A stretch of DNA of 64,000 nucleotides, taken from positions 42,180 through 106,179 of the IMG/VR virus record IMGVR_UViG_3300027714_000001. The stretch is one strand, 5' to 3'. Of this stretch, positions 1-64,000 are shown one piece after another. The notes beneath the pieces are model-generated. The model was not told where the DNA came from. It worked only from the letters and a program-made list of their open reading frames with translations, and searched no databases. How positions within the stretch are numbered: the stretch's first letter is position 1; each line of letters starts with the position of its first letter. Both the position numbers and the translations under genes were made by a program. The DNA comes from a virus.

Positions 1-9202: not shown

Positions 9203-9522
9203 AATTACATTTGACGTAATGAAACACTAAGTTCTTGCTAAAATACTAGTGTTCCACCGTAACAAGTAGTCTCCTCAACAGGATGAAAGCGACAACGGAA
9301 CTAAGCAAACAAATACATATAAGGTTCGATCCCTTTTCTCTGGTGAGTATATGTATGAACAATAGAATTACTGTTCATCTTACATGTAGAATGGTTCATA
9401 GCCAGCTATTTTGTACAATGAATAACATACCGTAGAGCAAGTCGCACTTGCTAAATATCTAAAGATATGATTTAACAGGTTTCTTTAGACATTACCTCAA
9501 ATTTAATTTAACAGGAAAGACA

Positions 9523-9840
9523 ATGAAGAAAATAGCAATAACAGCCCTTACATTAGGAATGTTAGCTTGTAGTTCTTCGAAGTCTACATTAATTAACGAA
9601 GATCATACAAGACTAAACATGGAAATAAAAGTTCATGTTTTTAAAAACAAGAAGCTATTAAATAGCGCACTAAAAAAAGAGTTTCCTCGCGAAATAAGAA
9701 CTGTAGAAGGTTTTGCAGTATGGTATAACACAGTAGAAGATTACTGCGAAATATATGTTACTAAACCAGACTCTAAGTTTGACATTAACACTTGGGGACA
9801 TGAGCTAGCACATTGTGTGTATGGCAGTTGGCACGACTAA
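9523..9840 (+). CDS. lipoprotein with HEXXH motif
   Basis: Lipobox MLAC; WGHELAH. Confidence 0.7.
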   Translation: MKKIAITALTLGMLACSSSKSTLINEDHTRLNMEIKVHVFKNKKLLNSALKKEFPREIRTVEGFAVWYNTVEDYCEIYVTKPDSKFDINTWGHELAHCVYGSWHD

Positions 9841-10072
9841 ACAGAGAAAAAACAAATGGTATTTACAATTTTATTAGTATTAGCAGTCTTTGCTGGAGCA
9901 TCGTTCCACAAAGAAATCACAGTAGCAAAACACGTAGTCATAGGGCTAGTAAAAGGTGTCGTACAAAAGTAATGATTGAAGGAGTTGCATTAATAGCAGT
10001 AGTATTCTTAGGACTTTATATAGGTGATGTAGAAAATTATTTACGTGCCTTAGTAAAGAGGAAATAAACAGC

Positions 10073-10151
10073 GCGGCGGTATGCTAATCTCGGTAACGCA
10101 ATGAGACTTAAAATCTTATGATTGAGGGTTCGACCCCCTCTCGCCGTACCA
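10073..10151 (+). tRNA. tRNA-Leu(UAA), short variable loop
   Basis: Loop CTTAAAA, A73, CCA. Confidence 0.85.
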
Positions 10152-10166
10152 AATTAAGGAGCAGTA

Positions 10167-10412
10167 ATGCTTAGACGTAAAGAAGTAATTGTAGTTCCAG
10201 AAGGTGAATTAAAAGAAAAGCTCTTAGCTCTTATAGCCGAGGATCAAAAAGCTCCGACAGTTTTGACAGCCAGAAAGTTGTGGCGATATTTAAGAAAAGA
10301 AATATGTTCTAAAGAATCAATACACTATCGCTACCATAACAGAACAGAGTTACTAGAGATATGTGAAGGTTCTTCTAAAGACTTCTGGATGAAGTATACT
10401 TGGAATGTGTGA
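10167..10412 (+). CDS. hypothetical protein
   Basis: AAGGAG RBS. Confidence 0.65.
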   Translation: MLRRKEVIVVPEGELKEKLLALIAEDQKAPTVLTARKLWRYLRKEICSKESIHYRYHNRTELLEICEGSSKDFWMKYTWNV

Positions 10413-10546
10413 GAAATGTCTTTATGTATCTTGGATAAGAGGATATAAACTAAAACAGATTAGAGAACATTTCCCTAATCAAACTAGTATGTTATCAGAT
10501 AGAGATATTCAAGACTCATTTAAAGTAATGATAACTAAAAAACTAT

Positions 10547-10629
10547 GCGTGGGTGGCTAATACAAATTGGCACAGTTACTGGGTTTAGAACCCAGGCCTT
10601 TGAGGGTTCGAGTCCCTCTCCGCGTACCA
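10547..10629 (+). tRNA. tRNA-Leu(UAG), short variable loop
   Basis: CTGGG-TTTAGAA-CCCAG, CCA. Confidence 0.85.
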
Positions 10630-10634
10630 AATAT

Positions 10635-10709
10635 AGTCGATTAGCTCAAAGGCAGAGCAGTGGTGTTACATACCAAAGGTTGGGATCTCGGAACTCCCAT
10701 CGACTACCA
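10635..10709 (+). tRNA. tRNA-Val(UAC)
   Basis: Loop GTTACAT, acceptor AGTCGAT/ATCGACT, aberrant T-loop, CCA. Confidence 0.8.
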
Positions 10710-10925
10710 AGTATTTATTCACATCAAGTTGACAAATGTGAATAAATATTTTAACTAAAGGAGAGTACACATGAAATTAGAAACATTTAATATTTTAATG
10801 TTCTTAGTAGAAAAAGTAGAATCGGTAGTGTCAGACATTTCTGTAGCTACAGGTGGCATGTCATTCCAAGAATGGAAAGACGCAGGAGAGCCTAGCTTTA
10901 ATAGCTCTAAAACCGAGGAAGATTA

Positions 10926-11138
10926 ATGGCCACTGAAGCAAAAGTTACCACAGACTATTACTTATGGCCCGATGGAGACTCGTTCCCCTGTGAAGAAGGT
11001 GAGCTGTCTTGGAAGTCTGACGATTATGTCATAGTAGAGATACCTTCTTCTTACGAAGGATGCCATGAAGACTACCTAGAAGGTATGCACATGGAAATCA
11101 ACTTAGGTCAAATGTGCGAGCGCAAGACTATTGTATAA
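10926..11138 (+). CDS. small acidic hypothetical protein
   Basis: GAGGA RBS. Confidence 0.6.
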   Translation: MATEAKVTTDYYLWPDGDSFPCEEGELSWKSDDYVIVEIPSSYEGCHEDYLEGMHMEINLGQMCERKTIV

Positions 11139-11418
11139 GAAATTAAAGAAAGCGAATAACAAACATTGGAAATATTTGTTTGGGCTGCTTAGCGGTAAAC
11201 ATGATGTAGTTATAAAAAGCACATGGGAATCAAAAGCTACAGGCAAAGAAGAATACGACTTTGGAAAAGGTTGGAATAGATACTACAGCTTTAATATATT
11301 GCTGCCTGATTTAAATGACCTAATATTTGACGACACTATTTTAGGTGAAGAAATAACAGGGTTTGACGTAGACCCTGTACAAAAGTTTGATGAAGTAGAT
11401 CGTTTATCAAACAAGTAA
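11131..11418 (+). CDS. hypothetical protein
   Basis: ORF overlapping the upstream stop. Confidence 0.55.
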   Translation: MYKKLKKANNKHWKYLFGLLSGKHDVVIKSTWESKATGKEEYDFGKGWNRYYSFNILLPDLNDLIFDDTILGEEITGFDVDPVQKFDEVDRLSNK

Positions 11419-11424
11419 AAGCAT

Positions 11425-11499
11425 AGGAAAGTAGCTGAGATGGATTAGCGCGGGTGTGAAGTACCCGAGACGGCAGATCGTTACTGCCCTTTCCTACCA
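11425..11499 (+). tRNA. tRNA-Phe(GAA)
   Basis: CGGGT-GTGAAGT-ACCCG, T-loop ATCGTTA, CCA. Confidence 0.85.
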
Positions 11500-11579
11500 A
11501 ATTTATTAAAAAACATGTTGCACAATAACCGATAATTCGGTATAATATGTTTCTGGAATTGAGAAATAGCGAGAAAAAT

Positions 11580-12080
11580 ATGGATTACTTTATTGGTGAT
11601 ACCCACTTTGGACACCAAAATATCTTAGAGTTTGGCAGGCCAGGGTATAAAGACATTGAAGATCACAACGAGACTTTAGTGTCAAACTGGAACTCAGTAG
11701 TAACTCATAAGAACGACAGAGTTTACTTAATGGGTGACGTAGCTTTCTCTAGTCAGTACCAGTATTTAGCTAGACTTAACGGTAAGCTAACTATTGTGTT
11801 AGGAAACCACGACTACCACAGCAAAATAAAGATTATTCAGGACATTAGACCTGACGTTAGATTGTGTGGAGCTGTAGCATACGACAAGAGTTTTATCTTA
11901 ACACACATTCCTGTACATCCTAGTCAGCTAGAGCACAGGTACAGCCACAACATTCATGGTCACTTGCACAGTTTCAAGATTGACGACCCTCGTTACATTA
12001 ACGTTAGTTGTGAACAGATCAATTCTACTCCGATTTCAATTGAAGAAATTAGAAAAAACATATTGACAGACAGCCAATAA
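11580..12080 (+). CDS. calcineurin-like metallophosphoesterase
   Basis: GDTHFGH, MGD, GNHD, THIP and HGHLH motifs; start corrected to 11580. Confidence 0.9.
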   Translation: MDYFIGDTHFGHQNILEFGRPGYKDIEDHNETLVSNWNSVVTHKNDRVYLMGDVAFSSQYQYLARLNGKLTIVLGNHDYHSKIKIIQDIRPDVRLCGAVAYDKSFILTHIPVHPSQLEHRYSHNIHGHLHSFKIDDPRYINVSCEQINSTPISIEEIRKNILTDSQ

Positions 12081-12556
12081 TTCGGTATAATATGTTTCTG
12101 GAATCGAGAAAGGAAACAAAATGTATAGATTATTGTATAAAGGCGTAATTCATGATGTTCATTGTGATTGGTTTATTTTGCACTCAAAAATGTGTAAAAA
12201 TATTAAACACCACAGCTGGAATGTTGATTTCTGTGAGATAGTATAATGAAAAAGTTTATGACTAAGTTATTTACTTTCCTGTACTACACCATTCAGTTTG
12301 TAATACTTTATGGTATATTACGTCCCCTAGTAGGAGTATGAAAATGGATAAAACTGATATATTATTTATTATATTAATAGTATTTTTTATAGGATTAACT
12401 GCGGTTAGTGTAAACACTGTTATAAACACTCCGCAAGAAAAGGTACAGTGTGAATGAAAAATAATGTAATACTTCCCATACTAAAAGTAGTGTCAGCAAT
12501 ACTAGTAATGGTTTTAATATGTGTAGTTGCCCTAAGTATAAATACTTAAAAACAAT

Positions 12557-12631
12557 GCGGGCTTGGTGTTAATGGTAGCACGTTGTCCTTCCAAGTCAAA
12601 TGTGCAGGTTCGAATCCTGTAGCCCGTTCCA
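12557..12631 (+). tRNA. tRNA-Gly(UCC)
   Basis: Loop CTTCCAA, U73, CCA. Confidence 0.9.
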
Positions 12632-12637
12632 AATTAT

Positions 12638-12712
12638 AGCAGAATAGCTTATGTCAGGACAAAGCGTATCCTTCGGGGTAAGAATTCGGTTCGAATCCGA
12701 TGTATGCGATCA
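12638..12712 (+). ncRNA. anticodon-less tRNA-like RNA (cUUCGg tetraloop)
   Basis: D-arm GCTT/AAGC, arm TATCC-TTCG-GGGTA, T-arm TCGG-TTCGAAT-CCGA, weak acceptor, ends TCA. Confidence 0.65.
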
Positions 12713-12718
12713 AACAAA

Positions 12719-12794
12719 TACGTGATAGTTTAAATATGAAAAATACAGGCCATTGCGGCTAGAGATGCTAGTGCAAGTCTGGCTCACGTAACCA
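12719..12794 (+). tRNA. atypical tRNA, undetermined identity
   Basis: Perfect acceptor TACGTGA/TCACGTA plus ACCA; D-loop lacks GG, T-loop TGCAAGT, anticodon loop CATTGCG without U33. Confidence 0.65.
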
Positions 12795-12970
12795 AATTAT
12801 TATAGTAAACTGGTTAATCCACTAATCAAAAATGTAAGCTGCATACCAAAAATTTGCAGGTCAGCGTTGGTTCGCTGAGTAGGATTGATTACCCTATTAC
12901 TTAATTGTGTATATTTGAGTCCCAAGAGGTCTTATGCAACAAATAATTGACTAGTTTACTATAATAATTT
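12794..12970 (+). ncRNA. multi-way-junction RNA closed by a 25-bp helix
   Basis: 12794-12818 pairs with 12946-12970 (2 G-U); internal hairpins CTGCA/TGCAG, TCAGCG/CGCTGA, TAGG/CCTA. Confidence 0.7.
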
Positions 12971-13009
12971 CATAAAGAGATAAAAATGATCAAAGTAATT
13001 GGTAACAAC

Positions 13010-13083
13010 TTTCCCTTAGTTTAATGGTAGAACTATACCCTTTCAAGGTATCAGCGCGAGATCGATACTCGCAGGGAAAACCA
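13010..13083 (+). tRNA. tRNA-Glu(UUC)
   Basis: ATACC-CTTTCAA-GGTAT, T-loop ATCGATA, CCA. Confidence 0.9.
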
Positions 13084-13171
13084 AATTCAAGAGTAGAAAA
13101 AGGAAATACATTATGTGGGTAGAAGTAGAAGTAACAACAACAAAAACACATTTAGTAGAAGTAGACAAGCT

Positions 13172-13879
13172 ATGAAAACCGCTCTGTTCCTATTCGACTA
13201 CACAGGCATTATGGCAATGCCTTGGGCTGAGGCGGGATATAGCTGTCTTTGCATAGATTCGCAACATCCCAAAGGCAACACCCCATCTAAAGTGCATAAA
13301 AATATAATCTTTGTAGGTCTAGAGATTAATGTTGATATGCCCATATTTCAGATTAGAAAGCTAACAAGTCACATACCTGACTTTATATTTGGATTCCCTC
13401 CTTGTACAGACCTAGCAGTCTCAGGAGCAGCACACTTTAAAAAGAAAGCGGCAGTAAATCCAAACTTTCAGAAAGATGCAATAGCATTATGTAGAACAGT
13501 AGAAACCTTGGGCAATCACTTTGACAGGCCCTGGGCATTAGAAAACCCCGTATCAGTATTAGCTACGCAATGGCGTAAACCTAACTTCTACTTTCACCCT
13601 TACGAGTTTGGTGGATATTTACCAGAAGACGATAAGCACCCTTTTTACCCTGAGTACCTACCTCCTAGAGATTGTTACAGTAAAAAGACAGGTATTTGGC
13701 ACAATGATAAATTCATAGTTCCAACTAAGTTACCTGTAGAGCTTATGACAAAAACTGGAGAATACTCAGCAATGTACTCTAAACTAGGGGGTAAGTCTAT
13801 TAGAACGAAGAACATTCGTTCAGCAACTCCTAGAGGTTTTGCAAATTCTGTATTTGAAGCTAATAAACTTGTTGACTAA
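13172..13879 (+). CDS. phage DNA cytosine-5 methyltransferase-like protein
   Basis: LFLFDYTG, FPPCTDLAVSG (catalytic PC), ENPV and RSATPRGF motifs. Confidence 0.8.
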   Translation: MKTALFLFDYTGIMAMPWAEAGYSCLCIDSQHPKGNTPSKVHKNIIFVGLEINVDMPIFQIRKLTSHIPDFIFGFPPCTDLAVSGAAHFKKKAAVNPNFQKDAIALCRTVETLGNHFDRPWALENPVSVLATQWRKPNFYFHPYEFGGYLPEDDKHPFYPEYLPPRDCYSKKTGIWHNDKFIVPTKLPVELMTKTGEYSAMYSKLGGKSIRTKNIRSATPRGFANSVFEANKLVD

Positions 13880-13931
13880 CAGCGCATTGTTTGCTATAAT
13901 ATGTTTCTGGAATTGAGAAAAGGAACAAAAA

Positions 13932-14252
13932 ATGTTTGTAAAAGTAATAACCGAAGGTGATTGTGAGGGAAGAACTACTAAAACAGTAGCTATCTTTCAA
14001 TGTGATAATGAAAGACAAGTAGCCTCTTACCTGCTAGCTAATAAAATCAAACCTTATTACCATTTTACGTTTACTCAAGTTCGTAACCCTTTAGAAGATA
14101 TTAGAAATTACGAAGTACCTGCAAATCTAGTTTTAAGCACAGATAACTATGGCAGAGCTAATATCTCTACTGGAGAGACAGAACAAGAACTGTTTATGAA
14201 AACATTAAACGCAGAACAGTTAAGAAAGTATAAAAAACTTATTGCAAAGTAA
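13932..14252 (+). CDS. hypothetical protein
   Basis: Own promoter (13872) and AAGGA RBS. Confidence 0.7.
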   Translation: MFVKVITEGDCEGRTTKTVAIFQCDNERQVASYLLANKIKPYYHFTFTQVRNPLEDIRNYEVPANLVLSTDNYGRANISTGETEQELFMKTLNAEQLRKYKKLIAK

Positions 14253-14306
14253 CCAAATCTTTGCTATAATATGTTTCTGGAATTGAGAAACAAACGATTA
14301 TTTAAA

Positions 14307-14383
14307 CTGGGTGTGGTGACAATTGGACGTCTACTTGCTTTGGAAGCAAGGTCATGTGGGTTCGAACCCCACCTCCCAGACCA
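14307..14383 (+). tRNA. tRNA-Pro(UGG)
   Basis: CTTGC-TTTGGAA-GCAAG, C1-G72, CCA. Confidence 0.9.
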
Positions 14384-14446
14384 AATTTAAAAACTTCTTG
14401 ACTAATAACCAATAATTCGGTATAATAGTTGTAGAAATTAAGAAAA

Positions 14447-14573
14447 ACCTACCCACTATACAATACACCAATAAGGGTACGCCCTCGCCTTAATGCAAGG
14501 TATAAGACAGAGTAAGTTATAGGGCGGCAAAGAAGTTGCGACAGATACTTCAAAAATCATCTACCTAGTAGGT
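14447..14573 (+). ncRNA. candidate small structured RNA
   Basis: Promoter 14398-14426; helices ACCTAC/GTAGGT, CGCCCT/AGGGCG, GAAGT/ACTTC. Confidence 0.45.
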
Positions 14574-14588
14574 GTCTAATCTTTAACT

Positions 14589-14663
14589 GGTGGTATAGTA
14601 TAACGGCAATTATGACGCGTTGTCTGCGCGAAGATCGGGGTTCGATTCCCCGTACCACCGCCA
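14589..14663 (+). tRNA. tRNA-Asp(GUC)
   Basis: CGCG-TTGTCTG-CGCG, G73, CCA. Confidence 0.9.
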
Positions 14664-14677
14664 CTTTAGGAAATACA

Positions 14678-14959
14678 ATGTTTGAAATGATTAAACAATC
14701 ACCAGACTACTTTCAGATTAATACAAAAACAGGGAAATCAGTCGGTGAGATATACAAAGAATGTGATGGTCTTTATGTGTTCTCATTCACAGATACACCT
14801 AGAGGTTGTTTTGCAGGACATTTCTTTAACTTTGTAGGTACTAGACTTAAAGAGCTAAATGCAGAGTTTTTAGCAGAGACAGAAGAATACTTCGAGGAAC
14901 AAATGAGAAAGCAACTTGCTAAGTCTTTTCATAACCCCTTTTGGCCTGTATATAAGTAA
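14678..14959 (+). CDS. hypothetical protein
   Basis: AGGA RBS; start moved past tRNA-Asp. Confidence 0.65.
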   Translation: MFEMIKQSPDYFQINTKTGKSVGEIYKECDGLYVFSFTDTPRGCFAGHFFNFVGTRLKELNAEFLAETEEYFEEQMRKQLAKSFHNPFWPVYK

Positions 14960-14967
14960 TTATTGGT

Positions 14968-15043
14968 GTGAGCGTGGCAGAATGGATGATGTCCTTGATT
15001 GTGATTCAAGATCATGCGGGTTCGAGTCCCGTCGCTCACCCCA
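14968..15043 (+). tRNA. tRNA-His(GUG)
   Basis: CTTGA-TTGTGAT-TCAAG, C73, CCA. Confidence 0.9.
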
Positions 15044-15054
15044 ATAACTATTTC

Positions 15055-15132
15055 GCGTCGCTAACTCAAATGGTCTAGAGTATCCGGCTTTTAACCGGAA
15101 GGTTCCCAGTTCGAGTCTGGGGCGACGCACCA
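15055..15132 (+). tRNA. tRNA-Lys(UUU)
   Basis: TCCGG-CTTTTAA-CCGGA, CCA. Confidence 0.92.
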
Positions 15133-15137
15133 ATTTG

Positions 15138-15239
15138 GCAACTAAATAGCGTAAGGAAATCCATTGCGAGCGCTACAAAAGTTTTAGTTGCAAGTCTTTC
15201 GATAAACTTAGTCCAATATGGATAAGGAAGTTGAAAGGC
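15138..15239 (+). ncRNA. candidate two-hairpin RNA between tRNAs
   Basis: Stems GCAACTAAA/TTTAGTTGC and GTCTTTCGAT/GTTGAAAGGC, each with inner helices. Confidence 0.5.
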
Positions 15240-15253
15240 GGATCTATTTCAAT

Positions 15254-15330
15254 TGCGAGTTAGAGTTCTGTTGAACTTATCGGTCTCATAAGCCGAATGA
15301 AGGTTGGTTAGATTCCAGCACTCGCTACCA
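15254..15330 (+). tRNA. initiator tRNA-fMet(CAU)
   Basis: U1xU72 mismatch, loop CTCATAA, CCA. Confidence 0.8.
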
Positions 15331-15336
15331 ATCAAC

Positions 15337-15411
15337 ACTCCTGTAGCTTAACGGCAAAGCGCAGGCTTCTAAACCCTAGAAATGGGAGTTCAACTCTCCC
15401 CAGGAGTACCA
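15337..15411 (+). tRNA. putative amber suppressor tRNA(CUA)
   Basis: 75-nt canonical spacing puts TTCTAAA at positions 32-38 (anticodon CTA); perfect acceptor and T stems. Confidence 0.65.
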
Positions 15412-15544
15412 AATCAATAAGTATTAGCCGACTGGCTATAAAAATGGAGACGGATATGCGTTCTAACTAGATACCCCCTTGACGACTTTATATTACTAGT
15501 AGTACAACCAAACAGAAAACAACTATTATATAAAGGAATCAAAA

Positions 15545-15868
15545 ATGAACTTAGTAAAATTAAAAATTAAAGTAAAACACCTTGCCCTAGAGCCATCCAT
15601 TATTCGCCATGAAGAACGCAAAGTTAGTGGGATGAACAAATGGGATTTACAGCATCACAGAAAATGGAATGTGCGTAACGAAGCTAGGGCAACACAGTTA
15701 GCGATAGCCTTCTTGAAGGGTAAGCCTTACAAAAGCGTTGAACCTAAACTTAGGGACAAAAATGCAGGACAGCACAACTTGGTATTTCATAGAGTTCTAA
15801 GAATGGCTCAAAAGTATGGTAAGCCAAAAACAACTGCGGTAACTATAACTAACTGGAGGAACGCATAA
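15545..15868 (+). CDS. basic hypothetical protein
   Basis: AAGGA RBS. Confidence 0.7.
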   Translation: MNLVKLKIKVKHLALEPSIIRHEERKVSGMNKWDLQHHRKWNVRNEARATQLAIAFLKGKPYKSVEPKLRDKNAGQHNLVFHRVLRMAQKYGKPKTTAVTITNWRNA

Positions 15869-16110
15869 TGGCTAATCACGAACAGAGCTTAAAAGACGCT
15901 AAAGAGCGTGTATGTGACTTGAGATTGTCAATTGAGAAAGCAATAACCGCTTTAGAAGAACTAGAGGGAGCTATATGCGATATTGATAGCTTAGATAACG
16001 TCTCTCTTAGATGGGGGGGACTCGATGTTCAGCCTTATATAAATAACATGATAAATAGCATAGCACTTAGTAGTGCTAAGTTTACTTACGAATTTGAAGA
16101 AAATCTGTAA
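15868..16110 (+). CDS. hypothetical protein
   Basis: Coupled TAATG overlap. Confidence 0.65.
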   Translation: MANHEQSLKDAKERVCDLRLSIEKAITALEELEGAICDIDSLDNVSLRWGGLDVQPYINNMINSIALSSAKFTYEFEENL

Positions 16111-16343
16111 AAACTTATTGACGAATAACCTAAATGTTGCTATAATAGCTTTTCAAATTGAGAAATAAAGGAAAACTTTTATGGCAAATGTTTATCAAAA
16201 AAATAATTTTAAAGACCGCGCTGACTACTTAGCGTGTTTAGCCGATGATAATGGCGTAGATGTTGTTTTAGTATTAATAGCCGCAGATTTACTTGGGCAA
16301 GAAGAAGACTTTGATGGATTAGTTTCCATGATACAAGATTTAT

Positions 16344-16418
16344 AGGAGTATGGTCTAATGGTTATGACCTCGGACTTTGACTCCGATAGTGCTGGTTCGA
16401 CTCCAGCTATTCCTTCCA
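16344..16418 (+). tRNA. tRNA-Gln(UUG)
   Basis: TCGGA-CTTTGAC-TCCGA, CCA. Confidence 0.9.
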
Positions 16419-16424
16419 AACACT

Positions 16425-16499
16425 AGTTTCTTAGTATACTGGCTATTACGCTCGGCTGATAACCGAAAGAAACAGGATCGTAACCTGTAGAAACTACCA
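16425..16499 (+). tRNA. tRNA-Ile(GAU)
   Basis: Loop CTGATAA, T-loop ATCGTAA, CCA. Confidence 0.9.
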
Positions 16500-16504
16500 A
16501 TTAC

Positions 16505-16541
16505 GGGGAATCCCTATGGGATGGACGTTCGGGTTGCACCC
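16505..16541 (+). pseudogene. 5' half of a tRNA-Ala(UGC)
   Basis: GGGGAAT...GGG-TTGCA-CCC, then breaks into the HNH gene. Confidence 0.5.
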
Positions 16542-16554
16542 TTAAAAGAGTAAC

Positions 16555-16885
16555 ATGGAAAAACAAATATGTAAAAAGCTTAACGTTGACCCAAATACTC
16601 TGGCTAGGAAGAGCATTACCTATGAGCAGTTTACTAGACGGTATATGTATTTCTTGTGCATCTAAAAGTGCTAAGTACCGCGCAAGGCTATATAATAGAA
16701 TACCTAGTTGGGCTAACATAGAACAAATAAATGAGTTTTATAGTAATGCTAATGGCTATGAAGTAGATCACATTATTCCATTACACGGAAAATTAGTAAG
16801 GGGACTTCATGTATTAAATAACTTGCAGTATTTAACTAAAGAAGAAAATCAGGAAAAAAGCAATAAATTTATTGTAAACAAATAA
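16555..16885 (+). pseudogene. frameshifted HNH homing endonuclease
   Basis: ATG 16555 with RBS is out of frame with the HNH domain (YEVDHIIPLHGKLVRGLHVLNNLQYLTKEENQEKSN). Confidence 0.75.
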
Positions 16886-16886
16886 T

Positions 16887-16962
16887 GGGGATGTAGTTGT
16901 AATCGGTAAAACGACGCGCTTGCACCGCGTAGTACGGGGATCGTAACCCCGCTTCTCCACCA
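16887..16962 (+). tRNA. tRNA-Ala(UGC)
   Basis: G3-U70 pair, ACGCG-CTTGCAC-CGCGT, CCA. Confidence 0.9.
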
Positions 16963-16968
16963 AACAAC

Positions 16969-17044
16969 GCAGGCGTAGTCAAAAGGATTGGCACTGGATT
17001 ACGAATCCAGATTAATGTAGGTTCGAGTCCTACCGTCTGTACCA
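16969..17044 (+). tRNA. tRNA-Arg(ACG)
   Basis: CTGGA-TTACGAA-TCCAG, CCA. Confidence 0.9.
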
Positions 17045-17074
17045 AATTTTAAATAACTACAGGAAATTAAACAA

Positions 17075-17596
17075 TTGGAAACTTTACTAGCATTTGGATT
17101 AGGTCTTTTAACATCTTACTGGGTTTTAGGGGCATTTATACTGTTTGCCATTTGGGTAGAGTCTAATGACTGTCACGGATGGTCAGCAACCTTTACTATA
17201 TTAGGTCTAGTATCCGCATACTTCATATTTAGTCTATCACCTTTACTGCTATTAGCTTACATTCCTGTTGGAATATTGTGGTCCGTCTGGAGATGGAAAG
17301 TCTATTGTAAAGACTGCCTTAAAAGAGCAAAAGCAGGAAATTTATATACAGGCAGTTGGAACGAAGTAGGCTCAAAAGAAAACAAAGAAGCCTCTAGGAG
17401 AGCACTTGAGTCCGCAACAAAACTGAGTGGCAACGTAGACAAAATTGTTGCTTGGATTATATGTTTCCCTGCTAGTATGATAGAAAGACTAGCGTCTGAC
17501 TTAATAGACTTCATAAGAATTGTAGTTACAGACTGGTGTGCCAAATTGTACACAGGCATTTCTGCCAATACATTAAAAGACTTCGACAAGGATTAA
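17075..17596 (+). CDS. membrane protein
   Basis: Three or more hydrophobic segments; AGGA RBS with TTG start. Confidence 0.7.
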   Translation: METLLAFGLGLLTSYWVLGAFILFAIWVESNDCHGWSATFTILGLVSAYFIFSLSPLLLLAYIPVGILWSVWRWKVYCKDCLKRAKAGNLYTGSWNEVGSKENKEASRRALESATKLSGNVDKIVAWIICFPASMIERLASDLIDFIRIVVTDWCAKLYTGISANTLKDFDKD

Positions 17597-17771
17597 TTAT
17601 GTTTCAACTACCTATATCATTTACTGCATACAACAAAGAGCACAAAAGAAACTTTCTAATTAAGTTTACTAATGTGCAAGGGGACTTCATTGATGAAACT
17701 GGTGTAGTACATAAATTAAAGTTTCTGACAGAAGAAGCTGCCGAGAAACCTCGGTTAAAAATATAATACAG

Positions 17772-17806
17772 AGGGGGCGGGCTTATTTTTAAGTTCGCCC
17801 TTTTTT
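17772..17806 (+). terminator. rho-independent terminator
   Basis: GGGCGGGCTTA...TAAGTTCGCCC followed by a T-run. Confidence 0.75.
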
Positions 17807-17829
17807 GTGTGAAAATAAGGAATTAAGTT

Positions 17830-18147
17830 ATGCACTGGATTGATAGTTTTAGAATATTTCCTCGGATAGTATTAGTTCTGTACATTGCAGCACTTTGGGT
17901 TTGCCTAAACTGGTACTTAGACTTTGATATAATATACCAAAAAGAGTGTGACCCTAGTACTCTAACTTTGTTACTAGATAGGAACATTCCATTAAAAGAT
18001 TCACGAGACATAGCCTGTACTACCACAGCAGCAGTGGGCAGACCTCACGGATATACCGCACTAATGTCAGTACTTGTAACCGCTGGAGCAGGTATATTTG
18101 GACTATACGTTAACTCGGGCAGAACGTCCCGTAAGGAGAAAGAATGA
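17830..18147 (+). CDS. putative holin
   Basis: Two TM segments, basic C-terminal tail, directly upstream of the spanins. Confidence 0.55.
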   Translation: MHWIDSFRIFPRIVLVLYIAALWVCLNWYLDFDIIYQKECDPSTLTLLLDRNIPLKDSRDIACTTTAAVGRPHGYTALMSVLVTAGAGIFGLYVNSGRTSRKEKE

Positions 18148-18521
18148 TACAGAAATATTTAATTATAGGGGCAGTTGTTGCTGCCCTAGCAGGTGGTGGA
18201 GCATACGGATTTAAGTTATACCTAGATGAAAAAGTCTCTCATGGATTAACTAAACAATCTTTGTCTCAAGTTACAGGACAACTCGTACAGTACGAAGAAG
18301 ATTTAGCTAATCTTAGAGGGAAGCAGGTTACTCTAGAAACAAAAAACAAAGACATTTCACTAGAACAAAGTGAGTATGTAAGAGAGCTAAACGGACACAG
18401 AAACAGAGAAGATGTGATTCTAAAGAAGAAGTCACGTATAACAATAAGAATTAACAAAGCGTACCAAAAAAGACAGAGAAAATTAGCTTGTGTTACAGGG
18501 GACTTTGCATTATGCGAATAG
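18144..18521 (+). CDS. i-spanin (Rz-like)
   Basis: N-terminal TM, coiled coil, C-terminal Cys pair. Confidence 0.7.
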   Translation: MIQKYLIIGAVVAALAGGGAYGFKLYLDEKVSHGLTKQSLSQVTGQLVQYEEDLANLRGKQVTLETKNKDISLEQSEYVRELNGHRNREDVILKKKSRITIRINKAYQKRQRKLACVTGDFALCE

Positions 18522-18829
18522 TAATACTAGCGGTATTTATGTTAGGATGTACCAGCACACCACTTCCTCCTGTGGTAGTGTCAAAGGCACCTACTTATCA
18601 TCCAGGCTTTCCCGCACCGTACTCTATGTGTGACGTTACATGGAAAGTTTTGGAAGATGCAGGAAAACCTATAGTATCGTTATCTTATAACGATAACTTA
18701 ACAGCAGCTATATGTGATAGAGACAAGGATCGATATATACAACAGTTGCTACAACTAACATGTTACTATCGTTTAGATATTTCTGAACGAATTTGTACTA
18801 AGGAAACTAATGTCAACAAAAATAAATAA
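18512..18829 (+). CDS. o-spanin (Rz1-like lipoprotein)
   Basis: MRIVILAVFMLGC lipobox followed by a Pro-rich segment; overlaps the i-spanin end. Confidence 0.7.
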   Translation: MRIVILAVFMLGCTSTPLPPVVVSKAPTYHPGFPAPYSMCDVTWKVLEDAGKPIVSLSYNDNLTAAICDRDKDRYIQQLLQLTCYYRLDISERICTKETNVNKNK

Positions 18830-19454
18830 AATTTACGCAAAGCCCGTAATAAGCAGTGTTTCATACATTTACATCTCAGGAGCAATAGGCGATCCCGGAG
18901 AATACATAGAAGAAATACAAACTCTCAAGGAAGCAGAGCAGGGAGACGAAGTAAACTTATTTATTAATACGGAGGGAGGAAGTGTACACACAGCAGTACA
19001 AATAATTACAGCAATAACTAACTGTAAGGCCAATGTGGTAGGACACATTGAAGGAATATGCCACTCAGCGGGTACGTATTTATTCTTATCTTGTGACGAG
19101 TGGGTAGTAAATCCACATTGCATGATGATGATACATAACTATAGCGGCGGATCTTATGGAAAAGGCGAGGAGCTAGTAGATGGGGTTCTAGGAACACATC
19201 TTTGGATAACAGAGATGATGCACAACATATATGAAACTTTCTTAACTCCAAAAGAGATTAAACAAGTAATAAAGGGTAAAGACATATACTTAACGTCTAG
19301 CCAAATACTAGAAAGACTTCCTAGACTACTGGAAGCAAGAGAGTTAGAAGATGAAATAGCCCAAGAAGAAGCTATGAAACTACTAGCTAAGCAATTAAAA
19401 CAAACATTAGCGGAAGACGATAATGAAGGAAAGAATCTTAGAGGAATTTCGTAA
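18810..19454 (+). CDS. clpP: ClpP-like protease
   Basis: INTEGGSV, CHSAGT (Ser), MMMIH (His); T5-like phages carry one near the lysis genes. Confidence 0.85.
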   Translation: MSTKINKIYAKPVISSVSYIYISGAIGDPGEYIEEIQTLKEAEQGDEVNLFINTEGGSVHTAVQIITAITNCKANVVGHIEGICHSAGTYLFLSCDEWVVNPHCMMMIHNYSGGSYGKGEELVDGVLGTHLWITEMMHNIYETFLTPKEIKQVIKGKDIYLTSSQILERLPRLLEARELEDEIAQEEAMKLLAKQLKQTLAEDDNEGKNLRGIS

Positions 19455-19878
19455 AGCCCCTGCAAACAGCAAGCTTTATCTTGGAGCAGATAGCGTCCGT
19501 TTTATTAAAGACGGACAAGCGTTTGCTAGAATCTCGGTAGTAGCAGTTATTCACTTAGCTGCTAGCAAAGGTTGTAAAGTTATAGGAGACAATTTTGTCA
19601 AACGAGTATATGACAGCAACCTAGGCAAACCACAACATAGAATGATGTTAGAGGTTTACGAAGTTTGTAAACTTTATCTAGAATTGGTAGAGCATCTTAG
19701 TGAGATAGATATTGAAGTGCACTTGGACATTAGCGAAGATAGTCAATACGGGTCGTCATGTGCAGCTAAGCAAGCAGCAGGATACATTTTAGGTATGTGT
19801 AATGTACGCCCCATTATGAAGCCAAACGCTTGGGCAGCTTCTACTTGTGCAGACTTATTTAATAAAAAATTAGCTTGA
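19423..19878 (+). CDS. RNase H-like YkuK (DUF458) protein
   Basis: LYLGADS, EVHLDI and KPNAWAAS..AD motifs. Confidence 0.8.
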   Translation: MKERILEEFRKAPANSKLYLGADSVRFIKDGQAFARISVVAVIHLAASKGCKVIGDNFVKRVYDSNLGKPQHRMMLEVYEVCKLYLELVEHLSEIDIEVHLDISEDSQYGSSCAAKQAAGYILGMCNVRPIMKPNAWAASTCADLFNKKLA

Positions 19879-20010
19879 CGTATTGGTTAGCTTTTGCTAT
19901 AATATGTTTCTGGAATTGAGAAACAGATAAGCAAATAAATAAAACATAAATTGGTTTGACCAATAGCCAAATATTTGCTATAATAGTTTTAGAAATTGAG
20001 GAAACAGACA

Positions 20011-20877
20011 ATGAATAAAGAAATATTGTTAGACAGGTTAGAGAATATGTCTAATCGAGAGCTAAAAGAATTTTATCTGAAGTATCTGCCGCTCTTGGCA
20101 GATTCTATTAAAATTCAGTACGACGACCAAGGTATGGAACACGAAGCTTACGGATATAAACGCTTACTTGACGAGTTTAGAACATCTAAAGGTTGGGGTG
20201 GAGAAAGAAGCGGAAGTAATTGGCATAGAAGATGCCAAGCTTGGAGCATGTCAGCCTTGCAGCACACTCAGTCTGGTGTCTGGCTAGCAGCAGGATCTAC
20301 TTGGAAAGCTGGGTCTATACCTATATTTTTAAGCAAAGCAGTAAATTGCGTGACAAAGTCTGCTACAGACACAGAGGGCTACAACTATAAGAAGTTAGTA
20401 GAAAATAGTCTACCAACTGCCGCAGCAATGACAGGACAAGCTACAACTAGTGGCAGAATACAAACAAAAACAACTAATAAATCAAACACTCCAAAGGGAT
20501 CACCAATGAAAAACACACTAAATAAAATGCTAGAGACTAATAAAGAAGCCGCACACATAGCAGCAAAGCTAAGTGCAGGTAAAGTCAGCAACAACTTTGT
20601 GTTAGGTAAGCTAATGTCTGCTATGCCTTGGTATACCAAGCTTTTCTCTAAGAAAAGAGACTTAGTAGAAAACCCAATCGCCAAGTTAGTTACTGCACAA
20701 ACAGCAGCAGCAGCTATTGCTCAGTTTGCTCCTACTAACAAAAAGTTAGAATACCTAGCAGATGCTATGGTTCAGGATGCCATGCTAGATGTTACCTACA
20801 ACTCAGGCTTGCTAGAAGATTTAGTCAAAGAGTTAGAAAATTTGGTTAAGCTACCAGATAGTCTTGGCAAAGAATGA
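20011..20877 (+). CDS. hypothetical protein
   Basis: Follows tandem promoters 19875/19956. Confidence 0.7.
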   Translation: MNKEILLDRLENMSNRELKEFYLKYLPLLADSIKIQYDDQGMEHEAYGYKRLLDEFRTSKGWGGERSGSNWHRRCQAWSMSALQHTQSGVWLAAGSTWKAGSIPIFLSKAVNCVTKSATDTEGYNYKKLVENSLPTAAAMTGQATTSGRIQTKTTNKSNTPKGSPMKNTLNKMLETNKEAAHIAAKLSAGKVSNNFVLGKLMSAMPWYTKLFSKKRDLVENPIAKLVTAQTAAAAIAQFAPTNKKLEYLADAMVQDAMLDVTYNSGLLEDLVKELENLVKLPDSLGKE

Positions 20878-21338
20878 ATCTGCAACAAAAGCTAAGCGAA
20901 AACTTTAGACTTGGTGAGCTTACTAAGTCTAATACCGCAATCCGCTTAGGTATCGACAATACTCCGACATTCGAAGAACTAGAAAACCTAAGATCGTTAG
21001 CCTGTATAGTTTTACAGCCTGTACGAGAACACTTTGGTATCACACTAATAAGTTCAGGTTTTCGTTGTCAAAAACTTAACGCAGCATTAGGCTCTAGTGA
21101 CCGCAGTCAGCACCTTACAGGCAACGCTGTTGACATAGAAGTTCCAGGGCTAGACAATTACGTACTAGCAACTTGGATACGAGATAATTTAGAGTTTGAC
21201 CAGCTCATCCTAGAATTTTATGACGGCATAGACCCTGCATCAGGTTGGGTTCATGTATCCTATAAAGACTTAGGCAACCGAGGGCAATGTCTTACTATAA
21301 ACAAAGGCACTGTAAAACGTGGCTTAGTAAAGGAGTAA
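20874..21338 (+). CDS. peptidase M15A (probable endolysin)
   Basis: SENFRLGEL, ISSGFRC, SQHLTGNAVDI and WVHVS motifs. Confidence 0.85.
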   Translation: MNLQQKLSENFRLGELTKSNTAIRLGIDNTPTFEELENLRSLACIVLQPVREHFGITLISSGFRCQKLNAALGSSDRSQHLTGNAVDIEVPGLDNYVLATWIRDNLEFDQLILEFYDGIDPASGWVHVSYKDLGNRGQCLTINKGTVKRGLVKE

Positions 21339-21342
21339 CTAT

Positions 21343-21684
21343 TTGGAAGAAAAACCAGTAAACATAGCGTCTTTAGGTATAGGTAACTGGAGTAGTGGGG
21401 TAAAATCGACAAAGTCAAAGATAGAACTTATTAGAGACATTTGCAGTATTACAGGCAGTAAAAGCTTAGATATTGCTGCCCTCACTATAAAAGATATAAA
21501 AAGCATACTAAAATCAATAAAAGCAGGAAACACTATAACTGACAGTATACTACCACAAGCTAGGACTAAAGCTCCTTACTTAGATATACTAAAGCCTATG
21601 TTTCCTTCTGTTACTCTAACCAAATTATCTGTTTCTTCACTAAAAGAACTTATACAGGCAGTTACTTATGAAACCCAGAACTAA
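21343..21684 (+). CDS. hypothetical protein, paralog of 3784-4191
   Basis: RTKAPYL...LTKLSVSSLKEL matches RLKSPYI...FDKLTIATLKLL. Confidence 0.65.
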   Translation: MEEKPVNIASLGIGNWSSGVKSTKSKIELIRDICSITGSKSLDIAALTIKDIKSILKSIKAGNTITDSILPQARTKAPYLDILKPMFPSVTLTKLSVSSLKELIQAVTYETQN

Positions 21685-21855
21685 AAATGTACTCATATTA
21701 TTTATTATCATAGTAGGTATTATGTGTATTGTTGCTCCCCTAGTATTAGGAAGTGCAGCACTTATAGTCTATCTTACAACACTCTCTTTAACTGACGTAC
21801 TGCTAAGTCTAATCTCAGTAATACTAATGACCATAGCAATAGGAATATATAACAA

Positions 21856-22089
21856 ATGACAAAAACAGACTACCAAGAAACTATCGGGACATTGTTATGC
21901 CTAGACCGCAACATGACTAAAGACTTAGGCAACCTAAGCATCGAAACCCTATCAAAAATGTATGTTAATTACATACAAAATGCCAAAGACTACAATAACA
22001 AGCTAGAGCGAGTTATGGAGGCAGCTTACAAAAAAGGTGCAGAAAAGCATAGTAAGTCAGATGTAGCTAAGGCAGCTCACCGTGCTTGA
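21856..22089 (+). CDS. hypothetical protein
   Basis: ORF in the early operon. Confidence 0.6.
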   Translation: MTKTDYQETIGTLLCLDRNMTKDLGNLSIETLSKMYVNYIQNAKDYNNKLERVMEAAYKKGAEKHSKSDVAKAAHRA

Positions 22090-22142
22090 TGAATGTATTC
22101 TTCTTTCCACACTAACCCCCACACTTAACCTAGGAGTCATAT

Positions 22143-22496
22143 ATGCCTATTACAAGCTCAGAATTAATGAATTTTTGCAGCACTATAGATAAAAGAGTAG
22201 TTCAAGAGGAATTTATAGCGTTAGATGGGCAATTCGATCCTGCCTATTGTAAACAAATCCTAGAAGATAGAACAATGACCAAGGGCAAGATTAACACATT
22301 AGTTCAGTCTGCCTTTGGGCAAATCATATTCTTTCAAGTAGACGTAGAAAACGAAGTCACACCAGAACTATTTAAGAAGCATTATAGGTTTGGTAAGTAT
22401 CGCAATGTCCGACAATGGATTACCTTTTTCTATTTACGTTACCAGTTACTTCTTACACGAGAAACTCTGTTTAAGTACGTTACGTCCCAGGGGTAA
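22143..22496 (+). CDS. hypothetical protein
   Basis: AGGAG RBS. Confidence 0.65.
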   Translation: MPITSSELMNFCSTIDKRVVQEEFIALDGQFDPAYCKQILEDRTMTKGKINTLVQSAFGQIIFFQVDVENEVTPELFKKHYRFGKYRNVRQWITFFYLRYQLLLTRETLFKYVTSQG

Positions 22497-22740
22497 ATAA
22501 TGTTATTTGTATGTCAAGTATTAATGATACTCTATATCTTGTTTACTACAGCAAAAATTATAGAGTACATTGTTGATCCCACAGATTTCTACGCAAAGCC
22601 TTATGATTCTCTAAGGTATTTTGTAAAAGTTTGTGTGCTAGGGTATATAGGTTGGGCTGTCGGGCTAGTTGTTCCCGTACTCCTTTTAGCCTTTATAAAC
22701 CTATTCATTAAAGAGCAACTACAAAACAGGTGTAAAAACG

Positions 22741-23535
22741 ATGATTAACTTTAGAATTAATGGCTACCTATATACTCCTCAGTTCAGCACATTTCCTGGG
22801 GGCGAAGAACACGTTAATATTCGTACTAAGAACAGACTACCTGTGTGCCCTGATTGGAATGTTATCATAAAAGCGAAGCTTAGGTCTAGCTCTGACATTA
22901 TGAGATTGCTTTTGGTAGTAGATGCCTTACGCAATCAACAAGGCCACACAGTAGAACATATAGACCTGCACATGCCTTACGTACCCTACGCACGTCAAGA
23001 CAGAATCTGTAAAGAAGGGGAATCGTTCTCTCTAAAAGTATTTGCTGATTTAATCAACGACTTACAGTTTGATAATGTTTACGTAGAAGATGCTCACAGT
23101 AATGTAGCTTTAGATTTGTTAGAGAACTGCGTTAACCTTACACAAGTAGGATTACTTAGCACCACAGACTTGGGAGACACTATACAGAATGCGGACTACA
23201 TAGTTGCACCAGATGCGGGGGCAATGAAGAAAGCAGAGGCACTAGGAAAGTTCTACCAGAAGCCTGTACTGCAATGTGCTAAGTTTAGAGTAAGCAGAGA
23301 TGTTATTAGGGTAGACTTGCTTAACGCACCAGCAGATATAAAAGATTCTGTGTTAGTAGTTGTTGACGACATATGTGACGGAGGAGGAACTTTTAACGCA
23401 CTAGCATTGTCTCCGGAAATAGCAGAGGCCAAGGAGCTACACTTAATTGTAACACACGGCATCTTTTCTAAAGGCAAAGACGAGTTACTTTGGAAGTACG
23501 AAACAGTGGAGGCAGTAAATGACTGGACTAAATAA
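22741..23535 (+). CDS. prs: ribose-phosphate pyrophosphokinase-like (Adps-type)
   Basis: FPGGE, MPYVPYARQDR, DAHS, APDAGA and VVVDDICDGGGTF motifs. Confidence 0.9.
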   Translation: MINFRINGYLYTPQFSTFPGGEEHVNIRTKNRLPVCPDWNVIIKAKLRSSSDIMRLLLVVDALRNQQGHTVEHIDLHMPYVPYARQDRICKEGESFSLKVFADLINDLQFDNVYVEDAHSNVALDLLENCVNLTQVGLLSTTDLGDTIQNADYIVAPDAGAMKKAEALGKFYQKPVLQCAKFRVSRDVIRVDLLNAPADIKDSVLVVVDDICDGGGTFNALALSPEIAEAKELHLIVTHGIFSKGKDELLWKYETVEAVNDWTK

Positions 23536-23947
23536 TTATACAAACAGGGACGGTGTTCTAAATCGTCTAAAGAGAGAATACCTAGAACATGGAAAGATTA
23601 TCATAGCATTTGACTTTGATAATACTATATACGACTATCACAACCATGACCTAGACTTGGAAGCTACAATTTGTGCATTACGTAAAGCATACAAACTAGG
23701 TATGGAGCTGTTTTGCTTTACCGCTAACTCTAACCATCAGTTAATTACAGATGTGGTAGAGCACTTGTTAGGGATTCCTTACCAAGACCAAAAGATTAAT
23801 TGTTGTAGCTTAGATCATTTGTTTAAAGGCAGAAAGCCTTTCTACTCAATATTATTAGACGACAGAGCAGGTCTTGACTCAACCTTAAGAACTTTACACC
23901 AATTTATGTTTTTTGTTGAAGAAACATCTAGACAAAACGCCCAATAA
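23519..23947 (+). CDS. HAD-superfamily phosphatase-like protein
   Basis: IIIAFDFDNT, FTA, K and LLDDR motifs. Confidence 0.75.
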   Translation: MTGLNNYTNRDGVLNRLKREYLEHGKIIIAFDFDNTIYDYHNHDLDLEATICALRKAYKLGMELFCFTANSNHQLITDVVEHLLGIPYQDQKINCCSLDHLFKGRKPFYSILLDDRAGLDSTLRTLHQFMFFVEETSRQNAQ

Positions 23948-23987
23948 TCGGTATAATAGCTTTAGAAATTAACAAAAGGAACAACCC

Positions 23988-25763
23988 ATGAATAGCACAA
24001 TTAACGCAGTAGACTTCTATAAAACAGGCCACGGTCCACAGTACCCCTCTGGTACTGAGTATGTATATTCTAACCTAACCCCCCGATCAGTAAAATACGC
24101 GTCTACCGACCGCATTACAGTGTTTGGCATTCAGTCATTCATTGCAAAACGCCTTATCAAAGAATTTAACGACACATTCTTTAATCAACCATTAAATACA
24201 GTAATACAAAAGTATCAGCGCAGAATGGATAATGCCCTAGGTAAAGGCACAGTTACAACTAAACATTTAAAAGACCTACATAATTTAGGTTTCCTACCTA
24301 TGCACATTAAAGCATTACCTGAAGGTGTGTCTGTAAAGCCACTAATTCCTGTAATGACAATGATCAACACCTTACCAGAGTTTTTCTGGCTAACTAACTA
24401 CCTTGAGACAGTTTGTAGCTGCGATGTTTGGCAACCAATGACCAATATGTCTGTAGCTAGAGAGTATTTCTCCTTACTTACAGGTTTTGCAGAAGATACT
24501 GGTGTAGACCCTGAATTTGTCAAAGTACAGGCACATGATTTCTCAATGCGTGGAATGGCAGGAGTAGAAGCAGCAGCGGCCTCTGGAGCGGCTCATTTAG
24601 CAGCGGGTTTTACAGGAACTGACTGTGTTCCTGCGATTGACTACTTAGAGGATTGGTATTTCGCTGATTCGGACAAAGAAATGGTAGGATGCTCCGTTCC
24701 TGCTACAGAACACAGCGTTATGTGTATGGGAACAAAAGAAGACGAGCAAGCTACGTTTGAACGTATCTTAGACCTATATCCTCAAGGTATTAAGTCCATC
24801 GTGTCAGATACTTGGAACTTGTGGCAGGTCATTACAGAATATGCACCAAATCTTAGAGATAAGATTAACGCCGCAAAAGATATTATGAGTTACGAAGCTT
24901 ACGATTACCAAGAACCTTGTGCAGGTGAGCTACAGTTAGCGTACCAGAAGGGTTTTAAAGTTGTGAAAGTAGCAGACAAGGAATACCGCGCAATAAATAC
25001 TGATTTGCAGGGTACCGTATTTTTAGGTACAGAAATAGAAGCACCTGTGCTGATAGTCCCTGGCAAGACGGTTTTCCGTCCAGACTCGGGCTGCCCTGTT
25101 AAGATTCTTACGGGCTACAAGGCACTAACTAAATATGTTTTTGACAGCGTAGAAGAAGCAATAAGCCACGCTTGCGATTACCCTCAAGATACTTATGATT
25201 TTGAAGTATTTGAAGTAGTAGGAAAAGTTTTTGTTAGACTAAGTGACTATAAACTGGTAAGCGAGCACGAAGTTAAAGGTGTTGTAGAGTTACTGTGGGA
25301 ACAATTTCCTGGACTAGTAAACGCCAAGGGCTATAAAGAGCTAACTAAAGTAGGAGCAATCTATGGAGATTCTATCACACTAGAGCGTGCAGAGCAGATT
25401 ATGCAACGTCTTAAAGATAAAGGTTTTGCTAGCAGCAACGTTGTATTAGGTATTGGTTCGTTTACATACCAATATAACACTCGTGACACCTACGGTATGG
25501 CTGTTAAAGCTACGTGGGGTATGGTAGACGGCGTTCCTAGAGAAATTTTTAAAGACCCTATTACAGACGACGGAACAAAGAAGTCTGCAACTGGGTTGCT
25601 GCGTGTAGAGCTAGAACGTGCAGGCAACAAATTAGTTCCTGAGTATGTTTTATACGACAGACAAACTAAGTATGAAGAAGGCTGCGGAGAGCTAAGAACA
25701 GTATTCTTAGACGGCATTCACATGAATCAACAAACATTAGAAGAAATTAGAGGAACAAGATAA
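23988..25763 (+). CDS. nadV: nicotinamide phosphoribosyltransferase-like (Namat-type)
   Basis: DFYKTGH, HDFSMRG, PATEHSVM, VSDTW, RPDSG, IYGDSI and TRDT motifs. Confidence 0.92.
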   Translation: MNSTINAVDFYKTGHGPQYPSGTEYVYSNLTPRSVKYASTDRITVFGIQSFIAKRLIKEFNDTFFNQPLNTVIQKYQRRMDNALGKGTVTTKHLKDLHNLGFLPMHIKALPEGVSVKPLIPVMTMINTLPEFFWLTNYLETVCSCDVWQPMTNMSVAREYFSLLTGFAEDTGVDPEFVKVQAHDFSMRGMAGVEAAAASGAAHLAAGFTGTDCVPAIDYLEDWYFADSDKEMVGCSVPATEHSVMCMGTKEDEQATFERILDLYPQGIKSIVSDTWNLWQVITEYAPNLRDKINAAKDIMSYEAYDYQEPCAGELQLAYQKGFKVVKVADKEYRAINTDLQGTVFLGTEIEAPVLIVPGKTVFRPDSGCPVKILTGYKALTKYVFDSVEEAISHACDYPQDTYDFEVFEVVGKVFVRLSDYKLVSEHEVKGVVELLWEQFPGLVNAKGYKELTKVGAIYGDSITLERAEQIMQRLKDKGFASSNVVLGIGSFTYQYNTRDTYGMAVKATWGMVDGVPREIFKDPITDDGTKKSATGLLRVELERAGNKLVPEYVLYDRQTKYEEGCGELRTVFLDGIHMNQQTLEEIRGTR

Positions 25764-26056
25764 TGAGCTATATTAAAGAAAACGGCAGATTTGTAGAAGT
25801 AACAGTATTGACAGCTTTTCACAATCTGTCAGACCCCGAACTAGTAATTGTAGCAGACACCGAAGGCACATTGAAGATTGTAAATATCAACATTATCTAT
25901 GACAAACTGCCCGCAGCAGAAGATCAAGAAGAAGTAGAGTTACTACACAAAACTGTAGAACGTCTAACAGCAGAACTGGATCGAATGAAAGCACAGGCTA
26001 AACAAGCTGCACCTGACCTAGTTAAATTCCTAGAGAATATGCTAAAACAAAAGTAA
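25763..26056 (+). CDS. hypothetical protein
   Basis: Coupled TAATG overlap. Confidence 0.65.
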   Translation: MSYIKENGRFVEVTVLTAFHNLSDPELVIVADTEGTLKIVNINIIYDKLPAAEDQEEVELLHKTVERLTAELDRMKAQAKQAAPDLVKFLENMLKQK

Positions 26057-26639
26057 AATTTATCTGGACACATTGCTCATTGTTTGCTATAATAGTTTCA
26101 GAAATTAAGAAAAGAAAGGAAAAAATTATGGCAACCTGTCCTTGGATAATGTGTACCAGCTTACTTCCAGAGTTCTGGTTAGAAGTGGAAATATGCACCG
26201 TAGATAAACAAATTTATCGTGCTTGTTTGATCCCTAAAAGTTACAAATGGAAAAATGCTTTTGGCAATACCTTCTATAAAGATGAAGTAACTGACTGGAA
26301 AGTTTTAACCGAAACCCCCTTACCTGAGAGATTTTTATAATGGAAGAATTAGAAGATGAACTAGACCAAGTATGTACGTGGCATATAATGCACCTTATAA
26401 TTACTGTTTTTACAGGTGGGTTCTGGGCAGTAGCATGGATAGCATGTGGTCTAAGAAACAATCAAGTACGCACTAAGCTGACAGAAAGGATTAATCGAAT
26501 ACAACGGAGACGTAATGCGGCACAAAAGAATTAAACTGTTTTTAGTAGGACTAGGTATACTAGCAACAGTATCAGTATGCTACAACCAAAGTATTAAGAG
26601 TACAGACTTTGGGTACAATCAATCTATTGGGAGTAAAGT

Positions 26640-26981
26640 GTGAAAGATTTTAAAGCTCAAGTTAATAAAGCAATTGACAAGCTAGAGAAGCAAGGTCACT
26701 TCTCCAAAGACTCAAACGGTGCGTGCTACTACCAGAACGCCAACAACTGTTGCATTATAGGGCATATGATACCTAATTTTAGACTAAGACAAAAAGCAGA
26801 CAATGCTGGAGATAGTGGTATATGTGAGCTTATAGATAGCAATGTTATACCAGAGTTTACAGACCAATTTATTCAAAGCGAAAGAGGAGTATTACGAGCC
26901 TTACAAGCCTTACATGATTTATGGGCAGGCACTTTTAAGGACTCAATACGAGCTATGCGAGGATTGTCTAGTGTCCTCTGA
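26640..26981 (+). CDS. hypothetical protein
   Basis: GGAG RBS with GTG start; CYY...CIIG and LQALHD motifs common in phage ORFs. Confidence 0.65.
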   Translation: MKDFKAQVNKAIDKLEKQGHFSKDSNGACYYQNANNCCIIGHMIPNFRLRQKADNAGDSGICELIDSNVIPEFTDQFIQSERGVLRALQALHDLWAGTFKDSIRAMRGLSSVL

Positions 26982-27187
26982 TGCAGTATTAGGATTTAAC
27001 TTATTTATGTTAGAGGTTATTGCAGGTATGATTATTTGTATCCTAGGCGTATCCCAGTTCAACGTCAGCTACGAAAACAAAGCACAGAGCCTAACAACCT
27101 TTGCAGCTATATGTGCTAGTGTAAATAGCACCCCCAAACCTTTTGACATAAACACTGTGCTATGCACAAATGGAGCAGAAATAAAAT

Positions 27188-27619
27188 ATGATTGAAATAG
27201 TAAAAATACACCCTGATGCTAAACTACCTTTTAGAGGCTCAGCATCCGCAGCAGGTCTAGACCTGTACTCTATTACTTCCGCAGTTATACCTCCAGGTAC
27301 TAGAGCATTACTACATACTGGAATTACTATGGCAATGCCCGAAGGCTTTGTAGGTCTTATCTGGCCACGTAGTAAGTTAGCAAATACTTACGGAGCTACA
27401 GTGTTAGCAGGAGTTGTAGACTCAGACTACCGTGGGGAAGTTATGATTTCTTTACTTAATACAGGTAAAGATGAAATGGAAGTAAACGTAGGTGATAAAG
27501 TAGCCCAGATGATAATGCAACAACACTTCTCTGACATGAAGATAGTAGAAGTAGGAAATTTATCAGAGACAGTACGTGGAGTTGACGGCATTAACTCTTT
27601 TGATATGAGGCTACGATGA
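27188..27619 (+). CDS. dut: trimeric dUTPase
   Basis: AGLDL, PRS, GVVDSDYRGE, AQ and RG motifs. Confidence 0.92.
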   Translation: MIEIVKIHPDAKLPFRGSASAAGLDLYSITSAVIPPGTRALLHTGITMAMPEGFVGLIWPRSKLANTYGATVLAGVVDSDYRGEVMISLLNTGKDEMEVNVGDKVAQMIMQQHFSDMKIVEVGNLSETVRGVDGINSFDMRLR

Positions 27620-27947
27620 TGAATACCAGAGATTTTTTAGAGTGCTCTGATTGCCTAAAAAACTTAGAAGAGTTCATTGAGCTAGACGGCACGTATCATT
27701 TAGACGCTATTCAAGCTCTAGAGAACTACACCTTGTTCCTAGAAATGAAGCGCTTAAAATCTTATCAACATACAGTTAAACTTCCTGAAAGTTTAAGAGA
27801 TACCCAACACACATTTATAACTACACCTAACCCCTTTAACACTTCAAAAATAACCTGCTAACGCGGGTTTTTTGTTTTATAAAACTTGTAGACAAGAAGC
27901 CAAATAATCGGTATAATAGCTTTAGAAATTGAGAAAAGGAACGAATT

Positions 27948-28307
27948 ATGAATTTAAAGCGCAGAAAAGATTTAGAGCAACGTAACACCATACAAATCAT
28001 AGTAAAAGCAGACTGCAACGACGGAGATTATGTTACATCAACAACTACAATGCCCACTGCCGAGTTTACAGCTCCTGCATTTACTGGGGGTTGGACTGTA
28101 GAAGAGTATGTAGATATTCTTAGACGTTCTGCTATTGCCGGACGGGAATGGGTTAAATTTTGTCAGGATGCCACAGAAGATAAAGCTATTGGAGATTACT
28201 TGAGCGGTTTAGTTCCGTACAGCATTCACGATGGTATGGAAGTTGCTATATCTTCTATTACAGTTTTGTTTAACAACACCGAAGGGTGTATTTACGAGGT
28301 ATTATAA
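27948..28307 (+). CDS. hypothetical protein
   Basis: Own promoter (27889) and RBS; ADCNDGDY motif. Confidence 0.65.
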   Translation: MNLKRRKDLEQRNTIQIIVKADCNDGDYVTSTTTMPTAEFTAPAFTGGWTVEEYVDILRRSAIAGREWVKFCQDATEDKAIGDYLSGLVPYSIHDGMEVAISSITVLFNNTEGCIYEVL

Positions 28308-28448
28308 TGAAAGAACTACAAGGAACTCCAAACTATATAGAAGTTCCTTTCACCGTAGGTGATCCCTCCTTCTACGCAAGTAGACACGGTTTTACCACAT
28401 ATAAGTATAACGAGAGATACTTCCGCAGCAATATAGAAATTACAGAGG

Positions 28449-28844
28449 ATGAAGCTAATGATAACACCCAGTAACAGAAACCAGATGGGCAACGCAATGA
28501 ACCCCTACCAAGGTAAGACAAAAAGAATCCTGTGTGTATGTAGCGCAGGATTACTCCGCAGCCCCACAATCGCTAAGTATCTCACAGGTAAAGGCTTTAA
28601 CACGCGCGCCTGTGGTACATCACAAGACTTCGCGCTGATTCCTATTAGCCAAGCATTAGTTATGTGGGCTGACGAGATTCACGTAGTAAAAGAACAAGAG
28701 CATGTTATATTAGATATTCTAATAGCTGGTAATCTTCGCCCTAAAGTTGTTGTACTAGACATTCCTGACAATTATGGTACATTTGACCCAGAGCTTACAT
28801 TAATAATTAAAGATTTCTACGAACGTTTTGCGGAGTACAGCTAA
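28449..28844 (+). CDS. low-molecular-weight tyrosine phosphatase-like protein
   Basis: ILCVCSAGLLRSPT (CX5RS), WAD and DIPD motifs. Confidence 0.8.
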   Translation: MKLMITPSNRNQMGNAMNPYQGKTKRILCVCSAGLLRSPTIAKYLTGKGFNTRACGTSQDFALIPISQALVMWADEIHVVKEQEHVILDILIAGNLRPKVVVLDIPDNYGTFDPELTLIIKDFYERFAEYS

Positions 28845-29472
28845 TGATAATTGAAAGAATAACTGCTCGTATAGCTTGGATTGTAGAACCTGAACCTGGA
28901 GAGGAAGAAAAAACAAGAATTGTGGACTGGAGTGTTGTTACCAAAGTAAGAGTCTACGGTTACGAGATTTTAATAAACGAGCACTGGTTTAGTTGTGTTT
29001 GCAACCAAACTGCCGTAAAAGTCTATGAAGAAATAAAAACCCTGTGGAAAGACTACCTAATCTCGGAAGACCATAAAATATGATACTAAAGAAAGTTAGT
29101 GACAAATATGCTACTCTTAGTACATTTAACTCAAGTACCGTAACTACAGCAGTAAACGTAATCAAATGGGGCAAGGTAGGAAGTATTTGTGTGTCTTTAA
29201 AATTTGTGTCTATAGGGACTTTAGAGGTAGAAACAAATTCTATTACAGACGCTAATGCCCTACACAAAGAAGCAGTAATACTTTGGGAATCCTACCTAGA
29301 ACAAGAGGGTAGTACAATATGAGGACCATAAGAGAATTGAAAGCTAAAGTTGAATCTTTGGAGGCTCAACTAAGAATAAAAGAAGAAATGATTGAAACGC
29401 TAAAAACTGCAAGATGTTACGAGGTTGCAGATTTTAAACGAATTATTGCTAACCTAGAGGAAAGACTAAATA

Positions 29473-29748
29473 ATGTTTGATGCCAATATGAGACACTTGC
29501 CCAAGGGTACTAAGTTCTTTGCTAAAGTATACGCTACAGGCAACCTAATGTTTGTTACGCCCAACAAAATGTATATGTGTGAGATGCTAGAAGATGACCA
29601 CGAGAATCCTGCTGTAGATTTTGGCTTCGCCGTTTTACGTAGCCAGGACTGTGATGAGTCTTTCTTAGTATTTGAGGGCAGACAATCTCTAGCGGGATTT
29701 ATCAGCAAAGAATCTTTAGCTCAAGCTAAAAAGATGCTTGACAAATAG
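29473..29748 (+). CDS. hypothetical protein
   Basis: ORF in the early operon. Confidence 0.6.
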   Translation: MFDANMRHLPKGTKFFAKVYATGNLMFVTPNKMYMCEMLEDDHENPAVDFGFAVLRSQDCDESFLVFEGRQSLAGFISKESLAQAKKMLDK

Positions 29749-29797
29749 CCTAATGTTTGGTATAATATGTTTCTGGAATTGAGAAAAGGTACACAAA

Positions 29798-30178
29798 ATG
29801 TTTTACAAAGCAATATGCGGGGATTACGTAGCCCACATTATCAGAGTACAAGCTGTATGTTCAGAACCTAAGCCTATTATTATATCATACAAGTTTCGCC
29901 CCCGACCTCCGCATTATCACTGGGATAGGGAAACGCAGGAACAACAGATAGAGCACTTAGAAACACTATTCATAAATCGAACGCTAAAAGCTATACCTAC
30001 GTTACCTAAAACCATTAGTATAGCTACCGCGCAACAAGAATATGCGCAGTACGCAGTATGGAAGCTTGACAAAGAACTAGCAGAGTGGCGAAAGAAAGTA
30101 ACAAAACAATGGAAAGTCTGGCTACCAGACGGCACTACAGCAATACTAAACGAAAACCCCCTACAGGAAAACATATAA
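29798..30178 (+). CDS. hypothetical protein, paralog of 31831-32175
   Basis: Shared N-terminal (V.HI..) and C-terminal (W.V....G......NP.EN) pattern. Confidence 0.6.
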   Translation: MFYKAICGDYVAHIIRVQAVCSEPKPIIISYKFRPRPPHYHWDRETQEQQIEHLETLFINRTLKAIPTLPKTISIATAQQEYAQYAVWKLDKELAEWRKKVTKQWKVWLPDGTTAILNENPLQENI

Positions 30179-31068
30179 TGGGAATTACTACACTAGAACA
30201 AAATTATGCAAACTTTACCAATACTTCTAAGACTCTTGGTTCACAACTTGCAGAAAGCGTTAATATGTTACAGCTAGATAGTGTCAACTCTGCGGTAGCC
30301 GAGGCAGTCTTACAAATGGAAAGTATGGTAAGTAAAAGTCCAAGCAAAATGGCGTCTATCCCTTTCATTGGCAAATACCTTAGCAAAGCTAAGACAGACT
30401 TAGCTGAAAAAGAAATCAAATCGAGTAAGATGGTTGATGTTGTTGACAGACTATTTACATCATTAAGCACCAAGAAAGACAACATGATGAATGTTATGGA
30501 AACATTGTTCAACATCAAAGAGCTTCTAGTCAAAGAAGTTGCATTTATGATAGAGCAGGAGAGCTTGGCTAGAGAAATATCAATGGAAGGCAAAGGTATC
30601 GAAGTCACCAAGGCTAAAAACTTGTTAGTTCAAGTTTCACAGTCTATCGTTAAATCACGTGACCGTATTTCTGTTATCGACACCACATGCAAAGCCGCAG
30701 AAGCTACGACTATGGCAGTATCACAGTTGCTACCTTCACTACAGGGAGAGCTTATTACAGAAATGGCTATCCAAGGCGGACTACAAGAGCTTAAAGACTT
30801 TAAGACAATCTTTGACAATACGCTAGAGATTGTAAACAACCTTAGCCAAGAAAACAACAGTAGCATGATTAAAGTTCTAGAAGATGTTGTTGACCTGTCT
30901 GTTACACGTCCTACAGACATTGCCCGTCTAGAAGAAACCGCTATGTCCCGAAATGCTGTGCAAGAGAGGCTTAAGAAAAAGCTTATGGCTGCACAAGTTC
31001 AGCAAGACAAAGACATTAAGACGCTTACGGAGATTCGCTCCGAGCAACAATTATTGAGGTTACTATAA
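30178..31068 (+). CDS. TelA/KlaA-like coiled-coil protein
   Basis: All-helical 296 aa with IPFIGKYL motif; start corrected to ATG 30178. Confidence 0.55.
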   Translation: MGITTLEQNYANFTNTSKTLGSQLAESVNMLQLDSVNSAVAEAVLQMESMVSKSPSKMASIPFIGKYLSKAKTDLAEKEIKSSKMVDVVDRLFTSLSTKKDNMMNVMETLFNIKELLVKEVAFMIEQESLAREISMEGKGIEVTKAKNLLVQVSQSIVKSRDRISVIDTTCKAAEATTMAVSQLLPSLQGELITEMAIQGGLQELKDFKTIFDNTLEIVNNLSQENNSSMIKVLEDVVDLSVTRPTDIARLEETAMSRNAVQERLKKKLMAAQVQQDKDIKTLTEIRSEQQLLRLL

Positions 31069-31472
31069 TGAATCACATTGTTACAGATAACGGCAACATT
31101 ATTCCTATGTCTAGTGTCATTTATATGTCAGAGAAAGATCGTGTAGTTACCTTGCACCTTATCGGCAATAAGACTACACAGATATGTAATAAGACTATGT
31201 CACAGTTACTTATGCTTAATGTTCCAGCAGACCTTACTCCTGTAATAGAGACTATACTACAGAAAATGGATAGCATGGAAGATATGATTACAGCACGGGC
31301 TGCTAATATCCATGATGTGACTCAGATTGCATTACACAGTCTCAAAGAGAGCAACAACAAACTCACTAAAGCAGCTAACAGTGTAAACAGAAGCAAAGGT
31401 GAGTTATTTACAGCCTCAGGCAAACTAAGAGAGATTGTACAAGAACTAGAGAGATCGGTAGGTGTAGAATGA
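31068..31472 (+). CDS. hypothetical coiled-coil protein
   Basis: Coupled overlap. Confidence 0.65.
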   Translation: MNHIVTDNGNIIPMSSVIYMSEKDRVVTLHLIGNKTTQICNKTMSQLLMLNVPADLTPVIETILQKMDSMEDMITARAANIHDVTQIALHSLKESNNKLTKAANSVNRSKGELFTASGKLREIVQELERSVGVE

Positions 31473-31846
31473 TGTTATTTATACGCAGAAGTAGGGTTAA
31501 GAAATTACTAGCAGCCTACGAGAAATGTTACAGGCAAGACATACCAATGAAATCTATTGGCTATCAGGAACTATGGGAACTGCGCAATCTTAACCTAGAA
31601 GAAATTGCTACTGCGTATGACTTGCTTGACGGCTTCAAGCACTTCCCAGACATGCCCTGTCCCGCTATGTCCCGAGAGTGGGCAGAGAGTATAGCCCAAA
31701 TAATCTGCACCAACAAAATAACTAGACTTAGACGACAATTAAAGCATAAGCAATTTGTTGATAGGGACATATTTAGAGAGCACGCCAAATTTAACGAGAA
31801 CCTACAACTAGTAAACCAGACAGGAAATTTATGGAAGACTTCATAA
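31469..31846 (+). CDS. hypothetical protein
   Basis: ATGA overlap. Confidence 0.6.
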   Translation: MMLFIRRSRVKKLLAAYEKCYRQDIPMKSIGYQELWELRNLNLEEIATAYDLLDGFKHFPDMPCPAMSREWAESIAQIICTNKITRLRRQLKHKQFVDRDIFREHAKFNENLQLVNQTGNLWKTS

Positions 31847-32175
31847 GAATAGATAGCGAAACGCTAGTAGCAAAACAACACATTGTTGCTATAACTAAAG
31901 GGCAAACTAATTCCATAGACCTGCCTAGACTGGTAGTAGTAAGCCAAAGATGCTCTAGTGAATCTACCCTAAGGAGGGAGTACAAACTGCATCCAATTAC
32001 TCATTCCTCTAAGGTAGTTAGCGCATGTAACGAGATAGAAAGAAACAAGTACAGTACCTCCAAAGAAGCTTGGGACAGACTCAATGTAAAGACACCTTTT
32101 TGGACAGTTCTAGTAGTTACAGGAAACACATACAAAACTAACAAAAATCCTGCGGAGAACTATGCGGTTATATGA
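31831..32175 (+). CDS. hypothetical protein
   Basis: AGGA RBS. Confidence 0.6.
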   Translation: MEDFIRIDSETLVAKQHIVAITKGQTNSIDLPRLVVVSQRCSSESTLRREYKLHPITHSSKVVSACNEIERNKYSTSKEAWDRLNVKTPFWTVLVVTGNTYKTNKNPAENYAVI

Positions 32176-32564
32176 TATTGATTCCACGTTACAAATCAAC
32201 CTAAACTAGGAGATCTAGATGACAGCATATAGTGATGTTGTATCAATTAACAGAGACAATGTACTGTTTGTCAAACAAAGCTTTGACGTACACTTTGATG
32301 GTGTAACTGTAAGAAACCACCCAACAAATCCTCTTGAGCCTAAAAGCTTAGAGGATTTAATCGCACATCTGGACGACGCAGAATTGTGCCAACTACAACG
32401 AATTATAGAGCTGAGACAAATATGAGCAATTTCCAAAAGTATTACCTAGAAATGCAAGCGAACCAACAGAAAGTTGACAATGCAGAAGTTATAAGACTAG
32501 CACTAGCATTGCCAGACAAAGAAAAGAAGGAACTACTTGCTGCACTATTAAAGGAGACACAGAT

Positions 32565-32789
32565 ATGACAGAAGAACAGAAGCAACAAATATGGAACGCT
32601 ATAGACGAGCAGACCGAATCACATAGGGAAAGGCCAAAAGAGGCAGCAGAAGCAATATCAGCTATGCTACAGGAAGCATTTGAGTTCGAGCAAATTGCTA
32701 GGCATTTAGCAAATAATGTACCAAACAAGTATGTACTAGAAGTAATCCGACTGTTAAGAAACAGAGTAGCAGAAGGACTAGGGATATGA
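32565..32789 (+). CDS. hypothetical protein
   Basis: AGGAG RBS. Confidence 0.6.
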   Translation: MTEEQKQQIWNAIDEQTESHRERPKEAAEAISAMLQEAFEFEQIARHLANNVPNKYVLEVIRLLRNRVAEGLGI

Positions 32790-33496
32790 GCCAAGAAAGA
32801 GTAGAAGAAATTAAACGTATACAGGCAGAGCTGGAGCTAGAACTAGCCTCTTACACTCCTGTGTCAACCGAGATATTAACCCCCATCATTAATAGAAAAT
32901 ATGTTCTGAATAATAAGTGGAACTACGACTTACTGGAGAAAGATTTCCACAAGCTAAACGGTAGGTACATTCCACTAGATGCGATAAAGAAAATCACTAA
33001 ACGTTTACGTATCAATAGACTGCCGCAGCTAGACGTACCAATTAAAGAACTACAACTGCTAAATCCACTAGGACTAGAAGATGTATTTAAAACGATTAAA
33101 GGTTGCTGGTATTACAACACTGAAATTCCTGCTAGACAGTTAGCAATGCATTTGTTCTTAGGAAAAAAGAATGTTCTAGAAGAAGGACAATCATGTACTA
33201 GGTGGTTTCCAAAGAATACATTGAGAGAAGTTATAAATATTGATAGAGACCCGCTACCATTTTCTGATACAAACCTCAATATTAATGGGATGCCTGACCT
33301 AGATACTAGCTTTCCGTGCGAACCTACACAGGAATGTTTAGATATTTTAAAGACAGGACTAGGCAAGAGACACTTAGTAACAGCTTCAAACTATTACAAC
33401 TACGACCTCATACAATTAGAGCTTTTTATCCAAACGGGGATTAACTACAGGCCATCTGTCAAGGAGTTACAACCCAAACACTTGATCGGCATTTAA
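32786..33496 (+). CDS. hypothetical protein, last early gene before the repeat region
   Basis: 236-aa ORF with ATGA overlap. Confidence 0.7.
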   Translation: MSQERVEEIKRIQAELELELASYTPVSTEILTPIINRKYVLNNKWNYDLLEKDFHKLNGRYIPLDAIKKITKRLRINRLPQLDVPIKELQLLNPLGLEDVFKTIKGCWYYNTEIPARQLAMHLFLGKKNVLEEGQSCTRWFPKNTLREVINIDRDPLPFSDTNLNINGMPDLDTSFPCEPTQECLDILKTGLGKRHLVTASNYYNYDLIQLELFIQTGINYRPSVKELQPKHLIGI

Positions 33497-33591
33497 AAGA
33501 TTATTTGACAGTAGGATTTTCCTATGCTATAATTACAAGGTAATCTTAAGAGAGACTAGAGAGAATCTTTAGAATCTCTACTACCTCCGCA

Positions 33592-33687
33592 AGATTTGAC
33601 AGAGCTTAAGGTCTAGGATATACACCTCCCGATACCATACGGGAAGGGGGTGTTTATACGCAGACTAACTTTAGCTTCTTCAAATCT
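33592..33687 (+). ncRNA. candidate rod-like RNA
   Basis: Downstream of promoter 33505-33533; nested helices AGATTTGA/TCAAATCT, AGCT/AGCT, GTCT/AGAC, CACC/GGTG, CCCG/CGGG. Confidence 0.5.
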
Positions 33688-33919
33688 AAAACAAACAACA
33701 AATCATTAACAGCCACAGCTATATCTACCAACAAATATAACAACTAATATCTACACAAGAGGGGACTTTTAACGCTATAGAACCCACTCGAACGGTATGA
33801 ACAACCAATGTCGTATAGAGCTTCGAGAACCCCTTCACCATAATACTAGCCTACACTAGTCCACACCAGACTACACCAATATCGTCCTAGACCAGAGTAG
33901 AACAACACAAGACTACACC

Positions 33920-33958
33920 AGCCCGCTAATGTCCCCAAGAGAGACTGCGGGCTTTTTT
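33920..33958 (+). terminator. rho-independent terminator
   Basis: AGCCCGC...GCGGGCT followed by a T-run. Confidence 0.7.
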
Positions 33959-33990
33959 GTGTCTAAAATTTAATACCTCTAGTCAAAACT

Positions 33991-34105
33991 GTCATAATTG
34001 TTCGCTAATGTCCAAAAGCAGTCAGAATTGCAGTCATAATTGTTCGCTAATGTCCAAAAGCAGTCAGAATTGCAGTCATAATTGTTCGCTAATGTCCAAA
34101 AGCAG
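33991..34105. repeat. 42-bp tandem repeat, ~2.7 copies
   Basis: GTCATAATTGTTCGCTAATGTCCAAAAGCAGTCAGAATTGCA at 33991, 34033, 34075. Confidence 0.95.
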
Positions 34106-34457
34106 GGGCCGACCCCATCGGAATAGACAACCCCGTCAGCTCAGAACGGGCTAGGGCGCAGGAGAGCTTCTAACGGGACATTAGCGGTCTGCCCCGAGTC
34201 TAACACCAGATTAGCCGTGGTTACACCGAAATAAACTTTAAATAGCGTTGACAAACCGCTTGCGCTCATGTATAATAGTATGATAAAGTGGGAAAGCTTA
34301 TGCCAAAATTCGCCGCAGCGGGGGGTAACATTATCACTACCCGCACCTAGTCTGCACCTACCACACAGTCCCGCCCCGTCCCGCAGAAAAACTAAAAAAT
34401 CACTTGACAAGCAACGTCTCGGTAAGGTATACTAGGCGCGAGTCTAATATAAGTACT

Positions 34458-34621
34458 AACGTAACATAAGTACTACCTCGCGGGCGCAACAACGTAACAT
34501 AAGTACTACCTCGCGGGCGCAACAACGTAACATAAGTACTACCTCGCGGGCGCAACAACGTAACATAAGTACTACCTCGCGGGCGCAACAACGTAACATA
34601 AGTACTACCTCGCAGGCGCAA
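34458..34621. repeat. 33-bp tandem repeat, 5 copies
   Basis: AACGTAACATAAGTACTACCTCGCGGGCGCAAC; preceded by TTGACA(34404)/TATACT(34428). Confidence 0.95.
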
Positions 34622-34797
34622 ACAGGGGTGAACCCCTTTTGACCAATCTAAACTGATCAAAATTTGACTGGACCGACCAGTCAAATAAAGCTTGACACGA
34701 GAACGCTGCGCGCAGCTTCCATGCCACTTTGTCAAGCTTTTTATTTAATTTTAAGCAAAAAAAAGCCATGCCAATGTGGCACAGCTTTTGCTAGAGC

Positions 34798-35160
34798 TTA
34801 CAGCTCAGTAGCGACTGACAAAGCAGCGAGAGCTTCGTTCAAGCGGTCTAGGTCAGCTTTGCTGGCCTTCTCTAAAGAATCCAACTCGCCTTCCTTAAGG
34901 CTAAGAAAAATTTCAGCAGCCCGCACTAGCGAGATTTTGCGAGTGCCAGTTTTTGAGGTTACAGAAACTTTGACGTTAGGCTCATACAAACCTTCGCTTA
35001 CTAGTTTACCGCGAACCATAGGAATGGTCTTGCCCAAACCTTTTGCGATGCTAGACAAGGCATCGTTTTCGCCTTTGTATTCGCTTTTAAGAGTAGCGAT
35101 TTGCGCAGGAGTCCAAGATACAGATTTTACAGCAGATTTTACAGTTTTTGCATTAGACAT
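34798..35160 (-). CDS. T5 A2/D3-like DNA-binding protein
   Basis: WT..., IAK.LG...VRGKL..EG.Y and K..LVR.AE..L.L..G.LDSLEKA motifs. Confidence 0.75.
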   Translation of the reverse strand: MSNAKTVKSAVKSVSWTPAQIATLKSEYKGENDALSSIAKGLGKTIPMVRGKLVSEGLYEPNVKVSVTSKTGTRKISLVRAAEIFLSLKEGELDSLEKASKADLDRLNEALAALSVATEL

Positions 35161-35447
35161 TTACGTCTCCTTTAGTAATGCGGATTTGGGATTATTCCCG
35201 ATTTCTTAAGACTATTATAACAATTTTTAGTCTTTGAGTCGAGCTTTTATTTAATTATTTTTTAAACTAAATTTCCAGCTTGTCCTGATTTCTTAAGACT
35301 ATTATAACAATTTTTAGTCTTTGAGTCAAGCCTTTATTTAATTATTTTTTAAACTAATTTCACAAACCTTCCCAACTCAAGACAAGTATTATCTCACAAT
35401 GTTAGCTTGCTGTCCAGCTTTATTTCAAAATAAGGTGAAAATAAAGT

Positions 35448-35463
35448 TGGCACGGGTCTTGCT
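35448..35463 (+). promoter_or_regulatory. sigma54 -24/-12 consensus site
   Basis: TGGCAC-GGGTC-TTGCT; IHF consensus AATCAATGACTTA at 35501-35513. Confidence 0.55.
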
Positions 35464-35589
35464 AGGAAAATAGGGGGTTGACTTTTAAAAACTCCTTTAA
35501 AATCAATGACTTACGCCGCTTCGCCGCGCGCGGCTGCGACCCCCTTTTGTCAAGTTTTATTTTTCAAATTTTAAATAATTTGCTCATAC

Positions 35590-35835
35590 TTAATCCCTAA
35601 CACTAGCCATAAAATCAGAGCAATCATCCGCGTTAAAATTTCCATCTTCGTCTATGTCTTCCGATTCAATCCAGCCTGAATCAGTTTGTAAAAGACCATG
35701 TGATTCTGCAAAATCCTGCTCGTATTTTTCCATCGCAATGTCTTCCGCTTGGTTCTCGTCTTCCGCTTCGACTTCGTAATGTTCACTGTACCCACACCAG
35801 TCTACAGCGTAAATTTCTACTATGAATTTTTTCAT
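35590..35835 (-). CDS. very acidic small pre-early protein
   Basis: 81 aa, strongly Asp/Glu-rich; AAGGAG RBS. Confidence 0.7.
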   Translation of the reverse strand: MKKFIVEIYAVDWCGYSEHYEVEAEDENQAEDIAMEKYEQDFAESHGLLQTDSGWIESEDIDEDGNFNADDCSDFMASVRD

Positions 35836-36137
35836 CGGTTTAGCTCCTTAAACATTAATTGTCTTATTGTTTCGCACGTAGCGTCACTTGCTAAAATAGA
35901 AATATTTTTAAAAGTCTTACCATCCCTTCGAAGTTCTGCGCCTAGCTCCTTAGCTATATACTGAGAATCAGCAAACTTTAAAACAGGCATTGCCATACAA
36001 TGCAACGAACGTTGACGAAAAAGGCCGCCCCCTTTTGTTAGCGTGATCTCTCCGTCTTCCCAAATTTCTTGTACCATCCCAACATTTTCCATAGTTGGGG
36101 CGGCTTTAAATGCTTCGATTATTTTTAAAATGCTCAT
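35832..36137 (-). CDS. hypothetical pre-early protein
   Basis: ATGA-coupled operon. Confidence 0.7.
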   Translation of the reverse strand: MSILKIIEAFKAAPTMENVGMVQEIWEDGEITLTKGGGLFRQRSLHCMAMPVLKFADSQYIAKELGAELRRDGKTFKNISILASDATCETIRQLMFKELNR

Positions 36138-36442
36138 TTTTGTAGTTCCTTAAGTAGGTCTTCTAGTTCTGAAATTTGGTCTTGTCTGTCTCCAAGCTCT
36201 GATACTATATTATCATATTCTTCATGACAATGCTCTATTTCTTTGATAAGTTTTGCTATTTTTAAGGCTCTTGCAGGGTCAAAATTTAAGTCTACTGTTT
36301 TTACTCGTAAAACAGTAACAGATTTATACGTATCTGGAATCTGTTCTAGGGTTTCAAAGTATTCTACTACTTCAATACACCCACCAGAGTAGTTGTCTCC
36401 AACTACTTTAGAACTTACTACCTTATAAAGTTTACTCATCAT
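36134..36442 (-). CDS. hypothetical pre-early protein
   Basis: Own promoter/RBS cassette. Confidence 0.7.
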   Translation of the reverse strand: MMSKLYKVVSSKVVGDNYSGGCIEVVEYFETLEQIPDTYKSVTVLRVKTVDLNFDPARALKIAKLIKEIEHCHEEYDNIVSELGDRQDQISELEDLLKELQK

Positions 36443-36890
36443 TTTTCTTCCTAGTTATTCAATACAAGTATTATCTCATAAATAAGCTACGTTGTCTAAT
36501 ACCGTTTTAGTATATGCTTATGCATTTTTAGTCTTGACAGGCGTTCCGCCGCGCGCGGCTGCGACCCCCTTTTGTCAAGTTTTATTTTTCAAATATTTTT
36601 TCATCCCCTTTTAAGTCCTTTTTTTTGTTTTTTAAAAATAATTACTGCTTGCTTTCTATAAAATTCCTTAGTCTCTGTGCAATTATTTTCATTATACCCT
36701 TCATCTACTAAGTTTTTAAAATTTCTTAACATGCTTTTAATATTCTCCAATAGCTAAAATTAAATTCTTTTTTGTCGGTATATTTGTTTGACTTTTTGCA
36801 AAATTTCTTTGCTTCTTTTTCTGTCTCACAATAGCCGACAATATCCACAATTCCAAACTTATCTGTAATTTCTACAATATACATATTATA

Positions 36891-37157
36891 TCACCATATA
36901 AAAAATAAAACAACTAAATTCGATGTAATGCCTATTATGCTAGAAACGATATGAAGTTTGCATTTTCTAGTAATTGCGTCAACTAAGTAACAACATAAAG
37001 CAGTTATTAACAAAACTATACTAGCTATAGGCATAGAAACACCTGTTTTTATTGAAACTATTACATTAGGAATATTCATCATTTGCATTAGGCCGAAGCC
37101 TACCCAAGGAATATAAGCAAGCATTGCTTGCTTATATTTATTAAATCTATTTTCCAT
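36891..37157 (-). CDS. small membrane protein (PQ-loop/SemiSWEET-like topology)
   Basis: Three TM segments with IPN(V) after TM1. Confidence 0.55.
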   Translation of the reverse strand: MENRFNKYKQAMLAYIPWVGFGLMQMMNIPNVIVSIKTGVSMPIASIVLLITALCCYLVDAITRKCKLHIVSSIIGITSNLVVLFFIW

Positions 37158-37912
37158 TATAAAAACTTTACCTCGTTCAAAGTTACATTTTTACCTAGAC
37201 GAATTTTGTCTTTGATTTTTTTTAATTTTTCTTCGTTTAAAATAATTTCTTCTTTGTCTTGGATAAGTCTCCAAGGGTGAGAAATAATACCGTAGTTAAT
37301 TTTCTTACCTAGACCAAGCAATCGGACTAAAAGCTCTTTTTCAATTAGTGCATCATCTAAAGCGGTATGCGACTCTTGAAATTCCCAATCCCCAATGCCG
37401 TATTTATAAGCAACTTCGGCATTAGTTTTATAGTTACCCGCAGGTGAAACATGACCCATTAACTTACACCACTTTTTAAAAGTACGTTGCTGTAGTAATG
37501 TCTCGCAAGATACACGCCACAAATCAAGTTGCTCTCTTTTGCCTATAGCCATAAAGCCACCATATTTACGACCTGTATTACTAATGACCCTAGAATCAAA
37601 AGCTAAATTATAAGCGCAAATAGTAGTGACACCATGATTTTTCATTAGCTTGTTTACGTCATGGCAAATTACAGCCCAGCTTTTTACGTCCATACGGTTG
37701 CATCGGATATTTGGCTTGTAAAAGCTATCGACTTTTTTAAAGTAAAAGGCTTTTTTCATCATCTGGACATTTTCAAAAACTTCCTTTATAATGGAATCAT
37801 ATCTTGCAAGCTCTTTGCCTTCTTTGTCACAAATTACCATACCAAAATCAAAAACTTCACCCGTCAAAGTTGCGGTTTCTGTGTCGATTACTGCGTATAT
37901 TCTTTTAGTCAT
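37157..37912 (-). CDS. DEDDh 3'-5' exonuclease
   Basis: IDTET, AYNLAFD and HTALDDA motifs. Confidence 0.85.
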   Translation of the reverse strand: MTKRIYAVIDTETATLTGEVFDFGMVICDKEGKELARYDSIIKEVFENVQMMKKAFYFKKVDSFYKPNIRCNRMDVKSWAVICHDVNKLMKNHGVTTICAYNLAFDSRVISNTGRKYGGFMAIGKREQLDLWRVSCETLLQQRTFKKWCKLMGHVSPAGNYKTNAEVAYKYGIGDWEFQESHTALDDALIEKELLVRLLGLGKKINYGIISHPWRLIQDKEEIILNEEKLKKIKDKIRLGKNVTLNEVKFL

Positions 37913-38343
37913 TTTTTAATTCTCTATCTAAGTAAGTGCTAATTATAGCTTTTTTGGTGGTTTGTGTCAAGTGTTTATTTAAGCTATTTTATAAATAAAT
38001 TCTCTTTGCTCTCCCCATCCAACACAAGTATTATCTCATACCCTTTCAACATTGTCAACCCTTTATTTTATTTTGTTTTAAATTTAATTTAAAACTAACT
38101 CTGTACCGATTCAACACAAGTATTATCTCATAAATACGTTGGGTTGTCAAAGACCGTTTTGGTATAGCTTTGCTTGTTTTTATACCAAAACGGTCTTGAC
38201 AGGCGTTCCGCCGCGCGCGGCTCCTGCGGCCCTGTCAAGTTTTTATTAAAAATAAAATTCTTTCTAGTGTGTCTATTTCGCCCGCTATGTAAGCTAATCT
38301 GTACGCTTTTTGTCGGGTGTTTTCTCTCTCATTAGTTACTAGT

Positions 38344-38601
38344 TTATGCGTGTTTCTTGCGATTTTTAGCTCTTTTTCTATTATTTGTTTTGGCAACATC
38401 TTTTTTCTCCTTTTTGTGAAATTTTAAATAGCATTCGTATACGCTTAAATATTCTTCGGCTTCCTGATTTACATAGTTTTTACCTTCAAGATAGACGCAA
38501 ACGGATGCCTCTTGCTTGTATGTTTCCCAATAATTGGCAACGGCTTCAAGGCTAGTAAATACACCATGAACTTCTAGATACTCTAGTGCAACATAAATCA
38601 T
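38344..38601 (-). CDS. hypothetical pre-early protein
   Basis: Directly follows the upstream stop. Confidence 0.6.
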   Translation of the reverse strand: MIYVALEYLEVHGVFTSLEAVANYWETYKQEASVCVYLEGKNYVNQEAEEYLSVYECYLKFHKKEKKDVAKTNNRKRAKNRKKHA

Positions 38602-38603
38602 TA

Positions 38604-39116
38604 TTAATGACCCTCAAAAGGTACGTTTATAGATTGCATACCGATTTTAATAACGGCTTTGCAGTTTGCTAAATTATCATCAATCAAAACCATTTTTTCC
38701 AATTGGCGAAAATCAAAACGGCTAATTAAGTGTGTAGTTTTTAAGTGGTAATCTCTGCGAGAATCATTTTCACCACATCGCGCCATAATTGATTTAGGCT
38801 TTACGTTATTATTAGCTAACCAAGCTTTTGTGTTATCACACATTACGCGAGCTGTACATATATGAAAATCAACTCCCGCTTCCTGTAGTAAGTGAATTGC
38901 CTTAATTAATGGTAAAGCTTTATCTTTTGATACATGTTCGGCGGTTGACATTTCGCGGTACTTGTCAAGGTTTAATGAACCGTCTTTGTTGCAAATCTGT
39001 CTATGACTTGCATCGGCAAAAACTCCGTCCATATCAAAAACAGGAACTTTTTTCGCCATGATTAGGGTAGCGGCTAATTGAGTTGCTGACTTTTTGTTAT
39101 TTTGTAGTGTAAACAT
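38604..39116 (-). CDS. HAD phosphatase (PseT C-terminal/dmp-like role)
   Basis: VFDMDGV, TAR, K and LIDDN motifs. Confidence 0.8.
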   Translation of the reverse strand: MFTLQNNKKSATQLAATLIMAKKVPVFDMDGVFADASHRQICNKDGSLNLDKYREMSTAEHVSKDKALPLIKAIHLLQEAGVDFHICTARVMCDNTKAWLANNNVKPKSIMARCGENDSRRDYHLKTTHLISRFDFRQLEKMVLIDDNLANCKAVIKIGMQSINVPFEGH

Positions 39117-39669
39117 ATTTTTTATTCTCTTTATTAATTCAGTGTAAGTATTATATCGCGTTTGGCGGGTGGAGTCAACCTTTTATTCAATAAAATTATC
39201 AATAAAATCATCGGCATCTTCTATGCTTTTAAAGTTAGCTATGACTTCGTCTTTTTCGTTTATAACTTCGTAGATTCCGTTGTTCAAAAATTTATACATT
39301 TAAAGTTTTCCTAGTTATTCAATACAAGTATTATCTCATAAAAGTATCGTGTTGTCCACCGCTATTTTAGTATATGGCATACTAAAAAGTTATTTGACAA
39401 AAACCGGAAAGCCGCGCGCAGCGTTGCCGCCCCTGTCAACCTTTATTTTAAATATATTCCCAGATATATTTAGACTCAAAATATTCTTCGGTTTCCACAC
39501 AATTTTTAGTATTGCAATAGTGGTCTGCATCTTGCCATTTTTCAAAAGTCAAGAACTCATTTTCTCGCTCAATTACTTCGTTGCGGCTTAAGGTTAATAA
39601 ACTTACCCGTACCATATTAAATTCTCCAAAAAAAAAAAAAAGCCCGAGGCGAACGCCCCGAGCATATTA

Positions 39670-39993
39670 TTAAGCTTCTACCAGAGCCTGCACAGCATCT
39701 AGGATGGTTTCAAGATCAGATTTTGATGCCTTCTCAAAGCTGGTAACTTCTTCAACACCTAGCAAGTCAGAGATTGCTTGCACTAGGGTGATTTTACGAA
39801 CCGCCCTGCTAACGCTAGGGGATGCGCTTTTTGCTTTAGCAACATAAACACCTTCGGCAACAAGCTTGCCACGTACTTGCGGGATAGTCTTGCCCATGTC
39901 TTTAGCGATAGTTGCAATTGCAACGCCTTCCTGATACTTAGCAGTCATAGCGGCAACAGATTCGGTAGTATAAGCGGTAGATTTAGTAGTCAT
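39670..39993 (-). CDS. second T5 A2/D3-like protein
   Basis: IAKDMGKTIPQVRGKLVAEGVY...RKITLV...EKASKSDL; clear paralog of 34798-35160. Confidence 0.75.
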   Translation of the reverse strand: MTTKSTAYTTESVAAMTAKYQEGVAIATIAKDMGKTIPQVRGKLVAEGVYVAKAKSASPSVSRAVRKITLVQAISDLLGVEEVTSFEKASKSDLETILDAVQALVEA

Positions 39994-40119
39994 ATTATTT
40001 TTACTCTCTTTAGTTATTTAGAACGTTTATTATAATTCAATTCGGTTGTTAAGTCAATCTTTATTTTAATTCTTTTTTGTAATCTTTTTAATTCGTTTCC
40101 CTGATTTCTTAAAGCTATT

Positions 40120-40449
40120 TTACCATGTTTTATTGGTAGCTGTCAAGTGCATTTCGTAACTTTCTTTAATTTCTTTTCTAGCGGCTTGCTTAGAAAAGAA
40201 AGCTCGTAAACAAACTATTGCAGAAAAGCTAGGAATAACCACAATACAAGATAATAATTGAAAAACAGTCATTTCTAATCCTTGTTTTAAGATATACATT
40301 ATATCACCATAAAGTCCTGTAGTCGAGTCTTTTAATAGATTAAAAATGCTTTTATGATAAATCGCCCTTGGCGAGTTTCCCTCTGGCGTAAAATTTGGGT
40401 TTAACAAAGCTTCGGCATATGCCTTATCTGTAAATTCTTTAAAAGTCAT
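40120..40449 (-). CDS. hypothetical membrane-anchored protein
   Basis: One hydrophobic segment; own cassette promoter. Confidence 0.6.
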   Translation of the reverse strand: MTFKEFTDKAYAEALLNPNFTPEGNSPRAIYHKSIFNLLKDSTTGLYGDIMYILKQGLEMTVFQLLSCIVVIPSFSAIVCLRAFFSKQAARKEIKESYEMHLTATNKTW

Positions 40450-40565
40450 GGGGTTCTTCCTAGTTATTCAATACAAGTATTATCTCATAAAAGTATTGTG
40501 TGGTCTAATAACATTTTCGCATAAGCTTAGATCAAAATGATCTTGACAGCGGCGGCGAGCCGCGC

Positions 40566-40637
40566 GCACCTAATATTTGCACCTAATATTTGCACCTAAT
40601 ATTTGCACCTAATATTTGCACCTAATATTTGCACCTA
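40566..40637. repeat. 13-bp tandem repeat, 5.5 copies
   Basis: GCACCTAATATTT. Confidence 0.95.
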
Positions 40638-40898
40638 TAAGTTTTGTACATAAGTAGTCCCAAACTCAAGAGGGATCTGCCCCGTCTTTTTGTTGATGAA
40701 ATTTTGAACGATTGGCTGAAAATCGAAATTCTTAGCAATGCTCTTATATACCCCCACATCGGTCAAATCTGCAAGCACGTTAGCCGCTACAAGCTCATTA
40801 AGTATTTTTAGACCCTTAGTTACACTATCAACCTTAAACGTCTTAGAAGGCATCCTAGAGCTTGATTCTGAAAAAACCCGAATTGCTATTGTTGACAT
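40635..40898 (-). CDS. hypothetical protein
   Basis: AAGGGG RBS. Confidence 0.6.
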   Translation of the reverse strand: MSTIAIRVFSESSSRMPSKTFKVDSVTKGLKILNELVAANVLADLTDVGVYKSIAKNFDFQPIVQNFINKKTGQIPLEFGTTYVQNL

Positions 40899-40947
40899 AT
40901 GTTATACCCTTTAGTTATATTAAATTCATGCCCATTGGCACAATAAA

Positions 40948-40976
40948 TCCTAAACGAGAATGGTTCTCGTTTAGGA
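40948..40976. promoter_or_regulatory. Fur-box-like palindrome
   Basis: TCCTAAACGAGAA-TGG-TTCTCGTTTAGGA. Confidence 0.5.
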
Positions 40977-40989
40977 GTGACCCACCTTT

Positions 40990-41460
40990 TTAGATACTTG
41001 TCAATAATTCATTTATCAATTTATTGATTCTATCAATGTCAAGGTCAATATTATTTAATTCAAATTTTTCTTGCTTTTTATTATATATCACTTGTAACGC
41101 TTTGTGTACCGTTTTTTCGTATTTGCCATTTATTTCTTCAAGTTTCTTCGTAAGTTCTTTACGAGCTTTTGAGCAGCTTTCTAGCGCGTATTTATCTGCC
41201 AGATTATTAAATTCAACATCATCCGTTATAACAAAAACAGTCACTAATGAGTCACTATCAACCAAAACGTTATAACGTCTTAGTGCTTGATATGGGTGAA
41301 AAGATTTACCCACTTTGCAAGCCCATTTTATGTTATTTTTGCCCAAAAAACTACCCACCGGCACTGAATATATGGTGTTAGCTAATTTGCCTATTTTGTG
41401 ATCAGATTGGTGATTTTTTAGGCTTTTTTGGATTGCTCGTATTTTCATCGTTTTTCTCAT
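40990..41460 (-). CDS. hypothetical protein downstream of the sigma54-type promoter
   Basis: 156-aa ORF with C-terminal coiled coil. Confidence 0.65.
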   Translation of the reverse strand: MRKTMKIRAIQKSLKNHQSDHKIGKLANTIYSVPVGSFLGKNNIKWACKVGKSFHPYQALRRYNVLVDSDSLVTVFVITDDVEFNNLADKYALESCSKARKELTKKLEEINGKYEKTVHKALQVIYNKKQEKFELNNIDLDIDRINKLINELLTSI

Positions 41461-41487
41461 TTAATTGATTAGGTATTACCTATATAA

Positions 41488-41690
41488 TGCAACCTACGTG
41501 CCAAGTTGCAAAATAGGTAAGTCGTTGATTTATAAGGGTTTTTATATTCTAGCTAATTGAATAGTTGGCATGATGACATTTTATGCACCTGAATAGTGCA
41601 ATGATTCCTGATTATAGTGCACCACTTTGGTAAGTCGTTGATTTATAAGGGTTTTTAACCTTTTTGAGATGCACCAAAAACTGACATACC
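41488..41690 (-). promoter_or_regulatory. sigma54 promoter with IHF sites and NtrC-like enhancer
   Basis: rc TGGCAC-GTAGG-TTGCA (41503-41488); IHF AATCAACGACTTA (rc 41518-41530 and 41631-41643); TGCAC-N7-GTGCA (41584-41600). Confidence 0.7.
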
Positions 41691-41780
41691 AAAAACACAA
41701 AAAACGTGTTAAGTCTAATAACAAATTAATCAAAAAATAAACAAAAAAGTATTGGACATTTGAAAATCATAGCAAAAAAC

Positions 41781-41922
41781 TTATCCACAGGTTATCCACA
41801 CACTTATACATCTGGGGATAAAAAGCGGCTTTTTAAAATGTCAACCTTTTATTTTAGCTCTCTCAGTGAGTTATACAGAACTTACCCACAGGGTTATCCA
41901 CAGGCTGTTGGGTTGTGGGTAA
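41781..41922. promoter_or_regulatory. DnaA-box cluster
   Basis: TTATCCACA at 41781, 41792, 41894; one-mismatch boxes at 41813(rc), 41871, 41882, 41914(rc). Confidence 0.8.
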
Positions 41923-42105
41923 CCTGTTAGCAACAAAAAACCTCCAATATAAACGCCCTGTACGGTCGCTGGTGGCATTATCTCTTAGCAGTCTTATTGA
42001 TACAAAGGGTAGGGCTAAACGCGCACACTAATCTAAATGATTACCATTCGCATTTGGCGGCGCGGGCGCGATGCGGGCTGTAGAGCATCGCTACAGCCCG
42101 CGCCC

Positions 42106-42279
42106 TTAAAGGGCGGTAGACTGCCCCAACAGCTTATACGTTATTTTCTCAACCCTATCTTCATGTATACCATATTGATCTAAATAGCTCTTTTGAGCGT
42201 CTACAAGTGTGTTGCCTTCAGCCGTTGCAACGTGCATTCTGCCACCAATTAAATTTGTTGTGAATTGATAAACTTTCAT
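42106..42279 (-). CDS. small hypothetical protein (57 aa, MKVYQFTTNLIGG...)
   Basis: AAGGT RBS; below the ORF-track cutoff. Confidence 0.5.
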   Translation of the reverse strand: MKVYQFTTNLIGGRMHVATAEGNTLVDAQKSYLDQYGIHEDRVEKITYKLLGQSTAL

Positions 42280-42355
42280 ATTTTGCTACCTTTTAAAATT
42301 TTCTGGTTAAACCGAATTGTTTAACCAGACCTATATCCTACAGCGCTCGGGTACC

Positions 42356-42553
42356 TTAGTCAAGTAAATGTTTAAAGTTATTTCCAGATATGTCTGCTTT
42401 AGTTCTTAGGTAAACATTTTTATTTGTGGTACTTTTACCTGCCTGTATATCTTTGCGGATATTTGACCAGTCAAATGCTACCACGTCAACGAAATATTCC
42501 GCCAATTCGATTTTTCCAGATTCTAGTATTAGGTAGTAATTAGTTGCTTTCAT
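42356..42553 (-). CDS. small pre-early protein
   Basis: Preceded by the 38-bp repeated promoter/RBS cassette. Confidence 0.7.
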   Translation of the reverse strand: MKATNYYLILESGKIELAEYFVDVVAFDWSNIRKDIQAGKSTTNKNVYLRTKADISGNNFKHLLD

Positions 42554-42740
42554 TTTCTTTACTCTTTATTTATTCGATGAGGTATTATCTCAGGTTCTAA
42601 TCTATTGTGCAAGTACAAATGTCAAAAAAGCGGATAAAAAACATAGTGTACTAAAAAAGTTTTGTTCGCCTTGTTTGTCCGAAGTAACACACATTATGCC
42701 AAAAACTATAGTAAATAATAAAGCAGTTATAAACATAATT

Positions 42741-42938
42741 TTAACCTTTACAAAATGCGGCAGATGCCTTAAATGTCATGTCATAATTTACAACCATATC
42801 CATCTCGCAAACCGCTCTCTGGTGAACTTCGATTCCGGATTTTCCCAATCCTAGTGAAGTACCAAAAACGGCAGCTATATACATAACAGATAAAAGTACT
42901 ATGACCTGAGCGATTGACTTCATTATTAGTGTTTTCAT
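42741..42938 (-). CDS. small membrane pre-early protein
   Basis: Same cassette; N-terminal TM. Confidence 0.7.
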   Translation of the reverse strand: MKTLIMKSIAQVIVLLSVMYIAAVFGTSLGLGKSGIEVHQRAVCEMDMVVNYDMTFKASAAFCKG

Positions 42939-42985
42939 TTTCTTTACTCTTTATTTATTCGATGAGGTATTATTGCATTCTAATG

Positions 42986-43219
42986 CTAGATTGTAAAGGG
43001 TATTTTTGAATTTTCTTCCCAATTATTATTAAGTTTTTTATTTTGGTTAAATCTATCAGAATCAAAATTAGCCGCAATGGTAATGTACTGGTGTTGGTGA
43101 AACGCGGTAGCAAAAAGACCCTTATCAAAACAGTCACGCAAAAACTCAAGACTTTCAAGTCTTGACAAATTACGGGTAGTGGTATTTTCGGTTTTTACTG
43201 CAAATTCGTTGTCATTCAT
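42986..43219 (-). CDS. small pre-early protein
   Basis: Same cassette. Confidence 0.7.
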   Translation of the reverse strand: MNDNEFAVKTENTTTRNLSRLESLEFLRDCFDKGLFATAFHQHQYITIAANFDSDRFNQNKKLNNNWEENSKIPFTI

Positions 43220-43464
43220 TTTCTTTACTCTTTATTTATTCGATGAGGTATTATTGCACGAAAAGGGTACCTTTGTGAAATACCGAATTGGAATAAGCAC
43301 CTGCTTTTTAGTTATAAGCCGCGCGCAATGGGGGCTGCAGGGGTGCTCTGTAGGGCGGGCGCAATGGGGCCTGCAGAGCATGAAATTAAATGAAATAAAA
43401 GGTTGCTATTATCTGTCAATACTGTATTATTACCTTACTGAAACAAAACGAACCGAGAAGAAAA

Positions 43465-43815
43465 ATGACCACATTCACTATCACAAGATTAACAGAGACA
43501 CAAGCACGAATCATGCCACAAGGCAATCATTTATATTTATGTGAGACCCTGACAAAACTTGGCATGAATTTTGATGGCACCAAGTTCGGAAAGTGTAAAG
43601 CGAAAAACGGCCTATGGGAGCGTCTACGCTCCCATAGTACCAACTGCCCATTTGGTCTAATCATAGTCCTGACGTTCACTACAGAGGCTGCTATGTGTGC
43701 CGCTGAGAGCGCCTGTAAGACTTCTCTACCAACCCTTGCTTGGAATAGCTCAGAACGAGAATATACTTCATTAACCCCTGAGAAGGCTTTACAAGCTCTA
43801 TTACGTAACATCTAA
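43465..43815 (+). CDS. T5orf172/GIY-YIG-like protein
   Basis: HLYL...TKFG...ERL..H.T..P...AE...REY pattern. Confidence 0.55.
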   Translation: MTTFTITRLTETQARIMPQGNHLYLCETLTKLGMNFDGTKFGKCKAKNGLWERLRSHSTNCPFGLIIVLTFTTEAAMCAAESACKTSLPTLAWNSSEREYTSLTPEKALQALLRNI

Positions 43816-43836
43816 TAGGGGCGGGGGGGGTTAGGA

Positions 43837-43853
43837 GACTGGTCTGACCAGTC
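43837..43853. promoter_or_regulatory. FadR/GntR-type palindromic box
   Basis: GACTGGTC-T-GACCAGTC; variant GACTGGACCGACCAGTC at ~34666-34682. Confidence 0.5.
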
Positions 43854-43940
43854 CGACCCCCCAGACCCATTTCCAAACGCGATATAGGGTATTTTCAAAA
43901 AAGTGGAGAGGCGCGACAAATATCGGCTGAGGAGACCCTC

Positions 43941-44170
43941 ACTACGGTTCTCTGCGGGACATTAGCGAACGGGGTATACTATTTCTACTACGGTTCTCTG
44001 CGGGACATTAGCGAACGGGGTATACTATTTCTACTACGGTTCTCTGCGGGACATTAGCGAACGGGGTATACTATTTCTACTACGGTTCTTTGCGGGACAT
44101 TAGCGAACGGGGTATACTATTTCTACTACGGTTCTCTGTGGAACATTAGCGAACGGGGTATACTATTTCT
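43941..44170. repeat. 46-bp tandem repeat, 5 copies
   Basis: ACTACGGTTCTCTGCGGGACATTAGCGAACGGGGTATACTATTTCT; extra core copy at 44192. Confidence 0.95.
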
Positions 44171-44242
44171 ACTTTGCAGTAGCCTGAGCCAGGACATTAG
44201 CGAACTGCAGGTAGTTTAACGAAGTTCGCTTAAAATTTTTAC

Positions 44243-44271
44243 TTGACAGGATATTTCTGGAGATGTATAAT
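44243..44271 (+). promoter_or_regulatory. late sigma70 promoter
   Basis: TTGACA-17-TATAAT with TG extension. Confidence 0.85.
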
Positions 44272-44292
44272 GCAAGTATAGAGGAGAAATAC

Positions 44293-44757
44293 ATGGACAA
44301 CGAAATAACCGTGATAAGCCCCGAGGGGTTGGAGATAGCACACTGTTATCTGCAAAATAATAGTGACTCGGTTAAGACTGCCGAATTACTTAATATAGAC
44401 ATTACAGAAGTCGACAGATACTTGTGCAAGCGGGAAGTACGAGGATACATTGATAGACTATTTAACGAATCGGGCTTCCGAAATCGTGATAAGATGGCCA
44501 ATGTTTGGGACGCAATCCTAGCAGCCAAGTTGGAAGAAATGGACGATACAGGTATGGGCTCGTCAAAAGATATTGTAGAGATAATGGAGAAGATTCATAA
44601 ATTTAACCTAGACCAAATGAATATGCAACTAAAAATACTAGAACTGGAGAAATCCAAGGAGCCCGCAGTGGTGGTCAATACGCAGAACAACTACGGTGGG
44701 GCAAATTATAACAGTTTAATGGAAAAGATATTAGCAGGTAAAAATGGAGATAAGTAG
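44293..44757 (+). CDS. terS: terminase small subunit
   Basis: ISPEGLEIA..YL, GFRNRD, KLEE and SSKDI motifs typical of T5-like TerS; GAGGAG RBS. Confidence 0.85.
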   Translation: MDNEITVISPEGLEIAHCYLQNNSDSVKTAELLNIDITEVDRYLCKREVRGYIDRLFNESGFRNRDKMANVWDAILAAKLEEMDDTGMGSSKDIVEIMEKIHKFNLDQMNMQLKILELEKSKEPAVVVNTQNNYGGANYNSLMEKILAGKNGDK

Positions 44758-46036
44758 ACCGTACTTAAATTGTGAAAACATTATAGACTTCCCCGTAGCG
44801 GAGCGTTTTCTAAAGCTACCCGTTGAGAACTTCCTAGAACTAAAAGGCATAGAACCTATAGCGCCCCAGATTGGATTGATAAACGCTATAAACGACCCTA
44901 TACATAGATTTGTAGTCGCCTGTCTATCTCGTAGAACAGGTAAGACATTCATATCTAACACTCTAGCGTTCTTGAAAGCTATGGAACCAAAGTCAAAAGT
45001 ACTGATAGTATCGCCTAACTTCTCATTAACAAACATATCTTGGAATGAGCAGATAACTATGCTTAAAGATCACAACATTGAGATAGAGTCTAAGAACAAG
45101 GCCTTGCGTGAGATACACCTAACAAATGGTTCTATGATAAAGTTTGGGTCATACAATAATCCAGATTCATTAGTAGGACATTCGTACGACTTGATACTAG
45201 TGGACGAAGCAGCCCTAGAGAACAAAGGGGCAGATGTATTCAACGTACAGCTACAGCCTACTCTAGACAAAGCAAACTCTAAATGTATCTTCATAAGTAC
45301 ACCACGAGGTTTGAATTACTTTTATGACTTTTACATGCGAGGGTTTAGCGATGACTACCCTTCTTGGATAAGCATACATTCTACCTACCGTGACAACCCC
45401 AGAAGTGTTTCGAGTGTTATTGAAGAAGCTCGTAAGAGTATGAGTAAGGCTGAATTTAAGCAAGAGTACGAAGCAGACTTTGCAACGTTTGAAGGACAGA
45501 TATACGAAGGGTTTGACGAGGATAAGCATGTACGCGACCTTAGTGACATGGAGTTTCCTGAGCACAGATTTGAAGCTATAATGGGTATTGACCCCGGCTA
45601 CAAGGACGATACAGGGGCTGTAATATTCCAATACGATATGGATGAAGACAAATTTTACTTAATGTGGGATTACCAAGAAAAAGAACGAAATACAGAGCAG
45701 CACGCACTAGAATTTTATAACCGCATGGAAGGCTGGAATGTAGACATAGTGTTCTGCGACAGCGCGGCAGCCCAATTCAGGCAAGACTTAGCTTCCTTAT
45801 ACGACATTCCTAGCAACAAAGCTAACAAGAGTGTACTTGACGGACTAGGGTATGTACAAGCCTTGATAGACAACGACAAGCTAATAGTAGATATTAACTG
45901 TACTCATGTCATCATGATGCTCCTCAACTATCGTTGGGACCCTAACCCAATGCTTGCAAAACCCAAACCGAAGCACGATCAGTTCTCGCACGTTGCGGAT
46001 GCCCTGAGATATGCACTATACAGCTATACTCGTTAG
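44744..46036 (+). CDS. terL: terminase large subunit
   Basis: MEISRPY N-terminus, SRRTGKT Walker A, LVDEAA Walker B, GIDPG, H.ADALRYA. Confidence 0.95.
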   Translation: MEISRPYLNCENIIDFPVAERFLKLPVENFLELKGIEPIAPQIGLINAINDPIHRFVVACLSRRTGKTFISNTLAFLKAMEPKSKVLIVSPNFSLTNISWNEQITMLKDHNIEIESKNKALREIHLTNGSMIKFGSYNNPDSLVGHSYDLILVDEAALENKGADVFNVQLQPTLDKANSKCIFISTPRGLNYFYDFYMRGFSDDYPSWISIHSTYRDNPRSVSSVIEEARKSMSKAEFKQEYEADFATFEGQIYEGFDEDKHVRDLSDMEFPEHRFEAIMGIDPGYKDDTGAVIFQYDMDEDKFYLMWDYQEKERNTEQHALEFYNRMEGWNVDIVFCDSAAAQFRQDLASLYDIPSNKANKSVLDGLGYVQALIDNDKLIVDINCTHVIMMLLNYRWDPNPMLAKPKPKHDQFSHVADALRYALYSYTR

Positions 46037-46147
46037 AGTGCTAATATAATAAACCACTTTACATTTATGAAATCAAATAGTATAATGTACATATGTTGAG
46101 TGGAAAGTTGATAGCTTTACACCCATACCAAGAAAGCGAGGATTTTA

Positions 46148-46609
46148 ATGGCCGCTAATACAAACAAAAGAGTAGCGACAAAGCACATTCGAGACGGAAT
46201 AAAGTCTAACTACAAAAAGAAGTGTGAATGTGAGATTTGTGGAACTGACTCTGAACTAGAGATACATCATTACACAACCGTGTCGTTACTACTGAAAAAA
46301 TATTGCATGGAAAACAAGATACTCATAGTTACAGACGAACAAGTTTTAGCTATGAGAGAAGATTTCTATACAGCACACTGGGACGAACTAGTTGAACAAA
46401 CAGTCACCCTTTGCGCTACGCACCACAAATTACTGCATAAGATATACGGGCGAGAGCCTACACTAGCTTCTGCTGAAAAACAGGTTACTTGGGTGTTAAA
46501 ATTGCATGGACGAACTCACGGCAAGGATGCTGTACCAACCCGATCAGATACTAGATTTGGAAGTCTCCTCGGAGAAACCTCAAACGATAGGTTTTCTAGA
46601 TTAAAATAA
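46148..46609 (+). CDS. T5-type HNH nicking endonuclease
   Basis: IRDGIKS.YKK..CEICG..LEIHH...TLC..HH..LH; between terL and portal. Confidence 0.85.
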   Translation: MAANTNKRVATKHIRDGIKSNYKKKCECEICGTDSELEIHHYTTVSLLLKKYCMENKILIVTDEQVLAMREDFYTAHWDELVEQTVTLCATHHKLLHKIYGREPTLASAEKQVTWVLKLHGRTHGKDAVPTRSDTRFGSLLGETSNDRFSRLK

Positions 46610-46619
46610 GGAGCAACGA

Positions 46620-47813
46620 ATGAAATTATGGGATGAAATACTTGAAAAACTAAATCCTGTACAAGATGAAATGGCTCGTGATGAAGGAACAAGTAAAAGC
46701 ACTACGCAAACTAAGTTACATACGATACAAAACGCGTATGAACAGATTGAAGTAGTAAACAGAGCCGTTAACTTACTAGTTGACAATGCTGCTCTGATTG
46801 ACTATGACGTCGGAGCTAGCCTTAATTTTACTGGTGTAACAACTAAAGTAAGAGGACCTAGACTGGCAGACTTACTAAATAGTCGCCCTAATCCTTACAT
46901 GGACATTAGCAGTTTTAGGAGACTTGTATTAATGGATTTTCTGATAGACGGAAACGCATTTATACACTTTGATGGAACCTCATTTTATCACGTACCTGCA
47001 AAAAATATGGAAGTGCTTCCTAGTGACAAAGGCTTTATTGCTCAATATCTCTATAACGGAACTCATCCTTTTAAATCTAATGAAATAATTTTTATAAGAG
47101 ACAACAGTACAGAATCAGTATTCAGAGGAGACTCTAGAATAAAAAGTGCTGTAGCTTCGCTACTGACCAGAGAGTCTATGATTAACTTTCAAAAGAGTTT
47201 CTTTGACAATGGCGCATCTATAGGTCTTATAGTAGAAACAGAACAAATCCTAAGCAAGAAACTAAAGGAAAGGCAAGAAAGGGAATGGGTACAGAAGTAT
47301 AACCCGAAACGGGGGAATGGACGTCCTTTAATTTTAGATGCAGGACTTAAAGCTAAATCCTTAGCAAGTTCCGACTTTAGAGAAATGGCATTCACAGAGT
47401 CTATCACTAACTTGGAAGACAAGGTCTGCTACGCCCTAGGAATACCTCCTTTACTACTTAACTCTGGAAATAACGCTAACATAAAACCCAACCTAGAGTT
47501 AATGTTCTACACTACGGTTATTCCTATGCTGCGTAAGTTTGAGTCAGCATTAGAGATGTTTTTTGCGTATGATATAGAACTAACTACACATAGAGTGCCC
47601 GCACTACTGCCTGACCTAAAAGCACAAGCAGATAGAATTACCGCACTAGTTAATAATGGGATTATAACAGGAAACGAAGGACGTGGTATGATGCGACTTC
47701 CTGATATAGACGACCCTCTTATGAATAAAATACGCATACCCGCTAACGTCGCAGGATCCGCTTCAGGCGTATCTGGGCAAGAAGGTGGTGCGCCAACAGG
47801 AGAAGATACATAA
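46620..47813 (+). CDS. portal protein (HK97/T5 pb7-like)
   Basis: EKLNP.Q, LLNSRPNPY, DGNAF, FFDNGA and IRIPANVAGSA motifs. Confidence 0.92.
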   Translation: MKLWDEILEKLNPVQDEMARDEGTSKSTTQTKLHTIQNAYEQIEVVNRAVNLLVDNAALIDYDVGASLNFTGVTTKVRGPRLADLLNSRPNPYMDISSFRRLVLMDFLIDGNAFIHFDGTSFYHVPAKNMEVLPSDKGFIAQYLYNGTHPFKSNEIIFIRDNSTESVFRGDSRIKSAVASLLTRESMINFQKSFFDNGASIGLIVETEQILSKKLKERQEREWVQKYNPKRGNGRPLILDAGLKAKSLASSDFREMAFTESITNLEDKVCYALGIPPLLLNSGNNANIKPNLELMFYTTVIPMLRKFESALEMFFAYDIELTTHRVPALLPDLKAQADRITALVNNGIITGNEGRGMMRLPDIDDPLMNKIRIPANVAGSASGVSGQEGGAPTGEDT

Positions 47814-48061
47814 TGCAAAAGATTATAGAGCAAGTTTATGCAGTCTACGGTAATGAGTTACCTAGTAGAGTAGTATATAACGCTATGACTAATAAGCCCC
47901 TATCTGTTAGAAACATCATAAGAAAGTTTAAGAGATGGGAAAGATTTGAAGCAGCGTACAGAGAACATTGTATGGCTATTAGAAAATCAGAGGAAGCTGC
48001 TAAGGTAGTAACTAAACCTATTGTGGCTAAAGTAACTAAGCAGAAAAGTAATGAAATATAA
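47813..48061 (+). CDS. hypothetical protein
   Basis: Coupled to portal and protease genes. Confidence 0.65.
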   Translation: MQKIIEQVYAVYGNELPSRVVYNAMTNKPLSVRNIIRKFKRWERFEAAYREHCMAIRKSEEAAKVVTKPIVAKVTKQKSNEI

Positions 48062-50030
48062 TACTAAGTTATTAGCTAAATTACAAGTAGTTAAAGATCA
48101 TGAAGAAGATGAAGACGAGTTAGTTATCGAAGGATACGCTAATACCGTAACTAAAGATAGAGCAGGAGATGTTATACTACGCTCAGCGTGGGAAACAAAA
48201 ACCGCTATGTCTAACTTCTTAAAAAATCCTATTATACTAGGCTACCACGATCATTCAAACCCTATAGGGGTTATGTTAGGTTATGAAGTTGATGACCTAG
48301 GCCTTAAAATTAGGGCTAAGATTAGTAAGGGAGCAGGACGAGTATACGATCTAATAAAAGATAAGGTATTAACTACCTTTAGTGTTGGATTCAACATATT
48401 AGACGCAGAGTACGATGAAGTAAAAGACATATTCTTTATTAAGGATGTAGAACTACACGAAATATCTGTTGTATCGGTTCCTTGTAACCAAGACTCAACA
48501 TTTTCAGTAGCAAAAAGTATGGACGCTCAAGATTATGAGCAATTCAAAAAAATATTAGCGCCGGAATCAGGCGAAACAAAGGAAGAAAAAATGACACTCG
48601 AAGAAATTAAAGCATTGGCAGCCGAGCTAGCTAAAGCAAACACCCCAGTTAAAGCTGATCCCGTATTCGACGTAGTTGCAGAAGCTACTAAAGCAGCAGC
48701 AGCAGCTGTAGCACAAGCAGAAGCAGTTCGTGTAGCTAAAGAAGACGCAGCAGCAAAATCTGCTACAGACCTAGCTAACAGCAAAGCAGAAGCTAAAGCA
48801 AACGCTATGGAAGCAGCTAAAGATTTAGTTGCAGAATTAGAAACTAAGTTAAGCGCAAAAGATTCAGCATTTGCTGACCTTGTTAAAGCTAACAACGACC
48901 AGATCGTTTCTCTTAAAGAAGAAATTGCTCAAGTAGTTGCATCTCGCTCTAACAACGTAACAGCTATCGCAAAGGGCATTAACGGACCGTCGTATGACGC
49001 CAAAGCAATGGGCGATACTGCAGACAACCTAATGTTCTTAAGCACAATTAAGAAAGTAGATATGTTTGATACCGAATATGGTAAGAGCATCAAAGCTATC
49101 AACCAATCTTCTAGCATTGAAGTATCTGGTGAAGGTTATGAGACTACTTTCTCTACTAACTTATATCGTGACATTCAGGCATTGTTAGTTGTTGCACCCT
49201 TATTCAATGAAATGAATATGACTTCTGCACAAATGACATTCCCAATCAATCCAAATCGTAGCACAGCTACTTGGATTTCTGCAAGTAACATGGCAGACAA
49301 CACAGCTAAAGCCCGTACAGGTGAAGCATTAACTGTTGCGCTTACTGAGATTACACTTAAGACCTTTAAGCTAGCTGCTAAAGTATACTTAACTGAAGAA
49401 ACTCAAGAAGATGCTATCATGGCTCTTGTACCTATTTTACGTCAACACCTAGTAGAAGCTCATGCAGCATCAATCGACGCAGCATTCCTAGTTGGTGACG
49501 GCGCAAACAAGCCAAAAGGTCTTGTTACACAAGCCAAAGCAGCAGGCGGATTACAGTCTCTAGCGACAGCAGCAAACACTACTAACGTATTAGTAACTGC
49601 AGCAGGTATCTTAGAAGCTCGTAGAGGTTTAGGTCTATACGGAATTAACCTTTCAGAACTTTATGTTGTTATTTCACAAGACGCTTACTGGGATCTTATC
49701 CAAGATGCAGATTGGGCTGACGTACAGCAAGTTGGCGTTTCTAACGCAACTAAGCTAGTTGGTGAAGTAGGTAACATTTACGGAATGAGAGTTCTAGTAT
49801 CTAGCGGTTTTGCTGATAAAACATCTGGCGGAACTTACGCAATCCTACTTAACTCAAGCAACTTCGTTGTTCCACGTCAACGTGGCGTAACAGTACGTAG
49901 TGACTTTGAAGTAGAGCTAGACCGTACAGTATTCGTTGCAACACAGCGTCTAAACTTACAACCTTGGATCGAAGAAACTGCAGGCAGTGGTAACGGTAAA
50001 GGTGTAGTAGCAGTTAACTACGCAACATAA
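48051..50030 (+). CDS. prohead protease fused to delta domain and major capsid protein
   Basis: IEGYAN..KDRAGD, HDH, FSVGF, HEISVVSVPCNQDS, then Ala-rich coiled coil and KAINQSSS.EVS..YET.FS capsid start. Confidence 0.9.
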   Translation: MKYNTKLLAKLQVVKDHEEDEDELVIEGYANTVTKDRAGDVILRSAWETKTAMSNFLKNPIILGYHDHSNPIGVMLGYEVDDLGLKIRAKISKGAGRVYDLIKDKVLTTFSVGFNILDAEYDEVKDIFFIKDVELHEISVVSVPCNQDSTFSVAKSMDAQDYEQFKKILAPESGETKEEKMTLEEIKALAAELAKANTPVKADPVFDVVAEATKAAAAAVAQAEAVRVAKEDAAAKSATDLANSKAEAKANAMEAAKDLVAELETKLSAKDSAFADLVKANNDQIVSLKEEIAQVVASRSNNVTAIAKGINGPSYDAKAMGDTADNLMFLSTIKKVDMFDTEYGKSIKAINQSSSIEVSGEGYETTFSTNLYRDIQALLVVAPLFNEMNMTSAQMTFPINPNRSTATWISASNMADNTAKARTGEALTVALTEITLKTFKLAAKVYLTEETQEDAIMALVPILRQHLVEAHAASIDAAFLVGDGANKPKGLVTQAKAAGGLQSLATAANTTNVLVTAAGILEARRGLGLYGINLSELYVVISQDAYWDLIQDADWADVQQVGVSNATKLVGEVGNIYGMRVLVSSGFADKTSGGTYAILLNSSNFVVPRQRGVTVRSDFEVELDRTVFVATQRLNLQPWIEETAGSGNGKGVVAVNYAT

Positions 50031-50043
50031 TATAGCATAATAA

Positions 50044-50075
50044 AAAGCCCTTCCCTTTTAGGGCGGGGCTTTTTT
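50044..50075 (+). terminator. rho-independent terminator after the capsid gene
   Basis: AAAAGCCC...GGGCTTTT followed by a T-run. Confidence 0.8.
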
Positions 50076-50091
50076 GTATAAGGAGAAATAA

Positions 50092-50613
50092 ATGGCGTTA
50101 ATTACTTTAGAAGGCTACAAAAGTTATAAAGATATAAAAAGCCCAAATAGTGACGCAGCCTTAGAACCTATAGTTGATTTTGTAAACACCTTTGTAGAGA
50201 CTTATTGTAACATAAAATTTAGTGTAGTTAATGTTGTAAACAAAAAACTAACTTGCTACGATGGACTAGAGATACTACTGCCTACGCCAGGGATAACCTC
50301 TTTAGATAGGATTTCTGTTTTAGGAGAAGACATATCTGCGGCAGATTATGAAGTAGACTTAGACATTGGCCTAGTAGAAGCTGTAGGCAGATTTCCTATG
50401 GGACGTAACAATATAGAGGTAGACTACACTTACGGGTATGAAAATTCGCCTGCGGACTTGGTAATTTCAGCTTATGAGCTTGTATCTTATTTTAAGAAAG
50501 GTAACTTTAGCACCTCAAAAACCTATAGTAACGGAGAGAGCAGTACTAGTGCAGAGCCTACGTTAATACCCCCACAAATACGTTTAATGCTAGATTTATA
50601 TAAGGTCTTATAA
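50092..50613 (+). CDS. head completion protein (T5 p144-like)
   Basis: Synteny; Y..GY...PADL and IP..I...LDLY motifs. Confidence 0.8.
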   Translation: MALITLEGYKSYKDIKSPNSDAALEPIVDFVNTFVETYCNIKFSVVNVVNKKLTCYDGLEILLPTPGITSLDRISVLGEDISAADYEVDLDIGLVEAVGRFPMGRNNIEVDYTYGYENSPADLVISAYELVSYFKKGNFSTSKTYSNGESSTSAEPTLIPPQIRLMLDLYKVL

Positions 50614-51269
50614 TGGATTTTAAAACAATACTAGAACAAGCACTAGTAAACGTACAGGGAATAAAATTAGCTGCGGATGTACAAACAGACCTAACTCAAA
50701 AAGGTGGAAGTCTGTTTGGATCTTTTAAAGTTCGTATGGAAAAGGAAGGAGAATTAGCCGAAGGAGTAGAAAAAGCAGCATTTGATGCAGCAGTATTACG
50801 GCTAGAAGGACTATTAGACGCAAAACTTCTAGAAGATCCTTTAGGCAATAAGTTCTTTTCGGGCAATAAAAAGATAAAGAAAGCAACAAAGTCTAAAGTA
50901 CCTGTAAAACCTTTTGGGCTAAGAGACAGAGGAGGAAGAATGCTCTCCGAGCAATCTCTAGTAAGAATACTTAATGTTAGACTTTTTGAACAGATAAAAG
51001 AAAGGATGGACGCTCCTGCTCTAGTATTTAGGACTGGAAGATTTGCTAGCAGCGCCAAAGTATCTAGTTTTACTTTGTCGGATAATAGAAATCCTGCAAC
51101 CGCCTCTGTTTTCTTTAACTACATGCTTTATCCTTATCAAGTATTTGAGAAGCATCCAACAAGAGATCCTCGTATTATAATTAAAAATGCACTACTAGCA
51201 ACTTTGGAAAACTCTTTAAATGACGCTTCGTTTCAACAAACCATATTTAATATAGGAGGTCCTGCATGA
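50613..51269 (+). CDS. tail completion protein (p143-like)
   Basis: L.FRTGRFASS, YM..PYQVF and RDPR motifs. Confidence 0.8.
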   Translation: MDFKTILEQALVNVQGIKLAADVQTDLTQKGGSLFGSFKVRMEKEGELAEGVEKAAFDAAVLRLEGLLDAKLLEDPLGNKFFSGNKKIKKATKSKVPVKPFGLRDRGGRMLSEQSLVRILNVRLFEQIKERMDAPALVFRTGRFASSAKVSSFTLSDNRNPATASVFFNYMLYPYQVFEKHPTRDPRIIIKNALLATLENSLNDASFQQTIFNIGGPA

Positions 51270-51739
51270 GCGCAAGGTCTGGAATAGTAAAAGCAATATC
51301 TGAGAAAATAGCAGAGTTATTTATAGGGGACGGAGACTACATGAGTAACCTACACGGTAATGTTAGTAATAGGGTAAAACATTTTAGTGATGTAGAAGAC
51401 TTTCCCTTTATTAGTGTAACCCCTGGAGCGGAGATTAGAGAGGATTTACCTTCTGACTTTACTTGGGCTACTTTAACCGTCAACATAACACTATATGTTA
51501 AATCAGAAGAAAACTCACAGGAAGAATTAGAATCCTTAATAACGGATGTAGAAAATTTCCTTGACACACATTTACAATTACCGTATAATGTAAATACATC
51601 GGAAGGAGTAATTACTTCTAAAATCACAAATAGCACACTAGTTTCCATAAATACGGATGAAGGGATTCTTGATCCAATGGCACTAGGCCAATTAGTAGTA
51701 AACGTACAGTACGAGAAAGTACGCCGAACCAGAACATAA
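51266..51739 (+). CDS. tail terminator (p142-like)
   Basis: NL.GNVS, DFP and LPS, TDEG.L.P motifs. Confidence 0.8.
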   Translation: MSARSGIVKAISEKIAELFIGDGDYMSNLHGNVSNRVKHFSDVEDFPFISVTPGAEIREDLPSDFTWATLTVNITLYVKSEENSQEELESLITDVENFLDTHLQLPYNVNTSEGVITSKITNSTLVSINTDEGILDPMALGQLVVNVQYEKVRRTRT

Positions 51740-51756
51740 TTTAGGAGAATTATAAA

Positions 51757-52911
51757 ATGTCGATTAATTTATCACGTAATACCAGACTTTGGATTAGTAC
51801 AATAGATAAGGACGGTACACACACCGCTGCCAACACTTTTGAACTACCTGTACAAGAAGGGTATTCACTATCACAATCAGTTTCCACTGTAGACGTATCT
51901 GTTGAAGAAGCAGGCGTAGCACCTATACGTGGAAGTAAAAGATTTAACTCTGCACTGGACCCAGTAGACTGGAGCATTGCAACATACATTACGCCGTACC
52001 TCGACAGTAGCGATCACTTTACAGTAGATATGCTATTATGGCACGCACTAGCAAGCTCTAGAGATAACGAGCCAGACTTTGATAACACTGGAGGAGACTC
52101 TAAAGTTAAAGGAGATGCTGATAGCTTTACTGTAGATTTTAGTAACAACGCTGCTCACGTACTTACAGAGCTTTACTTATACTTTAAAATAGATAATCAG
52201 TTCTACTACATAAACAAATGTCAAGTTAGTCAAGCAGAAATCTCTATTGATATAACAGACATTGCTATGGTTAGTTGGTCTGGTCAAGGATTAAGCTACG
52301 CACCTATTAGTAACCCTAGCTTCTTTACTACGGGAACTGCCGCAGTCTACGACAGTGGTTCAGTAGACTCTGGGTACGTAAAAATACCTACTAACAAAGA
52401 TTACTTAGTAAATAAGCTTACTATTATGACAATGAAAGCTGATGTTGCTCCAGGGGGTTCTTCAAATAATTCGTATAACATACCTATTACTAGTGGAAGC
52501 ATTACTATCAACAACAACATTACCTACTTAACTCCAAATACACTAGCAGAAGTAGATTCCCCAATTGGTTCTTTTGCAGGTTCTTTTGAAGTTACGGGCA
52601 CTATTGAAGCATACCTTAAAGGTGTTACTGGGGGTAACGGAAACACTACCCCCTACGGAACAGCTGACTTACTAGATCATATGCTTGCAGATGTACAGGG
52701 TTCTGTTACTAACGCAGCAGAAATTGTATTTAAAGTTGGCGGAGCAACAGGCGCAAGAGCAGAATTTACTATACCTCTAGCTCACTTGTCTGTACCTGAT
52801 ATTTCTGTAGATGATGTAGTATCTACCTCTATTGAGTTTAAGGGCATGCCTAGTTCTGCTGACTTAGCTAGTGGTACTGAAATTTCTGTAATGATGAAAG
52901 CTAAGGCTTAA
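51757..52911 (+). CDS. major tail tube protein (pb6-like)
   Basis: L.RNTRLWIST, RGSKRFN..L, NNNITYLTPN and PIGSF motifs. Confidence 0.9.
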   Translation: MSINLSRNTRLWISTIDKDGTHTAANTFELPVQEGYSLSQSVSTVDVSVEEAGVAPIRGSKRFNSALDPVDWSIATYITPYLDSSDHFTVDMLLWHALASSRDNEPDFDNTGGDSKVKGDADSFTVDFSNNAAHVLTELYLYFKIDNQFYYINKCQVSQAEISIDITDIAMVSWSGQGLSYAPISNPSFFTTGTAAVYDSGSVDSGYVKIPTNKDYLVNKLTIMTMKADVAPGGSSNNSYNIPITSGSITINNNITYLTPNTLAEVDSPIGSFAGSFEVTGTIEAYLKGVTGGNGNTTPYGTADLLDHMLADVQGSVTNAAEIVFKVGGATGARAEFTIPLAHLSVPDISVDDVVSTSIEFKGMPSSADLASGTEISVMMKAKA

Positions 52912-52917
52912 TAACTT

Positions 52918-53790
52918 ATGGGTATAGTCTTTAAACAAGGTTCTGTACTCTATATCGCAACGGATACCCACAAGTACAAGCTGCTTGTGGGAGAAGTTAG
53001 TGCTTCTCAGACATTTATAGGGAACACTCAAAGAGTAAAGACCATACAAAACACTGAGTTAGTAGACAGAACTTTTGTTAATGAAAAAGGTGCTGCTTCT
53101 CTTAATTTTACTTCGTATATAGGAAGACAATCTCCAGACACAGAGATAGTAAAATGGTTTGATATGCCAAAAATATCTGATAACAAATACCTTGTGTCTA
53201 CTAGTTTAACTATTCCTAGTAAAAGAAACATATACATAAAACATGGAAGCACTATATATAAGCTACCTGATATGTGTGGTACTAATTTATCTTTTGTACT
53301 ATCACACACAGAAGTACTTGCTGTTAGAGTAACATGTACTGGACCAGACCTAATTGACATTAGTGAAAATGAATCTGAGGTAGCTGACTTTAATGGATTG
53401 ATTGAAAATATTCAAGACCCTCAAGATTTTTCTACAAATAGTGTTAGGGTTACAAACTATAGTAATATTTTAGGATTGTCGCTAGAGCTTACTAGAGAAA
53501 TAAGTTGGCTAAAGCAAAAGTCTATGTTTGACTTAGGATCTATATATAAGGTAACAAACCCTATAATAACCTCTATGTCAATATCAGGCGCAATAACACA
53601 AACAAAATTAAATAATAATAATAATCAATACACCCCAAGCTCAGACGTACAAATAAAATATGGAGACACTTTTAAGGTAAACTTAAATGGGTGTAGCCTA
53701 ACAGAGCGATTTGACTTAGGAAACTTTCACAGAGTTGTAACAGATTACGCACTACTGCCTAATACTGACAACTCATACATACAATTCTAG
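52918..53790 (+). CDS. baseplate tube/minor tail protein (p140-like)
   Basis: Synteny; SQTF...VKTI motif. Confidence 0.7.
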   Translation: MGIVFKQGSVLYIATDTHKYKLLVGEVSASQTFIGNTQRVKTIQNTELVDRTFVNEKGAASLNFTSYIGRQSPDTEIVKWFDMPKISDNKYLVSTSLTIPSKRNIYIKHGSTIYKLPDMCGTNLSFVLSHTEVLAVRVTCTGPDLIDISENESEVADFNGLIENIQDPQDFSTNSVRVTNYSNILGLSLELTREISWLKQKSMFDLGSIYKVTNPIITSMSISGAITQTKLNNNNNQYTPSSDVQIKYGDTFKVNLNGCSLTERFDLGNFHRVVTDYALLPNTDNSYIQF

Positions 53791-53803
53791 AGGAAACAGA
53801 ATT

Positions 53804-54208
53804 ATGAACTTAAAAGATATAATCTTAGAAACAAAAACAGTAAAAATACCCTTTGAAGGACTAGAAGGTTTTGAATTAGAAGTAGCAGCAGTATCCAGAG
53901 AGCTATCTAGAAAGATTAGATCAGACTCTGAGGTAACAAAAATTGACCCTAAGCTAAGAATGCCTACATTAGAGCTTGACCAAGATTTGTTTGTTCAGAA
54001 GTTTGCAGAAGCTGCTATTAAAGGGTGGACAGGACTTAAGTATAAATACTTAAATGAACTACTACTAGTAGACATGGGTAAGATAGAAGACCCAGAAGCT
54101 GAAGTAGAGTTTAACATGGAAAACGTAGTAGAGCTTATTAAGCACTCGCAAATATTTGACCAATGGGTGAATGAGCAGGTCTTTAGTCTTCACCGATTTC
54201 GAGACTAA
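53804..54208 (+). CDS. tail assembly chaperone (p139-like)
   Basis: MNLKDIILETK, IKGWTGL and FDQWVNE.VF.L..FR motifs. Confidence 0.8.
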   Translation: MNLKDIILETKTVKIPFEGLEGFELEVAAVSRELSRKIRSDSEVTKIDPKLRMPTLELDQDLFVQKFAEAAIKGWTGLKYKYLNELLLVDMGKIEDPEAEVEFNMENVVELIKHSQIFDQWVNEQVFSLHRFRD

Positions 54209-54593
54209 CCGAGCAGAAGCTACAATAGATTTTCTAAAACAGTATTTAGATAACGCTAGAATAGGCATTACTCCTGAAACGTATCTTAGGATGGAAGAAG
54301 AAATGGGCAGGGAGCCCGACTACTCTAATATACCCCCCGACTATGACAGTTTTCCTTCGTATGTTCATGTTGCAATAGATATTTTTAATTCTTTGCCCGA
54401 CATGTACAGTGGAGGAATGTCCAGCATATATGCTGGAAAGAATTACTCGTCCTTAGAAATCATCTTCTCTATGTACCTAGTAGATACAGAAGATAGAATG
54501 AAAGTATTTACAGTTCTACAATTCCTAGATTCTAGAGCTAAAACTTCAGCTATAAAAGAAGCAAACAAAGCAGCGAAAGGGGCGAAAAAGTAA
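54171..54593 (+). CDS. tail assembly chaperone C-terminal extension (p138-like)
   Basis: Overlapping +1 frame before the tape measure gene; YL.M.E.MG.EP and GK motifs. Confidence 0.7.
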   Translation: MSRSLVFTDFETNRAEATIDFLKQYLDNARIGITPETYLRMEEEMGREPDYSNIPPDYDSFPSYVHVAIDIFNSLPDMYSGGMSSIYAGKNYSSLEIIFSMYLVDTEDRMKVFTVLQFLDSRAKTSAIKEANKAAKGAKK

Positions 54594-54684
54594 AGAATCC
54601 TCTAGGATAGAGCTTAGGCTCTAGACAGTCCCTTTATTAATTTTAATAAAGGGATTTTTTTATGTTCGTAAAGGAGAGAATATA

Positions 54685-57600
54685 ATGGCAAGAAGACAAC
54701 AAATTAGAGAAGTTATAATAAGAAGTAGAACAGAAGGAGCAGACGCTTCAAGAGCTGACCTTAATAATGTTAGGGAAGCACTTGAAGGTGTAAACAAAGA
54801 AATAGATATATTTGTAGAGAAAGGTAGAGTGCTAAATACTACTTTAACCAACCTAGCTACTATGTCAGGTAGGGCAGCTACACTAGGTACAAGTTTAACT
54901 ACTGTGGGAACAGCATTAAAATCTATAAATAGTGCTACCGCAGGAACAGCAGTACAGACTGCTAAGTTAGACGGATACATTACTAACTTAGAAATTTTAG
55001 GTTCTGTACTAAGAGATCTATCAAGAGACGCAGAAAGAGCTGAAGGGGCCCTAGACGGTATTAATGCTAGCGCAGGTATGAGAAGTTTAGTAGAAATTCT
55101 AGAACAAATAGCTACTAATACCGCAGCTATTGGCAGAAGGGCAGGAAGAACAGCGGCGTATCTTACTGACGTAGAACTAGCACTTACTCGGGCAGCCGAA
55201 GAAGCAGAAGACTTTAATAGAGAAATGCTTCAAGCTACCCGAACTACTAGTGGACTTGCAGCTTCTACCGAAGGATTAACTAACGCACAAAGAAGGCTAG
55301 GAGAAGGTGGGCGAGGAGCTGCCAGAAGTTTTAGCCAACTAGCTTTTGGGGCAAACCCGCTAGTAAGCGCTTACGCGTCTATAGCAGTTAACATATTTGC
55401 TGTTACAGCAGCATTTAGGTTGTTAAATGAAGCGGCATCTTTTGATCGACTACAGACTCAACTAACTAACTTTTCTTCTGAAGTATCTGGATTAGACGTT
55501 TCTAATTTAGCTACTCAATTAGAGAGAGCCTCTACAGGCGCACTATCTTTAAAAGAAAGTTTACAGTTTGCGACAAAAGGTGTAGCATTTAACTTTACAA
55601 CTAAGCAGTTAGAAGATTTAACTAAAGGAGCTAGAAAAGCATCTATTGCATTAGGCAGAGACTTTAATGATTCTATGGACAGAGTATTAAGAGGTATATC
55701 TAAGCAAGAAATAGAACTATTTGACGAATTAGGTATTGTTACTCGACTAACTCCTGCCTTTAAAGACTACGCTACCGAAGTAGGTAAGACAGTAGATGAG
55801 TTAACGGACTACGAAAGACAGCTAGCGTTGACTATTGAAGTTCAGTCTCAGTTAGACGAAAGATTTAGCGGTATTGATGCAGGAGCTACGGCTTTTGAAA
55901 CATTAGCTGTCAATACTAAGAACGCAACTGATAGCTTACTTGTATTTTTAAGTCAAGCTTTAACTCCTGTTATAGAACAACTTAATAACTTATCTGACAC
56001 TACGGTATCTCTTTCAGAACTGGCTAGTGTATTAGAAACAACTAGCACTCAAGCTGATATATTTATTAAAGCGTTTGAAAAAGGTAATTTAGAAGAAGCT
56101 GTAACATCTACAGGAGCACTTACAGGCAGAGTAGAAGACTTGAACAAGAGACTAAAAGAGTCTAAAGATAGAGCTTCAGAAATAACAATAGGAAGCACTT
56201 TGTTCAGTAAATCTCTAGATTTAGTAGGGCAGACTGCTCTAGTTGTTTTTGCAGACCTTACAGGACTTAGTTTTCTAGATAGGGATGGAGAAATTGAAAA
56301 AACTATTAGCACTATTACTAGTGGTAGTCAGAGAGTAAAAAATGAGCTAGAATTACAGGCAAAAATAGAGAGAGAAATAATAAAGCTTAATAAAGAGAAA
56401 GTTAAGCAAATAGGACACCTAGTAGACAAGTACAGCCTACTCCCTGGAGATGTAACTCCTGAACTTGGTAGCTCTTTTTCTTCTTTCTCGGATGGTCTTG
56501 ATGAGTCTACAAAAATAGTAGACGTATTTATAACAAAAAACACAGAAGCTCTGGGACCTCTTACTGCTTTGAGTAAGACCTTTTCTTCTATGGAGAACAT
56601 GGACTCAGCTTTAGATCCACTAAAAACTGCCGCTATACTATTACAGAGTAAGGCATTTAAGGGGCTAGAAAAGTCTTTAGAACTTGGAGATTCTATAGAT
56701 AATTTAGGTAAACTAATAGATAAAACTGATGAATTAAATCATATACTAGCAACTTTAGGACAAACAGAAGCATTAGAAAATGTTGCGACAGGTCGTAAGG
56801 GCGAAGCAGAGGAAGAAATAAACAACAAGATAACTCGTAGATTAGATATTCAGTCTAGGATGAACGCTTTAGGTAATGTTACTTCTGTAAAAGACAAGCA
56901 GAAAATAAAAGATGAGATAGAAATTCTAAAGGCTAAAAGAGATCAATTAGTTGTAGATAACAAGTTAAAAGACGCTCTACTGGAATCTTCTACTAATACA
57001 ACTATAGCCTTACAAAACCTAGCCCTAACTGTCTCATTTGAAAGTGAGAAAGTAGAACTCAAATTATATGAGCTACAACTACAAATATTACTTACTAGTT
57101 TAGCTAAAAAAGATACAACTGAATTACAAGCTCAACTAACAATAATGGAAAGTAAGTTAGCAGTACAAAAAAACATAGAGGCATCTCAGTTAGCAGCCAA
57201 CCAAAGAGAAAATGATAGAGAAAATCTGATAACAAGTAAAAACACTAATGGGTCTGCTGTGGCTGATGCCGCTTCTGATAGAAAACTATTAGAAAATAGA
57301 AAAGCAGGGTTAGATGATATAGAAGATGCTGTGGCGTTAGATAAAGAAAAATTAGCTATAGCACGAGAAGAAGCAGCATTAAAAAGAAGTGAGGCTTCTG
57401 CGCCCTTCAAGGATACCTCAAGCACTATGGGCTCTATAGGTCAACTAGACGGACTAGACGGGATTACAAAAACTGCTCTAGGTACGGGTCAACTCATAAC
57501 TGACACTTTTGCTTCCGCAGCAGACGCAGGTAAAGAAGGATTTAGTGGATTTGCGGAATACCTGCAAGGTAATATGGAAGCATTTAATGACTTTAGTATA

Positions 57601-58350
57601 GGTTTGGCTAACGCAGCAGGCTCTATATATGGTGCAATATCTGATGCTAAAATAGCTGGTATTGATAGAGAAATAGCTGCGGAAAAGAAGCGTGACGGTA
57701 AAAGTGTAGAAAGCTTAGCTAAGATCAAAAAGCTAGAGGCTAAAAAGATCAAAGAAAAAGCTAAGGCAGATAAAGCTGCTATTGCAATATCTACTGCTAC
57801 AGGTGTTATGCAAACGTTTGCTCAGATGGGATTCCCTGCAGGTGTTCCAATGGCAGCAGCCTTAGCAGCTATGGGACTGTACCAAATATCACAGGTAGAT
57901 AAAGCGGCTAACGGATCTATAGGAAATCTTTCTGGAGGCGGAGGTAGTAGCCTTAAGATAGAAAGCGGAAGCAGAGATAACAAAGTTGACGTTTCTAGTG
58001 CTGCAAGTGCTGGAGAGTACGCATTTGTTAAGGGGCAAGCTGGACAAGGCAACGCAGGGTCTTTTAGTACTCCTGGAAGATTAGGTGGTGGTAGTGCGGC
58101 TTCTGGAGCTAGTATTATGGTAGGTGAGCGTGGCCCAGAGGAAATTACTCCTACAATGCCAGTTAACGTTACACCTTCTGGAGGATCTGGAAAGTCTGGT
58201 TCTAGTCTAGTATTTAGTCCTACTTTCAACATAGAAGCTATAGATTCTGCAGGGTTTGAGGCAGTTACTAAAAGGTACAGTGAACAGTTGTTTAATAGTC
58301 TAGAAGGTGAGCTTAACGCGCGCAGTTTAACATTAAACAGTCTTGATTAA
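54685..58350 (+). CDS. tape measure protein (pb2-like)
   Basis: 1221 aa helical; YA.IA.N.F, RVLRGISKQEIELFDELG and KRDGKS.ESLAKIK motifs. Confidence 0.92.
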   Translation: MARRQQIREVIIRSRTEGADASRADLNNVREALEGVNKEIDIFVEKGRVLNTTLTNLATMSGRAATLGTSLTTVGTALKSINSATAGTAVQTAKLDGYITNLEILGSVLRDLSRDAERAEGALDGINASAGMRSLVEILEQIATNTAAIGRRAGRTAAYLTDVELALTRAAEEAEDFNREMLQATRTTSGLAASTEGLTNAQRRLGEGGRGAARSFSQLAFGANPLVSAYASIAVNIFAVTAAFRLLNEAASFDRLQTQLTNFSSEVSGLDVSNLATQLERASTGALSLKESLQFATKGVAFNFTTKQLEDLTKGARKASIALGRDFNDSMDRVLRGISKQEIELFDELGIVTRLTPAFKDYATEVGKTVDELTDYERQLALTIEVQSQLDERFSGIDAGATAFETLAVNTKNATDSLLVFLSQALTPVIEQLNNLSDTTVSLSELASVLETTSTQADIFIKAFEKGNLEEAVTSTGALTGRVEDLNKRLKESKDRASEITIGSTLFSKSLDLVGQTALVVFADLTGLSFLDRDGEIEKTISTITSGSQRVKNELELQAKIEREIIKLNKEKVKQIGHLVDKYSLLPGDVTPELGSSFSSFSDGLDESTKIVDVFITKNTEALGPLTALSKTFSSMENMDSALDPLKTAAILLQSKAFKGLEKSLELGDSIDNLGKLIDKTDELNHILATLGQTEALENVATGRKGEAEEEINNKITRRLDIQSRMNALGNVTSVKDKQKIKDEIEILKAKRDQLVVDNKLKDALLESSTNTTIALQNLALTVSFESEKVELKLYELQLQILLTSLAKKDTTELQAQLTIMESKLAVQKNIEASQLAANQRENDRENLITSKNTNGSAVADAASDRKLLENRKAGLDDIEDAVALDKEKLAIAREEAALKRSEASAPFKDTSSTMGSIGQLDGLDGITKTALGTGQLITDTFASAADAGKEGFSGFAEYLQGNMEAFNDFSIGLANAAGSIYGAISDAKIAGIDREIAAEKKRDGKSVESLAKIKKLEAKKIKEKAKADKAAIAISTATGVMQTFAQMGFPAGVPMAAALAAMGLYQISQVDKAANGSIGNLSGGGGSSLKIESGSRDNKVDVSSAASAGEYAFVKGQAGQGNAGSFSTPGRLGGGSAASGASIMVGERGPEEITPTMPVNVTPSGGSGKSGSSLVFSPTFNIEAIDSAGFEAVTKRYSEQLFNSLEGELNARSLTLNSLD

Positions 58351-58356
58351 ACAATA

Positions 58357-58379
58357 TAAAAGGGCTTAGGCCCTTTTTT
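58357..58379 (+). terminator. rho-independent terminator
   Basis: AAAAGGGC-TTAG-GCCCTTTT followed by a T-run. Confidence 0.8.
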
Positions 58380-58456
58380 ATTGCCTAAATAAAAAATTTA
58401 TCTTGCAACTTCTTAAATATTATTGTATAATATATTCTAAATGGAGGACACTTATT

Positions 58457-59110
58457 ATGGCATACGAAGCATTAACATATTTACCCACTCCCGACACTTT
58501 ACCTAAAGTAGGTCCGGGATTTAGCACACAAGCACTAACGCAAAATACCCCCGGGATGACTCACGAGCTTAACGACGGTAGCTCTATAGGGGTAGAGTTT
58601 AATGGTAGTTTTTGGACTATTAATATATCATACCCAGAATTTACAGAAGAGGAAGCGTTACCCCTAGAAGCTTTCTTTAACACTATAAGAGGAGCATTTA
58701 AAAGTTTTTACGTGTCTCTGCCAAGACGCACTTTTCCTTCTGCGGGGTTGTGGGCTAACAACATACTACAACTATCGGTTTCTGAGACAGATGACTCTAT
58801 ACTCCATATATCTAACTGGGGAGCACAGGCTTCTAGAGGTACTATAAGTATTAATGACTGTCTAAAGATAAATACAGGAAATAAAATATATGTGGTTTCA
58901 GATGTAACTTTAGATGGAGACGTCTTAAAAGTACAACTTAGCAGCCCTATAGTAAATAAAGCAACAGTTCCTGTATCTGCGTTACTAGCAGAAGAGAATA
59001 ATAATATAAAATTTAAAGTTAGATTAACTTCGGGAATGCCAGTGTTTACTTTGACCTCAGAAGGAGTATACAACGGTTTTTCAATTTCCATGAGAGAGAA
59101 TATTAGATGA
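58457..59110 (+). CDS. distal tail protein (pb9-like)
   Basis: LPTP...PGF, W.INISYP and V.LP motifs; GGAGG RBS. Confidence 0.8.
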   Translation: MAYEALTYLPTPDTLPKVGPGFSTQALTQNTPGMTHELNDGSSIGVEFNGSFWTINISYPEFTEEEALPLEAFFNTIRGAFKSFYVSLPRRTFPSAGLWANNILQLSVSETDDSILHISNWGAQASRGTISINDCLKINTGNKIYVVSDVTLDGDVLKVQLSSPIVNKATVPVSALLAEENNNIKFKVRLTSGMPVFTLTSEGVYNGFSISMRENIR

Positions 59111-62100
59111 GCAGAAACCTTAAACCTTCAGCATTAACATACCTAAAAACAACAGACTTTACCAGAATAGCTCATCTGATTAGGCTAGAGCTTTCTGATA
59201 GTGTGGAAGCTTCTAAAGTATACGAATATTTTACAGATTATCAATCAGACGTACTACTAGAAGGTAATACTTATGCAGCAGGAAAAGTATTAAAGGTAGG
59301 AGAAATTAGACAGACTCAAGGGATTACTAACTATAAATTAAGTATAGATATAGCTGGAGAATTTGAGGTAGAATTAAACAGAGGATTAGTGGAAAATACT
59401 AATACTTCTTATATAGGCAAAAGCATACAGGTACTTAGGGCTTACTTAGACTCTGCAGGTAATATAATACCTTTTGACTTAGATACTGAAGGGCCTATGG
59501 AGTACTTTACCGGTGACGTATCAGATATTAACATATCTGAAAGTGTTACTAAGGGCAGCTCTACAGTTACTTGGCAATGTGCGGGTAAATTTCAAGACTT
59601 TGAACTTGTTAACGGTAGAGTTACGGATGATGCCTCTCATAGAGGTTTAGCTGTAAATGCTGATGGAAATTTGGCTCCTTCTGACGCGGCTAAGAAAGAA
59701 TCACACAAAACAGATAAAGGCTTTCAACATGCTAACCAAACAATAAATGTAGTAACCAATTATACTAGCTCAGAAACTAGATACAAAGTTAAATCTAGCT
59801 GGCTAGGTTTTAGAACAAAAACAGTTAAGTATGAAGTACAAGTAGAAAACTCTCTAGAGCTGGGATTAGATTTATCTGCTAAGTTCTTGCCTAAGCTTTA
59901 CGGAGTTCGTAAAACATCGGGAATTCCTGTTTTCTTAGATACTTTAGTATCAGACCCAAGAAGGCTGTATGTAGTTTATGCCTTTTCTGAAGGTGAGATA
60001 GAGTCATTCTTAAACTTTTATATTAACAACTCTCCAATAATATGTTCTTCTGAGTCAGACCAAAATAATTCGGTGTGTTTAGGGAACCAAGCAAACGGAG
60101 ATACCCTATCGGCTTTTTCCGCATTAGAGAGCTCTAGTGCCTACGAAAATCTAATAGAAAATACATTCAATACTGGTAAGTTTGGCGACAGATCCGCAGA
60201 GTACGAGCCTATAATATTACAAATACCTCCAGTAGAAGCAGGAAGAAGCTCTACCGAAGGAACAAGAGATAGAGAAGAATTTAATATTATAAACCAAGAA
60301 CAGGGGGTTGCATGGGTACAAGTGTTTCATGGAAAGACAGACCAAGCAGCTTGCGAAACATTAAAGAACATAGCAGGTGCAGGAAATTTTAGACTACAAC
60401 AAGCTTGGCTAACAGAAAAGTATGGTACAAGAACAAAAACTACAGCAGAAAAACAAGAGTACTGGGATCAGCATTGCAAGCTACTAGATACGTCGTACAT
60501 TGTTATGGAAATAGCTATCACAGAAGATAACAGTGAAATCCCTGAAATAGAAGCTGTAATATCTGGTACTCTAGTAGATACTTATAGTAATACAGATAAC
60601 GGAACTACTCCTGTTCCGGGAACTACTCCTCCAGCATACAAAAGCTTAACTAAGACGGTATCTCTTAATCCCGCGTGGCAAGTGCTGGATTACGTTACTG
60701 ATAGTACTTGTGGGGGTAACCTAGACGTAGATAAACAAGAGTTAAATGTTAATTCATTTATAAAAGTTTCTCAGTCTTTAGATAAAATAAGTACTAGTTA
60801 TGAAGATAGTTTTGTAAATTATTGGAGATACCTAGGATGGAAAACTCCACCAGGAACTAACACAGTACAAATTAATGGGGCAAACCACGACACACAAAAA
60901 ACTGTAATGCAAACTAATGTTATGTTTAGAACAGAATCTGCCGTAACAAAAAATATTAAAAGTTTACTTAGTCAGTTTGATGGAACAATGAATATTCTGG
61001 GAGGAAAATATCATTTGTCTACGGAAAATAACGACGCTCCTATTGCTGATATCTATATTAGTGATGTTAAAGGTAGTGTTGCAACCAAAGATTTATCTAA
61101 TAAAAACAAATGGAACTCTATACAAGCATCTATACAAGACCCTACACAAAATTGGGGCACAACACAAATAAACTTTTTTAATTCAGACTACTTAGAAGAA
61201 GATAACGGCATATCTAAAAAAGGTAATGTAGTATTTAGTTATTTAACAAACTACTACACAGCTCGTGAATGGGCTCAAAGAGAGCTATCCAACAGCAGGT
61301 ATTCCAGAGAAATAAGATTTAGTACCTACCACAAATTTTTAGGTCTTTACCCTAATTGTAATGTAACTTTTACCTATGACAGGTTTGGTTACGACAAAAA
61401 AGTATTTAGAGTAACCTCAACAACTTTACTGGCAGATGGAGGAATGGCAGTAGTTTTAAATGACTTTGACCAAGCTCAGTTTACTGAGGGTTCGGATGAT
61501 AACTTAAGTGAGTACGAACAACCTACTACAGTTCCTAAACCTACCGGAGTCGAGTATGTAGCTCTTCCTTCCACTAGATTTAATACCGTAAAGATTCCTG
61601 GAGTGTACGGCTTATTAGTATGGGATGTAGTACCTGGAAATACCGTTTTACGTTACAAAGTAGCAGACTGGCTACAGTTAGCAGGAGAATCTACTGTCCC
61701 TGTAAGCACTATAATTACAGAAAATAACGGAACTGCTAGACACTTTATAGCAATAACAGGGTTAAGATCCTATCACACTCACCCACTAAAAGTCAGGTCA
61801 TTAAACCAGAAAGGAAATACTAGCCTTTATACTGCGAAATCTCTAACTATTCTACAATTGCCTGACCCCTCGAAGTTTTCCAACGTACAAAACTTTGTGT
61901 CAGACAACGATAACATAGATAACGAATATATAGGAAGTACTATATCGTTTAGTTGGGATGCGCATACTGACGCTAATGTTTTAGCTTATGATATTGAGTT
62001 TAGAGATACATCAAACGACCTAATAGGCATAAAAAATATAACAAGTGGAGAAACATACTCGTACACTCTGCCAATAAATATGGGCGATTACGCTTCTGTA

Positions 62101-62193
62101 AAGGGAGGAGTCGGAGCATATAGAGCAGTTAAGTGTAGGATTAGAGCTACTAATAATAACCTAATTACATCAGAATGGACAGATATAATATGA
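59107..62193 (+). CDS. baseplate hub protein (pb3-like)
   Basis: Y.TDY, VNGR.TDDASHR, D.GF.HAN, L.AK.LP..YGV and YWRY.GW motifs; C-terminal FNIII-like domains. Confidence 0.9.
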   Translation: MSRNLKPSALTYLKTTDFTRIAHLIRLELSDSVEASKVYEYFTDYQSDVLLEGNTYAAGKVLKVGEIRQTQGITNYKLSIDIAGEFEVELNRGLVENTNTSYIGKSIQVLRAYLDSAGNIIPFDLDTEGPMEYFTGDVSDINISESVTKGSSTVTWQCAGKFQDFELVNGRVTDDASHRGLAVNADGNLAPSDAAKKESHKTDKGFQHANQTINVVTNYTSSETRYKVKSSWLGFRTKTVKYEVQVENSLELGLDLSAKFLPKLYGVRKTSGIPVFLDTLVSDPRRLYVVYAFSEGEIESFLNFYINNSPIICSSESDQNNSVCLGNQANGDTLSAFSALESSSAYENLIENTFNTGKFGDRSAEYEPIILQIPPVEAGRSSTEGTRDREEFNIINQEQGVAWVQVFHGKTDQAACETLKNIAGAGNFRLQQAWLTEKYGTRTKTTAEKQEYWDQHCKLLDTSYIVMEIAITEDNSEIPEIEAVISGTLVDTYSNTDNGTTPVPGTTPPAYKSLTKTVSLNPAWQVLDYVTDSTCGGNLDVDKQELNVNSFIKVSQSLDKISTSYEDSFVNYWRYLGWKTPPGTNTVQINGANHDTQKTVMQTNVMFRTESAVTKNIKSLLSQFDGTMNILGGKYHLSTENNDAPIADIYISDVKGSVATKDLSNKNKWNSIQASIQDPTQNWGTTQINFFNSDYLEEDNGISKKGNVVFSYLTNYYTAREWAQRELSNSRYSREIRFSTYHKFLGLYPNCNVTFTYDRFGYDKKVFRVTSTTLLADGGMAVVLNDFDQAQFTEGSDDNLSEYEQPTTVPKPTGVEYVALPSTRFNTVKIPGVYGLLVWDVVPGNTVLRYKVADWLQLAGESTVPVSTIITENNGTARHFIAITGLRSYHTHPLKVRSLNQKGNTSLYTAKSLTILQLPDPSKFSNVQNFVSDNDNIDNEYIGSTISFSWDAHTDANVLAYDIEFRDTSNDLIGIKNITSGETYSYTLPINMGDYASVKGGVGAYRAVKCRIRATNNNLITSEWTDII

Positions 62194-64000
62194 CAAATAA
62201 GATTTTAAATAATGCACAGCCTGCAAAATTAGTTATTCTAGAATACGTTGCAGGATTTGATCGAATAGTTTTTAGACACAACACACCATTGGACGCAGAT
62301 GTGTCCAATGTTATTGCCTGGGTTAAAGAACATGGAACAGACAACTATACTGCTACAGAACAAATGGTAGCATATACTGGGGATAACTTCTTTACCTTAA
62401 CAGGACTTACTGAGGGTACCAGATATAGCGTACGTCTATCTTTTGTAGACCAATTTGTATCTAGCTCTCCTACACTTATATCAGCACAGTACTTAGAAGA
62501 AGAAACAGTATTATCCTTAAGTGATGAAGTTTCTATAACAATATCAGAAGTACCTGTTATAAGTTTCATCTCTGGAGGCCAAGATACTAGTATTATAGGG
62601 TCTATGGTTCCTATGGTGTTTGGTATAGAAAACACTAACCTAATAAGCTCTATTAATATAGAATCTTCTCTAGAAAGTGACCCTACCGTTTGGAGTTCTA
62701 TATATAGAGGGGAAGCTGCTACAGGAATACCTTTAACTATACGTGCAGACTCTTACTTCTTTAGAATTACAGGATACATAGGAAACATTGCATCAAGTGT
62801 AACAGTATTTGATACAGAAACCGCTACTATTATTACAGAAAATCCTGTAGCTAACGCAACCCGTTATTACATAAAGTATCCAGAAGGAGCAGTAATATCC
62901 GCCCCAGGAACTACTCTAAACTTTTACACACATAAAGTAGAAAATGGTGTGGATAGTGTAGTTACTTCAGGCACAAACCCTCAACTATATGTAAATGACT
63001 CTGCTAGAGGTATAGAAACTAGCTTTACTAATTCTACTCTTACTACAGCTTCCAAAGTAGAACTAAGAAATTCTAATGGAGACGTTTTAGATAGTCTTAG
63101 TGCTATTAATCTTACAGTATCTTCTAACGGCAACGACGCTATTGCAGGAACTGTAGATGTAACCGGCACATTAGCTTGGACAAAAGCTGCGAACAATGGG
63201 AATTGGAGCCCTGTAGCTACAACTACCGATTTAACCTTTAGCTTTTATCAGTCGGGTTCTCTACTAGCACAGTCTGACCCTATAACTGTTACTTTAAATC
63301 AGACAGATGGGTCTATTAGTACTTCTCAAAGCACTTATACTAAAGGCTCAGGAGTATCGCAAACTACTGTTACCGTTACAGGAAGAAACTCCCCAAACAT
63401 AACATTTTCCTCAGTACACGTAAATTCTGGAATAAAGGTACATGAAAGAATTATTACTAGTATTGGTGGGGCAAAAGGAGCGGACGGAGCGGACGGTAGA
63501 AGTATAGCTAACGTAACTAAGTCTGGAGAGACCGTAACAATCCAATATGATGATGGTTCTTCTGATGATACGTTCACAGTAGATAATGGAATCGATGCGG
63601 ATCCTTTAGAAGTAGATACGGTTACTAAAGCAGGATTGAACACTACTATAACGTTTACGGATGGTACGCAATTTGTTATAGGGGACGGACAGGCTGGAAG
63701 GGGTATAAATACCGTAAACAGAACTGGAGAAACCGTAACGGTTAGCTTTGACGATGGTTCAGTTGCTCAAACTTTTGAAGTAGCGGACGGAGCGGACGGA
63801 GCGGACGGTAGAAGTATAGCTAACGTAACTAAGTCTGGAGAGACCGTAACAATCCAATATGATGATGGTTCTTCTGATGATACGTTCACAGTAGATAATG
63901 GAATCGATGCGGATCCTTTAGAAGTAGATACGGTTACTAAAGCAGGATTGAACACTACTATAACGTTTACGGATGGTACGCAATTTGTTATAGGGGACGG
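62190..64000 (+). CDS. central fibre protein (pb4-like), runs off the window
   Basis: MTNKILNNAQPAKLV... FNIII-type N-terminus; ATGA overlap with pb3; absent from the ORF track because no stop falls in the window. Confidence 0.75.
   Translation, partial: MTNKILNNAQPAKLVILEYVAGFDRIVFRHNTPLDADVSNVIAWVKEHGTDNYTATEQMVAYTGDNFFTLTGLTEGTRYSVRLSFVDQFVSSSPTLISAQYLEEETVLSLSDEVSITISEVPVISFISGGQDTSIIGSMVPMVFGIENTNLISSINIESSLESDPTVWSSIYRGEAATGIPLTIRADSYFFRITGYIGNIASSVTVFDTETATIITENPVANATRYYIKYPEGAVISAPGTTLNFYTHKVENGVDSVVTSGTNPQLYVNDSARGIETSFTNSTLTTASKVELRNSNGDVLDSLSAINLTVSSNGNDAIAGTVDVTGTLAWTKAANNGNWSPVATTTDLTFSFYQSGSLLAQSDPITVTLNQTDGSISTSQSTYTKGSGVSQTTVTVTGRNSPNITFSSVHVNSGIKVHERIITSIGGAKGADGADGRSIANVTKSGETVTIQYDDGSSDDTFTVDNGIDADPLEVDTVTKAGLNTTITFTDGTQFVIGDGQAGRGINTVNRTGETVTVSFDDGSVAQTFEVADGADGADGRSIANVTKSGETVTIQYDDGSSDDTFTVDNGIDADPLEVDTVTKAGLNTTITFTDGTQFVIGD
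63477..64000 (+). repeat. 312-bp-period intragenic duplication
   Basis: About 210 bp identical between ~63477-63688 and ~63789-64000. Confidence 0.9.

Follow-up and report, generated by a model that had tools for sequence, protein, structure and literature searches.

The closest described counterparts of the DNA studied here are the left terminal repeat of phage T5, the pre-early regions of other Demerecviridae and, for one of its elements, sigma-54 promoters of the glnAp2 and glnHp2 type, which have NtrC dyads upstream and an IHF bend in between. Closed complexes of sigma-54 are stable without an activator. The T5 left terminal repeat has untranslated repeat regions and an injection-stop signal (Heusterspreute 1987, as related in bioRxiv 10.1101/866236), and the DnaA boxes of the T5 first-step-transfer DNA have been published and proposed as the injection stop (Davison 2020, bioRxiv 10.1101/866236). 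According to the abstract of PMC7472727, all gene classes of T5 and its relatives are transcribed by host polymerase carrying sigma-70. A sequence-only reading had regarded the host-protein sites of the present DNA as an undescribed system; this does not hold for the DnaA boxes, already published for T5, but no paper describing sigma-54 elements in T5-like phages was found.

Coordinates are positions in the window, the whole 64,000-nt stretch that was analysed; the region under study comprises 9.2 kb and was compared with the other 96 kb of the genome. Like the T5 left terminal repeat, it belongs to a pre-early module, adjoins dmp-type genes and has large gene-free stretches rich in direct and inverted repeats, and in both phages consensus DnaA boxes are paired with 2–3 bp between them, no perfect box of the genome lying elsewhere. 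Unlike this phage, T5 has no sigma-54 cluster (none of its four near-matches falls in the repeats) and carries LexA and Fur-like boxes; unlike in T5, A1 and A2 are not detectable here (no match in the phage by tblastn). VspSw_1, 234P1, Direpillow8 and AhSzw-1 (Demerecviridae) share with this phage a module directly upstream of terS, a leftward small-gene block, and sigma-54-type cores and DnaA boxes confined to the pre-early module. However, in the Vibrio and Aeromonas Demerecviridae a rightward unit comprises A1, A2 and dmp, and LexA, Fur-like or CRP-like sites are added in some of them; this phage and its IMG/VR relative L035 (TerL 76% identical) have NtrC-type dyads and TTGCAC arrays in their stead.

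The probable pre-early module and its edges

The stretch that corresponds to the first-step-transfer region of T5 is very probably the T5-type pre-early module of an uncultured marine T5-like siphovirus. Its minus strand encodes a 170-aa HAD phosphatase (38604–39116) homologous to the pre-early Dmp (deoxynucleoside-5'-monophosphatase) of T5 and Vibrio phages (tblastn E 5e-10 against VspSw_1 Dmp and 1e-5 against T5 Dmp), a 251-aa ORF of the phrog_20187/DnaQ-like exonuclease family (37157–37912) and a 120-aa ORF of the DNA-binding-protein family phrog_1725 (34798–35160; E 1.7e-5); the module contains two paralogous phrog_1725 ORFs of DNA-binding type. Synteny with the A2-A1-dmp-terS order of Vibrio phages supports the identity of the module, and gene-free repeat regions with paired DnaA boxes are present, as expected of a T5-type first-step-transfer module.

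The stretch is probably one collapsed copy of a ~9-kb terminal repeat. It is bracketed by inverted arrays at both edges, and in the Direpillow8 record the module is repeated at both ends. DNA contig depth is 50–83 inside the stretch and 34–43 outside, a noisy measure, the contig over 43229–43970 having only single depth (32). The repeat at the contig ends is only 524 bp long and lies within a repetitive gene, and the assembly is therefore circular. We infer terminal redundancy and entry order for this phage, and the label of first-injected DNA, given to the stretch by the sequence-only reading, is probably correct.

The left bracket (33924–34186) contains four minus-strand copies of the GGACATTAGCG core, three of them within a 42-bp array of 2.7 units, and one plus-strand copy. 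The right bracket (43941–44202, plus strand) is a 46-bp array of five units with six plus-strand cores, located just before the terS promoter (44243) and terS (44263). This core has 14 matches in the window, where 0.48 would be expected, and the two brackets contain 11 of the 14. Two consensus sigma-70 promoters that point rightward and have no gene downstream (34248–34433, plus strand; TTGACA-17-TATAAT at 34248 and TTGACA-18-TATACT at 34404) are followed by a 33-bp tandem array of five units without an ORF (34458–34621, plus strand) and by a hairpin with a T-run at about 34625–34645. The palindrome GACTGG-N5-CCAGTC occurs exactly twice, once per edge (34666–34682 and 43837–43853; expectation 0.00). 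These copies had been presented as FadR-like boxes, and by sequence the right one is a near-ideal FadR-type operator, with two mismatches to the idealised palindrome (15 of 17 positions agree), against three for the left one (14 of 17). They are a real and unique edge pair, but nothing connects them with FadR: the palindrome was not found in the homologous terS-side flank of L035, the sole relative with that flank, and there is no lipid gene context.

Sigma-54 elements, DnaA boxes and a candidate promoter

Perfect sigma-54 elements (TGGCAC-N5-TTGCW) are present at 34777 (plus), 35448 (plus) and 41488 (minus), that is, three in the 9.2-kb region and none in the other 96 kb. The expectation for the region is 0.01 under a Markov model and 0.06 by shuffling of the window, where 0 of 100 shuffles reached three. 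Because all spacers differ, the three cores are not copies of a repeat. All motifs listed in the sequence-only reading were found where it had placed them, all intergenic, and for sigma-54 the comparison with shuffled sequence and with the rest of the genome places its three sites clearly above background. Among 30 unique sites of this type from six phages, the GG and the G of the GC are present in every one, the unspecified seventh base is G in 24 and a T precedes the core in 19; 12 of the 20 single mismatches are the common TGGCAT variant. This variation follows the extended sigma-54 consensus.

The DnaA boxes also held up. The cluster at 41781–41922 consists of three perfect boxes, which are all those of the genome, and three boxes with one mismatch, including two T5-style pairs 2–3 bp apart (six boxes in 142 bp; Poisson P about 1e-12). 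The IHF consensus sites are present and partly embedded in a conserved 28-bp repeat, but their enrichment is only moderate: five in the region against seven in the rest (P 0.005–0.007), two of the five being copies of that one repeat and two overlapping inside a gene.

The core at 41488–41503 (minus strand) is predicted to start transcription near 41477; the ATG (41460) of a 156-aa ORF (40990–41460, minus strand) follows 17 nt later. This ORF has no match in Pfam or PHROG and is T5orf172-like, as a lead only. Upstream of it, an enhancer-type region (41517–41658, minus strand) contains two copies of the 28-bp repeat with the IHF consensus (cores 41518–41530 and 41631–41643), the NtrC-type dyad TGCACC-N5-AGTGCA (41584–41600), which was confirmed and is unique in the genome, and a second, weaker dyad (41618–41634). 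Relative to the inferred start, the IHF consensus is near -47 and the dyads are near -115 and -149. A standard enhancer-dependent sigma-54 promoter, in the proper position to serve a gene, fits these features and is the simpler reading. As in glnAp2 and glnHp2, the core (TGGCAC-N5-TTGCA) is perfect, two TGCACC-type dyads lie upstream at distances above 100 bp with an IHF consensus between them and the core, and a gene follows directly. Unlike these promoters, the element is a predicted one, it belongs to a virulent phage lacking an activator gene, and its dyads are asymmetric (AGTGCA, not GGTGCA) and about 34 bp apart. The predicted 13-bp array of 5.5 TTGCACC-containing units (40566–40637) is likewise real, with copies 100% identical, and adjoins a TTGACA/GC-rich dyad element.

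The other two perfect cores are without NtrC-type dyads or an IHF consensus upstream, unlike the 41488 element, and both face gene 3' ends. The one at 34777–34792 (plus strand) overlaps the intrinsic terminator (34789–34761, minus strand) of gene 34798–35160, and the one at 35448–35463 (plus strand) faces the 3' end of the leftward gene 35590–35835 and is followed by an IHF consensus (35501–35513) and by a dyad element plus T-run that reach about 35570.

Several of the proposed sites did not survive scrutiny. The Fur-like box at 40952 was rejected as the terminator hairpin of gene 40990–41460 (40948–40976, minus strand), and that at 42033 as a 13/19 match (six mismatches) at background level, the region holding 3 of the 37 genome hits; no match to the 19-bp Fur consensus with five or fewer mismatches was found in the region. 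Chi (41968; one copy, P 0.06–0.1) and KOPS (42007; one copy, P 0.19–0.27), both E. coli sequences that may not be those of the host, are at chance level, as is the Fur-like string that shares the interval 41968–42051 with them; a GC-rich hairpin comes next at 42040–42105. LexA, Fur, CRP and parS sites known from other phages were not found in this phage. The suggested sensing of iron and lipid status is accordingly not sustained, since the Fur calls fail and the FadR-like palindrome is missing from the L035 flank, and titration of regulators seems implausible at three to seven sites per genome. Decoration with host-protein sites thus stands for sigma-54, DnaA, the NtrC-type dyad and the IHF-type repeat, and falls for Fur, Chi and KOPS; no link to FadR emerged.

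Distribution of the sites among T5-like phages

When sites with at most one mismatch were counted in relatives, clusters of sigma-54-type sites were found only in the pre-early region of Vibrio, Aeromonas and uncultured marine T5-like phages. In VspSw_1, seven of eight sites lie within 3.2 kb upstream of A2/A1/dmp/terS (P 9e-8); in 234P1, six of eight are in the pre-early region (P 3e-5), and two of these are exact matches that form a divergent pair within the 1.4 kb separating the leftward small genes from the A2-like and A1-like genes, which run rightward. Aeromonas phage AhSzw-1 has four of its eight sites within 2 kb. In L035 the 9 kb preceding TerL contain nine sites, and the 11 kb beyond it are free of them. 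No sigma-54 cluster is present in the enteric relatives compared, namely T5 and those from Klebsiella and Proteus. The same class of sites recurs in the aquatic relatives and is restricted there to pre-early DNA.

L035 also retains the 28-bp IHF-type repeat and has a 13–15-bp TTGCAC array at the place matching the 40566–40637 array. The TGCACC-N5-AGTGCA dyad occurs in it twice, directly adjoining three sigma-54-like cores, and three of its cores stand in tandem with a 26-bp period, an arrangement unusual for promoters. In VspSw_1, Direpillow8 and 234P1, cores abut DnaA boxes, which is as compatible with docking as it is with a promoter. Several sites of the relatives lie within genes or antisense to them, and T5 and VspSw_1 have Fur-like and LexA boxes confined to the pre-early region.

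Readings of the cluster and their possible meaning for infection

With somewhat better than even confidence, we favor the explanation that this is a pre-early module, probably a collapsed terminal repeat, with a real DnaA cluster and real sigma-54 elements, and that the 41488 element is a host-run enhancer-dependent promoter. Strong sigma-70 promoters and terminators would operate in the module alongside these two classes of host-factor sites, and the DnaA cluster would be the counterpart of the boxes in the T5 repeat regions and of the injection-stop signal. Host sigma-54 polymerase, together with a host NtrC-family activator and IHF, would transcribe ORF 40990–41460, tying part of pre-early expression to host physiology, while the elements at 34777 and 35448 may give short or antisense transcripts or merely hold closed complexes. 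Binding, transcription and the identity of the activator at the sigma-54 elements are predictions from the motifs; the RNA contigs do not extend over these sites. The direction of two of the three cores, which point at no gene, the overlap of the 34777 core with a terminator stem, the noisy depth signal for a terminal repeat, the poor ribosome site at the first ATG of ORF 40990–41460, the tandem cores of L035 and the intragenic and antisense sites of relatives count against this explanation. So does the lack of a sigma-54 activator gene in the phage, which would leave the predicted promoter wholly dependent on the host. The DNA at 41488 can also be read as a weak sigma-70 promoter with TTGGCA as its -35, a further point against the preferred explanation.

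The occurrence of relatives' sites in both orientations, inside genes and in tandem arrays speaks for a possible, though rather doubtful, alternative, close to the view of the sequence-only reading, in which transcription has little part in the role of the sigma-54, DnaA and IHF-type sites. They would serve mainly as an assembly platform for closed sigma-54 polymerase complexes, DnaA and bending proteins on the entering DNA, which would be paused, anchored or protected pending release by a host activator or by a function of the phage. The abutment of cores and DnaA boxes, the Fur-like and LexA boxes that T5 and VspSw_1 add in the same region, the stability of closed complexes and the earlier proposal for the T5 injection stop all suit such docking; nevertheless, the complex is a prediction from sequence, the best of the sites in this phage is built like a normal promoter in front of a gene, the entry order is itself inferred, and this phage is without LexA, Fur, CRP and parS sites, so that the picture of many proteins is thin here. 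It is conceivable, albeit improbable, that in aquatic T5-like phages sigma-54 closed complexes, DnaA and IHF-type bending proteins form, on the gene-free part of the first-entering segment, the long-sought injection stop or anchor, which would be remodelled and so released or fired by a host enhancer-binding ATPase, with a physiological signal of the host gating commitment to full entry. Also unlikely is recognition of TKGCAC-type repeats (cores, 13-bp array and TGCAC dyads) by a phage DNA-binding protein, the sigma-54 and NtrC likeness being coincidental. The two phrog_1725 paralogs in the module are candidates for such a protein, TGCAC or TTGCA is common to the -24/-12 elements, the array and the dyads, and the regular period of the L035 cores agrees with it. 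However, the spacing is fixed at 5, the invariant GG and GC, the favored G at the seventh base and the mismatches follow the sigma-54 consensus in six phages with differing gene sets, and Vibrio and Aeromonas phages have such cores without TGCAC arrays or dyads. Chance matches, which arise when many consensus sequences are compared with AT-rich non-coding DNA, account for Chi, KOPS and both Fur calls and agree with the moderate IHF enrichment (11 in the window against 5.5 expected), but are a highly improbable explanation overall: for the sigma-54 and DnaA sites the shuffles, the counts elsewhere in the genome and the recurrence in relatives exclude a chance origin.

The comparison also narrows the original claim, as the site repertoire differs between lineages and several proposed proteins fail here. 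The host protein that takes part in the T5 injection pause has yet to be identified; RpoN, an NtrC-family activator, IHF and DnaA can now be named as concrete candidate host proteins on this DNA. The distribution of the cluster would suit hosts that keep RpoN constitutively active for their polar flagella. In aquatic relatives the cluster is found in pre-early DNA alone, which suggests that these phages may read the state of the host through RpoN and its activators in the first minutes of infection.

Identity of the block upstream of terS

The interval 34660-43860 of this uncultured marine T5-like phage is a block of small leftward genes about 9.2 kb long, with rightward early genes on one side and packaging genes on the other. 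Its right-hand neighbours are terS, terL, portal and a homolog of a nicking endonuclease, along with an ORF that fuses protease and capsid and a tape measure protein of 1221 aa from the T5 pb2 family. TerL shares 53-56% identity with that of Vibrio Demerecviridae. The prohead protease and major capsid protein seem to be fused in one 659-aa ORF (window 48051-50030), and are separate genes in the Vibrio relatives. Megablast found no nucleotide match to the region in phage records, and a terS peptide scan of IMG/VR returned zero matches. The IMG/VR virus record measures 106,179 bp, of which the window covers bases 42180-106179. The annotated 'direct terminal repeat' spans no more than 524 bp (G000:C1:1-524 and 105656-106179) and lies inside a gene with 312-nt internal coding repeats, so the record represents a circularised assembly whose overlap stems from assembly and not from a physical end.

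The HAD phosphatase encoded by ORF 38604-39116 is a homolog of Dmp, a pre-early protein in T5 and in the Vibrio phage VspSw_1; A1 and A2, two other T5 pre-early genes, were not detectable in the window phage. In the Vibrio phages VspSw_1, 234P1 (which grows on Vibrio crassostreae) and Direpillow8 (on V. harveyi), the block immediately 5' of terS combines small genes that run leftward, a wide gap free of genes, and A2, A1 and dmp. The Direpillow8 record has this pre-early block at both ends. DNA contig depth in one marine run was 34 and 43 in the flanks and 50-83 inside 35540-42577, but only 32 at 43229-43970. The region is bracketed by two different tandem arrays (window 33924-34186 and 43941-44202), whose common core, GGACATTAGCG, points in opposite directions in the two. 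Because of the Dmp homolog, the synteny of the block, its duplication in Direpillow8, the contig depth and the bracketing arrays, the region is probably a pre-early module, likely one collapsed terminal repeat of about 9 kb. By analogy, it would be the DNA that enters the host first, as the sequence-only reading had supposed. The GGACATTAGCG arrays may act as packaging signals or mark the limits of the repeat. Three related IMG/VR contigs (L034, L036 and L038) stop 600-1200 nt upstream of TerL, near the place matching these arrays.

Sigma-54 elements in the phage and its relatives

Three sigma-54 sites had been proposed in the region, and all three stand: the genome has the core TGGCAC-N5-TTGCW at 34777 (+), 35448 (+) and 41488 (-) and no further copy, where chance would give 0.01 copies in the region and 0.06 in the window. 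Their spacers all differ, so they are not copies of one repeat.

The main result is the comparison with relatives, a count in ten genomes of sites that depart from the sigma-54 pattern at no more than one position. The pre-early region holds seven of the eight sites of VspSw_1 (within 3.2 kb), six of eight in 234P1 (within 4 kb) and four of eight in the Aeromonas phage AhSzw-1 (within 2 kb); L035, an IMG/VR relative with a 76% identical TerL, has nine sites in the 9 kb before TerL and zero in the 11 kb after it. Direpillow8 carries two sites per terminal repeat, and a Pectobacterium phage has one of its two in the pre-early region. The sites cluster in VspSw_1, 234P1, L035 and AhSzw-1 but not in T5 or in a Klebsiella and a Proteus phage, an apparent split between aquatic and enteric phages. 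Among 30 unique sites from six phages, the GG and the G of the GC never vary, 24 sites have G at the seventh base, which the pattern leaves unspecified, 19 have T just before the core, and TGGCAT accounts for 12 of the 20 single mismatches. The sites vary as sigma-54 promoters do, which argues that the elements belong to the sigma-54 type rather than being look-alikes.

Candidate promoters, docking sites and transcripts

From the minus-strand core at 41503-41488, transcription would begin near 41477, which leaves 17 nt to the ATG of ORF 40990-41460, a T5orf172-like protein by language-model features only. Upstream of this element lie an IHF consensus within a 28-bp repeat (near -47), the NtrC-type dyad TGCACC-N5-AGTGCA (near -115), a weaker dyad (near -149) and a second copy of the 28-bp repeat (near -160). 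The claimed NtrC-type palindrome at 41584 is the genome's single occurrence of this dyad, and the accompanying 13-bp array proved to be a perfect repeat of 5.5 copies. L035 has the dyad twice, immediately adjoining three tandem sigma-54-like cores, three copies of a repeat homologous to the 28-bp repeat, and a TTGCAC array adjoining the same kind of GC-rich dyad element as in the window phage; the parts, though not their order, are therefore conserved. Promoter placement is not kept from gene to gene: the ORF behind the sigma-54-like promoter at 6320 in L035 is orthologous to ORF 43465-43815 and not to 40990-41460.

Ordinary enhancer-dependent transcription is the favoured reading of the 41488 module, which would place the T5orf172-like gene under sigma-54 control. 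A serious rival is that the sites assemble a docking complex on the DNA, because cores in the relatives occur in both orientations, inside genes, in tandem and against DnaA boxes. The phage carries no activator of its own, as the sigma-54 activator domain PF00158 has zero matches in the genome. The other two cores, 34777 and 35448, are convergent. The former, on the plus strand, overlaps the terminator stem of gene 34798-35160; the latter, also plus-strand, faces the end of gene 35590-35835 and is followed by a hairpin and T-run of undistinctive folding. Plus-strand hairpins followed by T-runs downstream of 35448 and of the dispersed dyad elements gave z-scores of only -0.5 to -2.6, so folding establishes neither a small RNA driven by sigma-54 nor a terminator on the plus strand. 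An Rfam search over 33000-45000 gave only sub-threshold chance matches, with no Qrr- or GlmY-type RNA.

The dispersed dyad element consists of TTGACA, a GC-rich centre with GCGCGC, TGTCAA and then a plus-strand T-run, and is found at 34690-34745, 35500-35570, 36530-36600, 38195-38250, 39395-39450, 40545-40570 and 43315-43380. The module contains seven of the genome's ten GCGCGC hexamers, and L035 likewise carries the element, which may terminate plus-strand transcripts or bind a protein.

Three marine metatranscriptome runs from two studies contain RNA contigs whose matches, at ≥99%, fall only on 34945-40095 and 42201-42390; this placement fits strong pre-early expression, at a depth of only 2-4. 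The contigs are absent from the flanks 32500-34670 and 43350-45500 and from the sigma-54 targets, and their coverage is too thin to count either way. Two rightward consensus sigma-70 promoters at window 34248-34645 lead into an ORF-free series of five identical 33-nt repeats that ends at a hairpin and T-run, a candidate repeat-RNA gene head-on to the pre-early genes. At window 33505-33960, a sigma-70 promoter with a perfect match (12/12) precedes about 400 nt without an ORF of at least 40 aa, with a hairpin and T-run near 33925-33960, a candidate second non-coding transcript.

Host-factor sites across the family

The proposed DnaA boxes form a genuine cluster: all three perfect boxes of the window and three one-mismatch boxes lie within 142 bp, at 41781-41922 (P about 1e-12). 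Two pairs are spaced 2-3 bp, an arrangement described in T5-like phages by Davison (bioRxiv 10.1101/866236). The palindrome GACTGG-N5-CCAGTC has exactly two copies, one at 34666 and one at 43837 (expected 0.00). Of the three IHF sites cited, two are copies of the one 28-bp repeat, and enrichment of the consensus is moderate. Other assignments lapse: the Fur-like box at 40952 is the hairpin that terminates the right-hand neighbouring gene, that at 42033 matches the Fur consensus at 13/19, a stringency at which the region has only its background share of matches, and Chi (41968) and KOPS (42007) are single chance-level matches. LexA, CRP, LuxO, GlrR, parS, matS and SlmA sites are absent from the window phage's region.

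DnaA boxes of such phages are already published; for sigma-54 elements in T5-like or Vibrio T5-like phages we found no paper. In a Salmonella screen, rpoN, glnDLG and himAD mutants resisted a T5-like phage, which was ascribed to RpoS and glutamine and not to phage promoters.

In contrast to the window phage, T5 (AY543070) has LexA boxes in its terminal repeats: all four AT-rich boxes lie there, two per repeat. Of 35 matches to the Fur consensus, 32 also fall in these repeats, next to the DnaA boxes already known; the T5 positions noted for the LexA and Fur-like sites are 228-252, 6213, 9411 and 9653-9718. Neither kind of site is mentioned in the Davison preprint (bioRxiv 10.1101/866236). The 114-kb VspSw_1 (MH925094, 83971-85570) has four Fur-like loci, all in pre-early gaps, as are its LexA box and its perfect DnaA boxes. 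There a sigma-54 core abuts a DnaA box, and one 100-bp stretch leads from a DnaA box through a sigma-54 core and then a DnaA pair to a LexA box. The 'many host proteins' first proposed reduce in the window phage to a subset, namely sigma-54, enhancer, IHF-type and DnaA sites, while the distribution of sites in T5 and VspSw_1 lends family-wide support to the notion that pre-early-type DNA carries host-factor sites.

Follow-up and report, generated by a model that had tools for sequence, protein, structure and literature searches.

A candidate host sigma-54-dependent promoter module in the pre-early-like region of a T5-like aquatic phage

The DNA analysed here (the window) is the final 64 kb of a 106,179-bp viral contig. 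On its minus strand, just upstream of an open reading frame (ORF) of 156 amino acids, there is a sigma-54-type -24/-12 box, and further upstream lie IHF-type bend elements and an NtrC-type dyad. With moderate confidence we read this arrangement as a working host sigma-54 enhancer-dependent promoter of the 156-aa gene, most likely with NtrC as activator and IHF as bending protein. Judged from the sequence, the sigma-54 box is a selected unit, and a nitrogen-type activator of the host probably turns on some early phage genes, since both related and unrelated phages keep the module. The Pfam domain of sigma-54 activators (PF00158) is absent from the phage genome; a phage-encoded activator is therefore ruled out and a host activator would be needed.

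The promoter elements and the downstream gene

The core of the module, TGGCACG-N4-TTGCA, is located at 41488-41503 on the minus strand, followed by an AT-rich stretch, and transcription is predicted to start around 41477 if C41489 is taken as position -12. The preliminary description of this DNA had reported a perfect TGGCAC-N5-TTGCA match on the minus strand with +1 near 41477, and such a match is indeed present at 41503-41488. The looser pattern TGGYAY-N5-TTGCW occurs five times in the window, with 0.36 matches expected and none of 100 shuffled sequences reaching five. Strict matches number three in the entire 106,179-bp genome, and all of them fall in one 7-kb part of the window (34777-41503). 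The second strict box (35448-35463, plus strand) has a diverged bend element (35480-35513) and a GC-rich motif on its 3' side and is followed by no gene; the T5-like contig L116 is arranged in the same way, with the bend element and the GC-rich motif downstream of the box and no ORF. RNA folding after the 35448 box was not significant (z = -1.2), and an Rfam search downstream of the orphan boxes detected no RNA family or sRNA above threshold. The third strict box (34777-34792, plus strand) overlaps the terminator hairpin of a convergent 120-aa gene and is directed antisense into that gene. A similar palindrome follows the homolog of the 120-aa gene in the uncultured relative L002.

Upstream of the box, a 17-bp NtrC-type dyad at 41584-41600, centred at -115, agrees with the NtrC consensus TGCACCAnnnTGGTGCA (PMC8743547 and PMC4987338) at 12 of 14 positions. 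It is the sole TGCAC-N7-GTGCA sequence in the 106-kb genome and also the sole genome match to the consensus with at most 2 of 14 mismatches, compared with a mean of 0.1 per genome in Markov shuffles. Two TGGTGCA half-sites on the minus strand (41618-41624 and 41670-41676) flank the second copy of the bend element; read as 17-mers, they are centred near -149 and -201. The dyad near -115 and the TGCACCA half-sites at 41618 and 41670 had all been listed in the preliminary description, and all three are found in place.

The bend element is an exact 29-bp direct repeat on the minus strand (copy 1, 41516-41544; copy 2, 41629-41657), consisting of an A-tract, 8 nt, and a core that conforms to the IHF consensus. 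The IHF consensus AATCAACGACTTA is located at 41530-41518 (-53 to -41) and again at 41643-41631, so that an IHF site at -41 to -53 and a second one are present as had been described; both of these "IHF sites" are copies of the repeat, and its 26-nt core is a phage-borne element. The element fits WATCAANNNNTTR plus an A-tract with 8 nt between them. The lambda attP H' site has the identical spacing, which makes an IHF-type bend a plausible reading, one among others. Further relatives of the element are the diverged third copy after the 35448 box and three related copies in L002; a copy of the IHF core at 23052 was dismissed because it lies within a coding region. A 26-nt consensus was derived from the copies in the window and in L002; it is matched exactly in 64 viral contigs, in 52 contexts, with a GC content of 33-63%, and is conserved well beyond the IHF consensus. 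Most of the 64 occurrences are without a nearby sigma-54 box, so the 26-mer is no specific companion of such boxes. A search of 596 Gb of bacterial genomes detected it in 12 MAG contigs only, mostly of freshwater Burkholderiales, and it was accordingly rejected as a host chromosomal element or as a clue to the host. No mention of the 26-mer was found in the literature.

The presumed cargo of the promoter is the 156-aa ORFan at 40990-41460 (minus strand), whose start codon is 18 nt (41460) from the predicted +1; gene callers prefer the second ATG (41448, 152 aa), 30 nt from +1. Its coding score (0.31 in frame, about -1 in the other frames) marks it as coding and is somewhat low next to that of long genes (at least 0.34), and its ribosome-binding site is weak. 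In a set of 5.8 billion proteins the ORF product falls into its own 90% cluster only; no homologs were found in viral contigs or metagenome contigs, no Pfam or PHROGs family scored above cut-off, and a single-sequence AF2 model was unusable (pLDDT 38). The product is most likely a host-takeover or anti-defence accessory, a suggestion that is based on its being a variable gene of the pre-early region. Directly 3' of the ORF there is an intrinsic terminator with a 13-bp stem and a T-run (40948-40976, minus strand), and downstream of it an 87-aa ORFan (40635-40898, minus strand; coding score 0.28), which would be reachable only by read-through or from a promoter of its own. The two ORFs had been proposed as a two-gene unit; the strong terminator at 40976-40948 splits them, and the promoter would therefore mainly serve the 156-aa ORF. 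A Fur-like box that had been placed between the two ORFs could not be recovered: with up to 6 of 19 mismatches allowed, there is no match in 40899-40989, a gap that contains the terminator with the 13-bp stem and a small palindrome.

We propose that the elements work together as follows. Host E-sigma54 would form a closed complex on the -24/-12 box, and a host activator of the NtrC family would bind the dyad and the flanking half-sites. The A-tract/IHF-type element (-39 to -67) would bend the DNA so that the activator reaches the polymerase, and ATP hydrolysis by the activator would open the AT-rich segment from -10 to -1. The predicted transcript would be a short, mostly monocistronic mRNA of the 156-aa ORFan that ends at the terminator. 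In this way an early accessory gene would be gated by the state of the host activator, most likely NtrC~P, i.e., by nitrogen limitation, and the adjacent DnaA boxes may supply a second host input. That the proteins bind, which activator is involved, where transcription starts, and which signal (nitrogen starvation) is sensed are inferences from motif content and spacing.

Genomic setting and conservation of the module

The contig ends overlap by 524 bp, indicating a circular-type assembly, and the genome has the layout of a T5-like siphophage with 20 tRNA genes and a GC content of about 38%. The genes for terminase and portal and a 1221-aa tape-measure ORF are located on the plus strand from 44 kb onwards in the window. 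The large terminase shares 55% identity with its counterparts in the Vibrio Demerecviridae phages VspSw_1 and 234P1 and 76% with that in L002. Relatives of the phage infect Vibrio.

Between the plus-strand early genes and the terminase, the region from about 34.3 to 43.9 kb contains repeats and mainly minus-strand small genes. By its gene and repeat content this block appears to be the counterpart of the T5 first-step-transfer (FST, pre-early), injection-stop-like DNA, an assignment made on the grounds of a dmp homolog, paired DnaA boxes, and an array with a GTGCAAA core; the DNA bearing the module is probably the first to enter the cell. The dmp (deoxynucleoside-5'-monophosphatase) homolog is encoded at 38604-39116 on the minus strand (tblastn E 5e-10 with VspSw_1 dmp and E 1e-5 with T5 dmp) and has a phosphatase-type match in PHROG and Pfam. 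The dmp gene is a hallmark pre-early gene of T5-like phages. A dmp-based locus search of viral contigs gave no match. Homologs of A1 and A2 were not detected by tblastn at E <= 0.01; a 251-aa ORF (37157-37912) with a nuclease-subunit-like PHROG match could be an A1/A2 analog.

Two pairs of DnaA boxes are found at 41781 and 41792 (2-bp gap) and at 41882 and 41894 (3-bp gap), with an inverted partner at 41914-41927, in an arrangement of the type seen at the injection stop signal (iss) in the T5 family. In T5-like phages, according to Davison 2020 (bioRxiv 10.1101/866236), the untranslated FST region and the injection stop signal contain paired DnaA boxes located within inverted repeats. A 13-bp tandem array of 5.5 copies with a GTGCAAA core (40553-40637), to which L002 has an equivalent, ends in a GCGCGCGGC motif that resembles the T5 nick context. 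In the annotated T5 iss (NC_005859) there are Fur-like boxes, repeats of the GTGCAAATCCGACA type, and a nick site with GCGC; we take the array to be the counterpart of the iss "DRD" repeats with their GCGC nick context. The preliminary description had the promoter motifs and their layout right and missed this T5-type setting (the DnaA pairs, the DRD-like array, and dmp).

Clustered sigma-54-type boxes were found in the equivalent region of four phages: the present phage, L002, and the Vibrio phages VspSw_1 and 234P1. L002 has eight boxes in the 9 kb upstream of its terminase (2464-7007) together with two NtrC-type dyads and DnaA boxes; among them is a homologous box with the same TTGCAT and TATA tail, ahead of a small ORF. 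In scans of the whole records, all seven matches of VspSw_1 (113.8 kb) were located within 3.2 kb and all six of 234P1 (113.6 kb) within 4 kb, both clusters adjoining the A1/dmp pre-early genes among DnaA boxes. The three complete genomes therefore have 16 of 16 matches in the pre-early-like region (three in this genome, seven in VspSw_1, six in 234P1), and a reversed-pattern control gave 0 matches. When the spacer was varied, TGGCAY-Nx-TTGC was counted across the four phages 26 times at x = 5 versus seven times over twelve other spacings combined, a peak that reflects the GG-N10-GC geometry of sigma-54 beyond a recurring TTGGCA word. Strict boxes are absent from T5 (121,750 bp) and from five other complete T5-like genomes. 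Almost no boxes were found in about 40 further loci (each with at least 3 kb of sequence upstream of a TerL of about 50% identity); clustering as a general trait of T5 relatives is thereby ruled out, and the trait belongs to particular lineages. Chance as the origin of the boxes is ruled out by the shuffles, the genome-wide counts, the spacing histogram, and the six negative T5-like genomes. No NtrC-type dyad was detected in VspSw_1 or 234P1, though the boxes are present; these two phages carry LexA- and Fur-type boxes, so other host inputs are likely in their case.

The module also extends beyond the T5-like phages. A search for the bend element paired with a -24/-12 box (bend element 20-45 or 5-35 nt upstream of the box, core centre at about -40 to -85, both orientations) yielded 14 more contigs. 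Contigs L096, L150, L156, and L160 keep the order of DnaA boxes, bend element, and sigma-54 box, with the paired DnaA boxes at about -85 to -130; L096, L150, and L156 have in addition NtrC-type dyads at -135 to -195, and L160 has a Fur-like box in the module. NtrC-consensus matches in L002, L096, and L150 occur solely beside sigma-54 boxes. Three sites of L158 agree with the NtrC consensus perfectly (14/14) and a fourth at all but one position; in L002 and L158, NtrC-type dyads lie downstream of the box. In the window and in L002, L096, and L156 the next gene has its start codon 18-44 nt past the predicted +1, and some of these genes have a good Shine-Dalgarno sequence.

In L096 and L156 a gene directly follows the module, and the homology of the two cargo genes made footprinting possible. 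Between the two contigs the DnaA pair and the bend element are nearly invariant, and the -24 TTGGCAT and -12 TGC are kept, as are the outer half-sites of both dyads; what differs is the dyad centres, the 5-nt spacer, and how far the box lies from the bend element. The source of L156 is a complete 44-kb phage with one box only, which heads a leftward early operon including a Dda-like helicase gene and diverges from terminase and portal, a placement as in the window. No common proteins were detectable among the module-sharing phages in the fetched stretches, and the downstream cargo genes differ among the carriers and have no assignment in any of them, the regulatory cassette being conserved instead. 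Conserved across such phages, the module behaves as a portable regulatory cassette. The order and spacing of the sigma-54-, IHF-, and NtrC-type sites, to which the preliminary description had drawn attention, are genuine and statistically exceptional, and other phages conserve them as a module.

Alternative readings of the module

E-sigma54 forms closed complexes that are stable without an activator (PMC4987338), and a role in binding only is therefore a serious rival, which we consider unlikely. The sites would then nucleate a complex of host proteins and DNA on the first-entering DNA (of injection-stop, genome-end, or origin type), with the stable closed E-sigma54 as an anchor, roadblock, or insulator and transcription irrelevant. 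Such a role would suit the location of the module among T5-type iss-like repeats, paired DnaA boxes, and a DRD-like array, as well as the boxes that serve no gene: that at 34777 lies in a terminator, that at 35448 is without an ORF, three boxes of L002 stand in tandem (26-bp period) and abut dyads, another L002 box lies between a stop codon and a terminator, and 234P1 carries a face-to-face box pair. The bend element 3' of the box at window position 35448 and in L116 fits it too, as do the LexA- and Fur-type boxes that the relatives have in the same non-coding regions (the T5 iss has Fur-like boxes). It does not account for the textbook promoter geometry in the window and in L002, L096, and L156, with start codons at a short distance past +1, nor for the sole box of the complete 44-kb L156 phage, which heads the early/helicase operon; and activator-type dyads would be pointless if the role were purely architectural.

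Two other readings appear less probable still. The elements, above all the 26-mer, the TTGGCA-type boxes, and the TGCAC dyads, might be read by phage-encoded proteins and only look like host consensus sequences for sigma-54, IHF, and NtrC. The conservation of the 26-mer beyond the IHF consensus in contigs of such different GC content, its near absence from bacterial genomes, the TGCCAA/TTGGCA palindromes after homologous genes, and small ORFs of DNA-binding type nearby (39670-39993, with a match to PHROG 1725) point in that direction. We regard it as improbable: three hallmarks of one host system occur together at canonical distances, the -24/-12 spacing is exactly that of sigma-54, L158 has sites that match the NtrC consensus perfectly, and phages without detectable common proteins are unlikely to encode one and the same reader. 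We attach equally little probability to ordinary sigma-70 expression, by upstream read-through or from a weak overlapping promoter, with the sigma-54 box non-functional or acting to repress or occlude. No intrinsic terminator was found between 42106 and 41503 to shield the module from the small genes upstream, so that sigma-70 read-through would be possible; a weak candidate read by eye (TTGCAA-N16-CATTAT, 8/12) overlaps the sigma-54 box, and strong sigma-70 promoters are annotated for the T5 pre-early genes (NC_005859). Set against this, no canonical sigma-70 promoter was called upstream of the 156-aa ORF at the scan threshold, and the conservation of box, spacing, and companion sites across phages would be left unexplained. 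The reading as a host sigma-54 promoter is thus the one that we prefer.

Known systems and biological meaning

One close likeness is to the enterobacterial NtrC/IHF sigma-54 promoters of the glnHp2 and glnAp2 type, which share with the module a consensus -24/-12 box, one full and two partial NtrC-type sites at about -115 to -200, and an IHF-consensus site plus A-tract between enhancer and core; here too an activator of the host would be used, none being encoded by the phage. The present module differs in that it is carried by a virulent phage, beside paired DnaA boxes and injection-stop-like repeats, and that its "IHF site" is a phage-specific 26-mer, its cargo an ORFan, and its sibling boxes geneless. 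With the FST untranslated repeats and iss of T5 the region has in common DnaA pairs 2-3 bp apart in inverted repeats, GTGCAAA-type tandem arrays next to GCGC, a dmp gene nearby, and a position between the terminase side and the early genes. T5, in contrast, has no sigma-54-type box in its 121,750 bp and no NtrC-type dyad in its terminal repeat, and in the present phage A1/A2 homologs were not detected and two ORFs lie within the repeat region.

Very few phages have been documented to employ sigma-54. One case is YuA of Pseudomonas aeruginosa, which depends for its development on the sigma-54 of the host (Ceyssens 2008, cited in PMC5053324). YuA resembles the present phage, as read here, in using a host alternative sigma factor for part of its programme; it is an unrelated 58-kb phage, and we found no match to the strict sigma-54 pattern in it. 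The predicted sigma-54 promoters of YuA are reportedly located in the late region, and to our knowledge no NtrC, IHF, or DnaA module has been reported for this phage. Cyanophage promoters have NtcA and PhoB boxes, i.e., sites for host nutrient regulators, ahead of accessory genes, and are of the sigma-70 type with a classical activator, whereas the promoter proposed here would be ATP-gated, enhancer-dependent, and of the sigma-54 type. In the literature searched, sigma-54/NtrC modules were not reported for T5-like phages or for Vibrio phages.

A broader interpretation may be offered tentatively, as a possibility that we hold to be rather unlikely. The module could be a portable early-region hub made up of host-factor sites only, i.e., sigma-54 boxes, NtrC-type dyads, the phage-specific super-IHF element, paired DnaA boxes, and sometimes Fur or LexA boxes, which in a broad set of aquatic phages (T5-like phages and the unrelated 44-kb phage) would gate the first genes on the nitrogen and replication status of the host. 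It might, in T5-like phages, control when DNA entry pauses and resumes as well, with activator-less sigma-54 closed complexes forming part of a stop or insulator complex. Virulent phages are usually thought to begin infection from strong constitutive sigma-70 promoters. An ATP-gated, activator-dependent host promoter on the first-entering DNA, as proposed here, would make the earliest phage programme partly conditional on the signalling state of the host, probably on nitrogen limitation, a frequent condition in aquatic habitats. To the DnaA boxes already proposed for the unsolved injection-stop mechanism of T5, the module adds sites of the sigma-54, NtrC, and IHF types, and with them host factors that can be tested directly, namely rpoN, ntrC, and ihf.

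Putative regulatory sites in other phages

Three sigma-54-type boxes in tandem, with a period of 26 bp, occur in the uncultured relative L002 immediately next to a pair of NtrC-type dyads separated by 18 bp (5519-5640). These boxes run antisense into a 55-aa ORF, which has its own convergent sigma-54-type box at its head. Four NtrC consensus sites (three perfect and one with a single mismatch) were found in L158, an uncultured phage contig recovered by searching for a bend element with a sigma-54 box; with the contig read in reverse complement, they are located in a gene-free stretch about 160-370 nt after the box, at a spacing of 42-84 bp. Inverted arrays of TGGCAC-TTCTC repeats lie on either side of them.

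Two Vibrio phages have strong Fur-type boxes in their non-coding pre-early regions, together with LexA-type boxes that match CTGT-N8-ACAG perfectly and are TATA-rich in the centre; the sites are at 5557, 8654 and 9331 in 234P1 and at about 6244-6300 in VspSw_1. Fur-like boxes are also present within the annotated injection stop signal (iss) of T5 (9655-9715).

The pre-early-like block and other features of the window

The pre-early-like block is bracketed by four large perfect tandem arrays, i.e., 42 bp x 2.5 (34000-34105), 33 bp x 5 (34458-34621), 87 bp x 2 (35196-35383) and 46 bp x 5.1 (43941-44173), which may mark terminal-repeat boundaries or injection-stop repeats. The 16-nt GC-rich word GCATCGCGCCCGCGCC (42059-42074) occurs unchanged in L002 (about 7325-7345), adjoins DnaA boxes in both, and may be a signal for nicking or packaging or for the genome terminus.

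No homolog of the T5 pre-early proteins A1 and A2 was detectable in the window's genome, and a 251-aa ORF (37157-37912) with a weak PHROG match of the nuclease or phosphoesterase-subunit type may therefore be a functional analog of A1. L002 contains two copies of this ORF (120-776 and 3559-4206). Within a cluster of 20 tRNAs, a tRNA with anticodon CTA (15337-15411), labeled Pyl by ARAGORN, is a possible amber suppressor.

A phage-borne 26-nt repeat core

A 29-bp repeat containing a 26-nt core is found in the window at 41516-41544 and 41629-41657, with a diverged copy at 35480-35513; the core also occurs at loci L090-L153 of other viral contigs. The 26-nt core consists of an A-tract followed, after 8 nt, by an IHF-type core, and many contigs have a hairpin whose loop and 3' arm it makes up. 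A literature search for the core gave no match. Exact matches are present in 64 viral contigs, whose GC content ranges from 33-63%. Among bacterial MAG contigs only 12 contain it, mainly from freshwater Burkholderiales; the 26-nt core is a phage-borne element.
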